Source of the DNA: Candidatus Thorarchaeota archaeon
GTDB taxonomy: Archaea > Asgardarchaeota > Thorarchaeia > Thorarchaeales > Thorarchaeaceae
NCBI GenBank assembly: GCA_004524445.1
Contig: SDNP01000003.1
Span: forward strand, 1-64,000
Length of the DNA stretch: 64,000 nt
Direction: 5' to 3'
Part shown: positions 1 to 64,000 of the stretch, piece after piece
How the letters are laid out: each line of letters begins with the position of its first letter
How positions within the stretch are numbered: position 1 is the first letter of the stretch
Program-made: the position numbers and the translations under genes
The notes under the pieces: model-generated
Seen by the model: only the letters and a program-made list of their open reading frames with translations
Database searches by the model: none
Told to the model about the DNA's origin: nothing

Positions 1-49
1 ACATTTTCATTATGAACATCATTGACAAGATATTCATACTTAGAAGGAG

Positions 50-664
50 GTGTTGACAATCTCAGACATATTCAAGACAGTTGAAGAAAGTTATGATAAG
101 ATGGGAGAAACGTATCATGATTTCAGGGATAACGAGAAATTCATACGACAACTGGAACAATTCTCCGAGTTACTCTCGCACCGGGGAAGAGTCCTGGACG
201 CAGGCAGTGGTGTCGGGAAACCAACATCAGAATATCTAGCAAAAAAGGGATTCAATGTGATAGGGGTTGATATATCTGGCAAAATGGTCGAAATTGCAAG
301 AGAGAATGTTCCTGGCGCTGAATTCTACAAGAAGAATATGCTCACACTAGATTTTCCAGATGAATCGTTCGACGGCATTATCTGTGTCTATACACTATGG
401 CATATTCCACGATCAAACCATCCCGTCATAATCAAAAACTTCCATCGCATGCTAAGAGGAAACGGCATACTGGTACTTAACACAGGGACTTACGAGTCTG
501 AAGGCATGAGCGACTTCTTTGGAGAACCGATGCTGTGGAGTACTAACAACCCAAAAAAGACACTAGGGACGGTAATGGATTTGGGGTTTGAAATAGTATT
601 CGAGGGCGTATTGAAATTGGGTGGGGAGAGGCAATATTGGATATTTGCCAGAAAACGCGAGTGA
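50..664 (+). CDS. Class I SAM-dependent methyltransferase
   Basis: Motif I VLDAGSGVG, post-I GVDIS, motif II FPDESFDGI. Confidence 0.9.
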   Translation: MLTISDIFKTVEESYDKMGETYHDFRDNEKFIRQLEQFSELLSHRGRVLDAGSGVGKPTSEYLAKKGFNVIGVDISGKMVEIARENVPGAEFYKKNMLTLDFPDESFDGIICVYTLWHIPRSNHPVIIKNFHRMLRGNGILVLNTGTYESEGMSDFFGEPMLWSTNNPKKTLGTVMDLGFEIVFEGVLKLGGERQYWIFARKRE

Positions 665-743
665 TGTCAAGCGATTTTGCCCTTTCAAAGGGATAGAATT
701 GGACCTACAATTTGGACCCAACTACGAGTATCCGCTGAATTGG

Positions 744-1454
744 TCAATCCGACCCTCTCTCTACATGTCGCCTGATGATTTCTGCTGTTGGCAATAAGCA
801 ACCAATGGTTATGGCTGCAGTCCAGATTCTTGCTTCCCAGATGCTGAGACCTCCAGACTCCTGCCTTAGAATGAGATCTAATGCTAGGCTGCAGAGGAAA
901 TTCGTCAAGTTTCCCTCGCAAACTGTAAGATTGTAATGCCAAAGGAGTTCCACTCTCTGTCGCTGGTCAATTGGTGAAACATAGGTGATATTGAAATCAT
1001 CAGTAAGGATAGGAGCAGGTCCGGGCTGACCAGAAACAAATCCGGTGTGCCAGAATTTTGAGTAGTTCGCGGGGGAGAGGACAATAGATAGGTTCTCCTG
1101 CCAAGCATAATCGCGGTTATCTAGTGTGAATGATGAATGCCACGAGAGTGAAAGAGTATTGTAGTATTGGGTGGAATTTAGGGGAAAACGGAGAACCCAA
1201 TTTGCAACTACTGACTCATTATCTCCGAGAGCATGTGCAAAATATCCTCCCCCTTCTGGCAAATCACTGGGACCGTCAAATCCCTCCTCAGAATCATGTA
1301 ATAGCTGGATATTCACCGTTTGTATCGATGTCTTATTCAGCGATTGTGTGATGATCACGAATGAAGCGACCAGTACCGAAGCGATGACTGCTATTGCAAC
1401 TAACTCCTCTGTATCCAGTAGCACCCATTCAACCCTCCGGGATGGAACCTGCAT
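744..1454 (-). CDS. Hypothetical membrane-anchored protein (N- and C-terminal TM helices)
   Basis: 236 aa ORF; hydrophobic segments LVAIAVIASVLVASFVII and IWTAAITIGCLLP; N-x-S/T sequons between them. Confidence 0.7.
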   Translation of the reverse strand: MQVPSRRVEWVLLDTEELVAIAVIASVLVASFVIITQSLNKTSIQTVNIQLLHDSEEGFDGPSDLPEGGGYFAHALGDNESVVANWVLRFPLNSTQYYNTLSLSWHSSFTLDNRDYAWQENLSIVLSPANYSKFWHTGFVSGQPGPAPILTDDFNITYVSPIDQRQRVELLWHYNLTVCEGNLTNFLCSLALDLILRQESGGLSIWEARIWTAAITIGCLLPTAEIIRRHVERGSD

Positions 1455-1496
1455 TGGCTATCAGCAAACCGTACTCCTCTGCTCTCAAACAATGGA

Positions 1497-1523
1497 AATA
1501 TGGATAAGCTAATAAGTTCACTC
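1497..1523 (+). promoter_or_regulatory. Promoter block of the partial tRNA-His copy
   Basis: AATATGGATAAGCTAATAAGTTCACTC is the exact reverse complement of 2522-2548; both blocks end 34 nt before the tRNA G-1; AT-rich, BRE/TATA-like. Confidence 0.75.
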
Positions 1524-1556
1524 CATAGACCGAGTAAACGCCGCACTTCTAACCAT

Positions 1557-1625
1557 GGCCTGGCTAGTGTAACGGTAGCATAGGGGATTGTGGACGCCAT
1601 CTCCGGCGGCAGACCTCCCCTCACG
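1557..1625 (+). pseudogene. Partial tRNA-His(GTG): 5' two-thirds with a 21-nt BHB intron (1594-1614), no T-arm or 3' acceptor strand
   Basis: GGCCTGGCTAGTGTAACGGTAGCATAGGGGATTGTGG-acgccatctccggcggcagac-CTCCCCTCACG; 1574-1598 is identical (25 nt) to the intact gene on the minus strand. Confidence 0.85.
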
Positions 1626-2105
1626 TAGTGCCTGAACAGTGGACCTCAATCAAGTGCTGGAAGTGCGGACACAAGGGAATATTGTCCCAAGCAGACCCCC
1701 TTTGTGTGCCATACCTGCGGTTTTAGAACCAACGCCGACCGAAATGGTGCGCTCAACATCGCGCGCCGACTCATTACGCTCATTCCTTTACTACAGAATG
1801 AGACCGGACTAGGGCGGTGGGTGTCCCCAGAGCGGGCCCCAGTCCCAAAGGCTGTGAGGAAGACTTGTTCTTCTAAACAGAAGTCCTCACTCAACAAAAG
1901 GGGAGAATCGTCAACTCCTGTTGAGTCCGCACCCGTTCATCATGTCCAAGTGGATCTTCTCAGATTCAACGATGGCTCTGAGATGGATGATTATGACCCT
2001 GCCGTGGCAAAAGCTGTGGAAAAACTTCCTGCAGCCAGAGCTGACGAGCTGGCACCAACGCAGAAGACAGAAACCAGGTCTGATGGAGGGACGGTGTCCC
2101 GATGA
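1625..2105 (+). pseudogene. tnpB: IS200/IS605-family TnpB, C-terminal remnant (zinc ribbon + RuvC-III), frameshifted near 1682
   Basis: VVPEQWTSIKCWKCGHKG in one frame, then PKQTPFVCHTCGFRTNADRNGALNIARRL in the next; typical TSxxCxxCG...CxxCG...ADxNGAxNI motif. Confidence 0.88.
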
Positions 2106-2215
2106 TTTCAGACAAAGCCCATGCCATCCCATGCCTACCCAATATGAGACCGGTGGTGACACCAAGTATGGGAAGGGTGGAACACAGAAGTTTCTTGCAG
2201 GTGACGTTCACTCAC
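1800..2215 (+). mobile_element. Putative IS605-type right end / omegaRNA region
   Basis: Stem-loops (GGACT/AGTCC at 1806-1845; CCTACCCAATA/GTATGGGAAGG at ~2134-2176) ending in GTTCACTCAC (2206-2215), similar to TCAC/TTCAC right-end motifs. Confidence 0.45.
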
Positions 2216-2393
2216 ATTATAGGAAGCAGGTCAGCGGAGCGAGAATTGAACCTCATGTTTCATACGATTTGGACGATGGATATTATATTGTGTTCATACC
2301 AGAAGATCGAGGAAACATAATGAGCTCATGGCAAGAATTAGATGTAGTTGATTACATTGAGGAAATCTCTCCTCACTTAGATAGAACTATAGA

Positions 2394-2488
2394 TGGGGCC
2401 CAGGGCGGGAGTCGAACCCGCGTCAGGGGAGCTTTGCCGCAGAACGGGCGTCCACAATCCCCTATGCTACCATTACACCACCTAGGCC
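2394..2488 (-). tRNA. tRNA-His(GTG) with a 20-nt canonical 37/38 intron (2432-2451), encoded G-1 and CCA
   Basis: Minus strand G-GCCTAGG...GGGGA-TTGTGG[acgcccgttctgcggcaaag]C-TCCCC-TGAC-GCGGGTTCGACTCCCGC-CCTGGGC-C-CCA; perfect bulge-helix-bulge (TTGT/GCAA core, CGC/GCG outer helix). Confidence 0.96.
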
Positions 2489-2521
2489 ATGGTTTGGTGT
2501 ATACCAATTCATCGCTCAACC

Positions 2522-2548
2522 GAGTGAACTTATTAGCTTATCCATATT
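2522..2548 (-). promoter_or_regulatory. tRNA-His promoter block (BRE/TATA-like)
   Basis: AT-rich AAGCTAATAAG about 40-50 nt upstream of the tRNA; conserved in the second copy. Confidence 0.7.
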
Positions 2549-2556
2549 CCTACTCT

Positions 2557-2700
2557 ATGAAGACATCCATCCAGAAAAAGAGACCCGGGGCATACTATAC
2601 CCATCCCCGAGTGGCAGAGTTCTTAGTACGCTGGGCGGTTAGGGACCGTGGCGAGAAGATACGGACCCTTCTTATGGAGAGGGTGTCTTTCTGAAATCCT
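2557..2700 (+). pseudogene. N6-adenine DNA methyltransferase (type I/IIG-like) N-terminal remnant
   Basis: MKTSIQKKRPGAYYTHPRVAEFLVRWA, then a frameshift to DPSYGEGVFL (motif X GxYYT and motif I DPxxGxGxFL); homology ends there. Confidence 0.8.
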
Positions 2701-3150
2701 CCAAACCCTGTTTCACCTGTGTCACTGTCAAAGAATCTAGTAGGTCGCTTACGAGTCAGACTCGACACGTCCCTGAAAGGTGTTTGGTCCCTCACCTTGG
2801 TAAATCTGCCCAATAGGTAGATGAGAGTGGTTTCTTTGTGACGAGGTATGGAATTAACAGATAGTCATTCGCCCGGATTGAAGCAATTGTGGTGGTCATG
2901 GCAACAGGCACCACCTCAGCAGATGCCAGAAATTTCGGCACTAAGATGTACGACTCATTCTATAAGTTATCTACAATTCTGCTAGTGATACTCTATGAAG
3001 GTCTGAGCGGAAACGTCTGAAACAAGGCGCATCTGCGCTTCTGAAGGTTTTCTGTTTTCAGGTTGGCAGGAACAAGATTAGTGAACGTTTATATCGAGAT
3101 GTTGTTAATCATCTGCGGCAGTCTTGCATGACAGGAGGAAACCACCCGAT

Positions 3151-6100
3151 ATGAGAATGCTTGTTCTGTTCGTTGTGGGACTAATACTGCTCGCCGCTCC
3201 CGTCGGAAGCAACGAATCTGAAACTTCTCCAGTGGCATCGCTAGAGATGCACCACACTTTCAACATGGCATACACCGAACATGACCCAATCGTCATCACC
3301 AGCAATGCTGACTTCGGAAATCAGTCGTGGCCCGGAGATGGCACTCAGGGAAAGCCGTATGTCATTGGTGGACTGAATATAACCCACAACTCAACATGCA
3401 TCAGCATCAGCAACACGGATGTCTACTTTGAAATCAGTGATTGTCTGATCTCTGCTGCCGATGGTGTAGAAACCCACGGGATTGTCTTCTATAACGTAGG
3501 CAATGGCACAATCCGGAACACCATCATCAGCTCACACCGAGATGGGATTGTTCTTGACAGTTCAAAAAACTGTACTCTGTTCAACAACACAGCGCGTTCT
3601 AACACGCGCTACGGCTTCACGCTTGAACAGTCTGAGCACTGCACTCTGGCTGAGAATGAAGCTGTGGGAAACTCCGAATCAGGATTCTACTTGGATAATT
3701 CGCCAAATGCTACTCTGACCCAAAATAATGCCACTGACCATGGTGGATATGGCTTCCAAATGCATCGAATCTCCGATTCCGTCCTGACCTACAACACAGC
3801 TAGGAATAGCTCTCAACACGGAATCAGTTTGCACTGGTCCAATGATTGCACCTTGGAGCACAACATAGCAATCGACAATCCATCATATGGATTCGTTATG
3901 AGTTCGTCATCAAACCTCATAGTGAGAAACAATACTGCATATGGCTCGTACACTGGTTATTATCTCCAAAGCCTCACAGATTGCCTGTTGAGCAACAACA
4001 CAGCTGAGAATGCTGCGGGTGCTGGAATTCAGTTGCTGGGTTCCAACAACTGCACACTGGCCAACAGCACTCTAGAGGGAGGTGGTCTTCGAGTCAGGGG
4101 AGATTCACTCAACAATTGGCTGATGCATAGCATCACGGATAACACTGTTAATGGAAGACCTCTGAAGTACGTTCGCAACGCTTCAGACCACGTTATTGAT
4201 GCTAGTGATTTCGGCCAGATGATTCTAGCTAACTGCTCCAAAATCACAGTAGCAAATGGTGTATTCATGAGTGCGATGGGTATCCAGCTGGGATTCAGCC
4301 CGACCTGTACCATCATCAATAACACCGCGACCGGATCACGCCAAACGTACTACCTATACAAATCGCCCAATTCCATTCTCATCAACAACACAGCCACTGA
4401 TGTTGAGTATGCAGGCTTCTACATAGAACAGTCTACTCACTGCGTCCTGGAAAACAACACCCTTATCAACGCAGGTACGGGTTTCTGTCTGCAAAGGTCT
4501 GGAAGCTCTAATCTGACCAACAACACAGCCATCGGGGGCTACTCGGGATTCTACTTAGACAGGTCTGACGACTGCACTTTGAACAACAACACAGTCACTG
4601 ACTCAGGAGATGGGTTCTATCTGCGGGATTCGCGGAACTGCAACGTGACGTACAATGTAGCTGACAATAACAACAGAAGCGGATTCTACCTGAGGAATTC
4701 CGAGGGCTTTACACTGAGCTACAACGTCGCCAATCTCAACATGTGGAGTGGATTCTACCTTGATGGTTCAGATGATTGTATCCTGAACTATAACTCCGCG
4801 GGCAACAACGGGGAACACGGATTCTACATCCTCAATACAGCCGCCTGCACTCTAACGCACAACGTGGCGGACAACAACGCAGAACATGGATACCATCTGA
4901 AAGTATCCCTGAACTGCACGCTCAGCTTCAACACTGCCAATCTCAACACAGTTAGTGGGTACTTCTCCAACGATTCTCATTATTGTGCCATGAGCTATAA
5001 CTCCGCCAGCAACAATGTGGATCATGGATTCTACTTGCAAGAATCTACGAATTGCAGTCTAGTCTTCAACACAGCCGAATTCAACACAGGAAGTGGATTC
5101 CATGCAGACAGGTCTGAGAGTTGCATATTCGACAGAAACTCCGCCGGCTATAGCGCAGATTACGGCTTCTACCTGCTCTACGCGGATGACAGCTCCCTGA
5201 CAAACAACACCGCTAGCAACAACTCAAATCATGATGTTTACCTTGAGAACTCAGCTAATTGTGTGCTTACCCAGAATGATGTTGTTGGCATTGGTTTTCG
5301 TGTTCGAGGATGGCATGTATCTCACTGGTTGCATGATTTGACTGACAATATGGTCAATGGGAAACCGTTGGGGTATTTCAGAAGCAGTTCCGGCTTTACA
5401 ATAGATGCCAGTCAATTCGGACAGGTGATTCTCGGCAACTGTTCGAGTGTCACGGTATCAAATGGTTCATTTGTGGATGTAGATGCCATTCAACTTGGTT
5501 TTTGCCACAATTGTACTCTTATTGGAAACAGTGTCACTGGTTCGAAGATTGCGTTCACCTTGTCCAATTGTGTTAGCTGTACGCTACTTGACAACGATGC
5601 CTCATTCTCAGACTATGGGTTCTACTTTGCCGATTCTGTCAACTGTGTGCTGACTAACAACACCATCAACATGATCACATATGTAGGATTCAACTTAGTC
5701 TGGTCAACAGGCTGTATTCTAACAAGCAACACTGCAACTGACTCATATCACGGATTTGGTCTATACTCATCTGATGATTTCGTCTTGACTGATAATTTGG
5801 CTATGGGAAACGACATAGGTATCCATATCACTTCCAGTGATTACGGTCTGTTGTATCTCAACTATCTCGCCTACAATCGAGCGAACGCTGTAGACGATAG
5901 CGGCTGGAACAGCTGGGACAATGGCACTCATGGCAACTACTGGGACGATTGGGATGGCACTGGGGAATACCTAGTTGGTGGGTCTGGCGGGAGCAGAGAC
6001 CACTACCCGACATTCTTTGCAGGGTTCGCTCCGACCTTTGACCACGTTGAAGACATTGAGTACGAACTCGGTACGACTGGTCACTCTATCACTTGGAGCC

Positions 6101-6732
6101 CAAGGCACTCCTATACGGGCACTTACGAATTATACACAAATCACCTCTGGATTACAGGAGGGTCATGGAACGGTTCAGATATCATCGTTACGATCGATGG
6201 ACTCGGTCTCGGTGTTCACAACCATACACTTGTTGTATTTGATATAAGGGGGAACTCCGCCAGTAGTACAGTATTCGTCACGGTAGTGGACACAACACCA
6301 CCCACAGTTAATCATCCGGATGATATCGAGTATCAGTTCGACAGCACTGGTTATTCTATCGTCTGGCATGTATCTGATCTTAGTCCCCTCAATCACTCTA
6401 TCTACCGAAATGGAAGCCTTATTCTGTCCAGTTCGGTGTATGGGAACAACATATCAATACTTGTGGACGGTCTTGAGCCGGGTGTCTACAACTATACCAT
6501 TGTTGTAATTGACTCAAGCGGCAATAGCGCAAGCGATACTGTATTCGTGAGAGTGACTCCTGCTGACACTACGCCAACCACCACAGAAACAACATCTACT
6601 ACGACAACCACAACCACTCCTACAGAACCATCGGAGTTAGACCCGTTGATACTGGTTGCGGTAATCGGCGCAATCGGATTTGCCGCTGTTGTCGTAGTGC
6701 TCTTCGTGATGAAACAACGGATGTCTGCTTAG
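3151..6732 (+). CDS. Large cell-surface right-handed beta-helix (NosD/CASH) glycoprotein with Ig-like domains, Thr-rich linker and C-terminal TM anchor
   Basis: Signal peptide; dozens of GFYLxxSxxCxLxxNTA coils; WDNGTHGNYWDD cap; DTTPP Ig-like repeats; poly-Thr; TM LILVAVIGAIGFAAVVVVLFVM followed by KQR; start at ATG 3151 preferred over TTG 3124. Confidence 0.9.
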   Translation: MRMLVLFVVGLILLAAPVGSNESETSPVASLEMHHTFNMAYTEHDPIVITSNADFGNQSWPGDGTQGKPYVIGGLNITHNSTCISISNTDVYFEISDCLISAADGVETHGIVFYNVGNGTIRNTIISSHRDGIVLDSSKNCTLFNNTARSNTRYGFTLEQSEHCTLAENEAVGNSESGFYLDNSPNATLTQNNATDHGGYGFQMHRISDSVLTYNTARNSSQHGISLHWSNDCTLEHNIAIDNPSYGFVMSSSSNLIVRNNTAYGSYTGYYLQSLTDCLLSNNTAENAAGAGIQLLGSNNCTLANSTLEGGGLRVRGDSLNNWLMHSITDNTVNGRPLKYVRNASDHVIDASDFGQMILANCSKITVANGVFMSAMGIQLGFSPTCTIINNTATGSRQTYYLYKSPNSILINNTATDVEYAGFYIEQSTHCVLENNTLINAGTGFCLQRSGSSNLTNNTAIGGYSGFYLDRSDDCTLNNNTVTDSGDGFYLRDSRNCNVTYNVADNNNRSGFYLRNSEGFTLSYNVANLNMWSGFYLDGSDDCILNYNSAGNNGEHGFYILNTAACTLTHNVADNNAEHGYHLKVSLNCTLSFNTANLNTVSGYFSNDSHYCAMSYNSASNNVDHGFYLQESTNCSLVFNTAEFNTGSGFHADRSESCIFDRNSAGYSADYGFYLLYADDSSLTNNTASNNSNHDVYLENSANCVLTQNDVVGIGFRVRGWHVSHWLHDLTDNMVNGKPLGYFRSSSGFTIDASQFGQVILGNCSSVTVSNGSFVDVDAIQLGFCHNCTLIGNSVTGSKIAFTLSNCVSCTLLDNDASFSDYGFYFADSVNCVLTNNTINMITYVGFNLVWSTGCILTSNTATDSYHGFGLYSSDDFVLTDNLAMGNDIGIHITSSDYGLLYLNYLAYNRANAVDDSGWNSWDNGTHGNYWDDWDGTGEYLVGGSGGSRDHYPTFFAGFAPTFDHVEDIEYELGTTGHSITWSPRHSYTGTYELYTNHLWITGGSWNGSDIIVTIDGLGLGVHNHTLVVFDIRGNSASSTVFVTVVDTTPPTVNHPDDIEYQFDSTGYSIVWHVSDLSPLNHSIYRNGSLILSSSVYGNNISILVDGLEPGVYNYTIVVIDSSGNSASDTVFVRVTPADTTPTTTETTSTTTTTTTPTEPSELDPLILVAVIGAIGFAAVVVVLFVMKQRMSA

Positions 6733-7280
6733 AACGCAGGTACAGGCTCAACAAGATTTCGGAGAATGGGTCCTGGAGATTGCAGAGTCTGACCATGTAC
6801 GATCCAACCCAAACGAGGGCAATTTCGCCGCTGATTTCAGTGGAACGATTAGAGGCCCTAGCGGGTCTTAGCCAGTGGACGAAGCAAGGATTACAATTAG
6901 AATTTGGTCATATGATGAAAAGAAAACATATCGCCCAACATTTGATTCTGAAGCAATCATGAAGCATCTCGAGAAAAATGCTTTTGGTCGGGTTATGCTA
7001 AGATTGAGATTTGAACATCATCCTTCTGAAAACTCAGAAAATCAACCGCGTGAAGCACATCCACTATTTCACATTCATGTAGGAGGAAAAATAAGAGCAC
7101 AATAGAGGACACTTATGAGTGGTATCCAAACATTCCAGTTCGCAGATTGTTTTCATTTCCAAGGGATTTTTTTCTAGCAGCACGAATAATCCTATCCAAT
7201 TACTATCCGGAGAAATATGAAAATGTTCCAAAGCATCAGGATTGGTTGCGTACTGCAAATGAGGCTGAAGAAATGATGTG
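6733..7280 (+). pseudogene. Frameshifted remnant of a hypothetical protein with an HPLFHIHVGG motif
   Basis: Protein-like text continues over three frames: ...ISPLISVERLE / ITIRIWSY...MLRLRFEH...HPLFHIHVGG / EWYPNIPVRRLFSFPRDFFLAARIILSNYYPEKY. Confidence 0.5.
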
Positions 7281-7771
7281 AATGTCTTTTTAGAAGAATG
7301 TCGTGGCCAGCTCCCACAAGGTCACACTGCAAAAAGCCTTTACGACCTCTTTTTGGAATGATATAAACTAGTAATCTATTTCCTTCTAATTGATTAGCAC
7401 CCACCGGTTTCTCCCATGTGCCACATGAAATGCTCTCGAAAGCGATTTCTAATGTTGTTGTTTGCGTCTTAAAACTACAACTTTAATTGTGTAATCTGAA
7501 CATTTCCCGTCCCGGGCCATTTACTTTAATATTTATTTAATTAAAATTTCGCTTGGATGGTCATAAAGAGGACTTCCACTCCGAACTTTGCTCATCCAAT
7601 GCTTTCAGAGTTTGTGTCTAATGGTACAGTGTGATATCTGCTTGCCGAGTCAAATGCAGTATCTTTATCCAAGCCAGAGTGGCTTATATACGAGGAGTGA
7701 GTGAAGGTCACCCCCCCATAAGAAACGAAGAGCCCTTAATGTGAGAAAAAAGGGATGTGAGGGAGAAGTAG

Positions 7772-9286
7772 TTGGCAACACAGAAGAAGATAGATTATCA
7801 ACTTGGGGCTATATTGAATATTGAGTCGCATTACCCTCTTGACATGTGGGTCGTCCTTCCTTCTCATAGGGGATCATCTCTGAAGGCAGCGTTCCTATCC
7901 GAACAAGAGAGCATCTATTTGAGGTCGGGGTTTCATCGCTGTGTCATTGAGCCAAATACGCTGGCATCCATGGCAAGAGAGGCAATGAGACACCACCAGA
8001 AGGTGCCAATTGCTTTATCAAGAGTGCAACGAGAAACAGTCCTGTGGATGCAGGATGAGGATGACGCAGAGTGGCAAGTGATGGGATTGCTCCAGTATGG
8101 CCGTCCTCCGAGGGGCATGGCTGCACCTATTCGCTGGATCAGACTCAACCGGCCCCATCCAGACTTTATGGTGACTGAATCACGTCCGGAACGCGTTACA
8201 TTCCCTTCGGATTTCAATGAGCAAGTGAATGACCTGCTCACCGAGATTGCTTCCTATGAGGTAGAGTCTGAAGAGGTTGACTGCTACATCACCATTGACG
8301 ACAAGAGAGATTTGTATCAGGTCAACCACAGAAGTGGAGATGATTCATACAGCGGTATAGAGACCTCTTATACACAGGAGGTCATCGAGTATCTGAGATC
8401 CCCGTTTAGGACCGGGATATTTCCCTCAAATGAAGACGGGACAACCGTGGTGTGGGATCATCTCACCGATGTGGAATACCCCGATGTTGAGATTGGGACT
8501 AAGGATAATCCCCGAACTATCAGCATGTCCTTCTTGAAGCCATTTGTCCATAGGTCCAGCTTCTACCCGGATGTCTTATCCCTACCTGAAACCTGCAGGA
8601 GCCTGCTTGATATGAGAGAGGGGAAGGACTGCACATTGGTGATTCGAGAAGACAAAGCCCTTGCCAAACACCGCATATTCGATAGATTCCGAGTCGAGTT
8701 CAAAGGACTCGAAGAATACTCTTCTCTCAAGCGATTGGAGCAAGTGACTATGCACATATTCGATGTAGCTCTTCTTGCCGAGTGCAAGCAGCTTGTCGAT
8801 ACTCGGGCAGGAGAGTATCATCGGGTTGAGATAGAATTGGGGGAAATTGACTTTTCTCAACTTCCACATCTCTCAGAGTATGAGCGGTTGGATTCACTTA
8901 TTGAAGAAACCATCCTTATGGCTGAGCTTGGCGATGACTATGGGTATGAAAACGAGCCCGTTTCTGATGAAGATGCATGGGGCACAGATGAAGACTTGGT
9001 GTTTCTAAGCTCTCATATTAAGGTGGGAAGGCGGGGTCTCGTCACAATCATTGCTAGATTGGGATTAGAATCGGATAAGGACAATTATGATGACATTGTC
9101 ATAGTTGAGAATCTGAGTCATCATGTACACGAGGGTGATGTTGTATCCAATTCGATCTGGGAAGAGATAGACCATCGATTAGGCCATCTTGACATCTCTA
9201 GCGTGGAAATAGATCGCATTTATGAAGAAGTTGAGCAAATAATAGAGGACAGAGACCTCTCGTTATCAGACGAGGAGTTCTATTAG
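7772..9286 (+). CDS. Acidic hypothetical protein, possibly the C-terminal fragment of a larger gene
   Basis: 504 aa ORF with natural composition; TTG start; no recognised motif; flanked by decayed DNA. Confidence 0.65.
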   Translation: MATQKKIDYQLGAILNIESHYPLDMWVVLPSHRGSSLKAAFLSEQESIYLRSGFHRCVIEPNTLASMAREAMRHHQKVPIALSRVQRETVLWMQDEDDAEWQVMGLLQYGRPPRGMAAPIRWIRLNRPHPDFMVTESRPERVTFPSDFNEQVNDLLTEIASYEVESEEVDCYITIDDKRDLYQVNHRSGDDSYSGIETSYTQEVIEYLRSPFRTGIFPSNEDGTTVVWDHLTDVEYPDVEIGTKDNPRTISMSFLKPFVHRSSFYPDVLSLPETCRSLLDMREGKDCTLVIREDKALAKHRIFDRFRVEFKGLEEYSSLKRLEQVTMHIFDVALLAECKQLVDTRAGEYHRVEIELGEIDFSQLPHLSEYERLDSLIEETILMAELGDDYGYENEPVSDEDAWGTDEDLVFLSSHIKVGRRGLVTIIARLGLESDKDNYDDIVIVENLSHHVHEGDVVSNSIWEEIDHRLGHLDISSVEIDRIYEEVEQIIEDRDLSLSDEEFY

Positions 9287-9405
9287 ACTAGACGTATGTC
9301 TATCGAGTGTTAGTCAATCACCCGGAAAGAGTTACTCTTGTGGACTAAAAACACCATTTTAGAAAACATCTCGTTGCATCTACAAACTATCAAAGGCAAC
9401 AAAAC

Positions 9406-9625
9406 TTGACCAAACAACTAATTATCGGATTACACAATGCAGGTCCCATAATTCCAAGAACGGTCATCCTGAAGGATGGGAGAGAGGTTGTCATCAGATT
9501 CCGCAGTGATGATGATGCTGAGAATCTCTACGGGATGTATTCCTCCATGTCACCTGAGGCGCTGGAGTGGGTAATGGCACCGTACACACGAGAACTCTTC
9601 GACAGATTCATTTCTAATCTTGCTA
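9406..9625 (+). pseudogene. GNAT N-acetyltransferase, N-terminal fragment
   Basis: VILKDGREVVIR...DDAENLYGMYSSMSPE is a typical GNAT start; the acetyl-CoA-binding half is missing. Confidence 0.6.
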
Positions 9626-9837
9626 TCTCCTGTTATGTTCGATACTGCAATCACCTCTCGCGCCCACATGTTTTGCCGATTCTTATTCAGTTTTCCCCCA
9701 GGAGTAGAGCTCGGATAGGAATGGCCTTGTAAGATGCCTTTCAAATCGCCATGTCTACCACTTTCTCCGTTGGCAGTTTAAAATCCAGCCTGTATGAGAT
9801 GGAGTATGATAGATTTATAGCGAAACTCCTGTGCGAT

Positions 9838-10302
9838 TTAGGATGCCAATTCCCTGGCGAATAGCTCTCCGAAAGTCCGCCCATGTTCAAGCTCATTTGT
9901 CCCTAGTGGGCCTTTGGAGTCAATTACCACAGAAGTCAGCCCGGGAGTGAAAATCTTGGCGCCGGGTGCCTTGTCCCGGACCATGTCCTCAATCTGCTCC
10001 ACGGCATTTCCTTCATGCCTGTCAGATTGGTATGTTTCGAAAGCACCAACTAGTTTTCCATCTAGCCCTTTCTTTGCCAGTTTCTTCACGGATCCCTTGA
10101 TGCCTCGAGTTGCTCTGAAGAAATGTATTGGACACCCAAACAATACACCATCATAGGTTGACATGTCCACAAGGTCCAGTTCTCTGATATTGAGAACGGT
10201 AGACTCAACATTTTCATTCTCATCTATTCCAGCAGCAATCTCCCTAGCAAGTTTCTCCGTGTTACCATAAGTTGTGTCATACACTACCAGTGCGCGTTTC
10301 AT
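9838..10302 (-). CDS. Flavodoxin-family protein
   Basis: VVYDTTYGNTEKLA FMN-phosphate loop; YDGVLFGCP. Confidence 0.9.
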   Translation of the reverse strand: MKRALVVYDTTYGNTEKLAREIAAGIDENENVESTVLNIRELDLVDMSTYDGVLFGCPIHFFRATRGIKGSVKKLAKKGLDGKLVGAFETYQSDRHEGNAVEQIEDMVRDKAPGAKIFTPGLTSVVIDSKGPLGTNELEHGRTFGELFARELAS

Positions 10303-10376
10303 CTTGAATCTCTGCTCCTAAATAATCCTACATGACGACAGACTTCTCTTAGCTGGTATGTCCTAAAGTGTTTTAT

Positions 10377-11597
10377 CTATTTGGAGGCAGGTTGCCGATT
10401 CCTTTGCATTGACCTACGATGTCCAAATAGCACCACAAGAAGAGACCCTAATTCGACGATTCCAGCCAGAATGAATGCCATAACGAACCCACTGTACACT
10501 AAAACGGTCCCGAGAAGCAATGGTCCCACAATCATTCCAAGATTACCCATGAAATTGAAGAACCCCATTCCAGTTGCCGTATCCTTGCTGTTCGTAACAT
10601 CTCCAACCCAAGCAAGAGTGGGTGGAGCGGTCAATCCAGAAAAGGCGCCCAGTAGCATGAGAGCAAGAACGAGTAAAACTAATCCTTGTTCAGCAGCTAT
10701 TCCTATGACTGTAAGAATCAACGCATAGGCTAGGCTACCAACAACTACTGGTTTAAACCGTCCTATTCTATCTGACAGCCTACCCACAGGGTATTGTAAC
10801 AGAATGAAAGGCATGGCAAATAATCCCAAGACCATTCCTCTCAGAGATTCTGAAACGCCCAGCACCTGAACAAGCATCAAAGGCAAAGCGGTCAATATGA
10901 AACCCATATGTAGTCTGTCGACAAAATTGATTGTAGCAGGGATTGTTATCTCCGGATTGCGTTTAGCTAAAGAGATACTCCTACGTAATGATGGCTGAGA
11001 TGTCAAATGGACTGGTTCTTTGATACCAATAATAGAAAGAATCCCAACGAGAAGGCTAAGAAGCGAGGCTGCATAGTACGGCTGAAAAACGCTCTGTTCA
11101 GCCAATATGCCGCCTAGAACCGGACCGAGGCCCATTGCTGTCGCCAGAAACATTCCGAAAATCCCCATGTTTTTTCCTCGATTTGATGAGAGAGAATTAT
11201 CAAGGGCTAGCGTCATCAGAGTCTGCCAAACCAATACTGTAAATGCGCCCTGAACGAACCGCATCATCAAGAGCACCTGGTAGTCCAGAATTACAGTCAT
11301 GAACCAATAGAACAAGGATGCTCCCAACCCACCCACCGTTATGAAGAGTTTCCTCTTTGCGATTCTATCGGAGACAATACCTGTAGTGATTCCAAAGATC
11401 AGATAGGACAAATAGAGCACTGCATCGAACAGAGAATACTGAAACTTAGAAATCTGAGGGAATCGTGCCAAGATGAATTCGGGTTCATTTGTATAAAGAA
11501 GCGCGGCGGCAGAAACGGTGAGAAGGACCAAAACACCCAAGAGGATGATTTGACGGACACTTCCATCTTCTGCTTGAGATTCATTCATTGGTATCAC
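10377..11597 (-). CDS. MFS transporter
   Basis: About 12 TM helices; motif A GIVSDRIAKR and GRLSDRIGR; MMRFVQG. Confidence 0.92.
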   Translation of the reverse strand: MIPMNESQAEDGSVRQIILLGVLVLLTVSAAALLYTNEPEFILARFPQISKFQYSLFDAVLYLSYLIFGITTGIVSDRIAKRKLFITVGGLGASLFYWFMTVILDYQVLLMMRFVQGAFTVLVWQTLMTLALDNSLSSNRGKNMGIFGMFLATAMGLGPVLGGILAEQSVFQPYYAASLLSLLVGILSIIGIKEPVHLTSQPSLRRSISLAKRNPEITIPATINFVDRLHMGFILTALPLMLVQVLGVSESLRGMVLGLFAMPFILLQYPVGRLSDRIGRFKPVVVGSLAYALILTVIGIAAEQGLVLLVLALMLLGAFSGLTAPPTLAWVGDVTNSKDTATGMGFFNFMGNLGMIVGPLLLGTVLVYSGFVMAFILAGIVELGSLLVVLFGHRRSMQRNRQPASK

Positions 11598-11747
11598 ATG
11601 GAACCGACCTGTGTACTAGAGGCATAATAAGTCTGTGAAGGCACCGGATTTCGATTATCATCAGACGCCAAGTATTCTTGCCCTTACTATTTCATATCTA
11701 TTAGAGAATATACTTTAGGGGTGATGACCTGTAAGTAGAATAACATC

Positions 11748-12281
11748 ATGCTTAGGATTGAAATTGATATGACCGAGTCGCCCAAATTCAAGGAAAAGAT
11801 GGACATTACAGTTGAAGAACACCACAAAGCCGTTGCGTCAAAGCTTGTTTCCCTTGTAAGATGGCTGGAGAACGAGCTAGGCGAAGAGAGAGCTCACCAA
11901 GTTTTCTCAGACTGGGCCGAGAAAGAGTCAGTTGAAAGCGTTCGAGAGCTTATCGAGAAACTGGAGGAACCGATTGAGGACTTTGAAGATGTGAAGATAT
12001 TACTTAGAGAATGGATAAGAGACATCAATGAGAATAATCTAGAAGATGTTTCCATCACAGAGGAGACTGCAACGTCCTCGACGTGCATGGTTGACGCATG
12101 TATCCATGCCAAAGTGTTTCGGGATCTTGATGCTGAAGATATAGGCTATCTCCTGTACTGCAAGCACGATTTCGCAGCAGCACCAGCAATCCATCCCAAA
12201 GTAGCATTGAAGCGCACAAAGACGCGGATGGAAGGTGACGAAGTCTGCGATTTCGTCTATTACTGGACTGAATCACCATAG
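11748..12281 (+). CDS. L-2-amino-thiazoline-4-carboxylic acid hydrolase-like (V4R-related) protein
   Basis: C...IGYLLYCKHDF...LKRTKTRMEGDEVCDF pattern. Confidence 0.8.
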   Translation: MLRIEIDMTESPKFKEKMDITVEEHHKAVASKLVSLVRWLENELGEERAHQVFSDWAEKESVESVRELIEKLEEPIEDFEDVKILLREWIRDINENNLEDVSITEETATSSTCMVDACIHAKVFRDLDAEDIGYLLYCKHDFAAAPAIHPKVALKRTKTRMEGDEVCDFVYYWTESP

Positions 12282-12363
12282 TAGTGAGAAGACACACGTT
12301 CCAAAACCGTTATACCTTACATATAGTGATTCTTCTACTCAGACCTCAATTGGAGTAAGCAAC

Positions 12364-13545
12364 ATGTTCAAAGAGAAAGGAATGGCAGAAGAAGAGGTTC
12401 TGGGAGACTTAGAAAAGCTCCTAGCTAGAGATGCAACCTATTCGTCGGGACACCCGATTGCATCAATGTCAACAATTCCAAACCAGTTAGGTGTGGAAGT
12501 CTTTTCGAAGACATTGGAGAAGAATGCAGGCAGACTTCACACATTCAAGGGCTCTGCAAGAGTAGAACAGCAAGTAGTCCATATGCTTGGTGATTTGTTG
12601 CATCTAGATTCTCCAGTGGGCACAACTACATCAGGTGGCACTGAGTCAAATATGCTCGCGATGTTGGCTGCAAGAGAAAACGCTCCAAAAGAGGTCAAAA
12701 AACCAGAAGTCATTGCACCGAAGTCGGTTCATTCTTCCGTAGATAAGGCGGCGTGGTTATTGGGAGTTCACCTCGTTAAGACAGAGGTGGATGACGTGTT
12801 CAAGGCCATTCCGTTCGAGATTGAAGAACAAATTAGCGAGAATACAATTGCAATATTCTGTACGGCAGGGACGACGTATTTAGGTCAAGTTGATCCCATT
12901 GCTGAGATAGGATCTATTGCAAGAGAGAGGGATATTCCGCTACATGTTGATGCTGCATTTGGAGGCTTTGTCATTCCATTTCTGAAGGACGCTGGGCATC
13001 GCTCCTATGACTTTGATTTCAAGGTAGAAGGGGTCACTTCTGTAAGCACAGATCCACACAAAATGGGCATGGCTCCAATACCTGCGGGTAGTTTGCTATT
13101 TCGAGATACGAAGATGCTGGATATGATAACAAGGAAGGTCCCCTATCTTAGAGGAGCAAGTGCAACACAGGCTTCCCTCTTAGGTACACGCCCAGCTTCA
13201 TCGATTCTTGCAACATGGGCGATCATGAGACATCTCGGAAGGCAAGGCTATAGAGAATTAGTCAAAGAATGCATGCAACGAACTGAGCATGCACATGACC
13301 GAATTAAACAAAATACCCTGATAGAAGCAGCGATAGAACCTGTGATGAATATCTTAGGAATAACAAGTAAGGAACGCGACCTCGACGAAACCGTGGAGGA
13401 AATGGAAAAAAGAGGGTGGAGAATGGCCACCTCGCCAATCCCGCCCACCATGAGGCTGGTTGTGATGCCCCATGTTACAGAGGGCGCGATAAATGCATTC
13501 TTCAATGATTTAGACTTAGTAACTACGACAATACCTGCAAACTAG
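12364..13545 (+). CDS. mfnA: PLP-dependent L-tyrosine/L-aspartate decarboxylase
   Basis: TSGGTESN, HVDAAFGG, STDPHKMG (PLP lysine), GTRP; start set at MFKEKG. Confidence 0.9.
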   Translation: MFKEKGMAEEEVLGDLEKLLARDATYSSGHPIASMSTIPNQLGVEVFSKTLEKNAGRLHTFKGSARVEQQVVHMLGDLLHLDSPVGTTTSGGTESNMLAMLAARENAPKEVKKPEVIAPKSVHSSVDKAAWLLGVHLVKTEVDDVFKAIPFEIEEQISENTIAIFCTAGTTYLGQVDPIAEIGSIARERDIPLHVDAAFGGFVIPFLKDAGHRSYDFDFKVEGVTSVSTDPHKMGMAPIPAGSLLFRDTKMLDMITRKVPYLRGASATQASLLGTRPASSILATWAIMRHLGRQGYRELVKECMQRTEHAHDRIKQNTLIEAAIEPVMNILGITSKERDLDETVEEMEKRGWRMATSPIPPTMRLVVMPHVTEGAINAFFNDLDLVTTTIPAN

Positions 13546-13898
13546 TCAATGGGAGTTTCGCCTGATTTTATTTTGTCAATTTCCTCTTCCAATTCCCGGA
13601 CATCATTTGTCAATTCAAGAATCTTATTAAGCAAGATTGAAATCATCACACCATAGTTGATTTGGTATCCTTCTTCGCGGGCAATGATGTTAGCCTCCTC
13701 AAGTCTGCGTGCGGCATTCGTAATCGACTGCTTGGATACCTTTCTTCTCTCGACCACATCATCGATTACTTCTCGGACCTCACTGGGAGCCACTGGGGGG
13801 CCTTGGAGAGGTTCCAGAAGAGCGTGAATGACCTTCAGTCCAACACGCATTCTGGGATTCATCAACTTGGCCATTGCATCCTCAAGGTCTTCTTTCAT
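13542..13898 (-). CDS. Winged-helix protein with C-terminal coiled coil
   Basis: VSKQSITNAARRLEEANII-x-EEGYQI wHTH pattern; heptad tail. Confidence 0.7.
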   Translation of the reverse strand: MKEDLEDAMAKLMNPRMRVGLKVIHALLEPLQGPPVAPSEVREVIDDVVERRKVSKQSITNAARRLEEANIIAREEGYQINYGVMISILLNKILELTNDVRELEEEIDKIKSGETPID

Positions 13899-14096
13899 CT
13901 GTCCTCTCTACCTTTATAGTACTGGTTCTCTGTAAACGTTTACTTAGTCAAAAACCTTCTTATCGACTGGAATCATAATTTGCACGAAAGAATTCTGAAT
14001 GTCCAAGGATTAGCGTTTACCACCTGCAAACAGAGAACAATCTCTTTTGCTAGTGGGAAAAGAAGAAAAGACAGAAACGAAAGGTATGCAAAAGGG

Positions 14097-14786
14097 ATGG
14101 TCGTGAAAACATCGATTGATAGAGTGGTTTTCGTTTCAGTAATTCATACCGATACTGACAGCCTTGAAGAAGCCAGAAGAGTGGTTTTAGAAACCGAACC
14201 TGATGTTGTGGCAGTAGAACTCGATCATGCTAGGTATGCTCAACTAACAAATCCCGATGTTTCGGAGGAGGATTTCATTCCTGATTCCGGAGATATGATT
14301 TCTCAGCTCTTGAATCAAATCGCTCTTCTTGAAGATGGCCTTGGATCACTTAGCGGTACGAGTGCTGGAGAAGAGATGCTTGCAGCAATTGAGGCGGGCA
14401 AAAAGACCGGCGCGAAAATCGCCTTGATAGACAGGCCCATTCATGCAACAGCACAGGCGTTGTTGAAAATTCCCTTAGATGAAATATACAAAATGACGAA
14501 TCTCATTCCGGATGCTACAGAGGACATTCAAAATGGCGGCGCAGTGGACATAATGGCGATTCTGAAGGAAGATGGAGCGATTGACAAACTCATGGATGAG
14601 TTTAGAGAAGAGTTTCCAAATATAGCCAAGGTTCTCATTGAAGACCGTGATGAGTATATTGCAGATGCAATTTTGACACTTCTAGGAGATGTAGATGGGA
14701 AAGTCGTCGTTGTGTTGGGTGCAGGTCATATTGATGGTGTAAAGAAGGCGTTGCAGAGGGCATTAAAAGCAAAATCTGCAAGTTAG
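14097..14786 (+). CDS. TraB/PrgY/GumN-family protein
   Basis: PDVVAVELDHARY, GEEMLAAI, ALIDRPI, EDRD, VVVLGAGHIDG. Confidence 0.9.
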   Translation: MVVKTSIDRVVFVSVIHTDTDSLEEARRVVLETEPDVVAVELDHARYAQLTNPDVSEEDFIPDSGDMISQLLNQIALLEDGLGSLSGTSAGEEMLAAIEAGKKTGAKIALIDRPIHATAQALLKIPLDEIYKMTNLIPDATEDIQNGGAVDIMAILKEDGAIDKLMDEFREEFPNIAKVLIEDRDEYIADAILTLLGDVDGKVVVVLGAGHIDGVKKALQRALKAKSAS

Positions 14787-15433
14787 ATTCCAAGTTGTTT
14801 TGCTAATTCTCTGACTCCTTCTCCAGTTTTGGCACTGATTTTCAGAACAGGTATGTCAGCATCGACTTCTCTGACATCTCGTACAAGAGCATCGACATCG
14901 AATTCCAAAGCTTGAGCGAGGTCTATTTTGTTTATCACAATCATGTCTGCACGCTTTATTGTGAGGGGATGTTTTCTAACCATATAGGGGCCCTCAGTCA
15001 CGCTAACCACGACGACTTTCTTCATCGCTCCGAGAGAATAACCGGCTGGACATATCAAATTGCCAACATTCTCAATGAACATGACATCGTAATCGGAGAG
15101 GGGGATTTCATTCAGTGCGACTTTCACCATTCGGGCATCCAAATGGCAGGCAGTACCAGTGTTGATTTGCACTGTGTCGACTCCATGAGAAGAAACCCGA
15201 TCTGCATCTATACGCGTCGCCAAATCCCCAGCGAGCATCAGAATCTTATGGTCATCTGCAATAAGGTCACAGAGAGCCTCAATGAGTTGAGTCTTTCCAG
15301 TTCCCACAGATCCCATGATGTCAAATACCTTGATTCCGTGTTCCTTGAATTTCGCCGCATTAAGTGCAGCCGCATCTTCATTAGCTCCAAAGAGATCCTT
15401 CCGGATGTCAATGTTCACAGTCTTTTCTTCCAT
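14783..15433 (-). CDS. hypB: Hydrogenase nickel-incorporation GTPase HypB
   Basis: GSVGTGKT, INTGTACHLDA, ENVGNLICPA, NKID. Confidence 0.95.
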   Translation of the reverse strand: MEEKTVNIDIRKDLFGANEDAAALNAAKFKEHGIKVFDIMGSVGTGKTQLIEALCDLIADDHKILMLAGDLATRIDADRVSSHGVDTVQINTGTACHLDARMVKVALNEIPLSDYDVMFIENVGNLICPAGYSLGAMKKVVVVSVTEGPYMVRKHPLTIKRADMIVINKIDLAQALEFDVDALVRDVREVDADIPVLKISAKTGEGVRELAKQLGI

Positions 15434-16003
15434 TTAGTTGGCGACCTCCCTGTCTTCAAGTTCGAATATTTTTTGCTCTTCATAGATATAATTCCCAATT
15501 AGGGGCCTGATAAGATTTCTCTCCAGCATAACAGCAATAACCGCCCATGCCGACCCTTGGGCGGTGTCGATTAATGCCGTCAAGACGGCGGCTTCGATGG
15601 ACTCGCTTAGGTAGAGAAAAATGGTCATGTCAGGAATGAATCCGCCAATGAATCCACCGCCGAGGACTGCCAATAGTAGGTACTTCAGACTGTCCCGCTC
15701 ACGCGTGACATAAATGGCATATCCAGTTCCAATTCCTAAGAAAATATTACCCATGAGTGGCAGCATGCTAAATTCACCGCCGCCAAGAACACCACCAATT
15801 CCGACAATAGTACCAACGAACACGCCACCTGGTATACCACCAATCACTCCACCAAGTTCTGAGAAAAGAAAACCGGGTGTTATCTCTACAAACTCAGGAA
15901 TAACTGTGAATCTGACGAAGAGTCTTGCAACAACTCCAAGAGCAGCAATCATTGCAAGAGTGGTAAGAGCCACTGTATTCTTCTTGAGGGGCAATGCATC
16001 CAT
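15434..16003 (-). CDS. ECF transporter S-component-like membrane protein
   Basis: VALTTLAMIAALGVV N-terminus, Gly-rich TM helices; start at MDALP. Confidence 0.65.
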   Translation of the reverse strand: MDALPLKKNTVALTTLAMIAALGVVARLFVRFTVIPEFVEITPGFLFSELGGVIGGIPGGVFVGTIVGIGGVLGGGEFSMLPLMGNIFLGIGTGYAIYVTRERDSLKYLLLAVLGGGFIGGFIPDMTIFLYLSESIEAAVLTALIDTAQGSAWAVIAVMLERNLIRPLIGNYIYEEQKIFELEDREVAN

Positions 16004-16025
16004 GATATTATCCTCGTCAGACCCT

Positions 16026-16406
16026 TTATTCTTCAGGCTGCTCGGACCATGACTCCAACAAGAATCTTCTGGTTTCTTCGTACCATTCATCCAGATGTTT
16101 GAGAATCGCTTCTCTCACCTCAGCTGTTGAAATCGCCTTGTAGACGTAATAGTATCCACCCCTATCAAAGTACTTTGTGTCCCGTGTAACCAATCCTTTT
16201 TTGAAGAGGTCGCCCAGGATTTTTTGAGTGGTACTTCTATCTCGACCGATTTTGGAGGCAACTTCTTCAACTGTTTCTGCTTCAGACAGTAACGAGAAAT
16301 AGGCATCAGTCTCACTACTCCGCAGACCAAATGCACAACAGAGTAAGTCTGAAGGCTTGTCAAACCCCTTGCTAAAAAGTCCCTCCAGCTGATTTCTTGT
16401 TGTCAT
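16026..16406 (-). CDS. TrmB-like HTH transcriptional regulator
   Basis: CAFGL..ETDAY..LL, TVEEVASKIGRDRSTTQK, GGYYYVY. Confidence 0.85.
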   Translation of the reverse strand: MTTRNQLEGLFSKGFDKPSDLLCCAFGLRSSETDAYFSLLSEAETVEEVASKIGRDRSTTQKILGDLFKKGLVTRDTKYFDRGGYYYVYKAISTAEVREAILKHLDEWYEETRRFLLESWSEQPEE

Positions 16407-16453
16407 TTTTCATCTGGGTATATCCGTCATTATTCTAAAATAAGGGTTGTGCA

Positions 16454-16984
16454 ATGCTTATGCACATTCGTTTGGGATTACATAATACTTCGTTTCAAAA
16501 GAGCACAATCCATCTTATGCCTGGTGAGAATATATTGGATTTTAGAACAATCCGTAATGGAGGCGAAAACGACCCCTGGGAAAGAAATGAGCATCCACCT
16601 CCCATGCGAAGCTCGATCAACCTAGCACCGCTTAAAGGCGCATTAGAATCAGATCCAGTTAGGTCAAAAATTCTCACAATACTAATCCAAGATGGGTCCT
16701 GGGTGTCTACCACGGATTTGCTTCGTGCAGCACGACAAGTTCGAGCAGTTATAGGTGCAGTCACAATTGGGACCATCCTTAATGGCCTCAACGAACTGGT
16801 GCAATCTAGATTGATTATTAGTCGAACGTCGTTGCATACAGGAATGGACTGGGCGGAGTGGAGAATAAATCCCGATTGGCTTCAGCCGACACGTAAACTG
16901 CTACAAATGATTTCAAGAACCCGAGTTAGAAGTACAGAGGAATCGGTGCATAATAAAGTTCAAAGATTGCTTGATTCTGATTGA
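16454..16984 (+). CDS. Hypothetical winged-helix protein (true start uncertain, possibly 16604)
   Basis: ALESDPVRSKILTIL...WRINPDW; ArsR-like pattern. Confidence 0.6.
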   Translation: MLMHIRLGLHNTSFQKSTIHLMPGENILDFRTIRNGGENDPWERNEHPPPMRSSINLAPLKGALESDPVRSKILTILIQDGSWVSTTDLLRAARQVRAVIGAVTIGTILNGLNELVQSRLIISRTSLHTGMDWAEWRINPDWLQPTRKLLQMISRTRVRSTEESVHNKVQRLLDSD

Positions 16985-16993
16985 TAGCGATAT

Positions 16994-17029
16994 TTACTCA
17001 TAAATGAGTAATGATTAATATATGAGTAA
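16994..17029. promoter_or_regulatory. Tandem palindromic operator next to a BRE/TATA-like element
   Basis: Perfect TTACTCAT-AA-ATGAGTAA (16994-17011), then degenerate TGATTAAT-AT-ATGAGTAA (17012-17029), then GGTTATTAAG. Confidence 0.65.
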
Positions 17030-17060
17030 GGTTATTAAGTAGAATTGGCTGAGTCGACCC

Positions 17061-17765
17061 ATGCAGGATCGCAGTCAATCTACAACAAAGCAACTGGTCA
17101 CGCAAGAAGGAGAGGAAGACCCCGATAAGGGTTGGATTCTGCCTTATTCTGATGGCACTCATGAGATAGCAAAGAGAGTTGTTGTTGCTGCGTTGCTTGC
17201 GGCACTATCTATTGCAGTAACGCCAACTGCGACCTATGTCCCGAGATTGAATTGGGGCATTGCGCTCTTTGACCCCACTTCTATCTTCTGGATTATAGCG
17301 TTTCTAATAGGTGGCATTTGGGTAGGGCTGGTCAGTATGAGTGCTGGAGTACTCCTGTTGAACTTCTTCGACCCCTTTGCGCCTGTTGGTCCATTCGTGA
17401 AGCTTTTGGCTACATTACCAATGATAGTGATTCCGTGGCTGGGAACGAAATTCGTGCAGTGGAGGTCGGAGGGGGACCCATCTTATCATAACTCGCAGGA
17501 AGAAACAGAAGTAGGGTCCGGAGGCCGCATTCTATCGAGACCTGGATTCTTTGCGACCATGATGGTTTTGGCACTACTTATCCGTCTTATCATAACAATT
17601 CCGGTGAACCTTTCAATTGTTCCTACACTATATGGTATAACTGATGTTGAATTCATCATCATCTATACTATTGTTCTAAACATATCAACGGCTTTCTTCG
17701 ATGCCTTCATACCCTATCTTGTTGTATATCCAACCTCGGTTTATGACAACTTCAAACTGTGGTGA
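17061..17765 (+). CDS. ECF transporter S component (RibU-like vitamin uptake)
   Basis: KRVVVAALLAALSI, FDPTSIFWIIAFLIGG, about 6 TM helices. Confidence 0.7.
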   Translation: MQDRSQSTTKQLVTQEGEEDPDKGWILPYSDGTHEIAKRVVVAALLAALSIAVTPTATYVPRLNWGIALFDPTSIFWIIAFLIGGIWVGLVSMSAGVLLLNFFDPFAPVGPFVKLLATLPMIVIPWLGTKFVQWRSEGDPSYHNSQEETEVGSGGRILSRPGFFATMMVLALLIRLIITIPVNLSIVPTLYGITDVEFIIIYTIVLNISTAFFDAFIPYLVVYPTSVYDNFKLW

Positions 17766-17856
17766 GGTTGGCCTGCTAGCACAAGCAGAAACAGCTTAAA
17801 TACAAACACCGAGAGATAGCACCACACATAGCCCTCTATGAGATGGTGGAAGAACA

Positions 17857-18666
17857 ATGCGACGATGTGAATTCTGCGAGTCCCCTGTAGCCGCAGATGC
17901 AACCGTTTGTCCGGTCTGTGGAGAAGAGATTGCTGAAGAAACACTTGAAAGAGTATTACCCATGCTCAAGAGACCAGCAGCTCCCGATGTCAGGGTTCTA
18001 AGCACTGCGGAGAGACTCTGGGGGGTGTTAAGAAGACCAAACGCAGCCTACAGAGATATTGCACAAAGACCGGACTACTTCGGGCCCTTTGTGGTAATAG
18101 TAGCAAACGCACTCATTCTTGCTGGATTTTTCCTGACCATATCTTCAAAGTTCACTACCACTGTGATTGTCAATGCCACCACAGGACAGACTGCTAGAGT
18201 AAGCGTGCTTTTTGCTCCGGCGGGATCTGAGTTTCTGATTACTGCACTGTTGTCTATTCTCCCGAATATCATCTTAGGACTGGTTTATCTTGTCATAGGA
18301 TCAGCTTTTGCACACTTAGCATTCAAGGTAACAGGGGGATTGGGACGAAAAGGAAAGACAGCAGCAGTAGTTGGCTATAGCATGCTGCCTTTGCTTTTGT
18401 TCCGACTTGCCGCTTTACTATACGTATTCCTAGTGATGCCTACATATCCACTAGGAACAACAGCAGGTCCTGAAATCATCAATTCGATATTCCAATCAGA
18501 TGTGTGGTTGATTATTGACTATCTGACTACAGCCTCTTTTGTTTGGGTCGGATTTCTGTTGATATTTGGGATCAGAGAGGCACATAATACGTCAACGGGG
18601 TGGGCGACTCTCGTAGCCATCGCTTGTATGCTGGTTTTGACTTGGACATTTTGGCAAGCCCATTGA
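17857..18666 (+). CDS. Yip1-domain membrane protein with N-terminal zinc ribbon
   Basis: CEFC...CPVCG; ERLWGVLRRP...RPDYFGP; VVGYSMLPL; 5 TM helices. Confidence 0.8.
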   Translation: MRRCEFCESPVAADATVCPVCGEEIAEETLERVLPMLKRPAAPDVRVLSTAERLWGVLRRPNAAYRDIAQRPDYFGPFVVIVANALILAGFFLTISSKFTTTVIVNATTGQTARVSVLFAPAGSEFLITALLSILPNIILGLVYLVIGSAFAHLAFKVTGGLGRKGKTAAVVGYSMLPLLLFRLAALLYVFLVMPTYPLGTTAGPEIINSIFQSDVWLIIDYLTTASFVWVGFLLIFGIREAHNTSTGWATLVAIACMLVLTWTFWQAH

Positions 18667-18669
18667 TTC

Positions 18670-19611
18670 CTAGAATCCGCCATAAAGGGGGATCACCACA
18701 AAAGCGATGAGACCAACTAGAGCGCCAACCTTGTCTAGTGTGCTTCCAATCATGAGTCGTTTCTCATCTTTTGGACCAGTGAGCGGCACTATTGCAGCAG
18801 CTGAAACCAGTAGAGCCCCGGCGAGCAGGAGCGGCCAAAGGTCGTAGCTGGCAAATCCAAGGAACCATATGAGAACATAACATATGACACCAATCATGTT
18901 TAGGATTGCCTGGACGGCTGCTGAAACATTATACCCATAGATCCGTGCTATTGTGCGGACATCACGAAGCTTGTCACCCTCAACATCCTCCGCACCTTTG
19001 ATCGTTTCTCGGGCTTGTAGAATCATGAATGCCGTTATGAAGAACAGCCAAATCGGAACAGGGAGGGCGATTTGCCCAATGTTTTCTCCGTAGATGATTG
19101 ATCCATAGATTACACCAAAGGCAAATGAAAATGCCACCATGAAGTTGCCAGCTATTCCCAATTCCTTTACTTTGGATGCATACGCATAGCCCACGAACAA
19201 GAAGATAACGACCACAATTGCACCTATAACACCGTTCAGCAGTGCAAAGAAGATACCCAAGGCGCTAAGGATTACAACATAAATCCATGCCTGCCGGGTG
19301 GTCATCCGACCGCTAGGCAGTGCTCTGTGAGGCCTATTGATTCTATCGATTTCAATATCATATATGTCGTTGACCACATTGCCACCAGCAGCAACGAAGA
19401 AGTAGGTAACATATCCGAATACAATCATCATTATGTGACTCAGAAGCCCTATATCAGTGGGATTCAGTCTATAGGACATCGCGATTCCGGAAATAACTGT
19501 CAATCCACCAATGATGCAGTTCTGGGGACGGATGATGGAAAGAAAGGCTAGTGGGTCAATTCTTGGCTTAGGTGTCTTTTCCTCTGATGCATCATTTGAC
19601 AACTGACTCAC
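18670..19611 (-). CDS. Digeranylgeranylglyceryl phosphate synthase (UbiA family)
   Basis: IIRPQN, NDIYDIEIDRINRPHRALPSG, RETIKGAEDVEGD. Confidence 0.9.
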   Translation of the reverse strand: MSQLSNDASEEKTPKPRIDPLAFLSIIRPQNCIIGGLTVISGIAMSYRLNPTDIGLLSHIMMIVFGYVTYFFVAAGGNVVNDIYDIEIDRINRPHRALPSGRMTTRQAWIYVVILSALGIFFALLNGVIGAIVVVIFLFVGYAYASKVKELGIAGNFMVAFSFAFGVIYGSIIYGENIGQIALPVPIWLFFITAFMILQARETIKGAEDVEGDKLRDVRTIARIYGYNVSAAVQAILNMIGVICYVLIWFLGFASYDLWPLLLAGALLVSAAAIVPLTGPKDEKRLMIGSTLDKVGALVGLIAFVVIPLYGGF

Positions 19612-19743
19612 AACCTAGTGCTATCGGCTTCTGAACTTGAATTAAGGATTTCGGGAAGTCCCTAATGTCAGAACAAAGGGAGCCGTTACGCCCTCTAGCA
19701 ACCGCTATAAAAGAGCAATGACAAGAGGGGATAGAGGACTTAA

Positions 19744-20469
19744 TTGATGCCTTCTGATTATGTTTTTGAGAATTATCAGCCTGAGCGGCTGGATTTGCTG
19801 CTTGCGGGTATTGCAGCAATTGTAATGCCTATCGTTGCAGGACTTCTTTTTGACTTAGTAGGTGCGTTAGTTCCGATGGCAATCTACTACGGTCTTTTCG
19901 CCATTCTAGTCGTGAAGTGGCGTAGGGGAAGCTTAGACTATGAGATACAGAAGGACAACATCATAGAACAATTCAGGAGCCATATGACCTCCTTATTCCT
20001 CTTCCTGTTCATTCTTCAGACAGTTCTTGTGTTCAGCTCGTGGTTCACATTGATCAGAGTAGAAGACTCAACTCTCATTGGTTGGATCTTGACGCTGCTT
20101 ATTTGGGCACCAGTTAATGCATTTTCAGAGCAATTGATTTGGCTCTATACCTTTGACTCATTTGCAGAGTACTTTAAGGAAGGACGAAAACGGACTATAA
20201 TGGTGTTCATCGGTGGAGCACTTTACATTGCGCTAATCGGTCTAATCCATGCACTGTTCTGGGCAAAATTTCTCCTAGAGAGCAACTATGTGTTCATGTT
20301 TGCCGAGCTATTTTTCCTCATCCAGTTCATTATGCCTATAGGTTACATCTTCCTGTACAGAAGAGCGGGAAGCATGTGGCCCCTTGGCATAATTCACGTG
20401 TACCTGAATATAACAGGGGTGCTATTTAGCGGCTATTCTATTCTTCCGTACTTGTTGACACCAAGATAG
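19744..20469 (+). CDS. Membrane protein, CPBP/Abi-like intramembrane protease fold
   Basis: NAFSEQLIW, LIHALFW, RAGSMWPLGIIHVYLN. Confidence 0.6.
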   Translation: MMPSDYVFENYQPERLDLLLAGIAAIVMPIVAGLLFDLVGALVPMAIYYGLFAILVVKWRRGSLDYEIQKDNIIEQFRSHMTSLFLFLFILQTVLVFSSWFTLIRVEDSTLIGWILTLLIWAPVNAFSEQLIWLYTFDSFAEYFKEGRKRTIMVFIGGALYIALIGLIHALFWAKFLLESNYVFMFAELFFLIQFIMPIGYIFLYRRAGSMWPLGIIHVYLNITGVLFSGYSILPYLLTPR

Positions 20470-20571
20470 CCTCCAAATTTCGTTTCAGTGTGCAGGTCTA
20501 CTGAATGTCTCGAACAAGGGTACACCCAATCTTTCTTATGCCAATTTCAGCCACGAAATTGATGCAGGAAT

Positions 20572-21087
20572 GTGACAGGGTTGTTTGAAGAACTCGACCG
20601 AGAGGAATTGTTGAAGTTGGTAGAAATGTATGCGAAGGCATGGCAAGCAATGGATGGCGCATACTTTCTCAGCCTTGAAAGAGAATTTGATATGGAAACT
20701 GCAATTGAGATGGACAAAAGCGCCTGGCATATTTTTTCTCCCATTGAAGCGAAGCGAATCATGAGAGAATTCAATATACCCGAGGGAGGCGGATTAGACG
20801 CCCTCGCAGAAGCTCTGAAATACCGAGTGTATGCAGCACTCAATACCCAAGATATCAACCGAGTGAATAAAAACACCCTGATTTTTACCATGGAAACATG
20901 CAGAGTCCAAGTTGCACGTAATAGAAAAGGACTCCCAGATTTTCCATGCAAACAAGTAGGTGTCATAGAATACGAAGAGTTCGCAAAGTCAATTGATCCC
21001 AGAATAAGGACAGAGGTGGTCTATTGCCCACCAGATGACCACCCTGATGATGCATATTGCCAATGGAAATTCACAATGGAGAAGTGA
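20572..21087 (+). CDS. DUF6125-like (V4R-related) protein
   Basis: WQAMDGAYF, CRVQVARNRKGLPDFPCK, CPPDDHP...CQWKF. Confidence 0.8.
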   Translation: MTGLFEELDREELLKLVEMYAKAWQAMDGAYFLSLEREFDMETAIEMDKSAWHIFSPIEAKRIMREFNIPEGGGLDALAEALKYRVYAALNTQDINRVNKNTLIFTMETCRVQVARNRKGLPDFPCKQVGVIEYEEFAKSIDPRIRTEVVYCPPDDHPDDAYCQWKFTMEK

Positions 21088-21935
21088 TTTTACTGAGTAG
21101 GATCCGAATTGGCACAGCGGGCTATCCATCAGGTTCCAAAGGCCAGCTTGAGAAAGTATTCGATATCCTTACTGAAGCAGATCTTAGTGCGCTTGAGTAT
21201 GCAGCGGTTCATGGCTTACGAACGTCAAAGAAGAGGGCGAGCAAGATTGGAGAGTTGGCCAAGAAACATGATATCTCAATGAGCATCCATGGAGCATATT
21301 ACATCAGTCTTGCCTCAAAGAGTGATAAGACCAGGCGAAGTTCTAAGGACCGCTTGGTCAAAGCCCTAGAATTTGCACCACGAATGGCGGTTAGTAGAAT
21401 TGTATTTCATCCTGGTACGTATGGAGGTCTGCCGCCTCGTGAGGCGCATATAGTAATCAAAGAGGCATTACAGGAAGTATGGGATATTGCAGGAAATGGT
21501 AGTGAAACGTTGTTGGCCCCAGAAATTGCAGGAAAAATCAACTCCTATGGATCCGTTGATGAAATAGTTCAACTATGTTCTGAACTAGAAGGGACAGTTC
21601 CCACCATTGATTGGGCACATCTTCATGCGCGTCGTGTGGGAAATTTTGGCACTAAGCAGCAATATTTGGATGTATTGACCAGATTTGAAGATGAGTTGGG
21701 CGACCTATTCGTCAATAATATGCATTTTCATGTGAGTGGCATCAAATTCACTGACAAGGGTGAAGCGGCACATAGACCCCTTGGTGATAAATGGGGCCCA
21801 GACATACTTCCCCTTATGGAAATTGTAGATGAAGTTGGGTATAGCCCCGTCATTATATCAGAGAGCCCAGATCCCTTGCATGGCGCACTATATGCAAAAT
21901 TCCTACTTGAGGAGTTGCAGGGGGCAAAATCATGA
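21084..21935 (+). CDS. nfo: Endonuclease IV (AP endonuclease family 2)
   Basis: SIHGAYYISL, VFHPG, PEIAGK, TIDWAHLHAR, HFHVSGI, ISESP; GTG start overlaps the previous stop. Confidence 0.9.
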   Translation: MILLSRIRIGTAGYPSGSKGQLEKVFDILTEADLSALEYAAVHGLRTSKKRASKIGELAKKHDISMSIHGAYYISLASKSDKTRRSSKDRLVKALEFAPRMAVSRIVFHPGTYGGLPPREAHIVIKEALQEVWDIAGNGSETLLAPEIAGKINSYGSVDEIVQLCSELEGTVPTIDWAHLHARRVGNFGTKQQYLDVLTRFEDELGDLFVNNMHFHVSGIKFTDKGEAAHRPLGDKWGPDILPLMEIVDEVGYSPVIISESPDPLHGALYAKFLLEELQGAKS

Positions 21936-23275
21936 CCAGACTTGTATTCGTTCTCGGAAAGAATTGGATTCTATCCATCGCCGAAGTGGTGACGCTCCTG
22001 CAGGATAAAGGCTACGATCCTAAGGTCATTGATAACACCAGGAACGGCATGATAGTTGAGATTGAGGGAGATGTTACAGATGAACAGATTGTACATCTCC
22101 AGAGTCAATTGGGAGGATGCTATAAAACAGGTCGACTCATCCGAACCTACACCATCGACTTGATACGTGATGCATTTCCTGACAGAAGCAAGGGGGATAG
22201 ATCCGCTCGGAAATTGCTAGCCGAAGTGGAATGGACTCATAAGATTTGGCCTAGACCAAATAAGAAGAGTATCAGTTTTGGCGTTTCGACTTATCCACCA
22301 TTTGAAAGAGGTTTTAGGGTACATCTCCAACGTTTGACCCGCTCACTTGACCAGTACATCAAGAAAGACCTGCTAGACCGGGGAGCCAAGAGTGTTGACT
22401 ATATTATCTATGAAAAGCCCGACAGAAGAGATAGCGCTAGCAAGAACACAGCATTGTGGCCAAAGGCAATAGCAAAGCATAATCTGCTAGTTCCACCAAA
22501 CGCCGAAATCATCGCCATTATTGCTGAGAGAGATTTGTATCTGGCCAAATCCATTGCAGTATATGACTCAATGTTGCAGCGATATCGAGATGAAGCAAGA
22601 CCCTACATATCAAATGAAATTAGTACAAGTCCAAAGCTATGTCGAACCTTACTGACTCTATCAGGCGCACGTGAAGGCGATACGGTACTAGACCCCTTCT
22701 GTGGAAGTGGAACGCTCCTGATGGAAGCAGCTCTTCTGGGTATGAAGTGCATTGGCCTTGATGTTGATGGTGATGCAGTAGAAGGAACTAGGTCCAATCT
22801 CAAATGGTTAGCACGAGACCTCGATATGCCTCTCGATTTTCGTGTTTATCATGGAAACGCCAGGAATCTCACCAAGACCGTAAGTACTACAGTAGACGCG
22901 GCTGCTTTCGAACCAGATCTCGGACCTATATACACTAAGCGTCCGGAAAAAGCTAAGGCGATTGAAACGATACGAGACTTGACTGAGTTGTATTGCGATG
23001 CGATTCAAGAGATTTCCAAAATATTGAATCCGAGAGGCAGAATTGCCATGACATTGCCAAATATACAGACAAGAAGTGGTGAAGTGATGGTACGGGTTGA
23101 TGAATTACTTGAAGGCACAAATCTAGTGGTGTACAAAATGCTGCCTAGTAGTGTGTTTCATGACTCTATGGTAAGTAATAAGAAACTCAAAATCATCCCG
23201 GACAGAACTGCTCTAATTGAACGGAAAAGAGGGCAAATAGTTCAACGGTCAGTCATCATGCTTGGCAGACCCTAG
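21932..23275 (+). CDS. Trm11-like tRNA (m2G10) methyltransferase
   Basis: RDEARPY...STSPKLCRTL, VLDPFCGSGT, EPDLGP. Confidence 0.75.
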   Translation: MTRLVFVLGKNWILSIAEVVTLLQDKGYDPKVIDNTRNGMIVEIEGDVTDEQIVHLQSQLGGCYKTGRLIRTYTIDLIRDAFPDRSKGDRSARKLLAEVEWTHKIWPRPNKKSISFGVSTYPPFERGFRVHLQRLTRSLDQYIKKDLLDRGAKSVDYIIYEKPDRRDSASKNTALWPKAIAKHNLLVPPNAEIIAIIAERDLYLAKSIAVYDSMLQRYRDEARPYISNEISTSPKLCRTLLTLSGAREGDTVLDPFCGSGTLLMEAALLGMKCIGLDVDGDAVEGTRSNLKWLARDLDMPLDFRVYHGNARNLTKTVSTTVDAAAFEPDLGPIYTKRPEKAKAIETIRDLTELYCDAIQEISKILNPRGRIAMTLPNIQTRSGEVMVRVDELLEGTNLVVYKMLPSSVFHDSMVSNKKLKIIPDRTALIERKRGQIVQRSVIMLGRP

Positions 23276-24105
23276 AATAGATACCGGACCACATCATCAA
23301 GAATCGCATATGTTTGCAGGCGGGATATGTCGCGCTTCACATATGGCATCGCTTCTTCAAAAATCATTTCTTTGAAAGCATCAGGAGGGCTGATTTCCTT
23401 CGTTGCAACTGCAACCACCTTCAGCAATTCCTCGAGAGCGTTTCTCAGTTGGCGATAGCTGGTATTGTATACATCAATACAGAGGACATCAATTCCATTC
23501 TCATCAATTGGAACCTTAGCCAAGCAGGAAAACTTCTCAACGACGTATTTTGCTCTCTTGAGGATAGTTTCTGTGAGCCGAGTTCTTGTCTTTTTGTTGA
23601 TATCAACGCTTAGAATGGATTTTATCAAGTGGCTATAGACCTCCAAGCAGTCCATGGCTTTTCCAGCAATGAGAGCCTCGTCAGTGAATTCGTATTGATT
23701 TATGAGCTCATCAACAAAGTTACCAAAGCGTTTGAAAGTCTTTGAAGTCCCAGTCCAGGTTTTCAGTAGACTATCCAAGTCCTGGTCCTTGGGTATCTCG
23801 TTTTTCATAAACTCCTTGAGAGCATATTCTACCAAGAAACGCATGTGACTCAAACGAGCACCCTTGGAAACGACCATGACGAAGAGGAGGTCGTCAGTTG
23901 CCTCCCATACATAACGATTATTCTCCGTGTCAATCGTCTTCAAGTTTTCGTGCGAGGCCTTGTCAATGAAGGTATGAGTAGCAGATAGAAAAGGAGCAAT
24001 CAAGTCCATATCAATTTCAATTCCACTATATGCCTTTGAGATGAGATTTCGTCCGGTGTTTCGTTCAATCAACCAGACTCCTTGGATGTCTCTGCTCTCG
24101 GACAT
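23272..24105 (-). CDS. Longin-domain protein with helical C-terminal domain
   Basis: GVWLIERNTGRNLISKAY...DLIAPFLSA...YVWEATDDLLFVMV...ALKEF...FGNFVDEL fits the longin fold. Confidence 0.7.
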   Translation of the reverse strand: MSESRDIQGVWLIERNTGRNLISKAYSGIEIDMDLIAPFLSATHTFIDKASHENLKTIDTENNRYVWEATDDLLFVMVVSKGARLSHMRFLVEYALKEFMKNEIPKDQDLDSLLKTWTGTSKTFKRFGNFVDELINQYEFTDEALIAGKAMDCLEVYSHLIKSILSVDINKKTRTRLTETILKRAKYVVEKFSCLAKVPIDENGIDVLCIDVYNTSYRQLRNALEELLKVVAVATKEISPPDAFKEMIFEEAMPYVKRDISRLQTYAILDDVVRYLF

Positions 24106-24219
24106 ATTGTATCAAGCCGTGCATATCCGCGGAAAATGGTTACATAAGATTATGTAGCATTTCCATGACAAAAAAGCCTGAGAGTAATATCTGGGAACTA
24201 TGCATGTAATACGGGCTTC

Positions 24220-25182
24220 TTATGTGGTTGAGATTCCGAGCTTCTCAACCATCTCTTTGTATCTATTGCGAACAGTCACTTCCGTCACCCTCGCAGTACG
24301 AGCAATCTCCAACTGTGTACGACGTGAACCAACGAGAATGCTTGCAACGTAAATCGCAGCGGCAGCCATGCCCTTTGGATCCTTGCCGATGGTGAGACGC
24401 TCCTCCTTAGCCTGCTGAAGAATGTCAATGGCCTTTTTCTTGGCAGATCCTGGAATTCCTAACTCGGTACCAAATCGATGAATAAAATCAATGGGGTTTG
24501 CTAGGGGCACCTTCAATTCCAAATATCGGATCACCAACCGAACACACAGGCTCAGTTCCTTTCGAGTGATATGAATCATATCTGTGATTTCTTCCAAGGG
24601 ACGAGGTACCTGGTGAACTCGACAGGCAAGGTACAAAGATGCAGCAATCATACCAAGAATAGTACGACCTCTAGTCAGACGCTTTCGGAGTGCCTTCCTA
24701 TAAATAACAGCAGAGGTTTCTCGTATCGAGTAGGGAATACTCAACTGAGAGCTTATCCTATGGAGCTCAGTCATGGCAACTGCAAGATTACGCTTGTTAG
24801 AGGAATGTACCTTGGACCGAATCTGCCATTTCCGGAGTCGGTGAATCTGCGCTCTTCTTGTTGATGAAAGTCTTCTACCAGAAGCATCCACATTCTGCCT
24901 GCTTATGACCGTAGAGAGGCCTTGGTCAAATTTACTCCAATCAACCGGACCTCCAACGCGTTGTCGAGAGTTCCTCTCATCAGCAGTGAAAGCACGCCAT
25001 TCAGGACCGGTATCAATTTGGTGGTCGGAGATCACAAGTCCGCATTCTGCGCAGGTGATTTCACCACGAGATTCATCAACATACATCTTGGTAGAGCTGC
25101 AAGATGGACAAATATAATCAGACGAGTTGGGGTGCTCCCTTTCATTCCGAGTCTTTGCTTCTTTGCTGGCCAGTCCAATCAT
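24220..25182 (-). CDS. tfb: Transcription initiation factor IIB
   Basis: CPSC...CAECG zinc ribbon, IDTGPEWRAF, two cyclin repeats, VTEVTVRNRYKE. Confidence 0.97.
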   Translation of the reverse strand: MIGLASKEAKTRNEREHPNSSDYICPSCSSTKMYVDESRGEITCAECGLVISDHQIDTGPEWRAFTADERNSRQRVGGPVDWSKFDQGLSTVISRQNVDASGRRLSSTRRAQIHRLRKWQIRSKVHSSNKRNLAVAMTELHRISSQLSIPYSIRETSAVIYRKALRKRLTRGRTILGMIAASLYLACRVHQVPRPLEEITDMIHITRKELSLCVRLVIRYLELKVPLANPIDFIHRFGTELGIPGSAKKKAIDILQQAKEERLTIGKDPKGMAAAAIYVASILVGSRRTQLEIARTARVTEVTVRNRYKEMVEKLGISTT

Positions 25183-25532
25183 CTCCCTGCGCTTCTACTG
25201 GGAGAGAGTAGTAGCGCCGTTAGAGTGTAGTACCAATGCAGTGTTTCTCATGGCGTCTGAGAGAACACATCGTAGGTTGGGACGCGTAGTGGGAACTGTC
25301 CTCTGCATAGAGGACCTTGGCTTAAGCCGCCCATATGCAAATAAGGCTTTTCTAAATTCGGTAAACATTCTGTTGAATAATATAACAATGGATGAGTTAG
25401 TTTTTCATTAATTCGTTTAAAATTGTTTTACTGTATTTTTTGTGAGTGCAACCGCAATCGTGCGTTTTGGAAAGACGTAGCGTTCTATTTATGAAGGAGA
25501 ATTTACTTCAAGTAGGCATTGGGCGATTGACT

Positions 25533-27446
25533 ATGGGTAGTAAACTTCATTCAAAGAATCCGTGGCGGGAGATGGTTCAATCTATCGTAGGAGAAATCGC
25601 AGCTGCTGCTAAAATCCCCAGAGAAGAGATTTCGGAGTGTCTTGAAATTCCACCTGATTCAAAAATGGGCGACTTGGCTTGCACCATCGCATTCCAGCTT
25701 GCTAAGATTGAGGGGAAAAATCCCGTTCATATCGCGAATGAAATCGCAGAGGAATTACGGAAAGACAAATCGGAGAGTAGCTATATCTCAAGAATCGAGG
25801 TAAAAGGCCCGTACATTAACATCTTTCTAAATAAGGGAATCTTCACAGAGATGGTGCTATCATCAGTTGTAGGGTTAGAGGGAAAGTATGGTAAAACCCA
25901 GGAATTCAGCAATAGGCGAGTTATGATCGAGTTTCCCGCGGTCAACCCATCGAAGCCCTGGCATATTGGACATGCAAGAAATGCCGTACTAGGAGACACA
26001 TTGGGAAACCTTCTCACCGCGACTGGGCATGATGTCACTCGAATTGACTACATAAACGACCTTGGTCTTCAAATTGCACAGCTAACGTGGAAACTTCTTC
26101 AACCCACCCAAACAGATGCAGAGGAAAAATACGATTGGTACTTGGGAAGACAATATGTGGATGTTCAGGAGGCTTTCCAAGAAGATCCCGAGGTGGAAAA
26201 GGAGGTTCGTGAGATAGCTCGACAATTAGAGGATTTGAGCTCTAGGGCATCACGAGTTAGTACCGAAATGGTGACCAAATGCGTCAAGGCACAAAATCAG
26301 ACAGCCTACACCCTAGGAATATATCATGACTACCAAGTCTGGGAGAGCACGCTCTCCCATAGTGGACTTCTAAGCCAAGCCAAGGAGATGGTGCTTGAAG
26401 CAGAGAGTATCTTTGTGATGGAATCAGGAGAGAAAGAGGGCTGCGTTGTAGCACGATTGGACAGCCTTGATGAATTCAAAGAGATGAAAGACCCATTAAA
26501 GGTACTATTTCGGTCGGATGGTACTCGAACCTATACCGGAGCTGATGTTGCACTCCAAATGTGGAAGTTCGGAATTTTATCCGATCCATTTCGTTATTCA
26601 GTATTTGAGATGCAACCTAACGGCAAACGAGTCTACAGAACAGCCTTAGACGGAGAAAAGAGAGATTTGGGCACCTTTGACTCCGTGTTTAATGTCATAG
26701 GTGCAGCACAAGCACATCCCCAACGCCTTATCTACGCCATTCTTGAGCTCCTCGGCTATGAGGAAGAAAGCACAAATTCGCATCATGTGGCCTATGAGTT
26801 TGTGGGCCTTGAAGATGAGGACTTTTCAGGCAGGAAAGGAACATGGATTGGGTATTCGGCTGATGAGGTGATAGAAAAAGCAAAGACTCTCGCTAAGAAA
26901 GAGGTAGCTAAGAGAAATCCGGAAGAGGACGAGGAATTCTTCGAAAATGTTGCCTCTAGAATAGCGGCAGGAGCAGTCAGATATTTTCTACTCAATGCTT
27001 CACCGGATAGGAAAATCACGTTTCGATGGTCTGAAGCTCTGGATTTCAATGGTGATGCTGCGCCGTACCTGCAATATTCACTAGCTAGAGCCCAAAGAAT
27101 TCTCGAGAAGCAGGATACGGGTGCGAATCAACAGAGAGCATCATCAGTATTATCTGAGGACGCAGAATTTGAATTGGTCAAATCAATCAGCCGTTTGGCA
27201 GACGAAATTATAGAGGTGGTTGACGGGTTGAAGAAGCATACGTGGGGGACCAGTTTCCAGACTAGTCGAATTACTGCTTACTGCTATCAGTTGGCAACGC
27301 AGTTCAGCAAGTTCTATGATACCTGTCCGGTTCTGCAGGCGGATGAAGAAGTGAAACAAGCGCGATTGTATCTAGTCAAGGCATTCAAAATCGCCATGAC
27401 CAACTGTCTTCGTTTGCTTGGAATACCAATCATTGAACGAATGTAG
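25533..27446 (+). CDS. argS: Arginine--tRNA ligase
   Basis: NPSKPWHIGHARN, FSGRKG, APYLQYSLARA, C-terminal ERM; start at MGSKL. Confidence 0.97.
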   Translation: MGSKLHSKNPWREMVQSIVGEIAAAAKIPREEISECLEIPPDSKMGDLACTIAFQLAKIEGKNPVHIANEIAEELRKDKSESSYISRIEVKGPYINIFLNKGIFTEMVLSSVVGLEGKYGKTQEFSNRRVMIEFPAVNPSKPWHIGHARNAVLGDTLGNLLTATGHDVTRIDYINDLGLQIAQLTWKLLQPTQTDAEEKYDWYLGRQYVDVQEAFQEDPEVEKEVREIARQLEDLSSRASRVSTEMVTKCVKAQNQTAYTLGIYHDYQVWESTLSHSGLLSQAKEMVLEAESIFVMESGEKEGCVVARLDSLDEFKEMKDPLKVLFRSDGTRTYTGADVALQMWKFGILSDPFRYSVFEMQPNGKRVYRTALDGEKRDLGTFDSVFNVIGAAQAHPQRLIYAILELLGYEEESTNSHHVAYEFVGLEDEDFSGRKGTWIGYSADEVIEKAKTLAKKEVAKRNPEEDEEFFENVASRIAAGAVRYFLLNASPDRKITFRWSEALDFNGDAAPYLQYSLARAQRILEKQDTGANQQRASSVLSEDAEFELVKSISRLADEIIEVVDGLKKHTWGTSFQTSRITAYCYQLATQFSKFYDTCPVLQADEEVKQARLYLVKAFKIAMTNCLRLLGIPIIERM

Positions 27447-27447
27447 T

Positions 27448-28794
27448 CTATCCCGACGTAATCCTTGCCGTTTCTAGGACGACGCTTGGACTCTTGATTG
27501 AAAATGTAGTGCGAGTATCAGCTCCAACAAGAGATATTCGCTTCAACAAGTCCCGCATGTTTATTCCAATAAGGGTATTCTTCAGAGGGTGTTGAATTTC
27601 GCCGTTCTCAATATATGACCCCTCCATAATCATTGCACTCAGCTCCCCCGTGGTCATATTGGGGCGATCTGCGGTATTGCGACAAAGAACGCCTTGATCA
27701 ATCTCTGAAATCAGATCGTCAACTGTTCCGTGTCCAGGTGCTACAATGAAGTTGGATGTCGATATGCCTGGGAGTCCAGCATATGACGGACGGGTAGCAT
27801 TTGCTGTGTTATCCACTCGGTCCTTGTTTGCAGTATAGGAATTGTGAAGGTAGTTCTTGAGAACTCCCGCTTCCATGATAGATGTCCTCTGAGACCGAAC
27901 TCCTTCTGCATCAAATGGCCTCGAACCGATTCCGCCTTCCAGAGTACCATTATCGGTGATTGTTAATTCAGAAGAACCAATCATTGAACCAATATCATCA
28001 GAAACATATGACCGACCATATTGGATTTCCTCTGCGTCAAGTGCGCCTGCAAATCCCAGACCAATTATAGAACTGACCGCAAGAGGCGTTAGAATGACGG
28101 GTAGCATACCCCCCTCAATTGTTTTTGGTCCCAGATTAGCTAAGGCAGACTTCGCAGATTCCTCTCCAACCCAATGGGGGTCAATGTCATTCATCTTTCT
28201 CGTTACTTGGAATTCATATCCTGATGTCTGCTGCCCAGATTCCTTTATTGTGGGATATGTATACAAGTACGCAATCGTGCTCTTGGTACTACTCTCAATG
28301 CCTAGCGAATTCACAATAGCTCTTTCATTGATCCGAATTGTTATTTTCCCCTCTATGGCGGGATTTCTTCCATCAAGAACGTTAAGTGCCGAGTCAACTG
28401 CTGCAATCATCAACTCTGCTGCCTCGTCAGCATTCACTTTACTCATAGTCGAATCAAATAGTCCGGAGATAGTAGGATAAGAACTCTGCTCGTAGGGAAG
28501 TGTAACAAAATCAGGGTCCGGAATCGAGTTTTTTGCAAGCTCAGCAGACTTTCTGCCTGCAGTAGCTACTTCCTTGGGGTTAAGATTGGTTACATAAGCA
28601 AATCCAATTTTCTTGTCTACTATTGACCGAATGCCACAACCCTGATCTAAGCTATCCTCTGCTCCTTTTACTGCGGAATTCTCTACCTCGATTTGAAAGG
28701 ACTTGGTAGAGGATACATATGCTTCCGACTGTTGAGCTCCTTCCTTCTCGGCAACGCGAAGGGCTTTATTTGCCACATCGTAGAGGGTACTCAT
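27448..28794 (-). CDS. pmbA: TldE/PmbA-family protein
   Basis: GSRPFDAEG, YLHNSYTA; no HExxxH motif; paired with tldD. Confidence 0.92.
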   Translation of the reverse strand: MSTLYDVANKALRVAEKEGAQQSEAYVSSTKSFQIEVENSAVKGAEDSLDQGCGIRSIVDKKIGFAYVTNLNPKEVATAGRKSAELAKNSIPDPDFVTLPYEQSSYPTISGLFDSTMSKVNADEAAELMIAAVDSALNVLDGRNPAIEGKITIRINERAIVNSLGIESSTKSTIAYLYTYPTIKESGQQTSGYEFQVTRKMNDIDPHWVGEESAKSALANLGPKTIEGGMLPVILTPLAVSSIIGLGFAGALDAEEIQYGRSYVSDDIGSMIGSSELTITDNGTLEGGIGSRPFDAEGVRSQRTSIMEAGVLKNYLHNSYTANKDRVDNTANATRPSYAGLPGISTSNFIVAPGHGTVDDLISEIDQGVLCRNTADRPNMTTGELSAMIMEGSYIENGEIQHPLKNTLIGINMRDLLKRISLVGADTRTTFSIKSPSVVLETARITSG

Positions 28795-30219
28795 CTACAT
28801 CCCTCCAACGGGGACATTACGAATTCGTGCATGTGGGCCTCCACTCATATCGGGAACCACTTGACCACCTTTTCCACAGTTTCCTGCGTCCAGTTCAAAA
28901 TCAGATGCGATTCCGTCTACCTTTGCCAGAATATCTAGGATGTGACCTGCAATAGATACATCTCTCACCATCTGGCCGACATCACCATTTTCAATCAAAT
29001 ACCCATGGCTTGCCTGGAACATGAATTGACCCTTTGCCGGTTCAGTATAACCATAATTGAATCTACAGAGCAAAATACCGGATTCTGTGTCAGCTATAAG
29101 TTCATCTACGCTCCAATCACCGGGTTCCATGTAGGTATTACTCATTCTAGGAATTGGAGGGTGCATGAACGATTGTGCTCGAGCAGCACCATTGGCGCTC
29201 ATATCAAGCCTGGAGCTGGTTTCCAAATCATGCAGCAATTCTGTGAGAACTCCGTCTTTGACTAAGGTCCGTTTTTTGGCTGGAGTTCCTTCCCAATCAA
29301 AATCGAAGCTTCCTCGCTTCCCAGACAATGTCGGATTATCAGTGATATTCAATTGTTCAGGACCTACTGCCTTTCCAACTTTGTCTTCAAGAACAGTGGT
29401 ATGTGCGGGCCAATTGTCAGCCTCACAAGCATGGCCAAATGCCTCGTGAACCATCACACCATTGAGAACTGGATCCATGACGACATCGGAAACCCCACCA
29501 GGTGCCGCCTCTGAAGAAAGCAAATTAATGACAAGCTCTGCAGTTGACAATCCTATTGACTGCGCCGCTTCGGATTCAGTGAACTCAAATCCGCTTCTGA
29601 CACCTATAGAGTTGTAAGCCCGTCTCCGATTTTTCCCATCCTTGGCAGTCAATGAAGAAATGATTCTTGGCAGTGAGTTTTCGGTGTATATGGAAGTCCC
29701 AAGTGAATTTGCAACATAGAGCTCAGTTTCGAGGTCACCATATATAGTGCGGGTGTTAACAATCCGTTCATCATATGACTGTGCTTGGTCATCAATATCC
29801 TTAGCAAAATTGATTTTGTCTTCAAAGTGGATGTCTGAAAATGGAAGCTTGACTGAAAGCGGAGCTCTAGCCCGATTTGAGGTGCCATCTATTTCGAAAT
29901 GGGCAGAAACCTTCTCTCGCGTAGCTAGTGCTAATTTCGCAACTGATGTCCCGGCCTTCTTCATGCCTCTCCTAGTCAGGTCTGTGGTTTGACTGAATCC
30001 CCAAGAGCCATCAACAAAAGCTCGTATTCCCGCACCCTTTAGATGAGCAGCAATAGACCGTTTTGTGACGCCATCATTGATTTCAATGATTGTGGTTTGA
30101 GTATCTTCCAAACGAATATCAACAAAGTCGATGCCCTCGTTTAGAGCAGCAGCAATTGCCGCGTTGGCCAAGTCCTCCATTTTGGTATCGTCCTGCTCTT
30201 CGTTTGCAGGACCTGACAT
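28795..30219 (-). CDS. tldD: TldD metalloprotease
   Basis: HEAFGHACEAD, FDWEG, PRMSNTY, CGKGGQ; start 30219 (or 30180), not 30573. Confidence 0.93.
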   Translation of the reverse strand: MSGPANEEQDDTKMEDLANAAIAAALNEGIDFVDIRLEDTQTTIIEINDGVTKRSIAAHLKGAGIRAFVDGSWGFSQTTDLTRRGMKKAGTSVAKLALATREKVSAHFEIDGTSNRARAPLSVKLPFSDIHFEDKINFAKDIDDQAQSYDERIVNTRTIYGDLETELYVANSLGTSIYTENSLPRIISSLTAKDGKNRRRAYNSIGVRSGFEFTESEAAQSIGLSTAELVINLLSSEAAPGGVSDVVMDPVLNGVMVHEAFGHACEADNWPAHTTVLEDKVGKAVGPEQLNITDNPTLSGKRGSFDFDWEGTPAKKRTLVKDGVLTELLHDLETSSRLDMSANGAARAQSFMHPPIPRMSNTYMEPGDWSVDELIADTESGILLCRFNYGYTEPAKGQFMFQASHGYLIENGDVGQMVRDVSIAGHILDILAKVDGIASDFELDAGNCGKGGQVVPDMSGGPHARIRNVPVGGM

Positions 30220-30326
30220 TATAACTAATTCGCACTGTGCAGTTGGTAGTGCTAGTATTAGCAGAATAATACACACGTTATTCTTAGAGTATTTTCCTAG
30301 TAACGTGATAAGTCGGAGGCCCGTAT

Positions 30327-31886
30327 TTGACAAAAGGTTCACCATCGAATTATTGTAGCCTTTGTGGCGATAATCGTTCAACGCATATGTGCGAGGACTG
30401 TGGTACTTTGCTATGCACAAATTGCCTTGATACGAAGTCAAGTGAGTACACAATGTGCGCAGAATGCCACCATAACCTTGGAAGGATTCCAACGGGCGAA
30501 GAACCGAAAACATGTTCTGAGTGTGACTCAGAGAGCTTTGTAACGGCAAAACGCATTGAGGAAATATGTCCAAAATGCTACTCGACTCGAATTGTGGGAA
30601 TTGAAGAAAAACGAAGAGCGCTAGCTCACGAACTGCGAAGTGCAGTAATGAACATTCATTACGGTCACACTAAACTTAGAGAGTTCAATGCTAGGCTCGC
30701 TTCCGCGAAGAGAATTCTTGTTTCATTGAGAATGGCGAATTTTCTTGGCTTCAAGTGGTTTGAAGATAGGATTGAACAGATTCAAGACGAGTTCATAGCT
30801 ATCAAGAACCGTGTTACAAATCAAGCAGAGATAGTAGCAAAGAAGATGCTCGCAGAAACAAAAGGTCTCATAGATTACCAAGCATGGGAGACTGGTCAAT
30901 TTCCGTTTGTTGAAGGTGTAACCAACCGTGTAAGCCATATCGGACGACAATACAAGAGCAATATTGATGACGCACTCCATGGATTGGAATTGGATTTAGG
31001 TGAACTGACTGAGCATCTAGAAGGTCTTGATTACTATAGAAAGCATTTCGCAGGATTTTACGAGTATTCAGATCTATCAGTGAACGAACTTCCTGTGTGT
31101 GCGATTCCCGAAATCAAACTAAGCGGGAGCGACTTCCTAAAACACGACAAGGCTACAGGAATACTGTATATCACAAATAAGCGATTAATATTCATTGCAG
31201 AAACTGGCATGGTACGCAAAAAGACAGAGGTCGTATTTGACTTCCCGTTAGTCTACCTAAAATCTCTGGAAGAAGATGGGAGGTTCAGGAAGCGTCTGGT
31301 ATTGAAGCTAAAACAGGGCGATGTACGAGTTGATTGTGACGAACAAACAGAACAGGTTCTCTCAGACTACATACAGATTGCAAAGAAGTTTGATCGGTAC
31401 GTGCAAGATGATATGCACCGAGTACGAAAGATTGAGGCGACCAGTGTTAATGTCAGCGATGTGAGACTGAAAATCGAGGAACTAGTTTACTCGATTTTAT
31501 CCACTAATCAGCCAAGCAAAATCCCCGAAACAAAGAGAGGGTACTATGTTCCATACCAGGACCAGGAAAGGCAAAGATGGAACCCACAAAGTAGATACCA
31601 GACAAAGCAGAATTATGAAGACGAATTGGCTGAGGAGCTCAGGAGGACACTCGGCCATCGAAATGGCAGACGAAGAAGTCAGGGATACGACCTTGGTCTT
31701 GAACAATTGAGGAGAAATGAGCGAGAACTCCAATCCGCTCTCTCTGAAACTGTCGACCTACTTCGAAGTGGAAGAATAGTACCTGAAGACTTCATAAGAA
31801 GATACAGAGGCCTCATGCGGGACTCATATAGTATCAGAAAAGAACTAGAGCACTACAATGGTAATACTGAATACCACAAATGGTGA
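30327..31886 (+). CDS. ESCRT-I-like protein: multi-Zn-finger, coiled coil, GRAM/GLUE(PH)-like domain and C-terminal steadiness box (Vps23/37-like)
   Basis: Six CxxC pairs; GILYITNKRLIF...FPLVYLKSLEE; ALSETVDLLRSGRIVPEDFIRRYRGLMRDSYSIR; adjacent to ESCRT genes. Confidence 0.7.
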   Translation: MTKGSPSNYCSLCGDNRSTHMCEDCGTLLCTNCLDTKSSEYTMCAECHHNLGRIPTGEEPKTCSECDSESFVTAKRIEEICPKCYSTRIVGIEEKRRALAHELRSAVMNIHYGHTKLREFNARLASAKRILVSLRMANFLGFKWFEDRIEQIQDEFIAIKNRVTNQAEIVAKKMLAETKGLIDYQAWETGQFPFVEGVTNRVSHIGRQYKSNIDDALHGLELDLGELTEHLEGLDYYRKHFAGFYEYSDLSVNELPVCAIPEIKLSGSDFLKHDKATGILYITNKRLIFIAETGMVRKKTEVVFDFPLVYLKSLEEDGRFRKRLVLKLKQGDVRVDCDEQTEQVLSDYIQIAKKFDRYVQDDMHRVRKIEATSVNVSDVRLKIEELVYSILSTNQPSKIPETKRGYYVPYQDQERQRWNPQSRYQTKQNYEDELAEELRRTLGHRNGRRRSQGYDLGLEQLRRNERELQSALSETVDLLRSGRIVPEDFIRRYRGLMRDSYSIRKELEHYNGNTEYHKW

Positions 31887-31887
31887 C

Positions 31888-32511
31888 TTATACGCCGAGC
31901 TCTTTCTCCAATGATTTAATCGCTTCTTCTAATTCCTCTGCCTCAGTCATCGGGCGCCCCGATTTGGCAGAGGCTTCAACTTGGGCTGCGGCCTCGATTT
32001 CTCTCATGGCCTCATTTAATTCTTCTGAGGTCACCTCAGCTTCGGTTGTGGAATCGAAAGCTTCGCCCGCAATGCCGCTCTCAATTTCAAACTCCTCCAG
32101 ACGCATGGCGATCTCGTCTGCATTTTCGATTACTTTGGATGTATCCGTGGCATCTCCGAGAAGACCCAATATATCTGCTACGTCATCAAGAGCTTTAGAT
32201 GCCTTTGCAGTGGTTTGTGCTCGAGTTACATGAGCTAATATCTTCAAGATTTGAAGACGCGACTTGTCAATTGAAAGAGCGAAACGTCTGAACCTCACCA
32301 TTTCTTGTGCATAGGTTCGAAATGCTTCCGTGTTTCCGTTCTTTCGTGCCTCGATTGCTCGCGCCTTCGTATCTCGTTCTTCCTTTTCCAACTTGTTTCT
32401 CTGTCGTTCAAGCTGCTTTGATAGAACGCGAAGCTGACTCGTAACTTCGTTGATATCAGGCTTCTTTCGTCCCCATGAGAAGGCTTTCTTGAAGATACCC
32501 AATCTGTTCAT
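31888..32511 (-). CDS. ESCRT-III subunit (Snf7 family, Vps2/24/46-like)
   Basis: Basic N-terminal helical hairpin QLRVLSKQLERQRNKLEKEE...ARKNGNTEAFRTYAQEMVRFR; acidic C-terminus with MIM1-like EELEEAIKSLEK. Confidence 0.9.
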   Translation of the reverse strand: MNRLGIFKKAFSWGRKKPDINEVTSQLRVLSKQLERQRNKLEKEERDTKARAIEARKNGNTEAFRTYAQEMVRFRRFALSIDKSRLQILKILAHVTRAQTTAKASKALDDVADILGLLGDATDTSKVIENADEIAMRLEEFEIESGIAGEAFDSTTEAEVTSEELNEAMREIEAAAQVEASAKSGRPMTEAEELEEAIKSLEKELGV

Positions 32512-32702
32512 CCTGAAGAAGCAAGATTCTTCTTCAATTTGAATACTAAGGATGCCATTTTAACACTTCGCCGTTATCCAAAAGGCGGCTGTATAAGAAG
32601 CGGTAGAGCAACATCTGAAACTAGATTTTTGAAAACTCAGTAGTTTGTGGGCAATACAGAAGCTCTTAACAACCAATACAGCATTTTTCAGACGGGGTAA
32701 AA

Positions 32703-33926
32703 ATGACCGACACGAATGGAACTAGGCTCGATAAAGGCTTAAGAGAATTGCTCGACAGAGCTATCGATCTAGATCAGAGGGGGCTGAAGAAGGAAGCATG
32801 CCAAAAATACCTGAAGGCCAGCAAAATTTTGATTAAACTCTCAAATGCAACAAGTCTCCCCTCCGTCCGTAAGCATTACCTCAAACGAGCGCAGGAGTGT
32901 GTAGATAGAGTTCGTTATCTATCCGGCATTAGGAAGAAGACTCGAGGACCAGAATTCGGCCTCACAAGGCCAGTCACACCAATCCATGATGATAGCCAAA
33001 AAGGTGAAATGCCAGTTACCAGTCCAACTGAAGAGCAAGACGAAGATGAGATACGACTCAATGAGATGGTTTCTGATACAATTCTTTCCGAGCGCCCTGA
33101 TGTCAAGATGTCAGAAGTTGCAGGACTAAGCGATGCAAAGCAAGCAATCCATGATGCCATTATATCACCCATGAAACACCCGGAGTTCTTCAAAGGTAAG
33201 GCTAGGCAGCCTTGGAAGGGAATTCTGCTCTATGGACCTGCTGGATGTGGGAAGACACTAATCGCCAAAGCGGTTGCAAACGAAGTAAAAGCCACCTTTT
33301 TCAATGTATCAGCAGCGAATATAGTGAGTAAATGGCTAGGCGAGTCTGAGCGATTGGTTAAACACCTCTTCGATTCTGCGCGTAACAACCAACCATCAGT
33401 CATATTCATAGATGAGCTTGATTCTATAGGGGTTTCAAGACGGGGAGAAGATGTTGGAGGGGAACGAAGACTCAAGACACAATTGCTAACGGAGCTTCAA
33501 GGCCTAACAAGCAAGAGTGGCGAAAGAGTCACACTCATTGGGGCAACAAATCTTCCGTGGGACATCGATTTCGCCTTACGGTCCAGGTTTGAAAAGAGAA
33601 TTAATGTTCCACTCCCCGATAAAGCCGCAAGGGTCAGAATTTTCAAAATACATATTGATGACATTGAAGTCGCGCCGGATGTAGACTTCAATGAGCTTGC
33701 TGACTTGACAGAGGGATACAGCGGGAGGGATATCAGCGTGGTATGCAGAGAAGCCGCAATGGAACCTATCAGAGAATTGCAGAGCGATATTTCTCCATCG
33801 GAAAAAGCTTCGTTCAGATTGAGGCCTGTATCAAGATTGGATTTCCTTAATGCGATTGATAATATTCGCCCCGCAACATCCCCTGAAGACATTCGCAGAT
33901 ACAAAGAGTGGGCGGAGGGTTCATAG
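32703..33926 (+). CDS. vps4: Vps4 AAA+ ATPase with N-terminal MIT domain
   Basis: MIT (AIDLDQRG..EAC..Y), PWKGILLYGPAGCGKT, SKWLGESE, FIDELD, ATNLPW. Confidence 0.95.
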   Translation: MTDTNGTRLDKGLRELLDRAIDLDQRGLKKEACQKYLKASKILIKLSNATSLPSVRKHYLKRAQECVDRVRYLSGIRKKTRGPEFGLTRPVTPIHDDSQKGEMPVTSPTEEQDEDEIRLNEMVSDTILSERPDVKMSEVAGLSDAKQAIHDAIISPMKHPEFFKGKARQPWKGILLYGPAGCGKTLIAKAVANEVKATFFNVSAANIVSKWLGESERLVKHLFDSARNNQPSVIFIDELDSIGVSRRGEDVGGERRLKTQLLTELQGLTSKSGERVTLIGATNLPWDIDFALRSRFEKRINVPLPDKAARVRIFKIHIDDIEVAPDVDFNELADLTEGYSGRDISVVCREAAMEPIRELQSDISPSEKASFRLRPVSRLDFLNAIDNIRPATSPEDIRRYKEWAEGS

Positions 33927-33929
33927 TTC

Positions 33930-34646
33930 GTGGGAGTTAGAGAGCGCAAGAAGGAGAAAAAGGAAAGCAAAGAAGAAGCTCGTTCAGAAGAAAAATCAGC
34001 TGAATCAAAAACCGATGAAATAACAGAGCAAGAAGTCCAACCGCTTGAAGGACCCAGTACTACACAGAAAGAAGACAAAACGACGACTGAACCTGAATCA
34101 CGCACTCAGGTCGTTGAAGAAACACCTGCCGAACGAGAGATGCTGTTGCCAACATGGGGCAGTGTAAATGAGTATGAATTGATGTACCATATACCTACTG
34201 GAGAAGACGACCGAGATCTCTGGGCAGATGAATGGGGAGATTTCCTCTTGGAGTGGGCACAAAAGAACACGGCACATAAAATATCACTAGTAACTTTCAT
34301 CACTGAACAACCATTCTCCGATATATTTGGAAAAGTGAAGGCATTCCGTCTGATAGCAGAAAAACTGGTTGACAAAGATGTGGCTGAATGGGTTGGAAGG
34401 AACAAGGGGCAGCTTCGGATTTACTGGAGACCCATAGAAGATTGGGCAGATATCATCTATGCATGGTCTATTGAAACAGGTAAGACTAGGTTGGATGTGA
34501 AGACACTAGTAATCCAAGAAAGCAGCCAGGATTTTGCAAGTCTGCCTGAAGATGAACTCAAAACCATCCTGGGCATTCTGGTGGAACAAGAACTCGCTGA
34601 ATGGGTAGACAAGAAACGAGCGGCAATAAGAATTCGTATTTCTTAG
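33930..34646 (+). CDS. vps25: ESCRT-II Vps25-like protein with acidic N-terminal extension
   Basis: AEWVGRNKGQLRIYWRPIEDWADIIYAW matches the Vps25 EW...I.WR.PEEW..IY.W signature. Confidence 0.88.
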   Translation: MGVRERKKEKKESKEEARSEEKSAESKTDEITEQEVQPLEGPSTTQKEDKTTTEPESRTQVVEETPAEREMLLPTWGSVNEYELMYHIPTGEDDRDLWADEWGDFLLEWAQKNTAHKISLVTFITEQPFSDIFGKVKAFRLIAEKLVDKDVAEWVGRNKGQLRIYWRPIEDWADIIYAWSIETGKTRLDVKTLVIQESSQDFASLPEDELKTILGILVEQELAEWVDKKRAAIRIRIS

Positions 34647-34660
34647 GCATAAAGACGGGA

Positions 34661-35464
34661 TTATAAACCATGAGCCGGGCGAGATTCTCGATTGTTTCTA
34701 CGTCTATCTAATATTTCATGATGGTCCTCTTTGTCCGATGCCTTGTGATGTAACCCGGGGAAGTAGTATCTACCGCCGGTACTAAAGCGAATATCAGCGA
34801 CCGCCATTCCGGCATCAACCAAACTCGATAATACTTGACGGGCGTGATCTTCAGACCACTTGAGTTCCATCATTACCTCTTCAACGGAGGTATAGCCCTT
34901 CGTGGCTGCAAGATTGACCACATCAGATTGATCGCCACGTAATTCCAATGGACGAAGCTCGACAACTTTGACGCCTCCCCGAAGTGTTCGTATTCCCGGA
35001 ATCAATCCGTTTTCTGCAACCCTATTGACAGCCTCTATCACATCATTATAGCTAACCGACTTAAACTGCGGCACACGATTAACAACCTCAACAATCAGGT
35101 CTGCAAGACCCATCAATCCTTTTGCCGAGTGTGTCGTGGCAACGTCGAGAACCGCCAATCCAAGATGGTCATAATATTCATCCATTGTGTATCCATCTAA
35201 GACGGGTCTGGCCCTGTTTTGGTAAAATTCGATTAATCCAGCTGCGTCTGGAAATTCATCTAAGATTCTTTGCTGTGCCATGAAGCCACCAACATCAATA
35301 CCCATGCGCCTCATCTCATCCAAATGCCCTTTCACTTCGCTGACTAACGCATCGGACTCCCGCTGGAATGACCTGATATCAACCGCGCCAAGGTCGTACA
35401 TCTTCTTGAGTTGATCTAAGGTAGCTATTGAAGCGTAAAGCTCCTGATGAATATGGTCATGCAT
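34661..35464 (-). CDS. ESCRT-II Vps22/36 (EAP30) tandem winged-helix protein with N-terminal Vps28-N-like domain
   Basis: DEYYDHLGLAVLDV...GLMGL...VSYNDVIEAV...DQSDVVNLA..KGYTSV....LKWSEDHARQVL...YYFPGL; N-terminus QELYASIATLDQLKKMYDLGAVD. Confidence 0.88.
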   Translation of the reverse strand: MHDHIHQELYASIATLDQLKKMYDLGAVDIRSFQRESDALVSEVKGHLDEMRRMGIDVGGFMAQQRILDEFPDAAGLIEFYQNRARPVLDGYTMDEYYDHLGLAVLDVATTHSAKGLMGLADLIVEVVNRVPQFKSVSYNDVIEAVNRVAENGLIPGIRTLRGGVKVVELRPLELRGDQSDVVNLAATKGYTSVEEVMMELKWSEDHARQVLSSLVDAGMAVADIRFSTGGRYYFPGLHHKASDKEDHHEILDRRRNNRESRPAHGL

Positions 35465-35650
35465 CGCCAGATATCCCTTCAGACTGATTTCTTGTCTAGT
35501 CTAGACTGCTAAACGAATTTCGTTGCGTGCTCTCTTAAAAGAGAGTATTATTGGGTTCAGGTCCATATTAGCAACATATTCGATTTGAAATATGCCTCTG
35601 AGACCAATTTCCAAAACCAGAAGCTGAATCGTATTGTATTGGCACGTACA

Positions 35651-37012
35651 TCAAGGTGTGATCCTGTCACGGTCTCTAGGCAGCAGACTAGCCTCTCGGA
35701 TGTTCTCTATACCAAGCAACTGCATGGTCAAGCGCTCCACTCCTAGGCCAAGACCGCCATGGGGGGGAGCACCATATTTGAATGGGTCGAGATAGAAAAC
35801 AAATCGGTCAGGATCAAAGCCCTTAGCTTTGAATCTCTCAACAAGTAAATCGTAGAGATGGATTCTCTGTCCGCCCGTGGTGATTTCCATTCCCTTGTAC
35901 GTTAGGTCAAAGCTTTCGGTCATACCTCCGTCAGACATACTTGGCATTGTGTACGCAGGGCGAAGTTCCATAGGATAATGAGTTATGAATACCATGTCGG
36001 CACCGAATTTCTCAGGAAATATATCTGCAAGCATTCGTTCCGATTCTGGGTCTAGGTCATCTTCCAAGGTAATCTCTTTTCCAGCATCTTGTAATAAGCT
36101 GATAACTTCTGCATATTTGATTCTCTTGAAGGGTAGTCTAGGAACATTCAGATCAACCCCCAGAAGTTCCAGCTCCCGACTCGCCTCTTGCTTCGTCTTA
36201 CTAAACGCATGATGGAGCATCTGCTCTTCCATTTTCATCACATCTTCAACTCCACCAATCCATGCCATCTCAAAATCGAAGGAAGTGTACTCATTCATGT
36301 GTCGTGGAGTGTTGTGTTTTTCAGCTCTGAATACAGGTGCAATCTCAAAGACTCTTCCAAACCCGGCCAAGAGCATAAGTTGCTTGTAGAATTGAGGACT
36401 CTGGGCTAGATAGGCTGGCTTTTCAAAATACTTTATTTCAAAGAGGTTTGCTCCACCCTCTGTTGCTGCTGAAACAATTTTGGGAGTATGTATCTCAGTG
36501 AATTCATTCTGTTCAAGAAACTCACGTGCGAATCTGACCAGCGAGTGCTGAATCCGAAATATGGCATTCACTCTTGGTTTTCGGAGGTCTAGGATCCTGT
36601 AGTTCAGTCTCGTGTCCAGGTCTATGTCGACTTTTCCTTCAACTATATCGATAGGAATCGTTTCTGACCAGTTTAATACGCGGATTTCGGATGGAACAAC
36701 TTCAGCACCCGACGGAAGAAAATCTGTCGCAACAACTTCTCCTTTAACGAGCACAGCCGTTTCAGGCTTCAGGTTCTCTGAGATTTCAAAGACTTCTTCA
36801 GGTACCCTCTTTTTCGGGATGGTGATCTGAGTTGTTCCTCGCTCATCACGGAGAATGAGGAATTTTATCTTCCCCTTATCTCTGAGGATATGCACCCAAC
36901 CAACCAAAGTAACCTGTTCGCCAATAAGATCCTTTCCTATTTCATACGAATAGTGGTTTCTTCGATCCTTACCTATGGGGCTTACATCTGCCTGTTTGTA
37001 ATAATCCACCAT
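35651..37012 (-). CDS. aspS: Aspartate--tRNA(Asp/Asn) ligase, archaeal type, probably non-discriminating
   Basis: LAQSPQFYKQ, FRAE, GAPPHGGLGLGVER, PRD; His in GWVH and Pro in the L1 loop (LPSG) are non-discriminating determinants. Confidence 0.95.
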   Translation of the reverse strand: MVDYYKQADVSPIGKDRRNHYSYEIGKDLIGEQVTLVGWVHILRDKGKIKFLILRDERGTTQITIPKKRVPEEVFEISENLKPETAVLVKGEVVATDFLPSGAEVVPSEIRVLNWSETIPIDIVEGKVDIDLDTRLNYRILDLRKPRVNAIFRIQHSLVRFAREFLEQNEFTEIHTPKIVSAATEGGANLFEIKYFEKPAYLAQSPQFYKQLMLLAGFGRVFEIAPVFRAEKHNTPRHMNEYTSFDFEMAWIGGVEDVMKMEEQMLHHAFSKTKQEASRELELLGVDLNVPRLPFKRIKYAEVISLLQDAGKEITLEDDLDPESERMLADIFPEKFGADMVFITHYPMELRPAYTMPSMSDGGMTESFDLTYKGMEITTGGQRIHLYDLLVERFKAKGFDPDRFVFYLDPFKYGAPPHGGLGLGVERLTMQLLGIENIREASLLPRDRDRITP

Positions 37013-37142
37013 TGAAACGTCCTCGAACAGCTGTTATTTCAAAGCCAGAGGGCTTGGTTATGAGGCTTTTGGAGAGTCCTAGTTGCCACTATTCATATGG
37101 GTATTCGGTTGCTATATCCTTAGAGTTCGGCCTTTGATAAGA

Positions 37143-37379
37143 TTACATTGGGGCAGCAGCTAGCACATAGATCCGTTCGCGAGCATCCGTATCATGTTCC
37201 TCTTCTTCCAGCAGATTCAGCTCTTTCAAACGACTGATGGCATAATTAACAGTTCGTGGAGGAAGAAATGTTCTGGTAATCAGCTGCTGTCTAGAAAGGC
37301 GTCGATTACGCTTTAGAAGAACGTACAAGAATTTCGCAGACGGAGGTAATGCTAAGAATGAGCGCTTGGCAAACGCGAT
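37143..37379 (-). CDS. Small MarR-like HTH protein (start anomalous)
   Basis: LPPSAKFLYVLL...LPPRTVNYAISRLKE...DARERIY; the frame is open to 37385 but has no canonical start upstream of LPPSAK. Confidence 0.7.
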   Translation of the reverse strand: MAFAKRSFLALPPSAKFLYVLLKRNRRLSRQQLITRTFLPPRTVNYAISRLKELNLLEEEEHDTDARERIYVLAAAPM

Positions 37380-37483
37380 CCCACCTTAGATTTGATGCCA
37401 TAAATATTGTACCTCCATTTTATTGAGTATGATTGGATTAATTGATTAGCAGATAAGCCTTGGCCTTGGAGTAAGGAGAATTT

Positions 37484-38833
37484 TCATTCAGGCTTACGAA
37501 GTATTAATACCCATTCTCCGTCCATTCTTTCTGGTCTGGGAATTTTGATAAAATGTCGAATCAGCAGAGAGAAGAACTTCTTCTCCAACTGGAACCCGAT
37601 TTCTTCTGATGTAGCTATCTCAGAGAGAATCTCATGAGAATGCACCTCGTGTCCTCTAATTGTGTTATTTCCGATGACAATACAATACCTTCCACCCGGT
37701 TTGAGAACCCTCACCGTTTCAGATAGCTGGACGCTCATATCTTCAAAGAATTTGTAGACGATAAAGGAGCGTCGAGGATCTACTTCATGGATGGAATGAA
37801 GCAGTGGATCTAAGGATTTGTATCCTGAGATTCTTAGGTCCTTGTACTCACTCTTGTAAACAGTCTCTGTACCTATGTATTTCCTCTTTCTCTCCGATAA
37901 TGGGGAATTATCTAGCATGTTCAACCAATACATCTCAAGTTGATGGGTTCTTGTGTAATCGACTGCGTTGATATACGGAGGAGAAGTAATAGCCAAATCG
38001 ATAAAATCTGCAGCCAGAGGAATATGAGTTGCGGTTGCCATTGGGAGATGTGTACGAGAAACATCGTTAGTTTGACAATAATCAAGAAGTTCTAACATTG
38101 CTTCTTTCTGCTGACATAGGGATTCTAAGAACAACTCAATGGTTGCTCCGGGCTGTATTCGACGAATCTGTTTCTTGCGGATAACGGTTCTTGTACAGTG
38201 GGGGTCTGCATTGGATACGTCTCTCACGATGGACGAGAAGACGATCCGGAGGAAATCCCTCATTTCAGGACTATAGTTTGGTGCATCTTCACATGTTTCA
38301 TTGATACATTCCAGTATTATCCCAAGTTCGAAGAGGACGAAATCGCGAAACCACTTATCGCGATAATGAAACGAAGGAATTGCAGGTGAGTATGAGTGTT
38401 TTCGAATCTTCTGACGGATGCCATCTCTCAACTGAGGAATAATTCGCTTAAGTTCATTCGATGGCAACGGATTTGTCTTTACCTTTGTTATGAGGCGTGC
38501 AATAGGGTCAATATCTAGCCCAATCCCTACCCTATTTGCCAGCATTGCTTCTAATGGAACAGTGCCACTGCCGCACATGGGATCCAGAACAGTCATACCC
38601 TCGTCCGAGTATTTTCGAATTAGATACCGAGGAAGCTCGGGAAAGAACTTTGCAGGAAATTTATGAATACCGTGAGAAAGAAATGACTGGTCTTTGCTTA
38701 TAATCAGAATTGACCGGTTATTCGGAATGGTAACATCAGGATTGATGTTCCCATCAAACTCAAGAATTTCTGTTTTTGCGACCGAATCATCTTGAAATGT
38801 GTGATTAGCAGAACTGTTCATTTTGAAGGGCAC
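37484..38833 (-). CDS. Orphan DNA methyltransferase (N4-cytosine type, motif I before motif IV)
   Basis: HGIHKFPAKFFP, VLDPMCGSGT, ITSPPY, RVLKPGG. Confidence 0.9.
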   Translation of the reverse strand: MPFKMNSSANHTFQDDSVAKTEILEFDGNINPDVTIPNNRSILIISKDQSFLSHGIHKFPAKFFPELPRYLIRKYSDEGMTVLDPMCGSGTVPLEAMLANRVGIGLDIDPIARLITKVKTNPLPSNELKRIIPQLRDGIRQKIRKHSYSPAIPSFHYRDKWFRDFVLFELGIILECINETCEDAPNYSPEMRDFLRIVFSSIVRDVSNADPHCTRTVIRKKQIRRIQPGATIELFLESLCQQKEAMLELLDYCQTNDVSRTHLPMATATHIPLAADFIDLAITSPPYINAVDYTRTHQLEMYWLNMLDNSPLSERKRKYIGTETVYKSEYKDLRISGYKSLDPLLHSIHEVDPRRSFIVYKFFEDMSVQLSETVRVLKPGGRYCIVIGNNTIRGHEVHSHEILSEIATSEEIGFQLEKKFFSLLIRHFIKIPRPERMDGEWVLILRKPE

Positions 38834-39057
38834 TACCTCATCTTTTAGCTGGAGGACAACATCGTCTCTCGGTCATCTTCCAACTACATGATACTTATTG
38901 ATAAAACGGTCTGTTCTCTAGATAAGCATCTGAAAAATGCAAATGGTTATCAAGAAGGGGAACGAAAAACCATATGAAATAGGTGTGGTTAGTGGTTGAA
39001 CAGAGTCTTTGTCAACCCCTATTTAGCCGCATTAATTGATTTGTAGGTGAATATAAA

Positions 39058-39393
39058 ATGGCCAAAAGCAGCATGACAAAATTAGGAGAACTTCTAATAC
39101 TCATTGGAGGCATTGTAGGCCTCATATATGGAATAGCAGCTGTGCTCTCATTTCCGCTCTTCGATCCCATTGGCTTGGGATTAGCAGGAACATTGGGTAA
39201 CATTATTGGTGGGATAATACTGATAGTTGTTTCACTTGTAACGTTGGCTACGAGCGGAGTTATTGATATACCTGCCCTGAAATTGGATAAGAGCTGGATA
39301 GTACTTCTGGTCCTAGGAATTCTGATCTACATCTTTGGTTCTAGCTTAGGTGGAATTCTAGTAATCATTGGAGCTATTCTATTAGCTCTATAG
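39058..39393 (+). CDS. Small 4-TM Gly-rich membrane protein (paralog 1)
   Basis: Highly hydrophobic; SD-like GTAGGTGA upstream; similar to 40893-41249. Confidence 0.8.
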   Translation: MAKSSMTKLGELLILIGGIVGLIYGIAAVLSFPLFDPIGLGLAGTLGNIIGGIILIVVSLVTLATSGVIDIPALKLDKSWIVLLVLGILIYIFGSSLGGILVIIGAILLAL

Positions 39394-39402
39394 AATTGGT
39401 AT

Positions 39403-39441
39403 GCCCTTGCACCCAATCAGTGCAAGGGCTTGAATTTTTTT
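39403..39441 (+). terminator. Hairpin plus T-tract terminator between convergent genes
   Basis: GCCCTTGCAC-CCAATCA-GTGCAAGGGC (10 bp stem) followed by a T7 tract. Confidence 0.75.
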
Positions 39442-39444
39442 GAT

Positions 39445-40794
39445 TTAAGCAGAATCTTTGATTGCCTTTTCTATCTTATCGACAGCGGAATCCAATTCGT
39501 CCTCTGTTATGATATAGCTTGGAGTTAGTCGAAGACAATTCTGCCCGGATCCCAAAATCCAGAGACCCTGTTTCTGAACAGCATTCTTAATGACACGATC
39601 GCGGAGCTTCGGTGCCTTCTCTTTGCTTTTCTTGTCTTTAACGAGTTCTATGCCCACCATGAGCCCCATCCCGCGAACATCGCCGACGACTTCATTATTC
39701 TCCTTCACTTCCTCTAGGCGTTTGAGCAAATATTCTCCTTTCTCGGCATTCTTCTTGAGATAATCGCCATCTTCGATTTGTTTTAGAATCCATAGAGAGA
39801 GAAGTGACATTTTCGGTTCTGCTGAGAAGGTTTCCGAATGACGACTTCCACCGGTGAACATTGGAGCAGGACCTATTGATGCACCCATAGGATATCCGCC
39901 GCCGAGGGCTTTCGCCATACTGATATAATCGGGAACAACGTCATGGTGTTCAATTGCAAACCATTTTCCGGTTCTGCCCATTCCTGCCTGAACTTCGTCC
40001 GAAATGAAATACGCTCCATGTTCCTTTGTTACATCATACATGCCTTGCACTGCTTTAGGCGGCGGTACAATAAGACCACCTTCTCCACAAAGCGGTTCCA
40101 TTACAGTTGCGGCAATATCGGTCCCTTCCACTTGAAGTGCATACTGCAGAGCCTCGACACATTCCACATTGCAAGACTCCACTTGTTGGCCATACGGACA
40201 GCGGTAACAATAAGGATATGATACACGGATTACATCGATGCCTTGTGGATATCCATTCTTATGTTTGTGATTTGAAGCAGTGAGAGCCAAGGCATATCCA
40301 GTTCGACCATGGAACGCAGGCCTGAATCCAACAAATCTCGTCCTACCAGACAAATCCATTGCAGATTTAAGACAACCCTCAACTGCGCGACCCCCAGAAG
40401 TTGTAAAGACTACTCTCTTCTTATGGTCACCAGGTGCAATATCACCTAGACGCTCAGCAAGAAGTGTTTGAGGGATTGCATCAAAATCCATTCCGGGGAG
40501 TTCACGAACTACATCATTGATACGATTCTCGAATTCAAGATACGGTGGATATCGAAGACCAAGAGCCCTTACTGCCACTCCACCAGTGACATCAAGATAC
40601 TCTCTACCTTCAATATCATAGATTTTTACACCCTCACCGCGGGAATGGTCAAGGCAGCCGTAGACCTCTCGATCCTGCGTCGTAATTGCCAGTGCCTTTG
40701 CGGCTCTCTCCTTCCAATATTCATTTGACATCTGCTTAGAAGTGATTTCTTCAAATCCTAATTCTTTGATGATTTCAATGTCTTTCTCGTCCAT
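39445..40794 (-). CDS. Class III PLP aminotransferase (GABA/acetylornithine-type)
   Basis: AFHGRT, EPLCGEGG, SDEVQAGMGRTG, MAKALGGG, DVRGMGLMVG; start at MDEKD. Confidence 0.93.
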   Translation of the reverse strand: MDEKDIEIIKELGFEEITSKQMSNEYWKERAAKALAITTQDREVYGCLDHSRGEGVKIYDIEGREYLDVTGGVAVRALGLRYPPYLEFENRINDVVRELPGMDFDAIPQTLLAERLGDIAPGDHKKRVVFTTSGGRAVEGCLKSAMDLSGRTRFVGFRPAFHGRTGYALALTASNHKHKNGYPQGIDVIRVSYPYCYRCPYGQQVESCNVECVEALQYALQVEGTDIAATVMEPLCGEGGLIVPPPKAVQGMYDVTKEHGAYFISDEVQAGMGRTGKWFAIEHHDVVPDYISMAKALGGGYPMGASIGPAPMFTGGSRHSETFSAEPKMSLLSLWILKQIEDGDYLKKNAEKGEYLLKRLEEVKENNEVVGDVRGMGLMVGIELVKDKKSKEKAPKLRDRVIKNAVQKQGLWILGSGQNCLRLTPSYIITEDELDSAVDKIEKAIKDSA

Positions 40795-40892
40795 CGCCAA
40801 CAATCCTCTTGAAATGCTACGCTTAGGCAATCCCATCTTCATTATCTAATTTGCGATTGAGGCCTCATAGGCATGCTGCCCGCTGCAACATG

Positions 40893-41249
40893 TCAAATCA
40901 ATTTCAATAGAGAACCCATGATGACCAGAAGCCCTCCCAGTGTTCCACCAAGGAAGTACATCAATAGACCAATCAACAGAAGAGGAATCCATTCCTGACT
41001 CTTAGAAATTGGCAACTCAATCAATGAACTTGAGATGGCGAGGGTAATAATTGACAGGAATATCAACAGAACCCCTATTCCCAAACTCGTCAGGCTGCCT
41101 AAGATATTTCCAAGCTCAATCGTTGGGAGAAATCGTAGCCACCTGCCAAAATTCATCAGGTAGAGAACCCCATGTAATCCCGTGAGAATGGCACCAAAGA
41201 TAACCAAAAATCTCGACAGTCTATTGGTGTCTTCCAAATTGTCTGACAT
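40893..41249 (-). CDS. Small 4-TM membrane protein (paralog 2)
   Basis: WIPLLLIGLLMYFLGGTLGGLLVIMG aligns with WIVLLVLGILIYIFGSSLGGILVIIG of 39058. Confidence 0.8.
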   Translation of the reverse strand: MSDNLEDTNRLSRFLVIFGAILTGLHGVLYLMNFGRWLRFLPTIELGNILGSLTSLGIGVLLIFLSIITLAISSSLIELPISKSQEWIPLLLIGLLMYFLGGTLGGLLVIMGSLLKLI

Positions 41250-41264
41250 GGTACCAGTCCAAGG

Positions 41265-41633
41265 CTACTTCCTGAACATTAAGAGGATTCCAGCCAGAAG
41301 GATCATGAATCCAGCAAGAGTGCCCAGATTAGTTAGCCAAGATATGATGTTTATGTCAAGGCCCCGTACGACAATAACAATCGAAATGAACCCAATTAAT
41401 GCAAGCACTACCCCTGATTTCTCAAACTTGTAATTTATGAAACCACAAGCGTCGAATGCCAATACAACCATTATGATGAGGGCAATTCCCAAAATGACAT
41501 CGATTAGAGCATCTATGTCTCCTGCTGCCGCATTATTCAGACCGCCAAGAACCATTTGCACTGCAAAAATTAGTAACACTACTCCGCCCAACACTGTATA
41601 TCCTTGAGCGGCTCCTACTGCCTTAAGACCCAT
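41265..41633 (-). CDS. Small 4-TM membrane protein (distant paralog 3)
   Basis: Same size and topology; LGTLAGFMILLAGILL C-terminus. Confidence 0.75.
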   Translation of the reverse strand: MGLKAVGAAQGYTVLGGVVLLIFAVQMVLGGLNNAAAGDIDALIDVILGIALIIMVVLAFDACGFINYKFEKSGVVLALIGFISIVIVVRGLDINIISWLTNLGTLAGFMILLAGILLMFRK

Positions 41634-41842
41634 TTTTTCTCATCCTCTCTTTCCACCCTCGTCACATGGTGAGAGAAGGGGGGACACTGAAAACAATGAT
41701 GAATGATTGAGATAAAAACCCTACTGTGGGCATCTGTTCCGTTATGCATTATATTTGGGATCAAAAGCTAAAACTACACAGGTAATACATAGGATTGTAT
41801 TTCGACAATATGACCACTACGTAGTAGAAATTCCATTCCGGG

Positions 41843-42721
41843 GTGGTCAAGACGCGATATTCCAGTTATGATGATGAACGAAACCATGAGAGACCTGTTA
41901 GACTGGATAGAACTGAAGGAACCGTTGTGATTGAGGGGAGACCCTACCCAGCAAAGGAAGTGGTTGAGGCTCTAGCACAATCAGGATACTCTGATATCCG
42001 ACATGCTGGAGATGAATTAATTCTTGGTCGGAAGAGAATTTCCCCTATCTTCAAGTCACGCCAAGAAAGAGCTATGGCTTCTCTATGTCATGGCAGTCTG
42101 GCATATTGCTGTCCTCTATCAAAGCGATGCATGGAGAGAGACCGCGCTCTAGAAGTATTAGGTTTGACAAAAAGGGATTATGAGGAGTTGAAGGGTAGCT
42201 CACACTATCAATTCCTTGACTCATCTAGGAGTGACAATCTACACGATGGATTATGGAAGAGAACTAGTGATGGGAGAACTGCAAATAGCCCCGCAACGGA
42301 TAGAGGATATGGTTCGGAAGATTATAGGAGGGATTTCGATAAGCTTGATCAAGTTTTTCGCCCAGATGACAGTCACGCAAGTGATTCCTGGAGGAAGGAA
42401 TCGAGACCATCAAGACACAATGAACGTAGTAGGTCGAGTACCGAAGAAAGGTCTGTCAGGTCGGTTTCCAGAATGCATGGAAATGATAGCTTGATGGATG
42501 AGATGAGAGACTCCACTCGAAACATTGATTCGGGAACATCCTGCTCGATAAACAGTGAGCCAAGTGTGGAGGGGCTTGGCGCGCTATTTTCACAAGGAGA
42601 ACTCAGCCCATTCAAAGACAATGCACCAGAAACAACTGAGGAACGTGCCTTTTGCTTTTCCTGTGGAAGGACATTTGAAAAAGGGACAAAGCTATGCCCC
42701 TATTGCGGAACCCGCCAGTGA
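41843..42721 (+). CDS. Protein with a Cys cluster like methanogenesis marker domain 9, a disordered linker and a C-terminal zinc ribbon
   Basis: LCHGSLAYCCPLSKRCMERDRALEVLGLTKRDYEELK; FCFSCG...CPYCG. Confidence 0.7.
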   Translation: MVKTRYSSYDDERNHERPVRLDRTEGTVVIEGRPYPAKEVVEALAQSGYSDIRHAGDELILGRKRISPIFKSRQERAMASLCHGSLAYCCPLSKRCMERDRALEVLGLTKRDYEELKGSSHYQFLDSSRSDNLHDGLWKRTSDGRTANSPATDRGYGSEDYRRDFDKLDQVFRPDDSHASDSWRKESRPSRHNERSRSSTEERSVRSVSRMHGNDSLMDEMRDSTRNIDSGTSCSINSEPSVEGLGALFSQGELSPFKDNAPETTEERAFCFSCGRTFEKGTKLCPYCGTRQ

Positions 42722-42737
42722 CTTGCGGTATCCTCTT

Positions 42738-43742
42738 CTAGCCACCAATGGCTTCTTCTCGCCGGTCCGAATAATCATCTGGATAGGCAAATGTGCCAGA
42801 TATTCGGTCTATAGCCGCATCCTTGGCCAAATCCTTGAGCTCTCTGACTTCCTCTATTGAATCAATGCCCCAGCGAAATAGTGTTACATCTCCTCCGCGC
42901 CTCTTGAATTCATTTGAGAAATAAAGTGATTCCACTAATTCATCGTATTCTGAACTTTCTTGAGCAGGAAGAATGGGAGACCATGGGTATAGATTGACTA
43001 ACATGCTACCTGTGATGTCAAGTATTCTCCTCCAGTCATAGCCGTACTCATTCTGGGCGTCTTCTGTAAGCCCAGTCATCGGATCCAATAGCATCTCGAT
43101 GCTCAGTTTCAAGGGTTTTGTTCTCTCTGTGCTATCACTAATATCACGAGCCGCTGCCTGCAATTGTTCAATACCTTGATGGACTATCCCGCTTCGCCAT
43201 TCGTGCCATTTTTCGTGATATTCAGGGTTCTCTGTGAGATATTGATGAGTGAGTCTATCAGGTTCCTGATTTACTAGAGGGGCAAAATCATTCCTGCACT
43301 TTTCACAGAAACAAAATCGATCTCGAATGAAGCCCGCACCAAAAACAAAGATTTCATCAACTGGATAATGTCCAATTTCCGCTACGATTTCGGACGCATA
43401 CTGCCAAAATTCTGGAGAATTGGGACATATTTGATGGTCCATCGCTTTACCTTTATCATTCTTACTTTGATAATTGGGATCTTTTGCGAACAGCCTATCC
43501 GTATACAAATCCATTCCAACTGCTGTATTTATCTCCAATGCGTTGGCAATCTCAACCCATTCCTCAAAGAAGCCCACGTTTTCTTCGTGAACGGGAGCCG
43601 TCTTGCTTTGATAATTGGCGTGACCATCGGAGCCCTTTCCATATATCCCTACGCTCTCCATGTATGATGCATAGGTGGACAAAAATTCCTTTGCAGACGT
43701 TTCAATGTCTTCAGGTTTAAGAAGAATTACCATCTTCTGCAT
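42738..43742 (-). CDS. Glycoside-hydrolase-like (GHL10/GH42-like) TIM-barrel protein
   Basis: QICPNSPEF...EI...YPVDEI...FCFCEKCRNDF...WHEWR pattern. Confidence 0.6.
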   Translation of the reverse strand: MQKMVILLKPEDIETSAKEFLSTYASYMESVGIYGKGSDGHANYQSKTAPVHEENVGFFEEWVEIANALEINTAVGMDLYTDRLFAKDPNYQSKNDKGKAMDHQICPNSPEFWQYASEIVAEIGHYPVDEIFVFGAGFIRDRFCFCEKCRNDFAPLVNQEPDRLTHQYLTENPEYHEKWHEWRSGIVHQGIEQLQAAARDISDSTERTKPLKLSIEMLLDPMTGLTEDAQNEYGYDWRRILDITGSMLVNLYPWSPILPAQESSEYDELVESLYFSNEFKRRGGDVTLFRWGIDSIEEVRELKDLAKDAAIDRISGTFAYPDDYSDRREEAIGG

Positions 43743-43883
43743 AAACAGTTCGCGGTAGTTGACCTTCATCATTGGGAGCCCCACTGTGGAACATAATACT
43801 AGCTCAGAGCTGGGTTGCATCTAGTCAAGGGCTCGCTAAAAGGATTTCTTCTTCAAACCCCCTCACGAAAAAACCGCTGTTCA

Positions 43884-46800
43884 CTAGAAGAAATCATCCA
43901 ATGTTGTGATTCCTAAGAGGCTATCAAAATCAATTCCCACTGATTCCAGGACCTGCTCGAAGACTGATCTCAATGTATCTATATACTTCTGCTTATCCAA
44001 CCAGTATTCTCCCTGATTTGCGAGCACTACAGGTAGCACCCCGTCCGCATCCTTTGTCTTAATATATTCAATGATAGTCCCACCCTCAACTTCATGCCCA
44101 GCGTCTTCCATCATCATTGCTGCTCTCACATGTTGTGGCAGGGTAGTACCATATTGAGAGATGGGTTTTGTCATCTGGATACGGAACGCAAGTTCTTCAG
44201 GGGAATAGGGTTCAGCTTTCCCCTCAAGTCTATCGATTACGCAGTTCACGATTTCGCGGATTTCATCCTTAGCTACTTCAAATCCTTCAGGGCTGTCCAC
44301 ATGAGCTAAGACTTCGAGCATTTCCCGGAATGCTTCTTGAATGAATTCGGGCGTGTTCCTCTTTTTGCCACTGAGCCCCTTTACCTCAACATAACCAGAA
44401 TCATAGACCCCAATGTAGTTCTTTTTGCGATCTGAGAGAGCAACATACTTGTATGTCTTCTCCACTTCCAGGTCTATCTCCAGTTCTTGTCGTGACCATT
44501 CAATGAGCTGTCGTTGTTGTTCTTCTGTTGGACTATCAAGGAAAACTGAGTCAGTGTCCCCATACAATACTCGCACGCCCATGGACTCGGCCTTCTCTTT
44601 GGTGCGAATAATTGCGTCTCGGCCATAGGCAGTAACGCTCTCGGCAGCGGGCATACAGAACAGCTCGAAGTGTTGGGCCCCTGTCACACCATAGCTATTG
44701 TGAACTACAATTCCGTTGGTCGATACAAACAACCCATTCCCAGTTTCCAAGTCGTAGGTTTGTTCAGAATGGTCACTCTTTTGTATCGAGCGAATCCTTA
44801 CTGCATGTGTGCCATTAAAATCAGTCAATCCTCGGCCCGTTCGCCGATACTTTAGCCCTTTGCTTTCCACAATACGATACATTGATTCTTCGCGATGAAC
44901 AGATGCATGTTTCCCAAGTGCGGCTAACAGGTAAAGAATGTCATAAGCTAGTTCTTTGCTCGATGTCGAATATCGCCTAGCACCGCGAGTATTGATATTC
45001 CCATCGCCCTTGAAGAACGAATCTAGAACAATGCCTGCTCTCTCCTTATCAAGGAGGTGAATTGGGATAGATTTGTTCCGGGACCTGTTACCACAGAGGG
45101 ATTCCATGACTGCTGCAAGTATTTTCGAGTGAATGACATGGTCCTTCTCCGAATATATCGCAAAGGGCAGTTCCATCCGTTGTAAGAGGGTTCCGATCTG
45201 CTTGAAATAAGTAGGATTGACTTCCTGATACTGTGAAATCGACACCCGATTAACGCCCACATGTCCTTCAGAAAGATACCAGCCCATAAATGCGAAGAAA
45301 TCTTCATCAAGCTTAATTCTGATGTTTTCCCATTTGCCGGCCTCACGCCATCTACCACTGCTTTCAATCAGTTTTAGGTAGAAAGGTGGTGCACCTGATT
45401 CGTGTTCTCTAATCATATTCTTGGCTTCTGCGGATAGGTCATTCCATCGTGCGCGATACCACCTGCTAGCCTTTGAATATCTGAATTCTTCGTTAATTAG
45501 TGAAATCAGAGGGTTCTCTGTTCGTTGGGAACGTCGATACGAGAACTTTGTGTAGTCTTTTCTTCTTATTCCGACATGAATGGATTCCTCAGGGATGACG
45601 TCCGGAATGAATAATGTTTCAGGAGGTCTTGGTGAAAGCGGAGTCTGCTCCAGCATGAGGAGATTATCGTCTATCCGGAGATCTTCGGCCGCAACATACC
45701 GGATTGAGAGAGGCTTCTTGGCAATTGCCTTTCGGTTCTTCCGTGTGTTTTTGGGAAGGAGTTTCGGCAAGACATGGTTGACCGTGCATCGGATAGTGCG
45801 TCCGTCTCGGAGGCAGATGTTGAGAATTGATGCGGGTCCATTCTTCCGAAATCCGACAATAGGAACGAATACTGGTTTTCCAAAGGATGAAGATTCCCAT
45901 TCATTATCAATGCTTAGAATCTCAAGATTGCGCCATTCATCTTCTAAGCTGCCAATAGGTTTCTTCGATACAAGACCTTGGGAATCCCGGACCACTACTT
46001 CTTCGTTGAAAGGAAGACAGGCATTAACGAACACCTTAAGCGCTTTCTCGACAACTGAGTACCAGTTTCGTAACCCTTGATTTAGATTTGTGTCCTTGCT
46101 CTTTCCCTTAAACCATTTGACTCGGGTATCTCGAAAGAAGCCGATAGTCTGACTAATCATGCCGACATTCTTCTTGCATGTCCAATGATCTGTTTCAGGC
46201 ACTCGATTGTCCTCTGCCTTCTCACAGGATTCATGGGGACAATCAACTGTTTCATAACTGATATTGTGTGTCTTCATTATTGTGGGATAGAGACTGGCAA
46301 AGTCAAGAACTGTGGCTCCAAAATGCACTCCCGCCACTGGCTCAATAACAATAGCACCTTTGAATGCCTTGTCCTTTATCATGGCCTCAGTGTGAGCATC
46401 ACTCGATTTCAGTTCTCGAATCTCGCGTTGTTTCGGAATCAAGGCATTTCGTGAACGATGCTCCTGCCGAAAGAGCGATTGAATCCATGTTGATATTCCA
46501 AAGCGAGTCACATCTTCCATTGATAAGCGGGAAATTCGCATTAGAAGAACGATGAGCCGTAGCAGTAGATTTTCATTGTATTGAGTGACTCTCAGCGTTA
46601 TATTGGAGTCTAGCCAGCAGTAGTGAGCTAGTTCATAATATCCAAGTCTAGAAATCTCGTCGCTTAGCTCAAGTTTGCCTACATTAAGAAGACCTTGCCC
46701 GATGGATTCGAGATTGTTTCGCTCATATGCTCCTGAAAGCGCATACAATCGAACTGAGGGGTTCTTGAGGAACCTGTAGAGGTCAATGTGGATACCACCG

Positions 46801-48023
46801 TCAAGCAGTGCGATGTCCCTGCCTAATCGTATTGGACAATATTTGTCAACATCGATGCCCAGACGTTCTGCACGATTATAAAGATAGGTCAGATCGAAAG
46901 CATCTCCGACGAACGTCAAGACAATCGGATATTTGTCCAGCATTCTGAATGTTTGCATGAGCATTTCTCGTTCGTCTTCGTAAAAGACAACATTCAGTTC
47001 TTCAGGAAACTCTTCATGCTTTTCGCCTTCTTCCAAGTCAGCCCTCTTTAAAACAAAGCACTTGTTCATTCCTTGATTATCGGAGAGTCCTACCGCTGTG
47101 ACTGCCTGCGGAGCCCGATTGGCATCGGGAATTCTATTGCTCTTCTCTGAATAAACTTCTATGTCAACTGCAATTCGTTTGATATCAGGTACTTCCGTGA
47201 AGAACATAGGTGCGTAATTGTCTATCACACCTCCAAAGTATTCAACATCACCAATTGTTTTCTTGAACTCGTCTAAAGTTTCTTGGTCCAGTTGGGGAGG
47301 GCAGGGAACAAGATCTCCATTTACAATCTTGTATCGCATCCCGCATACGAGTTCGCGGTCATAACAGAAGTTGTTATGGTAACGGATATTGGCTTCCCAC
47401 GCATGACTTATGGTTTCACCCGTTGGCCCAGATCTCGTTGTTAAAAGCTCACGAATTGCGCCAGCAGTCCCGCCAATACTCAATGGATCAGTGGCATAAA
47501 TTTTAGTCATCTCGCGTGTTTCATCTCGTAGAAGGTCCTGTACTGTTTCAGATTCTAATGAGACAAAGCCACGATGATGCCGGACCTTCTTTTCAGCAGT
47601 TTGTGGAGGAAGGTCAGTAAGGCAATAAGGTAGATGGCCTGTATTATCATGCCAGAAGTAGATTCTCTCAGTTTCTGGATTGTACAGCCGCGCTATAGCT
47701 TTCTTCTGAGAGCCATCATAGTCCACAGATAATAGGTAGGAGGGGTCCAGATTTTCTGGTTCTTCTCTTAGTCCAGCAATATAATCATTAGCAATGCTTT
47801 CGTCATCTTCGAAAGTCATGCTTTCCGGGTTAATTATTATTGCAGAATTCTCACGGGAAGGGTCTTCTTTTTCCGTTGTTCTCTGTTTTACTGGCTCAGC
47901 TTCCTCAGAGGGCGATTTCGAGCCTGTTTTCCCGTCCTCTTTTGCCTCAGTTTCAATTAACATGAAGTCCTCTAAAGAAGACTGATTGCTTTCGTCATCA
48001 TGTTCGCGATTCAACCGGGGCAC
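43884..48023 (-). CDS. polB: Family B DNA polymerase, PolB1 type (938 aa extein), with one intein
   Basis: YLLSVDYDG..DNTGHLPY, ExoI VDIEV, DFASLYPT, KVFVNA/SYG, YGDTDS, KKNY; PIP-like QSSLEDF (N-terminus) and TTLDDFF (C-terminus). Confidence 0.96.
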   Translation of the reverse strand: MPRLNREHDDESNQSSLEDFMLIETEAKEDGKTGSKSPSEEAEPVKQRTTEKEDPSRENSAIIINPESMTFEDDESIANDYIAGLREEPENLDPSYLLSVDYDGSQKKAIARLYNPETERIYFWHDNTGHLPYCLTDLPPQTAEKKVRHHRGFVSLESETVQDLLRDETREMTKIYATDPLSIGGTAGAIRELLTTRSGPTGETISHAWEANIRYHNNFCYDRELVCGMRYKIVNGDLVPCPPQLDQETLDEFKKTIGDVEYFGGVIDNYAPMFFTEVPDIKRIAVDIEVYSEKSNRIPDANRAPQAVTAVGLSDNQGMNKCFVLKRADLEEGEKHEEFPEELNVVFYEDEREMLMQTFRMLDKYPIVLTFVGDAFDLTYLYNRAERLGIDVDKYCPIRLGRDIALLDGGIHIDLYRFLKNPSVRLYALSGAYERNNLESIGQGLLNVGKLELSDEISRLGYYELAHYCWLDSNITLRVTQYNENLLLRLIVLLMRISRLSMEDVTRFGISTWIQSLFRQEHRSRNALIPKQREIRELKSSDAHTEAMIKDKAFKGAIVIEPVAGVHFGATVLDFASLYPTIMKTHNISYETVDCPHESCEKAEDNRVPETDHWTCKKNVGMISQTIGFFRDTRVKWFKGKSKDTNLNQGLRNWYSVVEKALKVFVNACLPFNEEVVVRDSQGLVSKKPIGSLEDEWRNLEILSIDNEWESSSFGKPVFVPIVGFRKNGPASILNICLRDGRTIRCTVNHVLPKLLPKNTRKNRKAIAKKPLSIRYVAAEDLRIDDNLLMLEQTPLSPRPPETLFIPDVIPEESIHVGIRRKDYTKFSYRRSQRTENPLISLINEEFRYSKASRWYRARWNDLSAEAKNMIREHESGAPPFYLKLIESSGRWREAGKWENIRIKLDEDFFAFMGWYLSEGHVGVNRVSISQYQEVNPTYFKQIGTLLQRMELPFAIYSEKDHVIHSKILAAVMESLCGNRSRNKSIPIHLLDKERAGIVLDSFFKGDGNINTRGARRYSTSSKELAYDILYLLAALGKHASVHREESMYRIVESKGLKYRRTGRGLTDFNGTHAVRIRSIQKSDHSEQTYDLETGNGLFVSTNGIVVHNSYGVTGAQHFELFCMPAAESVTAYGRDAIIRTKEKAESMGVRVLYGDTDSVFLDSPTEEQQRQLIEWSRQELEIDLEVEKTYKYVALSDRKKNYIGVYDSGYVEVKGLSGKKRNTPEFIQEAFREMLEVLAHVDSPEGFEVAKDEIREIVNCVIDRLEGKAEPYSPEELAFRIQMTKPISQYGTTLPQHVRAAMMMEDAGHEVEGGTIIEYIKTKDADGVLPVVLANQGEYWLDKQKYIDTLRSVFEQVLESVGIDFDSLLGITTLDDFF
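44697..46019 (-). mobile_element. 441-aa intein with LAGLIDADG homing endonuclease
   Basis: Block A CLPFNEEVVV, block B CTVNHVL, block C FMGWYLSEG, block E LDSFFKGDG, blocks F/G TYDLET...NGIVVHN followed by Ser+1. Confidence 0.96.
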
Positions 48024-48122
48024 TCATTTATTCATGCATGGTAGAGTATTGATAAGCACTTCCTATTGGCATGAGAAACTCGCAACGCGTATCTTCATTA
48101 AGCAGGTTTTCATTTCTCAGGT

Positions 48123-48563
48123 ATGCCAACTATCAAGAAAACCCAGACAGACCGAGTAATAGTTGCTAGACTCTTTCCTGGTGACGATATTCTCGAGTCG
48201 CTTGAGCAGATTGCTGCGGATTATGATATTCAGGCAGGCATTCTCAATCTAATTGGAGCCATTGAAGGAGCACATCTCGGTTACTTCAATGTCAAAAAGA
48301 AAGAATACATGGACTTTGAGGTAGATGAGGATCTCGAGGTTGTTTCCTGTATGGGTAACATATCTCGTAATGAAGAAAACGCACCTATTGTTCATGCGCA
48401 TATGGTTGTAGCGGATGAATCGGGAAGGTGCTATGGTGGTCACTTGATGAAGGGTTGCACAGTTTCAGTGACAATTGAGATTTTTATCAACGTTCTGGTG
48501 GGAACACTCACACGCACTGAGGACGAATCTACGGGCTTACATCTACTCAATCTCGAACATTGA
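48123..48563 (+). CDS. PPC-domain (DUF296) protein
   Basis: ARLFPGDD, IGA, EVVSCMGN, HAH, GGHL. Confidence 0.92.
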   Translation: MPTIKKTQTDRVIVARLFPGDDILESLEQIAADYDIQAGILNLIGAIEGAHLGYFNVKKKEYMDFEVDEDLEVVSCMGNISRNEENAPIVHAHMVVADESGRCYGGHLMKGCTVSVTIEIFINVLVGTLTRTEDESTGLHLLNLEH

Positions 48564-48984
48564 CATTGCTAAGCTTTTTACCAGTTTCCTCTAGCTGTTC
48601 CCTAGAGGCCATCTCGTCCCGATATCCTTCTGGAAATCGGAAACCAAACTCATCTCCTGCCTTGCGTGGAATGACATGGATGTGCAAATGAGGGATTTCT
48701 TGCCCAGCTTCACTGCCATTTGCGATTGCATTGATTATTCCCGTGGGAGCATACACGCCATGGACTCGCTTTGTAAGCTCACGCAGACGTACTGCCAAGT
48801 GAGAAGCGACCTCTGGATTTACATCTAACATGTTTTCAAAATGATCCTTAGGGATAAGTAGACAATGTCCCTCGTTCACTGGAAAGACATCCATGAATGC
48901 CATACAAACCTCATCTTCAAAAATAACGGAGGCAGGAATTTCGCCACTCACAATCTTGCAAAAGGTGCAATCTTGTTTTTTCAT
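48547..48984 (-). CDS. HIT-family hydrolase
   Basis: DCTFCKI, GHCLLIPK, GQEIPHLHIHVIPR; start at MKKQD. Confidence 0.95.
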   Translation of the reverse strand: MKKQDCTFCKIVSGEIPASVIFEDEVCMAFMDVFPVNEGHCLLIPKDHFENMLDVNPEVASHLAVRLRELTKRVHGVYAPTGIINAIANGSEAGQEIPHLHIHVIPRKAGDEFGFRFPEGYRDEMASREQLEETGKKLSNVNVRD

Positions 48985-49093
48985 ATTTTTCTGATTGACT
49001 TTATGCTTTGATAAATTGTTCGAGGGCATCAGGCAATGCCAAAGCGAAAGAGAATAGTAACCTCTCGTCAGCATGTCTCGGATGTTTCTCGCA

Positions 49094-50518
49094 TCAAATA
49101 TCGGGTTTCTCATATCCAATCATTTCTTCCTCAAGATGCAAAGCGATTTTCAAAGCTAAACCCTCTTCAGCGTGCTTGGTGATAACTTGAATACCAATTG
49201 GCAAGCCGTCTGACGATGTGCCACCTCTAAACGTGACGGAAGGAAGACCAACCAGACTGTAGGGATGCGTGTAGCTCAGTAGGTCAAGTGGATTGAATGA
49301 TGAATCACGAGATTCGCCATGTTTGAATGCTGGAGTGGCGGACACGGGACAAATGATAGCATCATATTCATCCATGAAACGAAGGACTTGACTCCTGTAT
49401 GTATCCCACTTTATACTCCAAAAGAAGAACTCGACACCCAACATAGCTTCGTTACCCTTCGATTGTTGAGATTCTTCAAGCCAATCATCAGCCAAGTCAT
49501 ATATCTCATCAGGATAGAGCTCAACCGGCTCCGACCATTCTTGTACTTTCGGTTCAGTGCCATCTTTTATGCCTGAAGAGAATCGATTCAGCCCTCGTTC
49601 CACATTCAGAAATGTCTTCGTGACTGGTGGATACTCCTCTTCCACAACCAAATCTGTTGTAACTAGTAAATCTGCAGCCTCAGAAATGACTCGTTTTATC
49701 TCTGAGTTGGGTTCAACAAAGCCATTCTCTGTGTAATAGGCAATGGTCAAGTTGTTGAGTCTTATAGTATCATGGCTATCGTATTTCATTGGTAGACATC
49801 GAGAGTCCCAGTTGTCTGGCCCCATGATGACTGGAAGAACAAGTGATAGATCCCTGATGGATCGAGCCATAGGTCCGATTCGCGTTGTGTCGAGAAAACC
49901 TAAGTAAGGAGGAATGGTCCCCATTCGAGAGAGCCGACCGAATGTGGGAGCAAGACCGCAAATGCCGCTGTATGATGAAGGCCATAGTATACTTCCTCCG
50001 GTATCTGAGCCAATTCCAAGGAAGGACCCTCCGGCCGCTATTAGGGCAGCTTCCCCTCCACTACTTGAGCCGACAGTCTTCTCAAGATCATAAGGATTAT
50101 TGGTTCGTCCATAGATTTCGTTATTTGTCTCAAACCCTGAACAGAAGGCAGGACAGTTAGTCTTACCAACGATAATTGCGCCCGCATCCTTTAGTCTCTT
50201 GACAACACTTGCATCGGTAGAGGGAATATATCCGCGTCGCTCAGTGATTCCTCCCGTAGTTATCATGCCCTCTACTTCGATATTATCCTTCACTGTGATT
50301 GGCAGGCCAAATAAGGGGCCACCCTTGGAGGGGGCCTCATCCATCTCTTCAGCTTGAGATACGACTTGTTCCTCATTATAGTGGACAAGGGCATTTATTT
50401 TATCATTGACTTGATTTATTCTCTCAAGCAAACCTGTTACTACTTCTTTCACCGAAGTTCTTTCTTGCCGAATTAGACGCACGATTTCATAGGCGGGCAG
50501 GAACGGTAGGTCATCCAT
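49094..50518 (-). CDS. Amidase-signature family enzyme
   Basis: GLPITVKD, GKTN, GSSSGGE, GSDTGGSI. Confidence 0.93.
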   Translation of the reverse strand: MDDLPFLPAYEIVRLIRQERTSVKEVVTGLLERINQVNDKINALVHYNEEQVVSQAEEMDEAPSKGGPLFGLPITVKDNIEVEGMITTGGITERRGYIPSTDASVVKRLKDAGAIIVGKTNCPAFCSGFETNNEIYGRTNNPYDLEKTVGSSSGGEAALIAAGGSFLGIGSDTGGSILWPSSYSGICGLAPTFGRLSRMGTIPPYLGFLDTTRIGPMARSIRDLSLVLPVIMGPDNWDSRCLPMKYDSHDTIRLNNLTIAYYTENGFVEPNSEIKRVISEAADLLVTTDLVVEEEYPPVTKTFLNVERGLNRFSSGIKDGTEPKVQEWSEPVELYPDEIYDLADDWLEESQQSKGNEAMLGVEFFFWSIKWDTYRSQVLRFMDEYDAIICPVSATPAFKHGESRDSSFNPLDLLSYTHPYSLVGLPSVTFRGGTSSDGLPIGIQVITKHAEEGLALKIALHLEEEMIGYEKPDI

Positions 50519-50707
50519 TCACGACAGGTCTCCATTGGATACGCTTTTCATTAGCGGGTTAACAACACGATATTTGTGTGAGGGGTGTATTCCGCAGTTA
50601 GGTCTTTTGGAACTTCAAGATTCACAATGGGGCAAAGGGCATCCAAGGAAGCCTCATTAGTTCAAATCTTGAGTGACCTTATAACTCAGCACAGCAAGGT
50701 GAGATTA

Positions 50708-51880
50708 TTGAGCGGACGAAGAATGCTCATATACTTTGACCAGACCCAAAATGAGAGGGGTAGACTTGATACAACTTACTCAGAGCTACGCCAACTGCTC
50801 CGAGATAACGACTATGATGTCGAGGCCTACACTGATTTCATGCTCCTTCCAAAAGAAATCAAGTCAGCTGGTATCATGGTATTTGGATGTCCGAACAGCT
50901 CTAAGCTTAGAAAAGCGGAGATTGCAGCACTAAAAGAATTCGTGAAGGAAGGAGGGGGACTCATGCTCCTCTCTCACTCAGGCGGGGACCGGGGACTTAT
51001 GAATAACATGAGCGATGTGTCCAAGCCCTTCGGAATAACTTTCGAAAATACCGCGATTAAAGATGACAAACATAACGATGGGCTGCCTACTATGCCTTTC
51101 ATCAGGGATTTAGAGGATCATGCGATTATGGAAGAAATTGATGAGATTCTGCTTCCATCCGGTTGCACACTGGAGGTGGAGAGCAAGGCAGAAGTCTTAG
51201 CGAAGACGGGAGGAACAGCGGACCCACCCAGCAGACCTGTCATTGCAGTCGCCGAGCATGGGAAGGGTAGAGTGATTTGTATTGGCAGTTATGAAGTCTT
51301 CAGAAGAGGTGGTGGCTTCAAGAAAGAGGGTAACAAAACCTTTGCACTCAATGCATTTTCTTGGCTCAATAGAATGCGGTCCGCGCCTCAAAGAGCAGAA
51401 GATAGGACGAAAAATGATTCACTACAAGAGGACAAAAGAGATTCGGGGAGCGCCGCAGTGTCAGAGGAATTTGAGAATACACTAAGAAGACTGGTGAATG
51501 CAGTATTCGATTTACAGAAGGATATCGAAACTGCCACAGAAAAAGTGGAGCGGGTGGAAAACAATATAGATGCTCTAAGAAATCAGTTTCAAGATTTTGC
51601 ACAAAAAACACAAGACCAGCTGGGCGTGATTATCCCCGCAAAGCAGTTCAAAACTGAAGATGAGAACCGGGCGGCGGACCTAGAAGCCGATATCAAATCA
51701 CTGAATGCAGAATTAAAATCTGTCAAGCAGCTCCAGGATCATATCGAAGATCGACATTCATCAGGGGCAATGCCAAGGGATGCCTACGAAGAACAGGCAG
51801 AAAAATTGGCTGAGCGAGTCAAGTCTCTGGAAAAGAGAACTAAGGAGAAGAAGAAGGAGCTCGAAGACCTAGCCAAGTAG
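50708..51880 (+). CDS. GIFT (GldG/IFT52-like) domain protein with C-terminal coiled coil
   Basis: IYFDQTQNE...YSELRQLL...EIAALKEFVKEGGGLMLL...FGITFE...GKGRVICIGS...GNKTFALNAFSWL; TTG start after GGTGA. Confidence 0.7.
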   Translation: MSGRRMLIYFDQTQNERGRLDTTYSELRQLLRDNDYDVEAYTDFMLLPKEIKSAGIMVFGCPNSSKLRKAEIAALKEFVKEGGGLMLLSHSGGDRGLMNNMSDVSKPFGITFENTAIKDDKHNDGLPTMPFIRDLEDHAIMEEIDEILLPSGCTLEVESKAEVLAKTGGTADPPSRPVIAVAEHGKGRVICIGSYEVFRRGGGFKKEGNKTFALNAFSWLNRMRSAPQRAEDRTKNDSLQEDKRDSGSAAVSEEFENTLRRLVNAVFDLQKDIETATEKVERVENNIDALRNQFQDFAQKTQDQLGVIIPAKQFKTEDENRAADLEADIKSLNAELKSVKQLQDHIEDRHSSGAMPRDAYEEQAEKLAERVKSLEKRTKEKKKELEDLAK

Positions 51881-51899
51881 GTGGTGGATCACACTACAG

Positions 51900-53507
51900 T
51901 CAATTAGGGCTCTTGCTTTTTGGAATTATTATATCCCGACCTGTTTTTTGCCTGATGTGACTAATTAGTACCCGCAGCTTCACCTTTAGGAATCGGAAGG
52001 GATATGAGATTACGGACCAAAATGCTCCGATTTGCTTCGCAGCGAGATACCCAATGAAAATCAGAAGAACCGAAAAGAGATACACCTCGCGCGGCGGAAT
52101 AAGTATTGAGAATGAGAGTGCAATCGGTACCCACAGCATGGAGCTGGAGAAGTTAATCCTAGTGTCTTTGCTTGTAATCATCTTCTGCGATGAAAATATG
52201 GAGAAGAATGGCGCGAAGAGGGTGAAATAATACTTGTACACGCCTCTGGGCCCAGCCAAGTGGACAAAGAGCATCAGTAGAAGTGTCAAGAAGAGCACTC
52301 TTCGAAGATACAATTTGTCATCCTCAGGACGCGGCTCCAGAAGCATTATGCCCATGAAAATCACAACGCCAAAGGACAGCAATATGCCCTGATAAATAAC
52401 AAAATTTAGCATCTCTGCCAATAACGGGAGTTCTGCAACAACGGCAAGGACTTGCAATGTCATGGGTATGGGGTAGCCTGGAACCTCTGTAAAGGGCTCT
52501 TCGAGAGAAGAACCTCCAGCTGCGAGAAGGATTTGTGATAAAATATTTGGCTGGGCAACCAAGAAGGGAAAGAGGACTGCTAATACGAAGATAATCACGA
52601 CTACAGAGCTCCTCGCAAATCCGGGAAAATCAATTGCTTGATGGAGAAAATCAAGAAGGCCCTTCTTGCTTTCAGAGATTTCAGCAGCTGATTCTTCTGG
52701 ATCGGTTTCTGGGTGTGTCGTAGTACTATCTTCATTCTGTCGGGATTCTTGATCAGGCTTGTTTGGCTTAACTAGAAGATAAACAACCAAAGGAATACCT
52801 AGAAACCAAGCCATCTGCTTGAATAGAGCTGCAACGACGATTGATATGGTGCCAATATCCTTTCTTCCCTTGATGAGCATATAGAAGCCAGAAAAGAAGA
52901 AGAAGATAAAGGGAGATGGGTTAAGCCAAGCAAAAGTGATGTGGTAGAGAATATTGGGATTAAGCAGATATGTGAGGGCTGCAACAGCTCCAATGACCTG
53001 ATTCTCAGACAGTTCCTTTGCAATGCCAAAGACGGGAAATGCTGTTAGAAAACCAAAAGAAACCAATAACAATCCGATGCCCCACCCCTCTATTGGCAGC
53101 ATCACGCCAATTGCATATAGATAGGCATACAATGGAGGAAAGATGTAGAGCCCGTTGTTGTTTTCATATCCATCCAGTACTATATGACCGAATTCTTCAC
53201 AATAAGGCATAACTCCCCGAAGCATATTATGACCCCAGTGAATGTAGTAGAATGAGTAATCGGTATAACCCTCAAACTGGTAATGTATTGCGAAGCCAAG
53301 CAAATCAAAGGATCCTTCCCCTAGCCAAACACCCCGTGTTCTCCAAAGAGCAGATTCCATGTAATCCTCAATGGCGAGGGAGAAGACATTCCCCCACAAA
53401 TAAAGACCGATTACTAGTACAAAAATAAAAAGCAAGTAATCTCGAAGAAAATTGATAATTTTCTGTCTGATGTGGGAGAGCTCCATGGAAAATTCTCCTT
53501 GTGGCAT
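51900..53507 (-). CDS. GT-C-fold membrane glycosyltransferase (GT87/PIG-M-like)
   Basis: DYSFYY..W......G..PY...YIFPPLY, YLLNP, ALFKQ; many TM helices. Confidence 0.7.
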   Translation of the reverse strand: MPQGEFSMELSHIRQKIINFLRDYLLFIFVLVIGLYLWGNVFSLAIEDYMESALWRTRGVWLGEGSFDLLGFAIHYQFEGYTDYSFYYIHWGHNMLRGVMPYCEEFGHIVLDGYENNNGLYIFPPLYAYLYAIGVMLPIEGWGIGLLLVSFGFLTAFPVFGIAKELSENQVIGAVAALTYLLNPNILYHITFAWLNPSPFIFFFFSGFYMLIKGRKDIGTISIVVAALFKQMAWFLGIPLVVYLLVKPNKPDQESRQNEDSTTTHPETDPEESAAEISESKKGLLDFLHQAIDFPGFARSSVVVIIFVLAVLFPFLVAQPNILSQILLAAGGSSLEEPFTEVPGYPIPMTLQVLAVVAELPLLAEMLNFVIYQGILLSFGVVIFMGIMLLEPRPEDDKLYLRRVLFLTLLLMLFVHLAGPRGVYKYYFTLFAPFFSIFSSQKMITSKDTRINFSSSMLWVPIALSFSILIPPREVYLFSVLLIFIGYLAAKQIGAFWSVISYPFRFLKVKLRVLISHIRQKTGRDIIIPKSKSPN

Positions 53508-53556
53508 TGCTCATTAATGCTTCCTCTGCATTGAGGTATTCCTTCAAATCGTTTTC

Positions 53557-55638
53557 TTACATATCCGATGACTGAACCAATTTCGCCTCACTACTAGTAC
53601 CCGTCTTTGAAACATCCACAACAGGCACTCCTTCCCACCCTTGGACATCGGTGTGTGTGATGAGGAAAATCTGTCTGAAGGATTGATCATTCACTAGGTT
53701 TTGAACCACTGATTTTCTCCGGGCACTGTCCAAACCACCCAAGGGCTCGTCCAGCAAGACGCAACGTACGCGAGGTGATAATGCAGGGCTATCTTTGAGG
53801 GGGCGGATTGCGCTCATTGTCCGACTGATACCTAACCTCAATCCTAGACTGATAGCCGTGCGGTCACCAAAGCTTAGTTGAGAGGTCTTCTTTATGGCAT
53901 TATCACGAACATCTTGAATCTGGAGCTCAAGACCAGCTCCCCCGCGTCCACGACCTGGTGTTGGTACCAAATCAACACCCGAGTATTGCCCACTTGTGAA
54001 CGAACGGACATAGGGGTTGGTTGCACCACGTATTATTCCTATCAATCGCTTCTGAATGACATAATCTGCTAAGAATCCACTGACTAGTTTCCGTCTGACA
54101 TATTGCGAATGCTCATGTAGAGATTTTAGGTCCTCAATCTGGGAGCCAATCTCATCCATCTCCTCAATCTTTTTCTTGGCTTCTGATATGCGTTCTTTCT
54201 CGCTATCAATCATCGTATTTATGGATTCAATCTCGTTCTTTAGAGATCCCAATTTTGCAATCCAAGTTTCAACGAGTCGTTGAAGTTCGCCAAGCTTCTT
54301 TACTCCATGTTTGTCAAGAAGAGTTTGAAGGTCCTTTACTCCCAACTTCGCAATTGCTTTCTCCAAATCATTCCGAGCTTCTTCTACTTCTGCTTCAGCA
54401 TCAGCCACATCATTCTGGTGTCTCTTGATTTGTCCAATGGCTTGGAGAGCTCTTTGGATTTCTCCCAGCCGCTTCTGTTGGGTCTGAGCTTCTCCGGAGA
54501 GCTTCTTGTTTTTCGTCTGAAGCTTGCTGATTCGCTCTTTCCCCTCTTCAATCGTATCGTGATATTCATGTAGAATATCATCGCGCTCCTCTGGTGTCAG
54601 TGGTTTTGAGCATGTAGGACAGATTGTCACATCCTTTGCTTCTTGAAGGGTTTCAATCTTATCCTTGAGGTCTCTCTCTGTTCCTCTTATTGCTCCAATC
54701 TCCCGCTCAATCTTTGATTTCTCTTCACTTAGTTCTTCTATTCGAGCATTCACATCATCTTCATTCTTGGACAAGGTATGCAAGCGCGCTTGTACTAATT
54801 CTTCTTCTGCCGTCAGTAGACCTGCTTCCTCCAGATAGGAATCTCTAGTTTTCTTTACACTCTTCAGTTGGACCTCCTTGCGTTCTAGTTTGGAGGACAT
54901 GTCCTGAATTGCATCTAAGAGATGAGGCTGAGGCACATCTTTCAGCAAATCCTCTGTGCCCTCTATCTCAGCCTTTTTCGACTCGATGGTCGCTTTATGT
55001 TCTTCAATTCGTTCATCCATGTCTTCAATTTGCTTTTCAATCACTTCAGGTCGAACATACTTATCCTCTAAAACCCCTATGCGAGTCTTCAAGTCGTCTT
55101 CAAGATGAGATATGTGTCCGGACATATCACCAAGAATCTCAATATTATATACATCAACCAGAAGGCCTCGAAGGACCGATGCAGTAGCATTCGCAATTAG
55201 TGCTACTTCGCCTTGTCGTACAAGAAGAGTGTTTAATGCCTGCCGCAGACCCAAGTTGATAATTTCCTCGAGTTTTGACTCGACCGAGTTACTACCATCA
55301 GCAATTCGCTTCCATCCATTGACCGTATCTTGGTAGAAGACAACAGATAGCCTGCTAGCTGGATCATACGAGCGGTCTATCTTGTATTGACGACCTGCCA
55401 CTTCGAACTCAACGATGACCTTACAAAATGATGATGAGAAGCTAATCAATTCCTCGTTGGTTAGCTCAACCGCATTTGAACCCCATAGACACCATAAAAC
55501 AGCCTCAAATATCGATGACTTTCCAGTAGAGTTCGGCCCCTTGATGATAATCAGGCCGTCTGGGAGGTGGCCCTCAGTGGGCAGACGAACATCTCGGAAT
55601 GGCTTGAAATTTGTGAGCTCTATGCTCAGAATCTTCAT
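53557..55638 (-). CDS. rad50: Rad50 ATPase
   Basis: GPNSTGKSS, Q-loop VRQGE, zinc hook CPTC, signature LSFGD, LLDEP, ITH. Confidence 0.93.
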   Translation of the reverse strand: MKILSIELTNFKPFRDVRLPTEGHLPDGLIIIKGPNSTGKSSIFEAVLWCLWGSNAVELTNEELISFSSSFCKVIVEFEVAGRQYKIDRSYDPASRLSVVFYQDTVNGWKRIADGSNSVESKLEEIINLGLRQALNTLLVRQGEVALIANATASVLRGLLVDVYNIEILGDMSGHISHLEDDLKTRIGVLEDKYVRPEVIEKQIEDMDERIEEHKATIESKKAEIEGTEDLLKDVPQPHLLDAIQDMSSKLERKEVQLKSVKKTRDSYLEEAGLLTAEEELVQARLHTLSKNEDDVNARIEELSEEKSKIEREIGAIRGTERDLKDKIETLQEAKDVTICPTCSKPLTPEERDDILHEYHDTIEEGKERISKLQTKNKKLSGEAQTQQKRLGEIQRALQAIGQIKRHQNDVADAEAEVEEARNDLEKAIAKLGVKDLQTLLDKHGVKKLGELQRLVETWIAKLGSLKNEIESINTMIDSEKERISEAKKKIEEMDEIGSQIEDLKSLHEHSQYVRRKLVSGFLADYVIQKRLIGIIRGATNPYVRSFTSGQYSGVDLVPTPGRGRGGAGLELQIQDVRDNAIKKTSQLSFGDRTAISLGLRLGISRTMSAIRPLKDSPALSPRVRCVLLDEPLGGLDSARRKSVVQNLVNDQSFRQIFLITHTDVQGWEGVPVVDVSKTGTSSEAKLVQSSDM

Positions 55639-56942
55639 TTCTCACCATCCTCCGATAGATCGATATAGGCTAGCTTCTCTTCATCTCGGTTCACAGCCTT
55701 TCTCAAAGCTTTGACTGCGACCTTTGTGAGCGTGCTTATGTCATATTGCTCATCGATATCTAGGGTTTCAACATACTCCCTGAAGTCCTGTTCAGGGTCT
55801 TCAATCAAGTATTCTGATTCTATTTCCGGATAAGCGGTTTCCCTAAACTCTTCCTTGTCGCGTCGTATGGTCCATACCAACTGTGCCAGGTTATACTCTG
55901 AGCCCTTCGTAAAGGCTTCAAGACGAAAATTCTCCAATGCAATGGTAAGGTCCATCGGCTTAACTCTGCTCGCAGAACCTTCAAAGACTAATCTGACGCG
56001 TCCAGCAGTTGAAATGTCCCAGTCATATTTGAGGTCCTTTTCATCGAGAAAGGTTCGCACTTTATCAATCATCGTACCAACAGTATCATCAGAATCAATT
56101 GTTAGCGTTTCATTGTAGACGGGACGAACAAAGTCAAGATGAGTGGGTGTGACGTTAAGAGCGTCCTCCTCTATGTCCACCACTATGAAGCCTTTCTCAT
56201 GCTTTATTTCATCAAATCTCCAGCGTTCCGGGGAACCCGCATACCAAGCGTTCTTAGAATGTGCATGTTGTCGGTGATCGTGTCCAAGCGCAATGTAGTC
56301 ATAACCCATGTCGAAAATCGGAGAGTAAAGACTCTCATCGAGCTCCATTCCATGTGCAACAGCGATAGAAGCCTTGTCGGAAGATGGTTTCTGATAAGTC
56401 CGAATCCAGTCAATGAATGCATCTACCAGGCCTGCAGAATCAAGAACATTCTTGTCAATATATGGAAAACAATACACATTCACTTTCTCATATTCCCTGA
56501 CAAGTGGTTCCTCCATTGCAATTGCCCGCTTCAGTTCTTGTTGAGTTGCAACTTCCAATCGAGGAACAGCCATTTTGAGAGTGTCTAAGAGGGATACCTC
56601 CAGAGTTCGATATATGCCGTGATTTCCTTCCAATATGAAAACTGGAATCTCCGTTCGCTCAGTGAAGTCCTTCAGGATCCTAATCGCGGTTTCCTGTGCG
56701 ACCACGGGAGGTTGTGTGGGATTTCCTTCCCACGGAGAGTTATAGAGATCCCCCGAATGTACAACGAGTTCAACCTTTGGTTCAAGTTCTCCTATTTTTT
56801 TAAAAAGCTCTTCAAACCGTTCGTAGAAGTCATTCTCAAGAAGTCGAGTCCTCATTTCCACCGCCCACACATTTTGCCGTACCCCTGTACCTGGCCGAGT
56901 GCCAAGGTGGGTATCCGAGATGTGAGCAATTCGAGTTGTCAT
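55635..56942 (-). CDS. mre11: Mre11 nuclease
   Basis: SDTHLG, SGDL, GNH, AHG, LGHDH, YAGSPER. Confidence 0.92.
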   Translation of the reverse strand: MTTRIAHISDTHLGTRPGTGVRQNVWAVEMRTRLLENDFYERFEELFKKIGELEPKVELVVHSGDLYNSPWEGNPTQPPVVAQETAIRILKDFTERTEIPVFILEGNHGIYRTLEVSLLDTLKMAVPRLEVATQQELKRAIAMEEPLVREYEKVNVYCFPYIDKNVLDSAGLVDAFIDWIRTYQKPSSDKASIAVAHGMELDESLYSPIFDMGYDYIALGHDHRQHAHSKNAWYAGSPERWRFDEIKHEKGFIVVDIEEDALNVTPTHLDFVRPVYNETLTIDSDDTVGTMIDKVRTFLDEKDLKYDWDISTAGRVRLVFEGSASRVKPMDLTIALENFRLEAFTKGSEYNLAQLVWTIRRDKEEFRETAYPEIESEYLIEDPEQDFREYVETLDIDEQYDISTLTKVAVKALRKAVNRDEEKLAYIDLSEDGEK

Positions 56943-56951
56943 TTACATTCC

Positions 56952-58703
56952 TCATAGAATGTGTGTTTCTTCTTTGTCGCCATCTGAAGAGTAGGTATGT
57001 TTGTCACGGTTAAAGATGTCATCAAATAATGGTATCCTTACTGGAAGTGGCATCTCTCTATAAGAGGCTGTTAGTAGTGCCTCTCCGCGAGCCATCACTC
57101 TAAACTCATTCTGAAACCCTGAGATATTCACACTTGCATTATCTATGCATGCCTGTATTTCTCGTTCATTTCCAAGTCGAAGGTTGATTTCAGTATTCAT
57201 CTGAGAGAGTATGACATTGTCTAGAACGCTGACCTGTTGGCTCACAACGAGTAACCCAATATTGAATTTCCTACCTTGCCTAGAGATATCTTTGAAGACA
57301 GATCGACCGCGCATTAATTCTGGATTCAGGATAGACGGAGCCTCTTCTACTGTCACAAGAATTACCGGAAGCTTTCTGGGATCACGCACGCTTGACTTGT
57401 CAGAACTCCCATCCTTGCCGTAGAAAGATCTCGCTGCAGATTTGACTCCATTGAAGAACGGATATGGGAGTCTGCTTTTACCTTGAGTGTCAAAGTCGCC
57501 AAGATTACCGCTACTCTTCAATGCACGCCGCATATCGGATAGAGTACGAGTCACTATTGTCGTAAGAAGGAATTGCTCCATATCACTCATCAGGCTCGTG
57601 TTGACCACAAGAACGCGGCCGGATTCCATGGCTTTGAAAATCTCACCGAGAATTGATTGACCAGACTCGATGAATATCGGTGACCTCTGAACAAAACTCA
57701 GGCGTCTCTGAACTGCTCGGAGGGTCCCCTTAGGATGCCCATGAGGGTCTTCATCCATCTGCAGGATTTCACCGATCCAATTCTCGTGATGTTGAGCATA
57801 TTGAGCATCAATAAATGAGTACATCTGAGATGTAAAGTCCATTATTGAGTACAAATCACGCGGCTGAATCTCACTCCACAGGATGCGAATTTGGCGGGCA
57901 TATCTTTGAATCTCCCTCATTGTTGCACCAGCATGAGTTGTTAAGTAATAGAAATCGCCGAGTACGTCTGAACGAGTAGTTGGACTCATCTCTTCTACAA
58001 TATGCTGAATCCCATAGTTGTCAACACCCTGGGCAAATTCATCGTGGGGGTCAATGCAGAATGCGGAGATCGTTTGGCCCTCTCCGGTTCGTTTCACTTT
58101 GAGGTTATTGTCAATTATGGATTTGATTAGGACCATCATCAAATTACTTTTACCGGCACCTGTGGACCCGAAAATTCCCAAATGCATCGGAAGAAATTTC
58201 GATGGAATTTTTGCAGGAACATCGAGTGTTGCCTCTCCTACTTGCAAGTCCCCAACGTACATATGACCGCCTGTTTGGCTCTCAAGCATCTCCCTGACAA
58301 CCTCATCAGACGTACCAGGAACGGGTCGGTATACATCAGCCAGATGATCTGGTAATCTTCGCGGAGCGCGGAATTTCCAGCCATCCTTCGTTTCTTCGGC
58401 ATAACCGAGCATCTTTCCCTCAACAGAGAGAAGCATATTTCGCTCAATACCTGATAGGTACGAATCACCTTCTACCATGAGAGTGCCTGCGACTCGTGCC
58501 AAGTCATCGACTTGTCTCAAGTAATTCTCAAGCCCTAGAACCCGAAAGAAGAACACGCGCTCCTGATTATCACGAGAAGAGTAGATTAGAAAAATCTCGC
58601 CGACGCTAACATCCCGATTCTTGCCCATGATTCCAAGATTGGTTTGGTTGCCTATGCCTAGCTTCCCGTAGTGCTCTCCGAGATTGTCCTTTTGTATTGT
58701 CAT
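56952..58703 (-). CDS. herA: HerA helicase/translocase
   Basis: N-terminal HAS barrel, HLGIFGSTGAGKSN, DPHDE, VEEA, RQGRKF, VSQ; start at MTIQK. Confidence 0.93.
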   Translation of the reverse strand: MTIQKDNLGEHYGKLGIGNQTNLGIMGKNRDVSVGEIFLIYSSRDNQERVFFFRVLGLENYLRQVDDLARVAGTLMVEGDSYLSGIERNMLLSVEGKMLGYAEETKDGWKFRAPRRLPDHLADVYRPVPGTSDEVVREMLESQTGGHMYVGDLQVGEATLDVPAKIPSKFLPMHLGIFGSTGAGKSNLMMVLIKSIIDNNLKVKRTGEGQTISAFCIDPHDEFAQGVDNYGIQHIVEEMSPTTRSDVLGDFYYLTTHAGATMREIQRYARQIRILWSEIQPRDLYSIMDFTSQMYSFIDAQYAQHHENWIGEILQMDEDPHGHPKGTLRAVQRRLSFVQRSPIFIESGQSILGEIFKAMESGRVLVVNTSLMSDMEQFLLTTIVTRTLSDMRRALKSSGNLGDFDTQGKSRLPYPFFNGVKSAARSFYGKDGSSDKSSVRDPRKLPVILVTVEEAPSILNPELMRGRSVFKDISRQGRKFNIGLLVVSQQVSVLDNVILSQMNTEINLRLGNEREIQACIDNASVNISGFQNEFRVMARGEALLTASYREMPLPVRIPLFDDIFNRDKHTYSSDGDKEETHIL

Positions 58704-58719
58704 TTGTCGATACACTCTC

Positions 58720-59997
58720 CTAAAGATTGAAGTCAGCACGGAGCGGTTCCGTTGTCTGCTTCAAGATATCACCAGTAATTTCGCGTGCGATTCGAAGATC
58801 CTCATATCCTAGCTTACATGATTGGTGTGCGAGTGCCAAGGGAACAGGATAGCCATACCATCGAGCGTCCCGTGCCATGAATTCAAGGTCACGAAATATG
58901 AGTTTCTCATTCTTTCTGGTGGCTTTGGGGTTGTCCTTCACGAAGATATTCTCCAGCCACCAGATTCTATCAAAATCGATACGTGAAGGGCGATTGTCAC
59001 CTGAAAAGCTGTAAAGATATGGTACAGCCAGTTTAGGGGGAATATATGTTCGATCTTCGTAAATATGAAGTCCGCCTCCGGGATCCTCACTACAAGGCAG
59101 TTGGCAGAACCATTTGGCAGTATCGCCAAATTTCTCCTTAGCCATGCCTGCTATTCTATGAGCAAATGGAATAGTATGATTCTTGCTGACGGCGCAGAGT
59201 ACCACCCCATTTTCTCTTGCCAACTTCGATAGTTCTCGTAGCATGAACCCGCTAGGCATAGAGGGGTACTGACGCACAAAATGCATGAAGACGGACATGG
59301 CACCATCTAGTAGTAGATACTTGGGGTTTATTTCACTAGTCAAGACCCCACGTGCAGCAGCGTACTCAGAGACAGCGCGCAATTCTTCGTGTACGATAGG
59401 ATTAGTGAGAATTTGTGCGCGCGTTATCAAAGAGCTCATGCTCTTCAGTTCAGAAATGTAGTGAGAATATCTGGATGATTTGCCAATATCCTGGAGAGAT
59501 TCAATCTCATCTGGTTTGAAGTCCATAAAAAACGGAAGAATAAGTTCTGCAATGTCTTTTTGGGGATAGATGTTAGCAAGCGACTCTGATAACTTTTGTT
59601 TGGCATCCCCTCTAACTCCAGAGTGCCAGTGCAGATCAAGATGAGGTTGCTCTCCAAGCTGATTTTCTATACGCAATCCATCTATAGGGTCAAAAAAGCT
59701 ACCTTCACGTGTATTTGTATAGAGAATGCTGGTTGCCGTACTAATGATATGCACCCGGATATCATCCAAGGTGACTAAGTTATCCGAACCCGATCCGTCT
59801 ATTGCAGCCACAATGAAATCTTCGTCTAATACAACATCTGAAGGATAGGTTTCAACCGAGTCCAAAAGATCTTCTTTTATTCTCAGTTCATCCTTTGCGA
59901 ACTCTTCTTCATCCCTTCGATCTTGCTCATTATGAATATCCTTTATAGTATATTCCACAAGTCTTCTGAAGTTATCAGTGAGTATCTTGTCTAGCAT
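58720..59997 (-). CDS. nurA: NurA nuclease
   Basis: AAIDGS, LLLDGA, AVSK, GYPVPLALAH; operon context. Confidence 0.9.
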   Translation of the reverse strand: MLDKILTDNFRRLVEYTIKDIHNEQDRRDEEEFAKDELRIKEDLLDSVETYPSDVVLDEDFIVAAIDGSGSDNLVTLDDIRVHIISTATSILYTNTREGSFFDPIDGLRIENQLGEQPHLDLHWHSGVRGDAKQKLSESLANIYPQKDIAELILPFFMDFKPDEIESLQDIGKSSRYSHYISELKSMSSLITRAQILTNPIVHEELRAVSEYAAARGVLTSEINPKYLLLDGAMSVFMHFVRQYPSMPSGFMLRELSKLARENGVVLCAVSKNHTIPFAHRIAGMAKEKFGDTAKWFCQLPCSEDPGGGLHIYEDRTYIPPKLAVPYLYSFSGDNRPSRIDFDRIWWLENIFVKDNPKATRKNEKLIFRDLEFMARDARWYGYPVPLALAHQSCKLGYEDLRIAREITGDILKQTTEPLRADFNL

Positions 59998-60142
59998 GAT
60001 GCCCCTCTTCTGGGAGACCCCTTTCTGTATGCTGAGCCTTCAAATACTTGATACTGAGGAGGTCATAAAAAGATAGCACTCGGAGCGGACGAGGAACATC
60101 TAGAGCAAGAAAACTGGCAATGAGTCCATGTTATTGAATGAG

Positions 60143-60171
60143 AAAAAAGGAGTGAGGGAAACTCACTCCTT
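60143..60171 (-). terminator. Hairpin plus T-tract terminator
   Basis: AAGGAGTGAG-GGAAA-CTCACTCCTT with an A6 run (T6 on the minus strand), just past the stop at 60179. Confidence 0.75.
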
Positions 60172-60178
60172 GCTATGT

Positions 60179-60535
60179 TTATTGGTCAAAATCGTTTTCT
60201 TCTGCCTCGAGTTCCTCAAGCTCTTTTCGCGTCTGCTCAAGTTCGGCGTCTATGTCTTCCAGCGGTAGTATATCCCCCGCCTCGTCTTTAGAATGAGTGT
60301 CCAGGGTATACATGACGTTGAAGCCTGCCAATGTGTCGTGAATGGCATTGGCAATCTCAAGAATGGCATTGGTGATTTCAGATTCAGACATGTCCCCATC
60401 AGATTCATGTTCATAGGCGAAGTCATAAGCCCCTCTTATTGGAGAAAAGCCCATATCAAGCAATTTGTTTATTACTTGTGAAGGACTCGCCCCTTCACTG
60501 TTGAACCAAACTGATACACGTGTAATATATGACAT
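60179..60535 (-). CDS. Conserved archaeal hypothetical protein
   Basis: VWFNSEGASPS...LGF.P..GAYDFAY; acidic coiled tail; GAGG SD-like sequence upstream. Confidence 0.75.
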   Translation of the reverse strand: MSYITRVSVWFNSEGASPSQVINKLLDMGFSPIRGAYDFAYEHESDGDMSESEITNAILEIANAIHDTLAGFNVMYTLDTHSKDEAGDILPLEDIDAELEQTRKELEELEAEENDFDQ

Positions 60536-60602
60536 TTTAACAGACCTCAACTTTCAGAATACTACATTCGCCCTTTGAAATGCTATAAGCCTTTTCAGGT
60601 CT

Positions 60603-61697
60603 TTACTTCATTCGAGTGGCGTGCACCAAATTCGATGCATCTTCATGCTTTAGATTGTGCGCCCATGTCTTTTTGCAATCGCAGTCCAGTCGTTCAAATA
60701 CTTCGGTATCTTGATGTAATGAAAAATCCCTTATAGCGCTAGCAAATGCTGCATCACATTTCCCGCAATTGTGTGTTCCACGTTCCTTCCCAGGAGCAAC
60801 GGGGTCACATATGATTGGAACTATTCCTTGTGATTCCTTATGAGTTCGTTTGAGTATCTCGACAAGACTCCATAACCACGGAGGTCTGTACTCTCGATTT
60901 CTCCACAGATACTCAACTAGGGTGTACTTTTGCACATTGACGGGATTCACCGATACAGTAGTTACACCCATTTGGATTGCATCAGTGATGGTCTTGATAG
61001 CATCGACTATGCTGTCGCGTTCTGTTAGAAAAGGGGGCTTGACCAAGACATAGGAACGAATTCCTATTCCGTGTTTGGCTGCAATCTTTTTTGCACTCTG
61101 AAAGTCTGTCAATGAAAAACCCTTGTTGATACATATATTCCGGATATCATCGTTGCTGCTTTCCAGGCCAATCCCAATCTCTATGTCGCGCCCTTCAAGA
61201 ACGCTTCTGATTTGTGACATCATTTCGTCAGAAACATATTCCGGACGAGATTCGAGCACGACTTGCACGACTCTATCATCGGCTGCAATAAGTTCAAGAA
61301 CTCGTTCGAGCACATTCGGAGGAACTTCTTCGGGATCGAGAAAGCTGCCACTTGTGTATATCTTCACTGACAAGGGTGCGGATTCGCCATCAAGCTTTGA
61401 CATCGCTCCTTCAAACTGTGTAACAAGTTGTTCAGGCGTGGGGCTTCTTGTAGTACCATCAAGCAAGTAACTACACATACTGCAACCTCCAGCAGCTCCA
61501 CGGGCATGTGAACATCCCACAGTGTTCAGAACAATGGATATGGCCTTACCGAATTCGTCTTTGAGTCTGGCTGTTGAAACCCACGCTGATGATGCCACAC
61601 TTAGATTACCGCTTCTTCTCCGTCGAATGGAGGAACCGCGTGATTTGAGAATTTCATCCTGAACTATCTTCAGCAATTGCTCATTCATGACTCTCAA
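60603..61697 (-). CDS. raSEA: Archaeosine synthesis radical SAM enzyme RaSEA
   Basis: GCSHARGAAGGCSMC, KIYTSGSFLD, ESRPE, LVKPPFLTE, RPPWLWS, RGTHNCGKCD. Confidence 0.93.
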   Translation of the reverse strand: MRVMNEQLLKIVQDEILKSRGSSIRRRRSGNLSVASSAWVSTARLKDEFGKAISIVLNTVGCSHARGAAGGCSMCSYLLDGTTRSPTPEQLVTQFEGAMSKLDGESAPLSVKIYTSGSFLDPEEVPPNVLERVLELIAADDRVVQVVLESRPEYVSDEMMSQIRSVLEGRDIEIGIGLESSNDDIRNICINKGFSLTDFQSAKKIAAKHGIGIRSYVLVKPPFLTERDSIVDAIKTITDAIQMGVTTVSVNPVNVQKYTLVEYLWRNREYRPPWLWSLVEILKRTHKESQGIVPIICDPVAPGKERGTHNCGKCDAAFASAIRDFSLHQDTEVFERLDCDCKKTWAHNLKHEDASNLVHATRMK

Positions 61698-63652
61698 CTT
61701 CTGCTATGTCTGATATTGATGGCCATTCCGTTATCAAAGTCGCACATCTCAGCTCCAGACATCTCACTCTTCCCAACAGCAATCAAATCCCCATCACGTC
61801 CAATGATGAGAACCTCGTCTCCCGGGCGAATGATTGAATCCGCCTCACTTATACCCACAGCAAATAGCGAGCCGCCTCTCAGTTTATCGCCATCAAAGTG
61901 AACCTGATATCTATCCAAAGACAGGAGGCGTTCTCCACCCTCAAGGGTCAACGAAACATTTCCGATTTGGCTAACGAAAGTGCACATTTGTACATCATCA
62001 ACTTCACAAACAATGTTCCCGTATACTTTGCCCCGGTAGCTTACATTTCCCGAAGTCACGAGTTTGCCGGCTCCTGTGCCAAATTGGAAGTCAAGTGTGG
62101 CAGACACGGTATTTTCAAGCAGTGTGGGAGTGCCACCGCGGAGCGCGTAAACATCAGCAAGATCAAGGAGAACCTCTTCAAGTGATTCCAGAGAAGATTT
62201 CCTTGTTGCAGAAACATCATCAATTGTGTAAATAATGCTCTGACTAATATCATCCTCGGCGTCTTGCACAACCTCTTGGTAACCCCCGGAAACATGAGCA
62301 ACGACTGTGGCAGATTCTGGAAACTTGGCTAGGTGTGTCGATAATGCAGATGCCGCAATCTCAATCTCTTCAGCATCCCAACTGCCAGTTACAGGAATAT
62401 CGTAGTTTTTCACGGGAAAAACTCTTTCCAATGCTCGAGGAACAATACCGATTGGCGAGGACATAATCACTTCAGCCACATTCTTGCGTTTGGAACCTAA
62501 GGCACGTTCAATTGATCTATCAAATCGTCTGTGGGACCGAGAGTCAGAATATGGCTTTCTTGCGGAGCAAGGAAGGAGAAGTACCACTTGGCAGTCCTGA
62601 GGAGGAGAATATCGTTCTACAAGCCTTTCTCTATAACGTCTTATTGCAGGAGCATTGTAGGACTCAGGTCCAATGAGAGGTTGGGGTTGGTCGCCAACAG
62701 TCGGTGTAAATTCTTCAATGAAATCATAGGCATGATAATCAACTTGTCTCAGAAGGGCTGCCAACGCAGGACGACTATGTGTACTGCCCTCAACTAGCCA
62801 TCGCAACTGCCCTTTCGAATAGAAATGAACAGCTTCCGATAACTTGCTTCTGTAAATGCCCACATTATGATGCATGAGTTCTGTCATGTCAGGATGCTTT
62901 GTGTTCACCAACCCTGTTTCTGCACACCAGCGACAACTACAGTAAATGGGGTGGGATTCCTTGGACATGTTTTCCTCATGGTATGACCAAAGCCGAATGT
63001 TCCTGGATGCAGCATGCTCCGCATAGGCGATATCAAAAATATCGAATCCGAAGTAATACAAAATAGGAAACATATCAGGTTTAATGCAACCAAGTGCAAT
63101 GGCAGTCCAATTTCGTGGGAGCATACTTCTGAGTCGTAGATTTTGAAGAGAGGTGGGTCCAAGATTTCCATCGAACAAGAAAGATACAGCTCTAATACCC
63201 ATCTCCTGCAACTCGGGTGTCAGGATCTTCAGCTCCTGATGATGGAGTGAACCGGGTACTCGAAGAATCCAGTTATCAGGCGATGTTCCGTCTTGTAAAT
63301 CTCTGAGACGGCTAATCTGTTCTTCAAGAAGAATACGACTCGCTTCTTTGCCCAAGGTTGACATCGCTGGAAACAAAGGGGATAGAATCGGTTCTTCATC
63401 TTTGGGCAAGTCAAGAGCAATCGTATTTGCAGAGGAAACAAATGTTGGAGCAGCGATACTGAGCCCGTTGTTGGACGGTGAATCCCTACCAGGAACATAG
63501 TATTCACAATCAGTATTAGGAATCGTTGTGGGGCCCATGAGTGCGGGGAGCTTCAACTTGCTCTTTCCCGACCTAAGATGACCTACCCGAGCAGGCCCAC
63601 TATGTCCGCGTTCAATCATATATTGCATTCTCAAGCATTCTCCATTTCTCAT
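61694..63652 (-). CDS. arcS: Archaeosine synthase subunit alpha with PUA domain
   Basis: Degenerate TGT-like N-terminus, LLLPCSARKPYSDSRSH, YDIPVTGSW, C-terminal PUA. Confidence 0.92.
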   Translation of the reverse strand: MRNGECLRMQYMIERGHSGPARVGHLRSGKSKLKLPALMGPTTIPNTDCEYYVPGRDSPSNNGLSIAAPTFVSSANTIALDLPKDEEPILSPLFPAMSTLGKEASRILLEEQISRLRDLQDGTSPDNWILRVPGSLHHQELKILTPELQEMGIRAVSFLFDGNLGPTSLQNLRLRSMLPRNWTAIALGCIKPDMFPILYYFGFDIFDIAYAEHAASRNIRLWSYHEENMSKESHPIYCSCRWCAETGLVNTKHPDMTELMHHNVGIYRSKLSEAVHFYSKGQLRWLVEGSTHSRPALAALLRQVDYHAYDFIEEFTPTVGDQPQPLIGPESYNAPAIRRYRERLVERYSPPQDCQVVLLLPCSARKPYSDSRSHRRFDRSIERALGSKRKNVAEVIMSSPIGIVPRALERVFPVKNYDIPVTGSWDAEEIEIAASALSTHLAKFPESATVVAHVSGGYQEVVQDAEDDISQSIIYTIDDVSATRKSSLESLEEVLLDLADVYALRGGTPTLLENTVSATLDFQFGTGAGKLVTSGNVSYRGKVYGNIVCEVDDVQMCTFVSQIGNVSLTLEGGERLLSLDRYQVHFDGDKLRGGSLFAVGISEADSIIRPGDEVLIIGRDGDLIAVGKSEMSGAEMCDFDNGMAINIRHSRS

Positions 63653-64000
63653 ACCAATGGCTGATATCCTTGATAATTCTCAAGGTCAGCCTTCGTTTCA
63701 GCATGTTTCAACAGGAGCTCTACGCTCTCCAGGGCACCAAACCTAAAGAGCGGCGAATTATTGTTTCCACACTGATATGAATATGTACAAAGGGGACAGC
63801 CATCAATCTTCTTACATTCACACTTTTCAAGGATTGTCTTTGCACGCTCAAGAGCCTCTTCGAACCTACCAAAGAGTAGTTTGGAGGCGCCATTCCCCCC
63901 AGGACTCCCATCATACACGAATATGATACCAGAGTCCCCCATGGAAACACCTCCAATCTCTCGAGTTCCTCCACCAGTCAGCATGTCACTCGATTCGATA
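63649..64000 (-). CDS. DEAD/DEAH helicase of the Hrq1/MrfA type, C-terminal DUF1998 (partial; runs off the window)
   Basis: IFVYDGSPGGNG...CECKKIDGCPLC...CGNNN. Confidence 0.9.
   Translation of the reverse strand, partial: IESSDMLTGGGTREIGGVSMGDSGIIFVYDGSPGGNGASKLLFGRFEEALERAKTILEKCECKKIDGCPLCTYSYQCGNNNSPLFRFGALESVELLLKHAETKADLENYQGYQPLV

Follow-up and report, generated by a model that had tools for sequence, protein, structure and literature searches.

The 519-codon open reading frame analyzed here, in a 64,000-nucleotide stretch of a Thorarchaeota genome (hereafter the window), probably encodes an ESCRT-I-like subunit that belongs, as a Thorarchaeota representative, to the Asgard family Znr_CC_PH_SB (asCOG cog.011556); this degree of confidence applies to the explanation as a whole, including the mechanism proposed below. 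Both the family and its functional reading, that of a membrane-associated ESCRT-I component, were already published in 2024 (Makarova et al. 2024, mBio, PMC10936438), and the present analysis confirms known work. The features of the locus are collected in Table 1.

Table 1. Features of the 519-aa protein gene and of the neighbouring ESCRT genes (positions in the window).
Feature	Position	Strand	Basis
Shine-Dalgarno-like GGAGG	30315..30319	+	7 nt upstream of TTG start; read from sequence
Whole gene, 519-aa protein of Znr_CC_PH_SB architecture	30327..31886	+	ORF, translation
Predicted Zn module 1-2, residues 7-52, four CxxC pairs, weakly B-box-like	30345..30482	+	Invariant Cys; Pfam
Predicted third Zn ribbon, residues 60-91, C63/66 and C81/84	30504..30599	+	Invariant Cys; AF2 beta-hairpin 71-80, strand 89-91
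Helical region, residues 92-241, three long helices with short loops	30600..31049	+	AF2
PH domain, GRAM/GLUE/bacterial-PH type, residues 243-360	31053..31406	+	AF2; structure matches
Variable, disordered Y/Q/R/P-rich linker, residues 395-453	31509..31685	+	pLDDT 32-58; alignment
Vps23-type steadiness box, helical hairpin, residues 454-516	31686..31874	+	AF2; profile searches
ESCRT-III (Snf7 family)	31888..32511	-	Pfam Snf7 E 4.6e-8; convergent, 1 nt from stop of 519-aa protein gene
Vps4 (MIT + AAA + Vps4_C)	32703..33926	+	Pfam; synteny
Vps25 (ESCRT-II)	33930..34646	+	Pfam ESCRT-II E 4.9e-13; synteny
Proposed partner, fusion of a Vps28 N-terminal hairpin with Vps22 winged helices	34661..35464	-	Pfam EAP30 E 8.8e-14, residues 92-224

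The assignment of TTG as start codon is supported by the GGAGG sequence and by the first CxxC pair, which is kept in full-length homologues, and on the same grounds a 477-aa database call starting at M43 is too short. At least 120 homologues were found at 47-58% identity, nearly all of those with a source name being Thorarchaeota MAGs. A Pfam scan of the single sequence returned sub-threshold matches only. As depicted by an AlphaFold2 (AF2) model built from a 25-row alignment (mean pLDDT 79), the six CxxC pairs of the protein are followed by three long helices and a PH fold, after which a disordered linker leads to a C-terminal helical hairpin. The domain calls of a preliminary description of this DNA (zinc modules, a helical region, a PH domain that is GRAM/GLUE-like and a steadiness box of the Vps23 type) were all borne out.

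The 12 cysteines, arranged in six CxxC pairs (C10/13, C22/25, C30/33, C44/47, C63/66 and C81/84), are predicted to form three Cys4 zinc sites of the zinc-ribbon type, and all six pairs are invariant among 30 sequences with identities down to 25%. The earlier view that the first part is B-box-like stands at the level of profile matches: zf-B_box (PF00643) was matched at E 0.002 by the protein itself (18.7 bits against a cut-off of 24.1) and by 15 of 25 family members (best E 8e-6), and precomputed PF00643 annotation is present on 3 among the 120 homologues listed. The folded module, however, resembled PML B-box1 only at E 0.66 when residues 1-98 were folded alone and searched with Foldseek, the best match being an MCM zinc ribbon (E 0.067). 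The Pfam family DZR was matched in 19/25 members.

The helices of the region downstream of the zinc modules (residues 92-136, 143-178 and 189-241, pLDDT 72-96) had been described as a helical/coiled-coil stalk, but a stalk in the manner of Vps23 is not what the model depicts: whereas the stalk of Vps23/TSG101 runs straight into the steadiness box, the helices of the 519-aa protein are not contiguous with the box, from which they are parted by the PH domain and the linker of roughly 60 aa. Within this linker, a single short conserved helix (about residues 430-442) carries an FRxxLERxIG-like motif. DH-PH tandems of RhoGEFs came top of the Foldseek list, yet superposed over the helices with an rmsd of 8-19 Å and were rejected as a coincidence of helices plus PH, the region being no real DH domain.

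The PH fold itself is modelled as a seven-strand sheet with a C-terminal helix (residues 256-358). Using VIA-align, its best structural match was the PH-GRAM domain of MTMR2 (Z 12.7, rmsd 2.7 Å over 107 residues), with Lam6 at Z 11.8 and the EAP45 GLUE domain at Z 10.2-11.1 (15-18% identity), the latter tied with many other PH domains; Foldseek matched the GLUE structure 2dx5_A with a TM of 0.67. These results agree with the PH/GRAM-like segment described previously. At the sequence level, the Pfam matches of the segment to bPH_3 (E 0.008) and GRAM (E 0.09) were below the Pfam thresholds; bPH_3 was matched in 17 of 25 family members, and Vps36_ESCRT-II in just two of 25, also sub-threshold (best E 0.035). 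A PH-only sequence profile found nothing significant in the PDB, where it reached bacterial PH domains only (E 0.2) and no GLUE or lipid-binding PH domain. The domain contains a GxLxxTNxRLxF motif, which we take to be typical of GRAM. It resembles the PH-GRAM domains of myotubularins and Lam/GRAMD proteins and bPH_3, whereas the domain context is unrelated. The comparison with Vps36/EAP45 is similarly mixed: the PH fold superposes on GLUE and zinc fingers occur in the same protein, as in yeast Vps36, but the 519-aa protein has no winged-helix ESCRT-II core (no EAP30 match and none in the model), no fingers are inserted into its PH domain, and its zinc modules are N-terminal Cys4 ribbons, unlike the NZF fingers of yeast Vps36. 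A PH fold alone is no proof of lipid binding, and the EAP45 GLUE domain also binds ubiquitin.

The C-terminal hairpin (helices 454-480 and 486-516, pLDDT above 90) had been proposed to resemble the Vps23/TSG101 steadiness box. We searched the PDB with a profile of six family hairpins (A4), including that of the 519-aa protein, and retrieved the yeast Vps23 core structures 2p22_A, 2f66_A and 2caz_A (E 1.2e-9 to 4.5e-9) and human TSG101 (6vme_B, E 1e-4), the next match in the PDB being at E 0.24. The Vps28 and Vps37 chains, which are also contained in these entries, were not matched by the hairpin profile. Using hhalign, the hairpin likewise aligned with Asgard UEV-Vps23 proteins (96% probability, E 4e-9). 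The signal became clear only once the hairpin was profiled alone, as the full-length family profile reached Vps23 structures only at E 0.14-0.8 and UEV-Vps23 proteins at E 0.099 by full-length hhalign. Vps23_core (PF09454) was not matched at E<=1 by the 519-aa protein alone, and a genome-wide PF09454 scan missed the gene too; the Pfam model scored 17.1 bits in a 53%-identical Thorarchaeota orthologue, whereas full-length homologues of 25% identity gave 27.5, 26.8 and 26.9 bits (gathering threshold 26.8), while four of 25 Thorarchaeota members matched it below threshold. Since the assignment rests on family profiles, membership in Vps23_core holds via the family and not via the single sequence. 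The preliminary description had named in advance a generic SHOCT-type motif as the finding that would refute its proposal, and no SHOCT family was found at E<=1 in Pfam scans of the protein and of 25 members. Taken together, these profile-level results indicate homology between the C-terminal hairpin and the Vps23/TSG101 steadiness box. Across the genome, this gene was matched at E 6.8e-30, which makes its hairpin the only clear Vps23-type box there; a second open reading frame (C62), matched at E 1.3e-3 as the next-best hit and devoid of Pfam support, was rejected.

The protein therefore shares with Vps23/TSG101 and Asgard UEV-Vps23 proteins a homologous C-terminal hairpin, but differs from Vps23/TSG101 by the absence of a UEV (no UEV/UQ_con match, no UBC fold in the model) and of a proline-rich region, in the place of which the zinc modules and the PH domain are found. 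Genuine Asgard UEV-Vps23 proteins are encoded by separate genes and have about 255 aa.

The link that had been drawn to the neighbouring ESCRT genes was strengthened by the gene order in distant relatives. The order of five genes (steadiness-box gene, ESCRT-III, Vps4, Vps25, Vps28N-Vps22) is kept in a second Asgard family, in which the protein is only 25% identical, and is also found in a Thorarchaeota genus at 53% identity; the position of ESCRT-III next to the steadiness-box gene is kept in relatives, contrary to the lack of conservation beside ESCRT genes that had likewise been named as refuting. The fusion protein aligns over residues 4-131 with the N-terminal portion of a bona fide Asgard Vps28 (E 1e-7) and over residues 70-242 with Vps22 (E 9e-33). 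A Vps28N-type match about 3.3 kb from the steadiness-box gene and on the opposite strand was found in 8/8 Thorarchaeota genomes that have such a match in an open frame of 246-274 aa on the same contig. No stand-alone Vps28 was found by Pfam in this genome. Some Thorarchaeota genomes encode a protein, about 410 aa long, in which VPS28 is matched at borderline strength (24.2 bits) alongside BAR-like matches, the orthologue of which in this genome (G000:C1:76014-77237) has no VPS28 match.

As judged from its predicted parts, the 519-aa protein, with three Cys4 sites, helices followed by a PH domain, and a C-terminal steadiness box, matches cog.011556 in architecture. [quoted passage not shown] Nothing essential distinguishes the Thorarchaeota form, which is compact (519 aa) and occurs in a genome without ubiquitin, UEV-Vps23 or a clear stand-alone Vps28. 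In another Asgard family, the family profile also matched frames of 660-730 aa with a C-terminal Vps23_core, in line with a 650-aa Lokiarchaeum (GC14_75) member of cog.011556 in the supplement of the published description (PMC10936438).

Pfam matches to ubiquitin, E2 and UEV were absent throughout the 2.79-Mb, 90%-complete genome, and ubiquitin was found in 0/76 sampled genomes of the same genome family, extending to the genome an absence that had been remarked for the window. The genome does encode two ThiF-type E1-like genes besides seven ThiS/MoaD-type small modifiers, one ThiS/ThiF pair being adjacent. That Thorarchaeota lack ubiquitin has been reported (Hatano 2022, PMC9192718); in the same study, yeast two-hybrid data suggest, for Loki- and Thorarchaeota, contact between a steadiness-box protein and Vps28. 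Without ubiquitin, E2 or UEV in the lineage, recruitment here cannot depend on canonical ubiquitin. The designation as a ubiquitin-independent adaptor is thus apt for the lineage, and for the protein itself describes a candidate trait.

Of the 301 Asgard genomes, 202 were matched by the family profile; these belong to 18 of 30 families and mostly carry ubiquitin. In family f12, a single cluster (locus L033, the only other one examined gene by gene) contains the homologue, separate UEV-Vps23 and Vps28 genes and, 7 kb away, a ubiquitin gene. Family f3, with genomes of 1.3-1.4 Mb and ubiquitin, has the homologue in 0/4 genomes. The earlier reading of the protein as standing in place of a UEV in a domain-swapped complex, that is, as a Thorarchaeota-specific replacement, is not supported by this distribution, given the coexistence with ubiquitin in most of the 202 genomes and with UEV-Vps23 and Vps28 in the L033 cluster. 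The 519-aa protein is therefore a steadiness-box subunit in its own right, and an old one, while in Thorarchaeota the ubiquitin arm was either lost or never present.

In the eukaryotic ESCRT-I headpiece, the steadiness box of Vps23 pairs with the N-terminal hairpin of Vps28. By analogy, we propose that the steadiness-box hairpin of the 519-aa protein would pair with the Vps28-type N-terminal hairpin of the Vps22 fusion, and that the protein would thereby be joined to ESCRT-II directly, with no need of a C-terminal domain of Vps28. The PH domain, aided by the zinc modules, would place the complex on a membrane, a cargo or a partner protein; Vps25 would then recruit ESCRT-III, and Vps4 would recycle it. 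Two observations count against this mechanism, the PH domain having no significant sequence match to GLUE or lipid-binding PH domains and the helical region being set apart from the steadiness box, unlike the Vps23 stalk. Moreover, the ancestral role of Znr_CC_PH_SB may have been accessory rather than cargo recognition, as it is found together with ubiquitin in most other Asgard families and, in L033, with UEV-Vps23 and Vps28.

This last point leads to an alternative that we regard as unlikely, in which the protein is an accessory headpiece subunit that occupies the third hairpin position, the place of Vps37 in eukaryotes, beside UEV-Vps23 and Vps28 and does not itself sense cargo or membrane; in Thorarchaeota it would be a remnant, now paired with Vps28N-Vps22. 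The three hairpin proteins encoded in the L033 cluster, reminiscent of the eukaryotic heterotrimer, are consistent with it, as are weak matches to Mod_r (Vps37) in four of 25 members and to Mvb12 in two of 25, and the lack of the homologue in f3 would fit the Odin Vps23 dimer with one Vps28 (PMC9192718) if f3 corresponds to Odinarchaeia, which is a guess. Every Mod_r match is below threshold, however, the hairpin profile selects the Vps23/TSG101 chains and not the Vps37 chains of the same PDB entries, and PH and zinc domains are typical recognition modules and not structural filler. Somewhat less probable still is a modifier-dependent adaptor, the zinc modules or the PH domain of which would bind ubiquitin in other Asgards and a ThiS/MoaD-type modifier in Thorarchaeota, so that the pathway would not be modifier-independent. 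Homologues do occur in nearly all ubiquitin-bearing Asgard families, in f12 with the ubiquitin gene in the same cluster; the ThiS-family and ThiF genes described above could supply such a modifier; and the GLUE domain that the PH domain resembles has been solved with bound ubiquitin (2dx5, 2hth). On the other hand, conservation of the 12 cysteines and the PH core is just as strong in the family that lacks ubiquitin, which argues for a ligand common to both kinds of lineage, NZF likeness of the zinc modules was absent from every search, and ThiS/ThiF genes are present in almost all prokaryotes, where they serve sulfur transfer (controls).

Very improbable, in contrast, is a protein that is no part of ESCRT, either because the hairpin is a generic SHOCT/CdvA-like or coiled-coil element and the neighbourhood a matter of chance, or because the N-terminal part is that of a RING/B-box E3 ligase. 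Steadiness-box and CdvA hairpins have been linked in the literature (PMC10936438), the single sequence lacks a Pfam Vps23_core match, and weak profile matches to RNF4 RING (E 0.005) and Prok-RING_4 (E 0.029) would suit the ligase version. Yet the hairpin profile is specific for Vps23/TSG101, with E-values down to 1e-9, SHOCT is absent from the Pfam scans, the gene order persists at 25% protein identity, an E3 would find neither ubiquitin nor E2 to use, and the folded zinc module was without a RING structure match in Foldseek. At the level of sequence comparison, the non-ESCRT reading is hence largely refuted by the profile matches of the hairpin to Vps23 and by the conserved gene order.

Overall, the preferred reading of the 519-aa protein as an ESCRT-I-like subunit of the Znr_CC_PH_SB family follows a line of thought that is already in print (PMC10936438, PMC9192718). 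To this, the present analysis adds that the hairpin is linked specifically, at profile level, to Vps23/TSG101 structures already solved, that the PH domain groups with those of the GRAM/GLUE kind, and how the family is spread over 301 Asgard genomes, coexisting with ubiquitin in most families and, in one cluster, with UEV-Vps23 and Vps28. As a speculation to which we give little weight, Znr_CC_PH_SB might be the missing third subunit of the archaeal ESCRT-I headpiece, a functional forerunner of the Vps37 position and an early home of the PH-plus-zinc-finger module later found on eukaryotic Vps36, which together with Vps28N-Vps22 in Thorarchaeota would form a minimal, ubiquitin-free ESCRT-I/II bridge. 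If this were true, membrane targeting of ESCRT would predate its coupling to ubiquitin. The Asgard ESCRT-I/II system bears on the origin of eukaryotic membrane trafficking, and Thorarchaeota, with this protein as the only apparent Vps23-type subunit in a lineage without ubiquitin, thus offer a natural test case for ubiquitin-free ESCRT recruitment.

The window protein is encoded by 519 open codons starting with TTG, a start which is credible because a GGAGG sequence lies 7 nt upstream and the first CxxC pair is conserved in full-length homologues; this pair is lost in a 477-aa database call beginning at M43. The DNA of the window is Asgard archaeal; among the matches listed, close homologues with a source name are nearly all from Thorarchaeota MAGs. 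As summarized in the table below, an AlphaFold2 model (25-row alignment, mean pLDDT 79) contained every element of the domain list proposed in the preliminary description, but the helical region was not contiguous with the terminal hairpin. In most Thor family members, the alignment also revealed a conserved Trp as last residue (window 31881-31883) and a short FRxxLERxIG-like helix (window ~31614-31652) kept within the variable disordered linker; these features might serve as a short linear motif for binding.

Coordinates of the ESCRT gene cluster (window positions) and of the AlphaFold2-predicted elements of the window protein (residues)
Feature	Location	Strand	Remark
Window gene	30327-31886	plus	519 aa
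ESCRT-III	31888-32511	minus	
Vps4	32703-33926		
Vps25	33930-34646		
Vps22	34661-35464	minus	267 aa
Zinc modules	10-91		small beta-hairpins
Three long helices	92-136, 143-178, 189-241		
Seven-strand sheet with capping helix	256-358		
Two short helices			
Disordered stretch	395-453		variable
Helical hairpin	454-480/486-516		very confident

The window protein alone gave no match to Pfam Vps23_core, and a full-length family profile matched yeast Vps23 structures marginally (E 0.14-0.8). Scanning 301 Asgard genomes with PF09454 (Vps23_core) returned ~500-aa open frames in other families. These are homologous to the window protein along their full length (25% identity for its residues 5-512; E 2e-49 and 4.5e-41), and their C-terminal hairpins scored 27.5, 26.8 and 26.9 bits, at or above the Pfam cut-off of 26.8 bits. 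A hairpin-only profile (A4), built from the C-terminal hairpins of six family proteins, the window protein among them, matched the yeast Vps23 core in the PDB (2p22, 2f66, 2caz; E 1.2e-9 to 4.5e-9) and human TSG101 (6vme; E 1e-4), the next PDB match having an E of 0.24. Vps28 and Vps37 chains, which the matched ESCRT-I core entries are known to include, were absent from the A4 matches in the PDB. Using hhalign against 18 Asgard Vps23 proteins with a UEV domain (UEV-Vps23), A4 aligned over the hairpin with 96% probability (E 4e-9). On the strength of these homologue scores, PDB matches and profile alignments, the terminal hairpin is a real steadiness box homologous to that of Vps23, as had been proposed, rather than a generic SHOCT-type motif.

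Within the window's own genome, the hairpin profile found only the window ORF (6.8e-30; next match 1.3e-3). A 200-aa helical protein of this genome (L047:1111-1713; G000:C62, ~24050-24652, minus strand) carries two 'EEGSISEKE..YR'-type hairpin repeats, with a weak steadiness-box profile match (E 1.3e-3) and, in Pfam, only GvpG (E 0.11). In a related Thor genome, a 175-aa helical protein (L037:7980-8507, G005:C78) reaches 25.3 bits on Vps23_core, just below the cut-off, and could represent either coiled-coil noise or a steadiness-box-like protein that stands alone.

Comparison of the predicted structure using Foldseek and VIA-align identified residues 243-360 as a PH superfold, the best matches being the MTMR2 PH-GRAM domain at 18% identity (Z 12.7; 107 residues superposed with an rmsd of 2.7 A), Lam6 (Z 11.8), BBS5 and the EAP45 GLUE domain (Z 11.1 and 10.2; 15-18% identity). 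Because many other PH domains score similarly, 'GRAM/GLUE-like' is a fair description of the fold but no proof of family membership; sequence matches among 25 members were sub-threshold (bPH_3 17/25, GRAM 6/25, Vps36_ESCRT-II 2/25), and a PH-only profile found no significant match in the PDB. DH-PH RhoGEF matches heading the Foldseek list were rejected, as their superposition across the helices was poor (rmsd 8-19 A). All 12 Cys of the zinc modules, arranged in six CxxC pairs, are invariant across 30 sequences, including homologues at 25-32% identity. Pfam B-box and double-zinc-ribbon matches were weak but recurrent in the window protein and family members, and residues 1-98 folded alone yielded nothing better than MCM-type zinc ribbons (E 0.067); the first four CxxC pairs may be cross-braced in B-box fashion or may build successive ribbons.

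The window gene opens a cluster of five ESCRT genes. Their order is kept in a Thor genus (53% identity) and, at 25% identity, in two genomes from another Asgard family, with a third preserving part of it; this agrees with the ESCRT linkage initially suggested. The predicted Vps28N-Vps22 fusion was likewise recovered: residues 4-131 of the neighbouring Vps22 match the N-terminal part of one bona fide Asgard Vps28 (E 1e-7), and residues 70-242 match Vps22 (E 9e-33). Among Thor genomes with a Vps28N-type match in a 246-274-aa open frame on the homologue's contig, this match lay ~3.3 kb from the homologue and on the opposite strand in 8/8.

Elsewhere in the genome, a 418-aa all-helical protein (L053:1471-2727; G000:C1:76014-77237, minus strand) is 59% identical to a Thor protein with a borderline, near full-length Pfam VPS28 match (24.2 bits versus a cut-off of 24.5) and a weak BAR match; the own copy, which has no VPS28 match, might be another partner of the steadiness box. 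The window also encodes a 277-aa protein (23272-24105, minus strand) with a weak longin-domain match (Fuz_longin_1, E 7e-4), longin-like proteins being of interest in Asgard trafficking.

Pfam searches of the window's genome (2.79 Mb, 90% complete) recovered neither ubiquitin nor E2, UEV or VPS28, and ubiquitin was found in 0/76 sampled genomes of its family and 0/1 of the sister family, consistent with the work of Hatano et al. 2022 (PMC9192718). Nearly all the remaining Asgard families surveyed carry ubiquitin. The ubiquitin-free setting noted for the window extends to the genome and to its lineage, which lacks the ubiquitin arm, but the family to which the window protein belongs also occurs outside this setting. 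Its profile matched 202/301 Asgard genomes in 18/30 families, including ones with near-universal ubiquitin such as f9 (64/68, versus 67/68 for ubiquitin) and f12 (17/19 for both). Moreover, one f12 locus (L033, G118:C69:40000-58000) harbours at 4235-13001 a complete ubiquitin-ESCRT cluster comprising ubiquitin, a 174-aa ORF, UEV-Vps23, Vps28, Vps22, Vps25, Vps4, ESCRT-III and a homologue of the window protein; AspRS is close by, as it is in the window. The suggestion that the protein stands in place of a UEV is therefore not sustained; given this distribution and its coexistence with ubiquitin, UEV-Vps23 and Vps28, it is an old, separate steadiness-box subunit and no Thor-specific UEV substitute.

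The window protein shares exactly the architecture and context of 'Znr_CC_PH_SB' (asCOG cog.011556; Makarova et al. 2024, mBio, PMC10936438), defined by zinc ribbons, coiled coil, PH domain and steadiness box. That study reports the family to be missing from eukaryotes but represented in several lineages of Asgard archaea, with a probable ancestral origin. The initial observation is thus genuine and its interpretation largely correct, but it repeats published knowledge. The same study describes an SB-fused Vps22, terms the family 'a likely ESCRT-I component' and states that its PH domain 'is expected to be membrane associated'. The literature searched contained no experimental work on Znr_CC_PH_SB.

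Possible alternatives are that the window protein acts as an accessory subunit at the Vps37 position or as a modifier-dependent adaptor. A non-ubiquitin modifier could conceivably be involved because the genome carries seven ThiS/MoaD-type and two ThiF genes: at G000:C6:73556-74690, a ThiS/MoaD-type small beta-grasp gene adjoins a divergent ThiF-type E1-like gene, and six further ThiS-family matches lie elsewhere. These genes could constitute a SAMP-like modifier system or serve plain sulfur transfer. In the favoured reading, the window protein, as a separate ESCRT-I-type subunit, would pair through its steadiness box with the Vps28-type hairpin on Vps22, directly linking ESCRT-I and ESCRT-II, with the PH and zinc modules supplying membrane or partner recognition, while ESCRT-III would be recruited by Vps25 and recycled by Vps4.

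Follow-up and report, generated by a model that had tools for sequence, protein, structure and literature searches.

Central to the sorting pathway in eukaryotes is the handover from ESCRT-I to ESCRT-II. There, the N-terminal domain of Vps28 (Vps28-N) sits in the ESCRT-I headpiece with Vps23 and Vps37, its C-terminal domain (CTD), a four-helix bundle, binds the GLUE region of Vps36 non-covalently, and the N-terminal helical region of Vps22 packs against Vps36. To our knowledge, among prokaryotes only Asgard archaea have both ESCRT-I and ESCRT-II.

Natural fusions of ESCRT components have been described in this group. Heimdallarchaeota carry a UEV-Vps23-Vps28 protein (Hatano et al. 2022), and Asgard proteins of the Vps22 family are reported in the main text of Makarova et al. 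(2024, mBio, PMC10936438) to be fused to a steadiness box (SB). These authors designate the SB-fused form “Vps22#” (asCOG cog.002769), and their Table S3 assigns residues 1-70 of a Thorarchaeota (Thor) Vps22, KXH75178.1, to PF03997, “VPS28 protein (N-terminal domain - SB)”, with an HHpred probability of 99.

We analysed a 64,000-nucleotide stretch of DNA from a Thorarchaeota, an Asgard archaeon (hereafter the window), which holds a five-gene ESCRT cluster including a vps22 gene of this kind (Table 1). Its product has the make-up that defines “Vps22#”, in which a single polypeptide of about 250 aa carries an SB/Vps28-N hairpin at the N-terminus and two winged helices after it; architecture and lineage are the same, and nothing essential differs. 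Orthology to KXH75178.1 is inferred from the conserved Thorarchaeota N-terminal sequence together with the sequence of ThorAB25_09030|Vps22 of Hatano et al. Like the Heimdallarchaeota protein, it hard-wires neighbouring ESCRT subunits, but where that fusion unites subunits within ESCRT-I, the Thor fusion crosses from one complex to the other, combining a domain of ESCRT-I with a subunit of ESCRT-II. The original prediction for this gene, made from the letters of the window, had left open whether the architecture had been reported before; it had, in both the main text and Table S3 of Makarova et al., and the present result is therefore a correct rediscovery. The Vps28N-Vps22 architecture, known since 2024, is confirmed independently here, and our analysis adds its restriction to one order among the genomes searched, its most likely origin in a fusion by deletion, and a model of a partner with the interface. 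Neither the confinement to one order nor the origin by deletion was found in the published accounts compared.

The two parts of the fusion protein

The fusion gene runs on the minus strand from an ATG at 35464 to a stop codon at 34661-34663, and its start position is shared with over 120 orthologs from Thorarchaeota, which are 245-275 aa long. The C-terminal tail is missing or unlike in orthologs. The 186-nt spacer 5' of the gene (35465-35650) contains A/T-rich stretches and a GAAGGG about 10 nt ahead of the ATG. The preceding gene is aminoacyl-tRNA-synthetase-like, and about 110 nt beyond its stop codon the spacer also has a perfect palindrome, CTCTCTTTTAAGAGAG. Judged from its sequence context, the fusion gene probably has its own promoter.

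Table 1. Features of the Vps28N-Vps22 fusion gene and of the ESCRT cluster around it, in window coordinates.
Feature	Position	Strand	Basis or remark
Vps28N-Vps22 fusion protein (P0001), whole gene	34661..35464	-	267 aa; ORF list and translation
Residues 1-86, Vps28 N-terminal (steadiness-box) domain	35207..35464	-	phmmer, hhalign, Foldseek/VIA; pLDDT 83-95
Residues 87-93, poorly conserved linker, presumed fusion junction	35186..35206	-	pLDDT drops to 59; mean column conservation 0.51
Residues 94-238, Vps22/EAP30 tandem winged helix	34751..35185	-	Pfam EAP30, human SNF8, Foldseek; mean column conservation 0.86
Residues 239-267 and stop, variable disordered C-terminal tail	34661..34750	-	pLDDT <50 at 240-260; conservation 0.21
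519-aa Zn-ribbon/coiled-coil/PH/steadiness-box protein (Znr_CC_PH_SB type)	30327..31886	+	Proposed docking partner
Residues 452-519 of the 519-aa protein, Vps23-like steadiness-box hairpin	31680..31883	+	Conserved C-terminal block, 30 orthologs
ESCRT-III (Snf7 family)	31888..32511	-	Pfam Snf7, 33.3 bits
Vps4 (MIT + AAA + Vps4_C)	32703..33926	+	Pfam
Vps25 (ESCRT-II)	33930..34646	+	Pfam ESCRT-II, 49.9 bits

The C-terminal two thirds of the protein are an ordinary Vps22 core. Pfam EAP30 (PF04157) matches residues 92-224 with 52.2 bits (cut-off 26.8), residues 95-240 align with residues 94-241 of human SNF8/Vps22 (E 1e-15), and a full-length AF2 model (47 orthologs as input, pLDDT 78) places two tandem winged helices at 94-235, with a disordered tail after them. 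The best Foldseek matches of this model are human and yeast Vps22 (2zme_A, 3cuq_A and 1u5t_A, E 1e-8 to 1e-6), the core being the same as that of eukaryotic Vps22/SNF8/EAP30 by both sequence and fold. The EAP30 alignment spans only positions 83-218 of the 219 in the profile: the canonical N-terminal helices of Vps22 (profile positions 1-82) are undetectable, and a Vps28-N domain stands in their place.

Residues 1 to about 86 are a genuine Vps28 N-terminal domain and not the usual Vps22 N-terminal helices, with a resemblance to Vps28-N that lies far above chance. When residues 1-94 were searched with phmmer against 1.84 billion (1.84e9) representative proteins, 12 matches were returned, including two Pfam-verified Vps28 proteins, P0129 (E 2.3e-5) and P0133 (E 4.5e-4, both whole-library E-values), which Pfam calls VPS28 with 44 and 58 bits, respectively, and which align through their N-terminal domain; the remainder are mostly Thor orthologs and fragments, and one 920-aa match in five stretches, P0130, is a DnaJ/ankyrin protein that we judged a false positive. 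By hhalign, a profile of the Thor N-terminus matches free-standing Asgard Vps28-N with a probability of 99.5% (E 3e-22, 84 columns, 29% identity), and with 98.8% (E 1e-16) in a second run, against 0.2% for the N-termini of 53 non-Thor Asgard Vps22 proteins, which themselves also reach 0.2% when compared with Vps28-N. An HMM of the Thor N-terminus matches every Asgard Vps28 ORF in the loci examined (38-67 bits) and no N-terminus of a Vps22 from outside the Thor group (E > 0.1).

A weak point is that this protein stays under the VPS28 threshold of Pfam: a scan at E <= 1 gave no VPS28, Vps23_core or Mod_r, and the Vps28 link therefore needed profile and fold methods. In a six-frame search of 151 Asgard genomes with Pfam VPS28, three genomes of the window's family gave weak matches (profile positions 2-61/71), every one of them on the N-terminus of a Vps22 ortholog, and an ORF in the sister family exceeds the Pfam thresholds for both VPS28 (26.6 bits, cut-off 24.5) and EAP30. 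Searching PDB sequences with a Thor-only N-terminal profile (hmmsearch) recovered no eukaryotic Vps28, the top match being a designed repeat protein and spurious; the link from the Thor N-terminus to eukaryotic Vps28 runs via Asgard Vps28 and via the fold.

The AF2 model of residues 1-94 alone (pLDDT 82.5) forms a hairpin of helices 2-24 and 30-53 or 54, followed by short helices at 58-84, the same arrangement as in Vps28 (PF03997). Its best 12 Foldseek matches are all Vps28-N chains of the ESCRT-I core or headpiece (TM 0.65-0.71, rmsd 2.0-2.7 Å), and VIA, which is independent of Foldseek, ranks human VPS28 first (6vme_E, Z 11.1, rmsd 2.0 Å over 80 residues) and yeast Vps28 second (2caz_E, Z 8.7, 80 residues), with generic hairpins next at Z <= 7.4. 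The Vps28-N chains among the structural matches (6vme_E, 2caz_B/E, 2f6m_B/D, 2f66_B and 2p22_B) had their identities confirmed with a 12-sequence Asgard Vps28 profile, which was used because a single-sequence phmmer of Asgard Vps28 P0133 against the PDB fell short, yielding just HigB-like noise and a weak Vps28-CTD match. The original prediction had read a Vps28-N pattern by eye at about residues 5-80, a departure from the usual Vps22 N-terminal helix, and an EAP30/Vps22 tandem winged-helix region at about 95-245. All three readings are borne out, and in the fold comparisons the N-terminal part by itself returned Vps28-N, and the full-length model Vps22, as best matches.

Two other identities for residues 1-86 can be weighed against these results. 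A diverged but ordinary Vps22/EAP30 N-terminal helical domain, superficially similar to Vps28, would fit the length of the segment, which equals that of human SNF8 (query residue 95 aligns with SNF8 residue 94), and the collinearity of the full Foldseek model with Vps22 over about 240 columns; we nevertheless consider it very improbable, as no EAP30 alignment exists before profile position 83, the hhalign probability for non-Thor Asgard Vps22 N-termini is 0.2% against 99.5% for Vps28-N, and no Vps22 chain appears among the structural matches of the N-terminal model. Scarcely credible, in our view, is a generic steadiness-box or CdvA-like helical hairpin without specific relation to Vps28. The SB of Vps23 (2p22_A) and CdvA (9s9g_A) do also match, each at Z 6.8, a CdvA match with a probability of 85 is listed for the same region of the Thor Vps22 (PMC10936438), and relatives show weak Vps23_core matches, but the Vps23 SB and CdvA matches span just some 55 residues, whereas those to Vps28-N span 80 and take in the additional short helices, with a lead of 3.7 Z over the next match that is unrelated; moreover, the motif ELYxxIATLDxLxKxYDxGxxD is common specifically to the Thor N-terminus and Asgard Vps28.

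Distribution across Asgard genomes and origin of the fusion

A survey across Asgard genomes, as the original prediction had proposed, located the Vps28-N module in 56 of the 61 genomes searched of the window's order (the Thor order), as a single copy in 55, and in 23 of the 24 order genomes that are at least 90% complete and no more than 5% contaminated. Full-length matches sit in ORFs of 246-323 aa and coincide with EAP30 matches, one match in the order being cut by a contig end and another interrupted by a TGA, and both parts occupy one ORF in all seven Thor-order loci examined, the sister-family locus among them. In 14 other Asgard families, by contrast, the EAP30 match covers the whole profile (positions 1/2-218) and Vps28-N belongs to an ORF of its own, vps28, which precedes vps22 on the same strand; many non-Thor loci have the two genes abutting, with just a few bases between them. 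Whereas Makarova et al. state the SB fusion for the Vps22 family generally, the Vps28-N module was detected here only in the Thor order. In a tree of Vps28-N domains, built from a short alignment with midpoint rooting only, the fused modules group together in a single clade (support 98/95).

The genome from which the window comes (90% complete) yielded no canonical Vps28, second Vps28-N or Vps28-CTD: six-frame searches with PF03997 and PF09454 gave nothing at E <= 10, and an HMM of 44 Asgard Vps28 CTDs found no match in the fusion ORF, in the window or among the Thor loci, its best domain E being 0.5. Compared with Vps28, the Thor fusion lacks the C-terminal four-helix bundle and is joined covalently to ESCRT-II, the EAP30 domain coming after residue 93. 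The best match of the CTD HMM, not significant at domain E 0.5, fell on residues 160-235 of a BAR/Vps28-like protein, a region for which an HHpred probability of 84 has been published (PMC10936438). Thorarchaeota are known to carry this protein, described as “Vps5-BAR fused to Vps28” (Eme 2023) and as the “BAR-SB” type (Makarova 2024, PMC10936438), and our genome encodes a 418-aa ortholog (57% identity) outside the window (G000:C1:76011-77240; locus L076 1474-2730, minus). Thor orthologs of it in related genomes give weak full-length PF03997 matches of 17-19 bits, while for the 418-aa protein itself Pfam gave no VPS28 and the Asgard Vps28-CTD HMM was not significant. The BAR/Vps28-like protein could supply Vps28-like functions, which counts against the explanation that we favour.

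Since vps28 elsewhere is a separate gene upstream of, and often abutting, vps22, the arrangement suggests a fusion that deleted the Vps28 CTD and the canonical N-terminal helices of Vps22. A single deletion in the ancestor of the Thor order would have brought together the first third of vps28 and the last two thirds of vps22, fusing vps28 codons 1 to about 90 to vps22 from the first winged helix onward and removing some 120 aa of Vps28-CTD and some 100 aa of Vps22 N-helices. Gene order and the short-domain, midpoint-rooted tree point to such a one-time fusion by deletion in the Thor ancestor as the most likely origin.

The EAP30 searches also brought up other proteins. A second match in the window's own genome (G000:C33:57995-58330, locus L073) is the C-terminal winged helix of an MCM helicase and not a Vps22 paralog; at 25.5-26.4 bits it lies near the Pfam cut-off and could pass for a second Vps22-like gene in automated surveys. 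In family f3 (genomes of about 1.4 Mb; locus L061, G001:C1), Vps22 matches EAP30 only from profile position 104 despite a separate vps28 just upstream, and its first 135 or so residues therefore represent a third kind of N-terminus. Two Thor-order matches (G112:C21:21267-21812 and G063:C7:27377-27928) fall on an EAP30-like region (profile positions 33/36-215) within ORFs of 810-878 aa, possibly the Zn-ribbon, SB and two-winged-helix architecture (cog.002441) of Makarova et al. (2024); the EAP30 search matched no equivalent of these in the window's own genome.

Predicted docking on a neighbouring steadiness-box protein

The Vps25 gene adjoins the fusion gene and is convergent with it, the two stop codons lying 14 nt apart, and the order of the five genes is kept in Thorarchaeota (consecutive locus tags, ThorAB25_08990 to 09030 in Hatano et al.). 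The 519-aa protein at the other end of the cluster belongs to the family named Znr_CC_PH_SB (cog.011556; Makarova 2024, PMC10936438), as does ThorAB25_08990|SB of Hatano et al. (2022). Six CxxC pairs are invariant among its orthologs, which also give weak matches to PH/GRAM, Vps23_core, Mod_r and Vps36-GLUE, the Vps23_core match to the steadiness box being found in 4 of 30 orthologs with a best E of 0.002. The public call for this protein (P0134, 477 aa, 100% identical) begins at an internal Met, omitting window positions 30327-30452, and would cut off a zinc-binding CxxC pair; with orthologs of 516-525 aa and an invariant first CxxC (C10, C13) before that Met, the TTG start at 30327 looks right. 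Vps25, whose GTG start lies 3 nt past the Vps4 stop, has an N-terminal extension of about 70 aa (33930-34139) rich in Lys, Glu, Ser and Thr, and the ThorAB25 Vps25 has a similar one (Hatano 2022).

We modelled residues 1-92 of the fusion protein in complex with residues 452-519 of the 519-aa protein and obtained an ipSAE of 0.65, against 0.01 for the best of three controls; 58 of 80 solved complexes reach the mark applied to this score, as do 2 of 110 mismatched pairs. At least 94% of the contacts are shared between runs, and the pLDDT of the partner is at least 76. In the modelled interface, the nearly invariant helix 1 (ELYASIATLDQLKKMYD) faces partner residues 476-505, a predicted contact with a Vps23-like hairpin that likens the protein to Vps28, and each partner is more conserved at interface positions than elsewhere (0.79 vs 0.62 and 0.78 vs 0.62). 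The model lends support to the predicted packing of the hairpin against the neighbour's Vps23-like steadiness box, although its pass may reflect structural likeness and not binding of this particular pair, because Vps23-C:Vps28-N structures have been solved. Yeast two-hybrid (Y2H) data point to a possible interaction of Vps28 with the steadiness-box proteins of both Thor and Loki, and to a contact between the Loki protein and Vps22 (Hatano 2022).

A mechanism can be proposed from these elements. The winged helices would act as in ESCRT-II, recruiting Vps25 and, through Vps25, ESCRT-III and Vps4, all of which are encoded nearby, while the Vps28-N hairpin would dock on a Vps23-type steadiness-box hairpin in the manner of the ESCRT-I headpiece, the C-terminus of the neighbouring 519-aa Zn-ribbon/PH/coiled-coil protein being the best candidate site. 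A single covalent polypeptide would thereby link an upstream adaptor to ESCRT-II, and a contact between Vps28-CTD and the GLUE region of Vps36 would play no part; Asgard archaea have no known Vps36 paralog (Hatano 2022). [quoted passage not shown] Taken together, the Thor form of Vps22, its origin in a single deletion, and the mechanism of steadiness-box docking and ESCRT-II action make up an account that we think quite likely to be right.

A different role for the hairpin would be mainly in self-association of Vps22, in place of the lost N-helices, with no docking on the neighbour's steadiness box. Thor Vps22 interacts with itself in Y2H assays (Hatano 2022), which makes self-association a live, non-exclusive alternative; a cross-linked dimer surface of Heimdall Vps22 maps to residues 41-47 in the N-terminal region, Odinarchaeal ESCRT-I is reported as two Vps23 to one Vps28 (Hatano 2022), and the canonical N-helices are missing in Thor Vps22. 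Against this, the heterodimer model beats its controls by a wide margin and uses the nearly invariant helix 1; free-standing Asgard Vps28, which pairs with Vps23, conserves this helix to the same degree. As the hairpin's main function we therefore regard self-association as unlikely; the two activities are in any case compatible, and a three-hairpin headpiece could hold two copies of one partner.

Ubiquitin is absent from Thorarchaeota (Hatano 2022), and Thorarchaeia have been described as lacking UEV-Vps23 (2023 preprint). Returning to docking, we tentatively propose a more specific version, whose chance of being correct we place somewhat short of even: a two-protein, probably ubiquitin-independent ESCRT entry module, in which a Zn-ribbon/PH/coiled-coil-SB adaptor docks on the Vps28-N domain of Vps22, established by a one-time vps28/vps22 deletion.

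Significance for ESCRT evolution

The architecture being already in the literature, the value of this analysis lies in its independent confirmation, in the confinement of the fusion to the Thor order among the genomes searched, and in a testable partner and interface. [quoted passage not shown] If the two-protein module and its deletion origin are true, the Vps28-CTD and the helical domain of Vps22 would be dispensable once ESCRT-I and ESCRT-II are covalently linked, and the Thor order would represent a natural experiment in the loss of two elements that are both essential in eukaryotic models.
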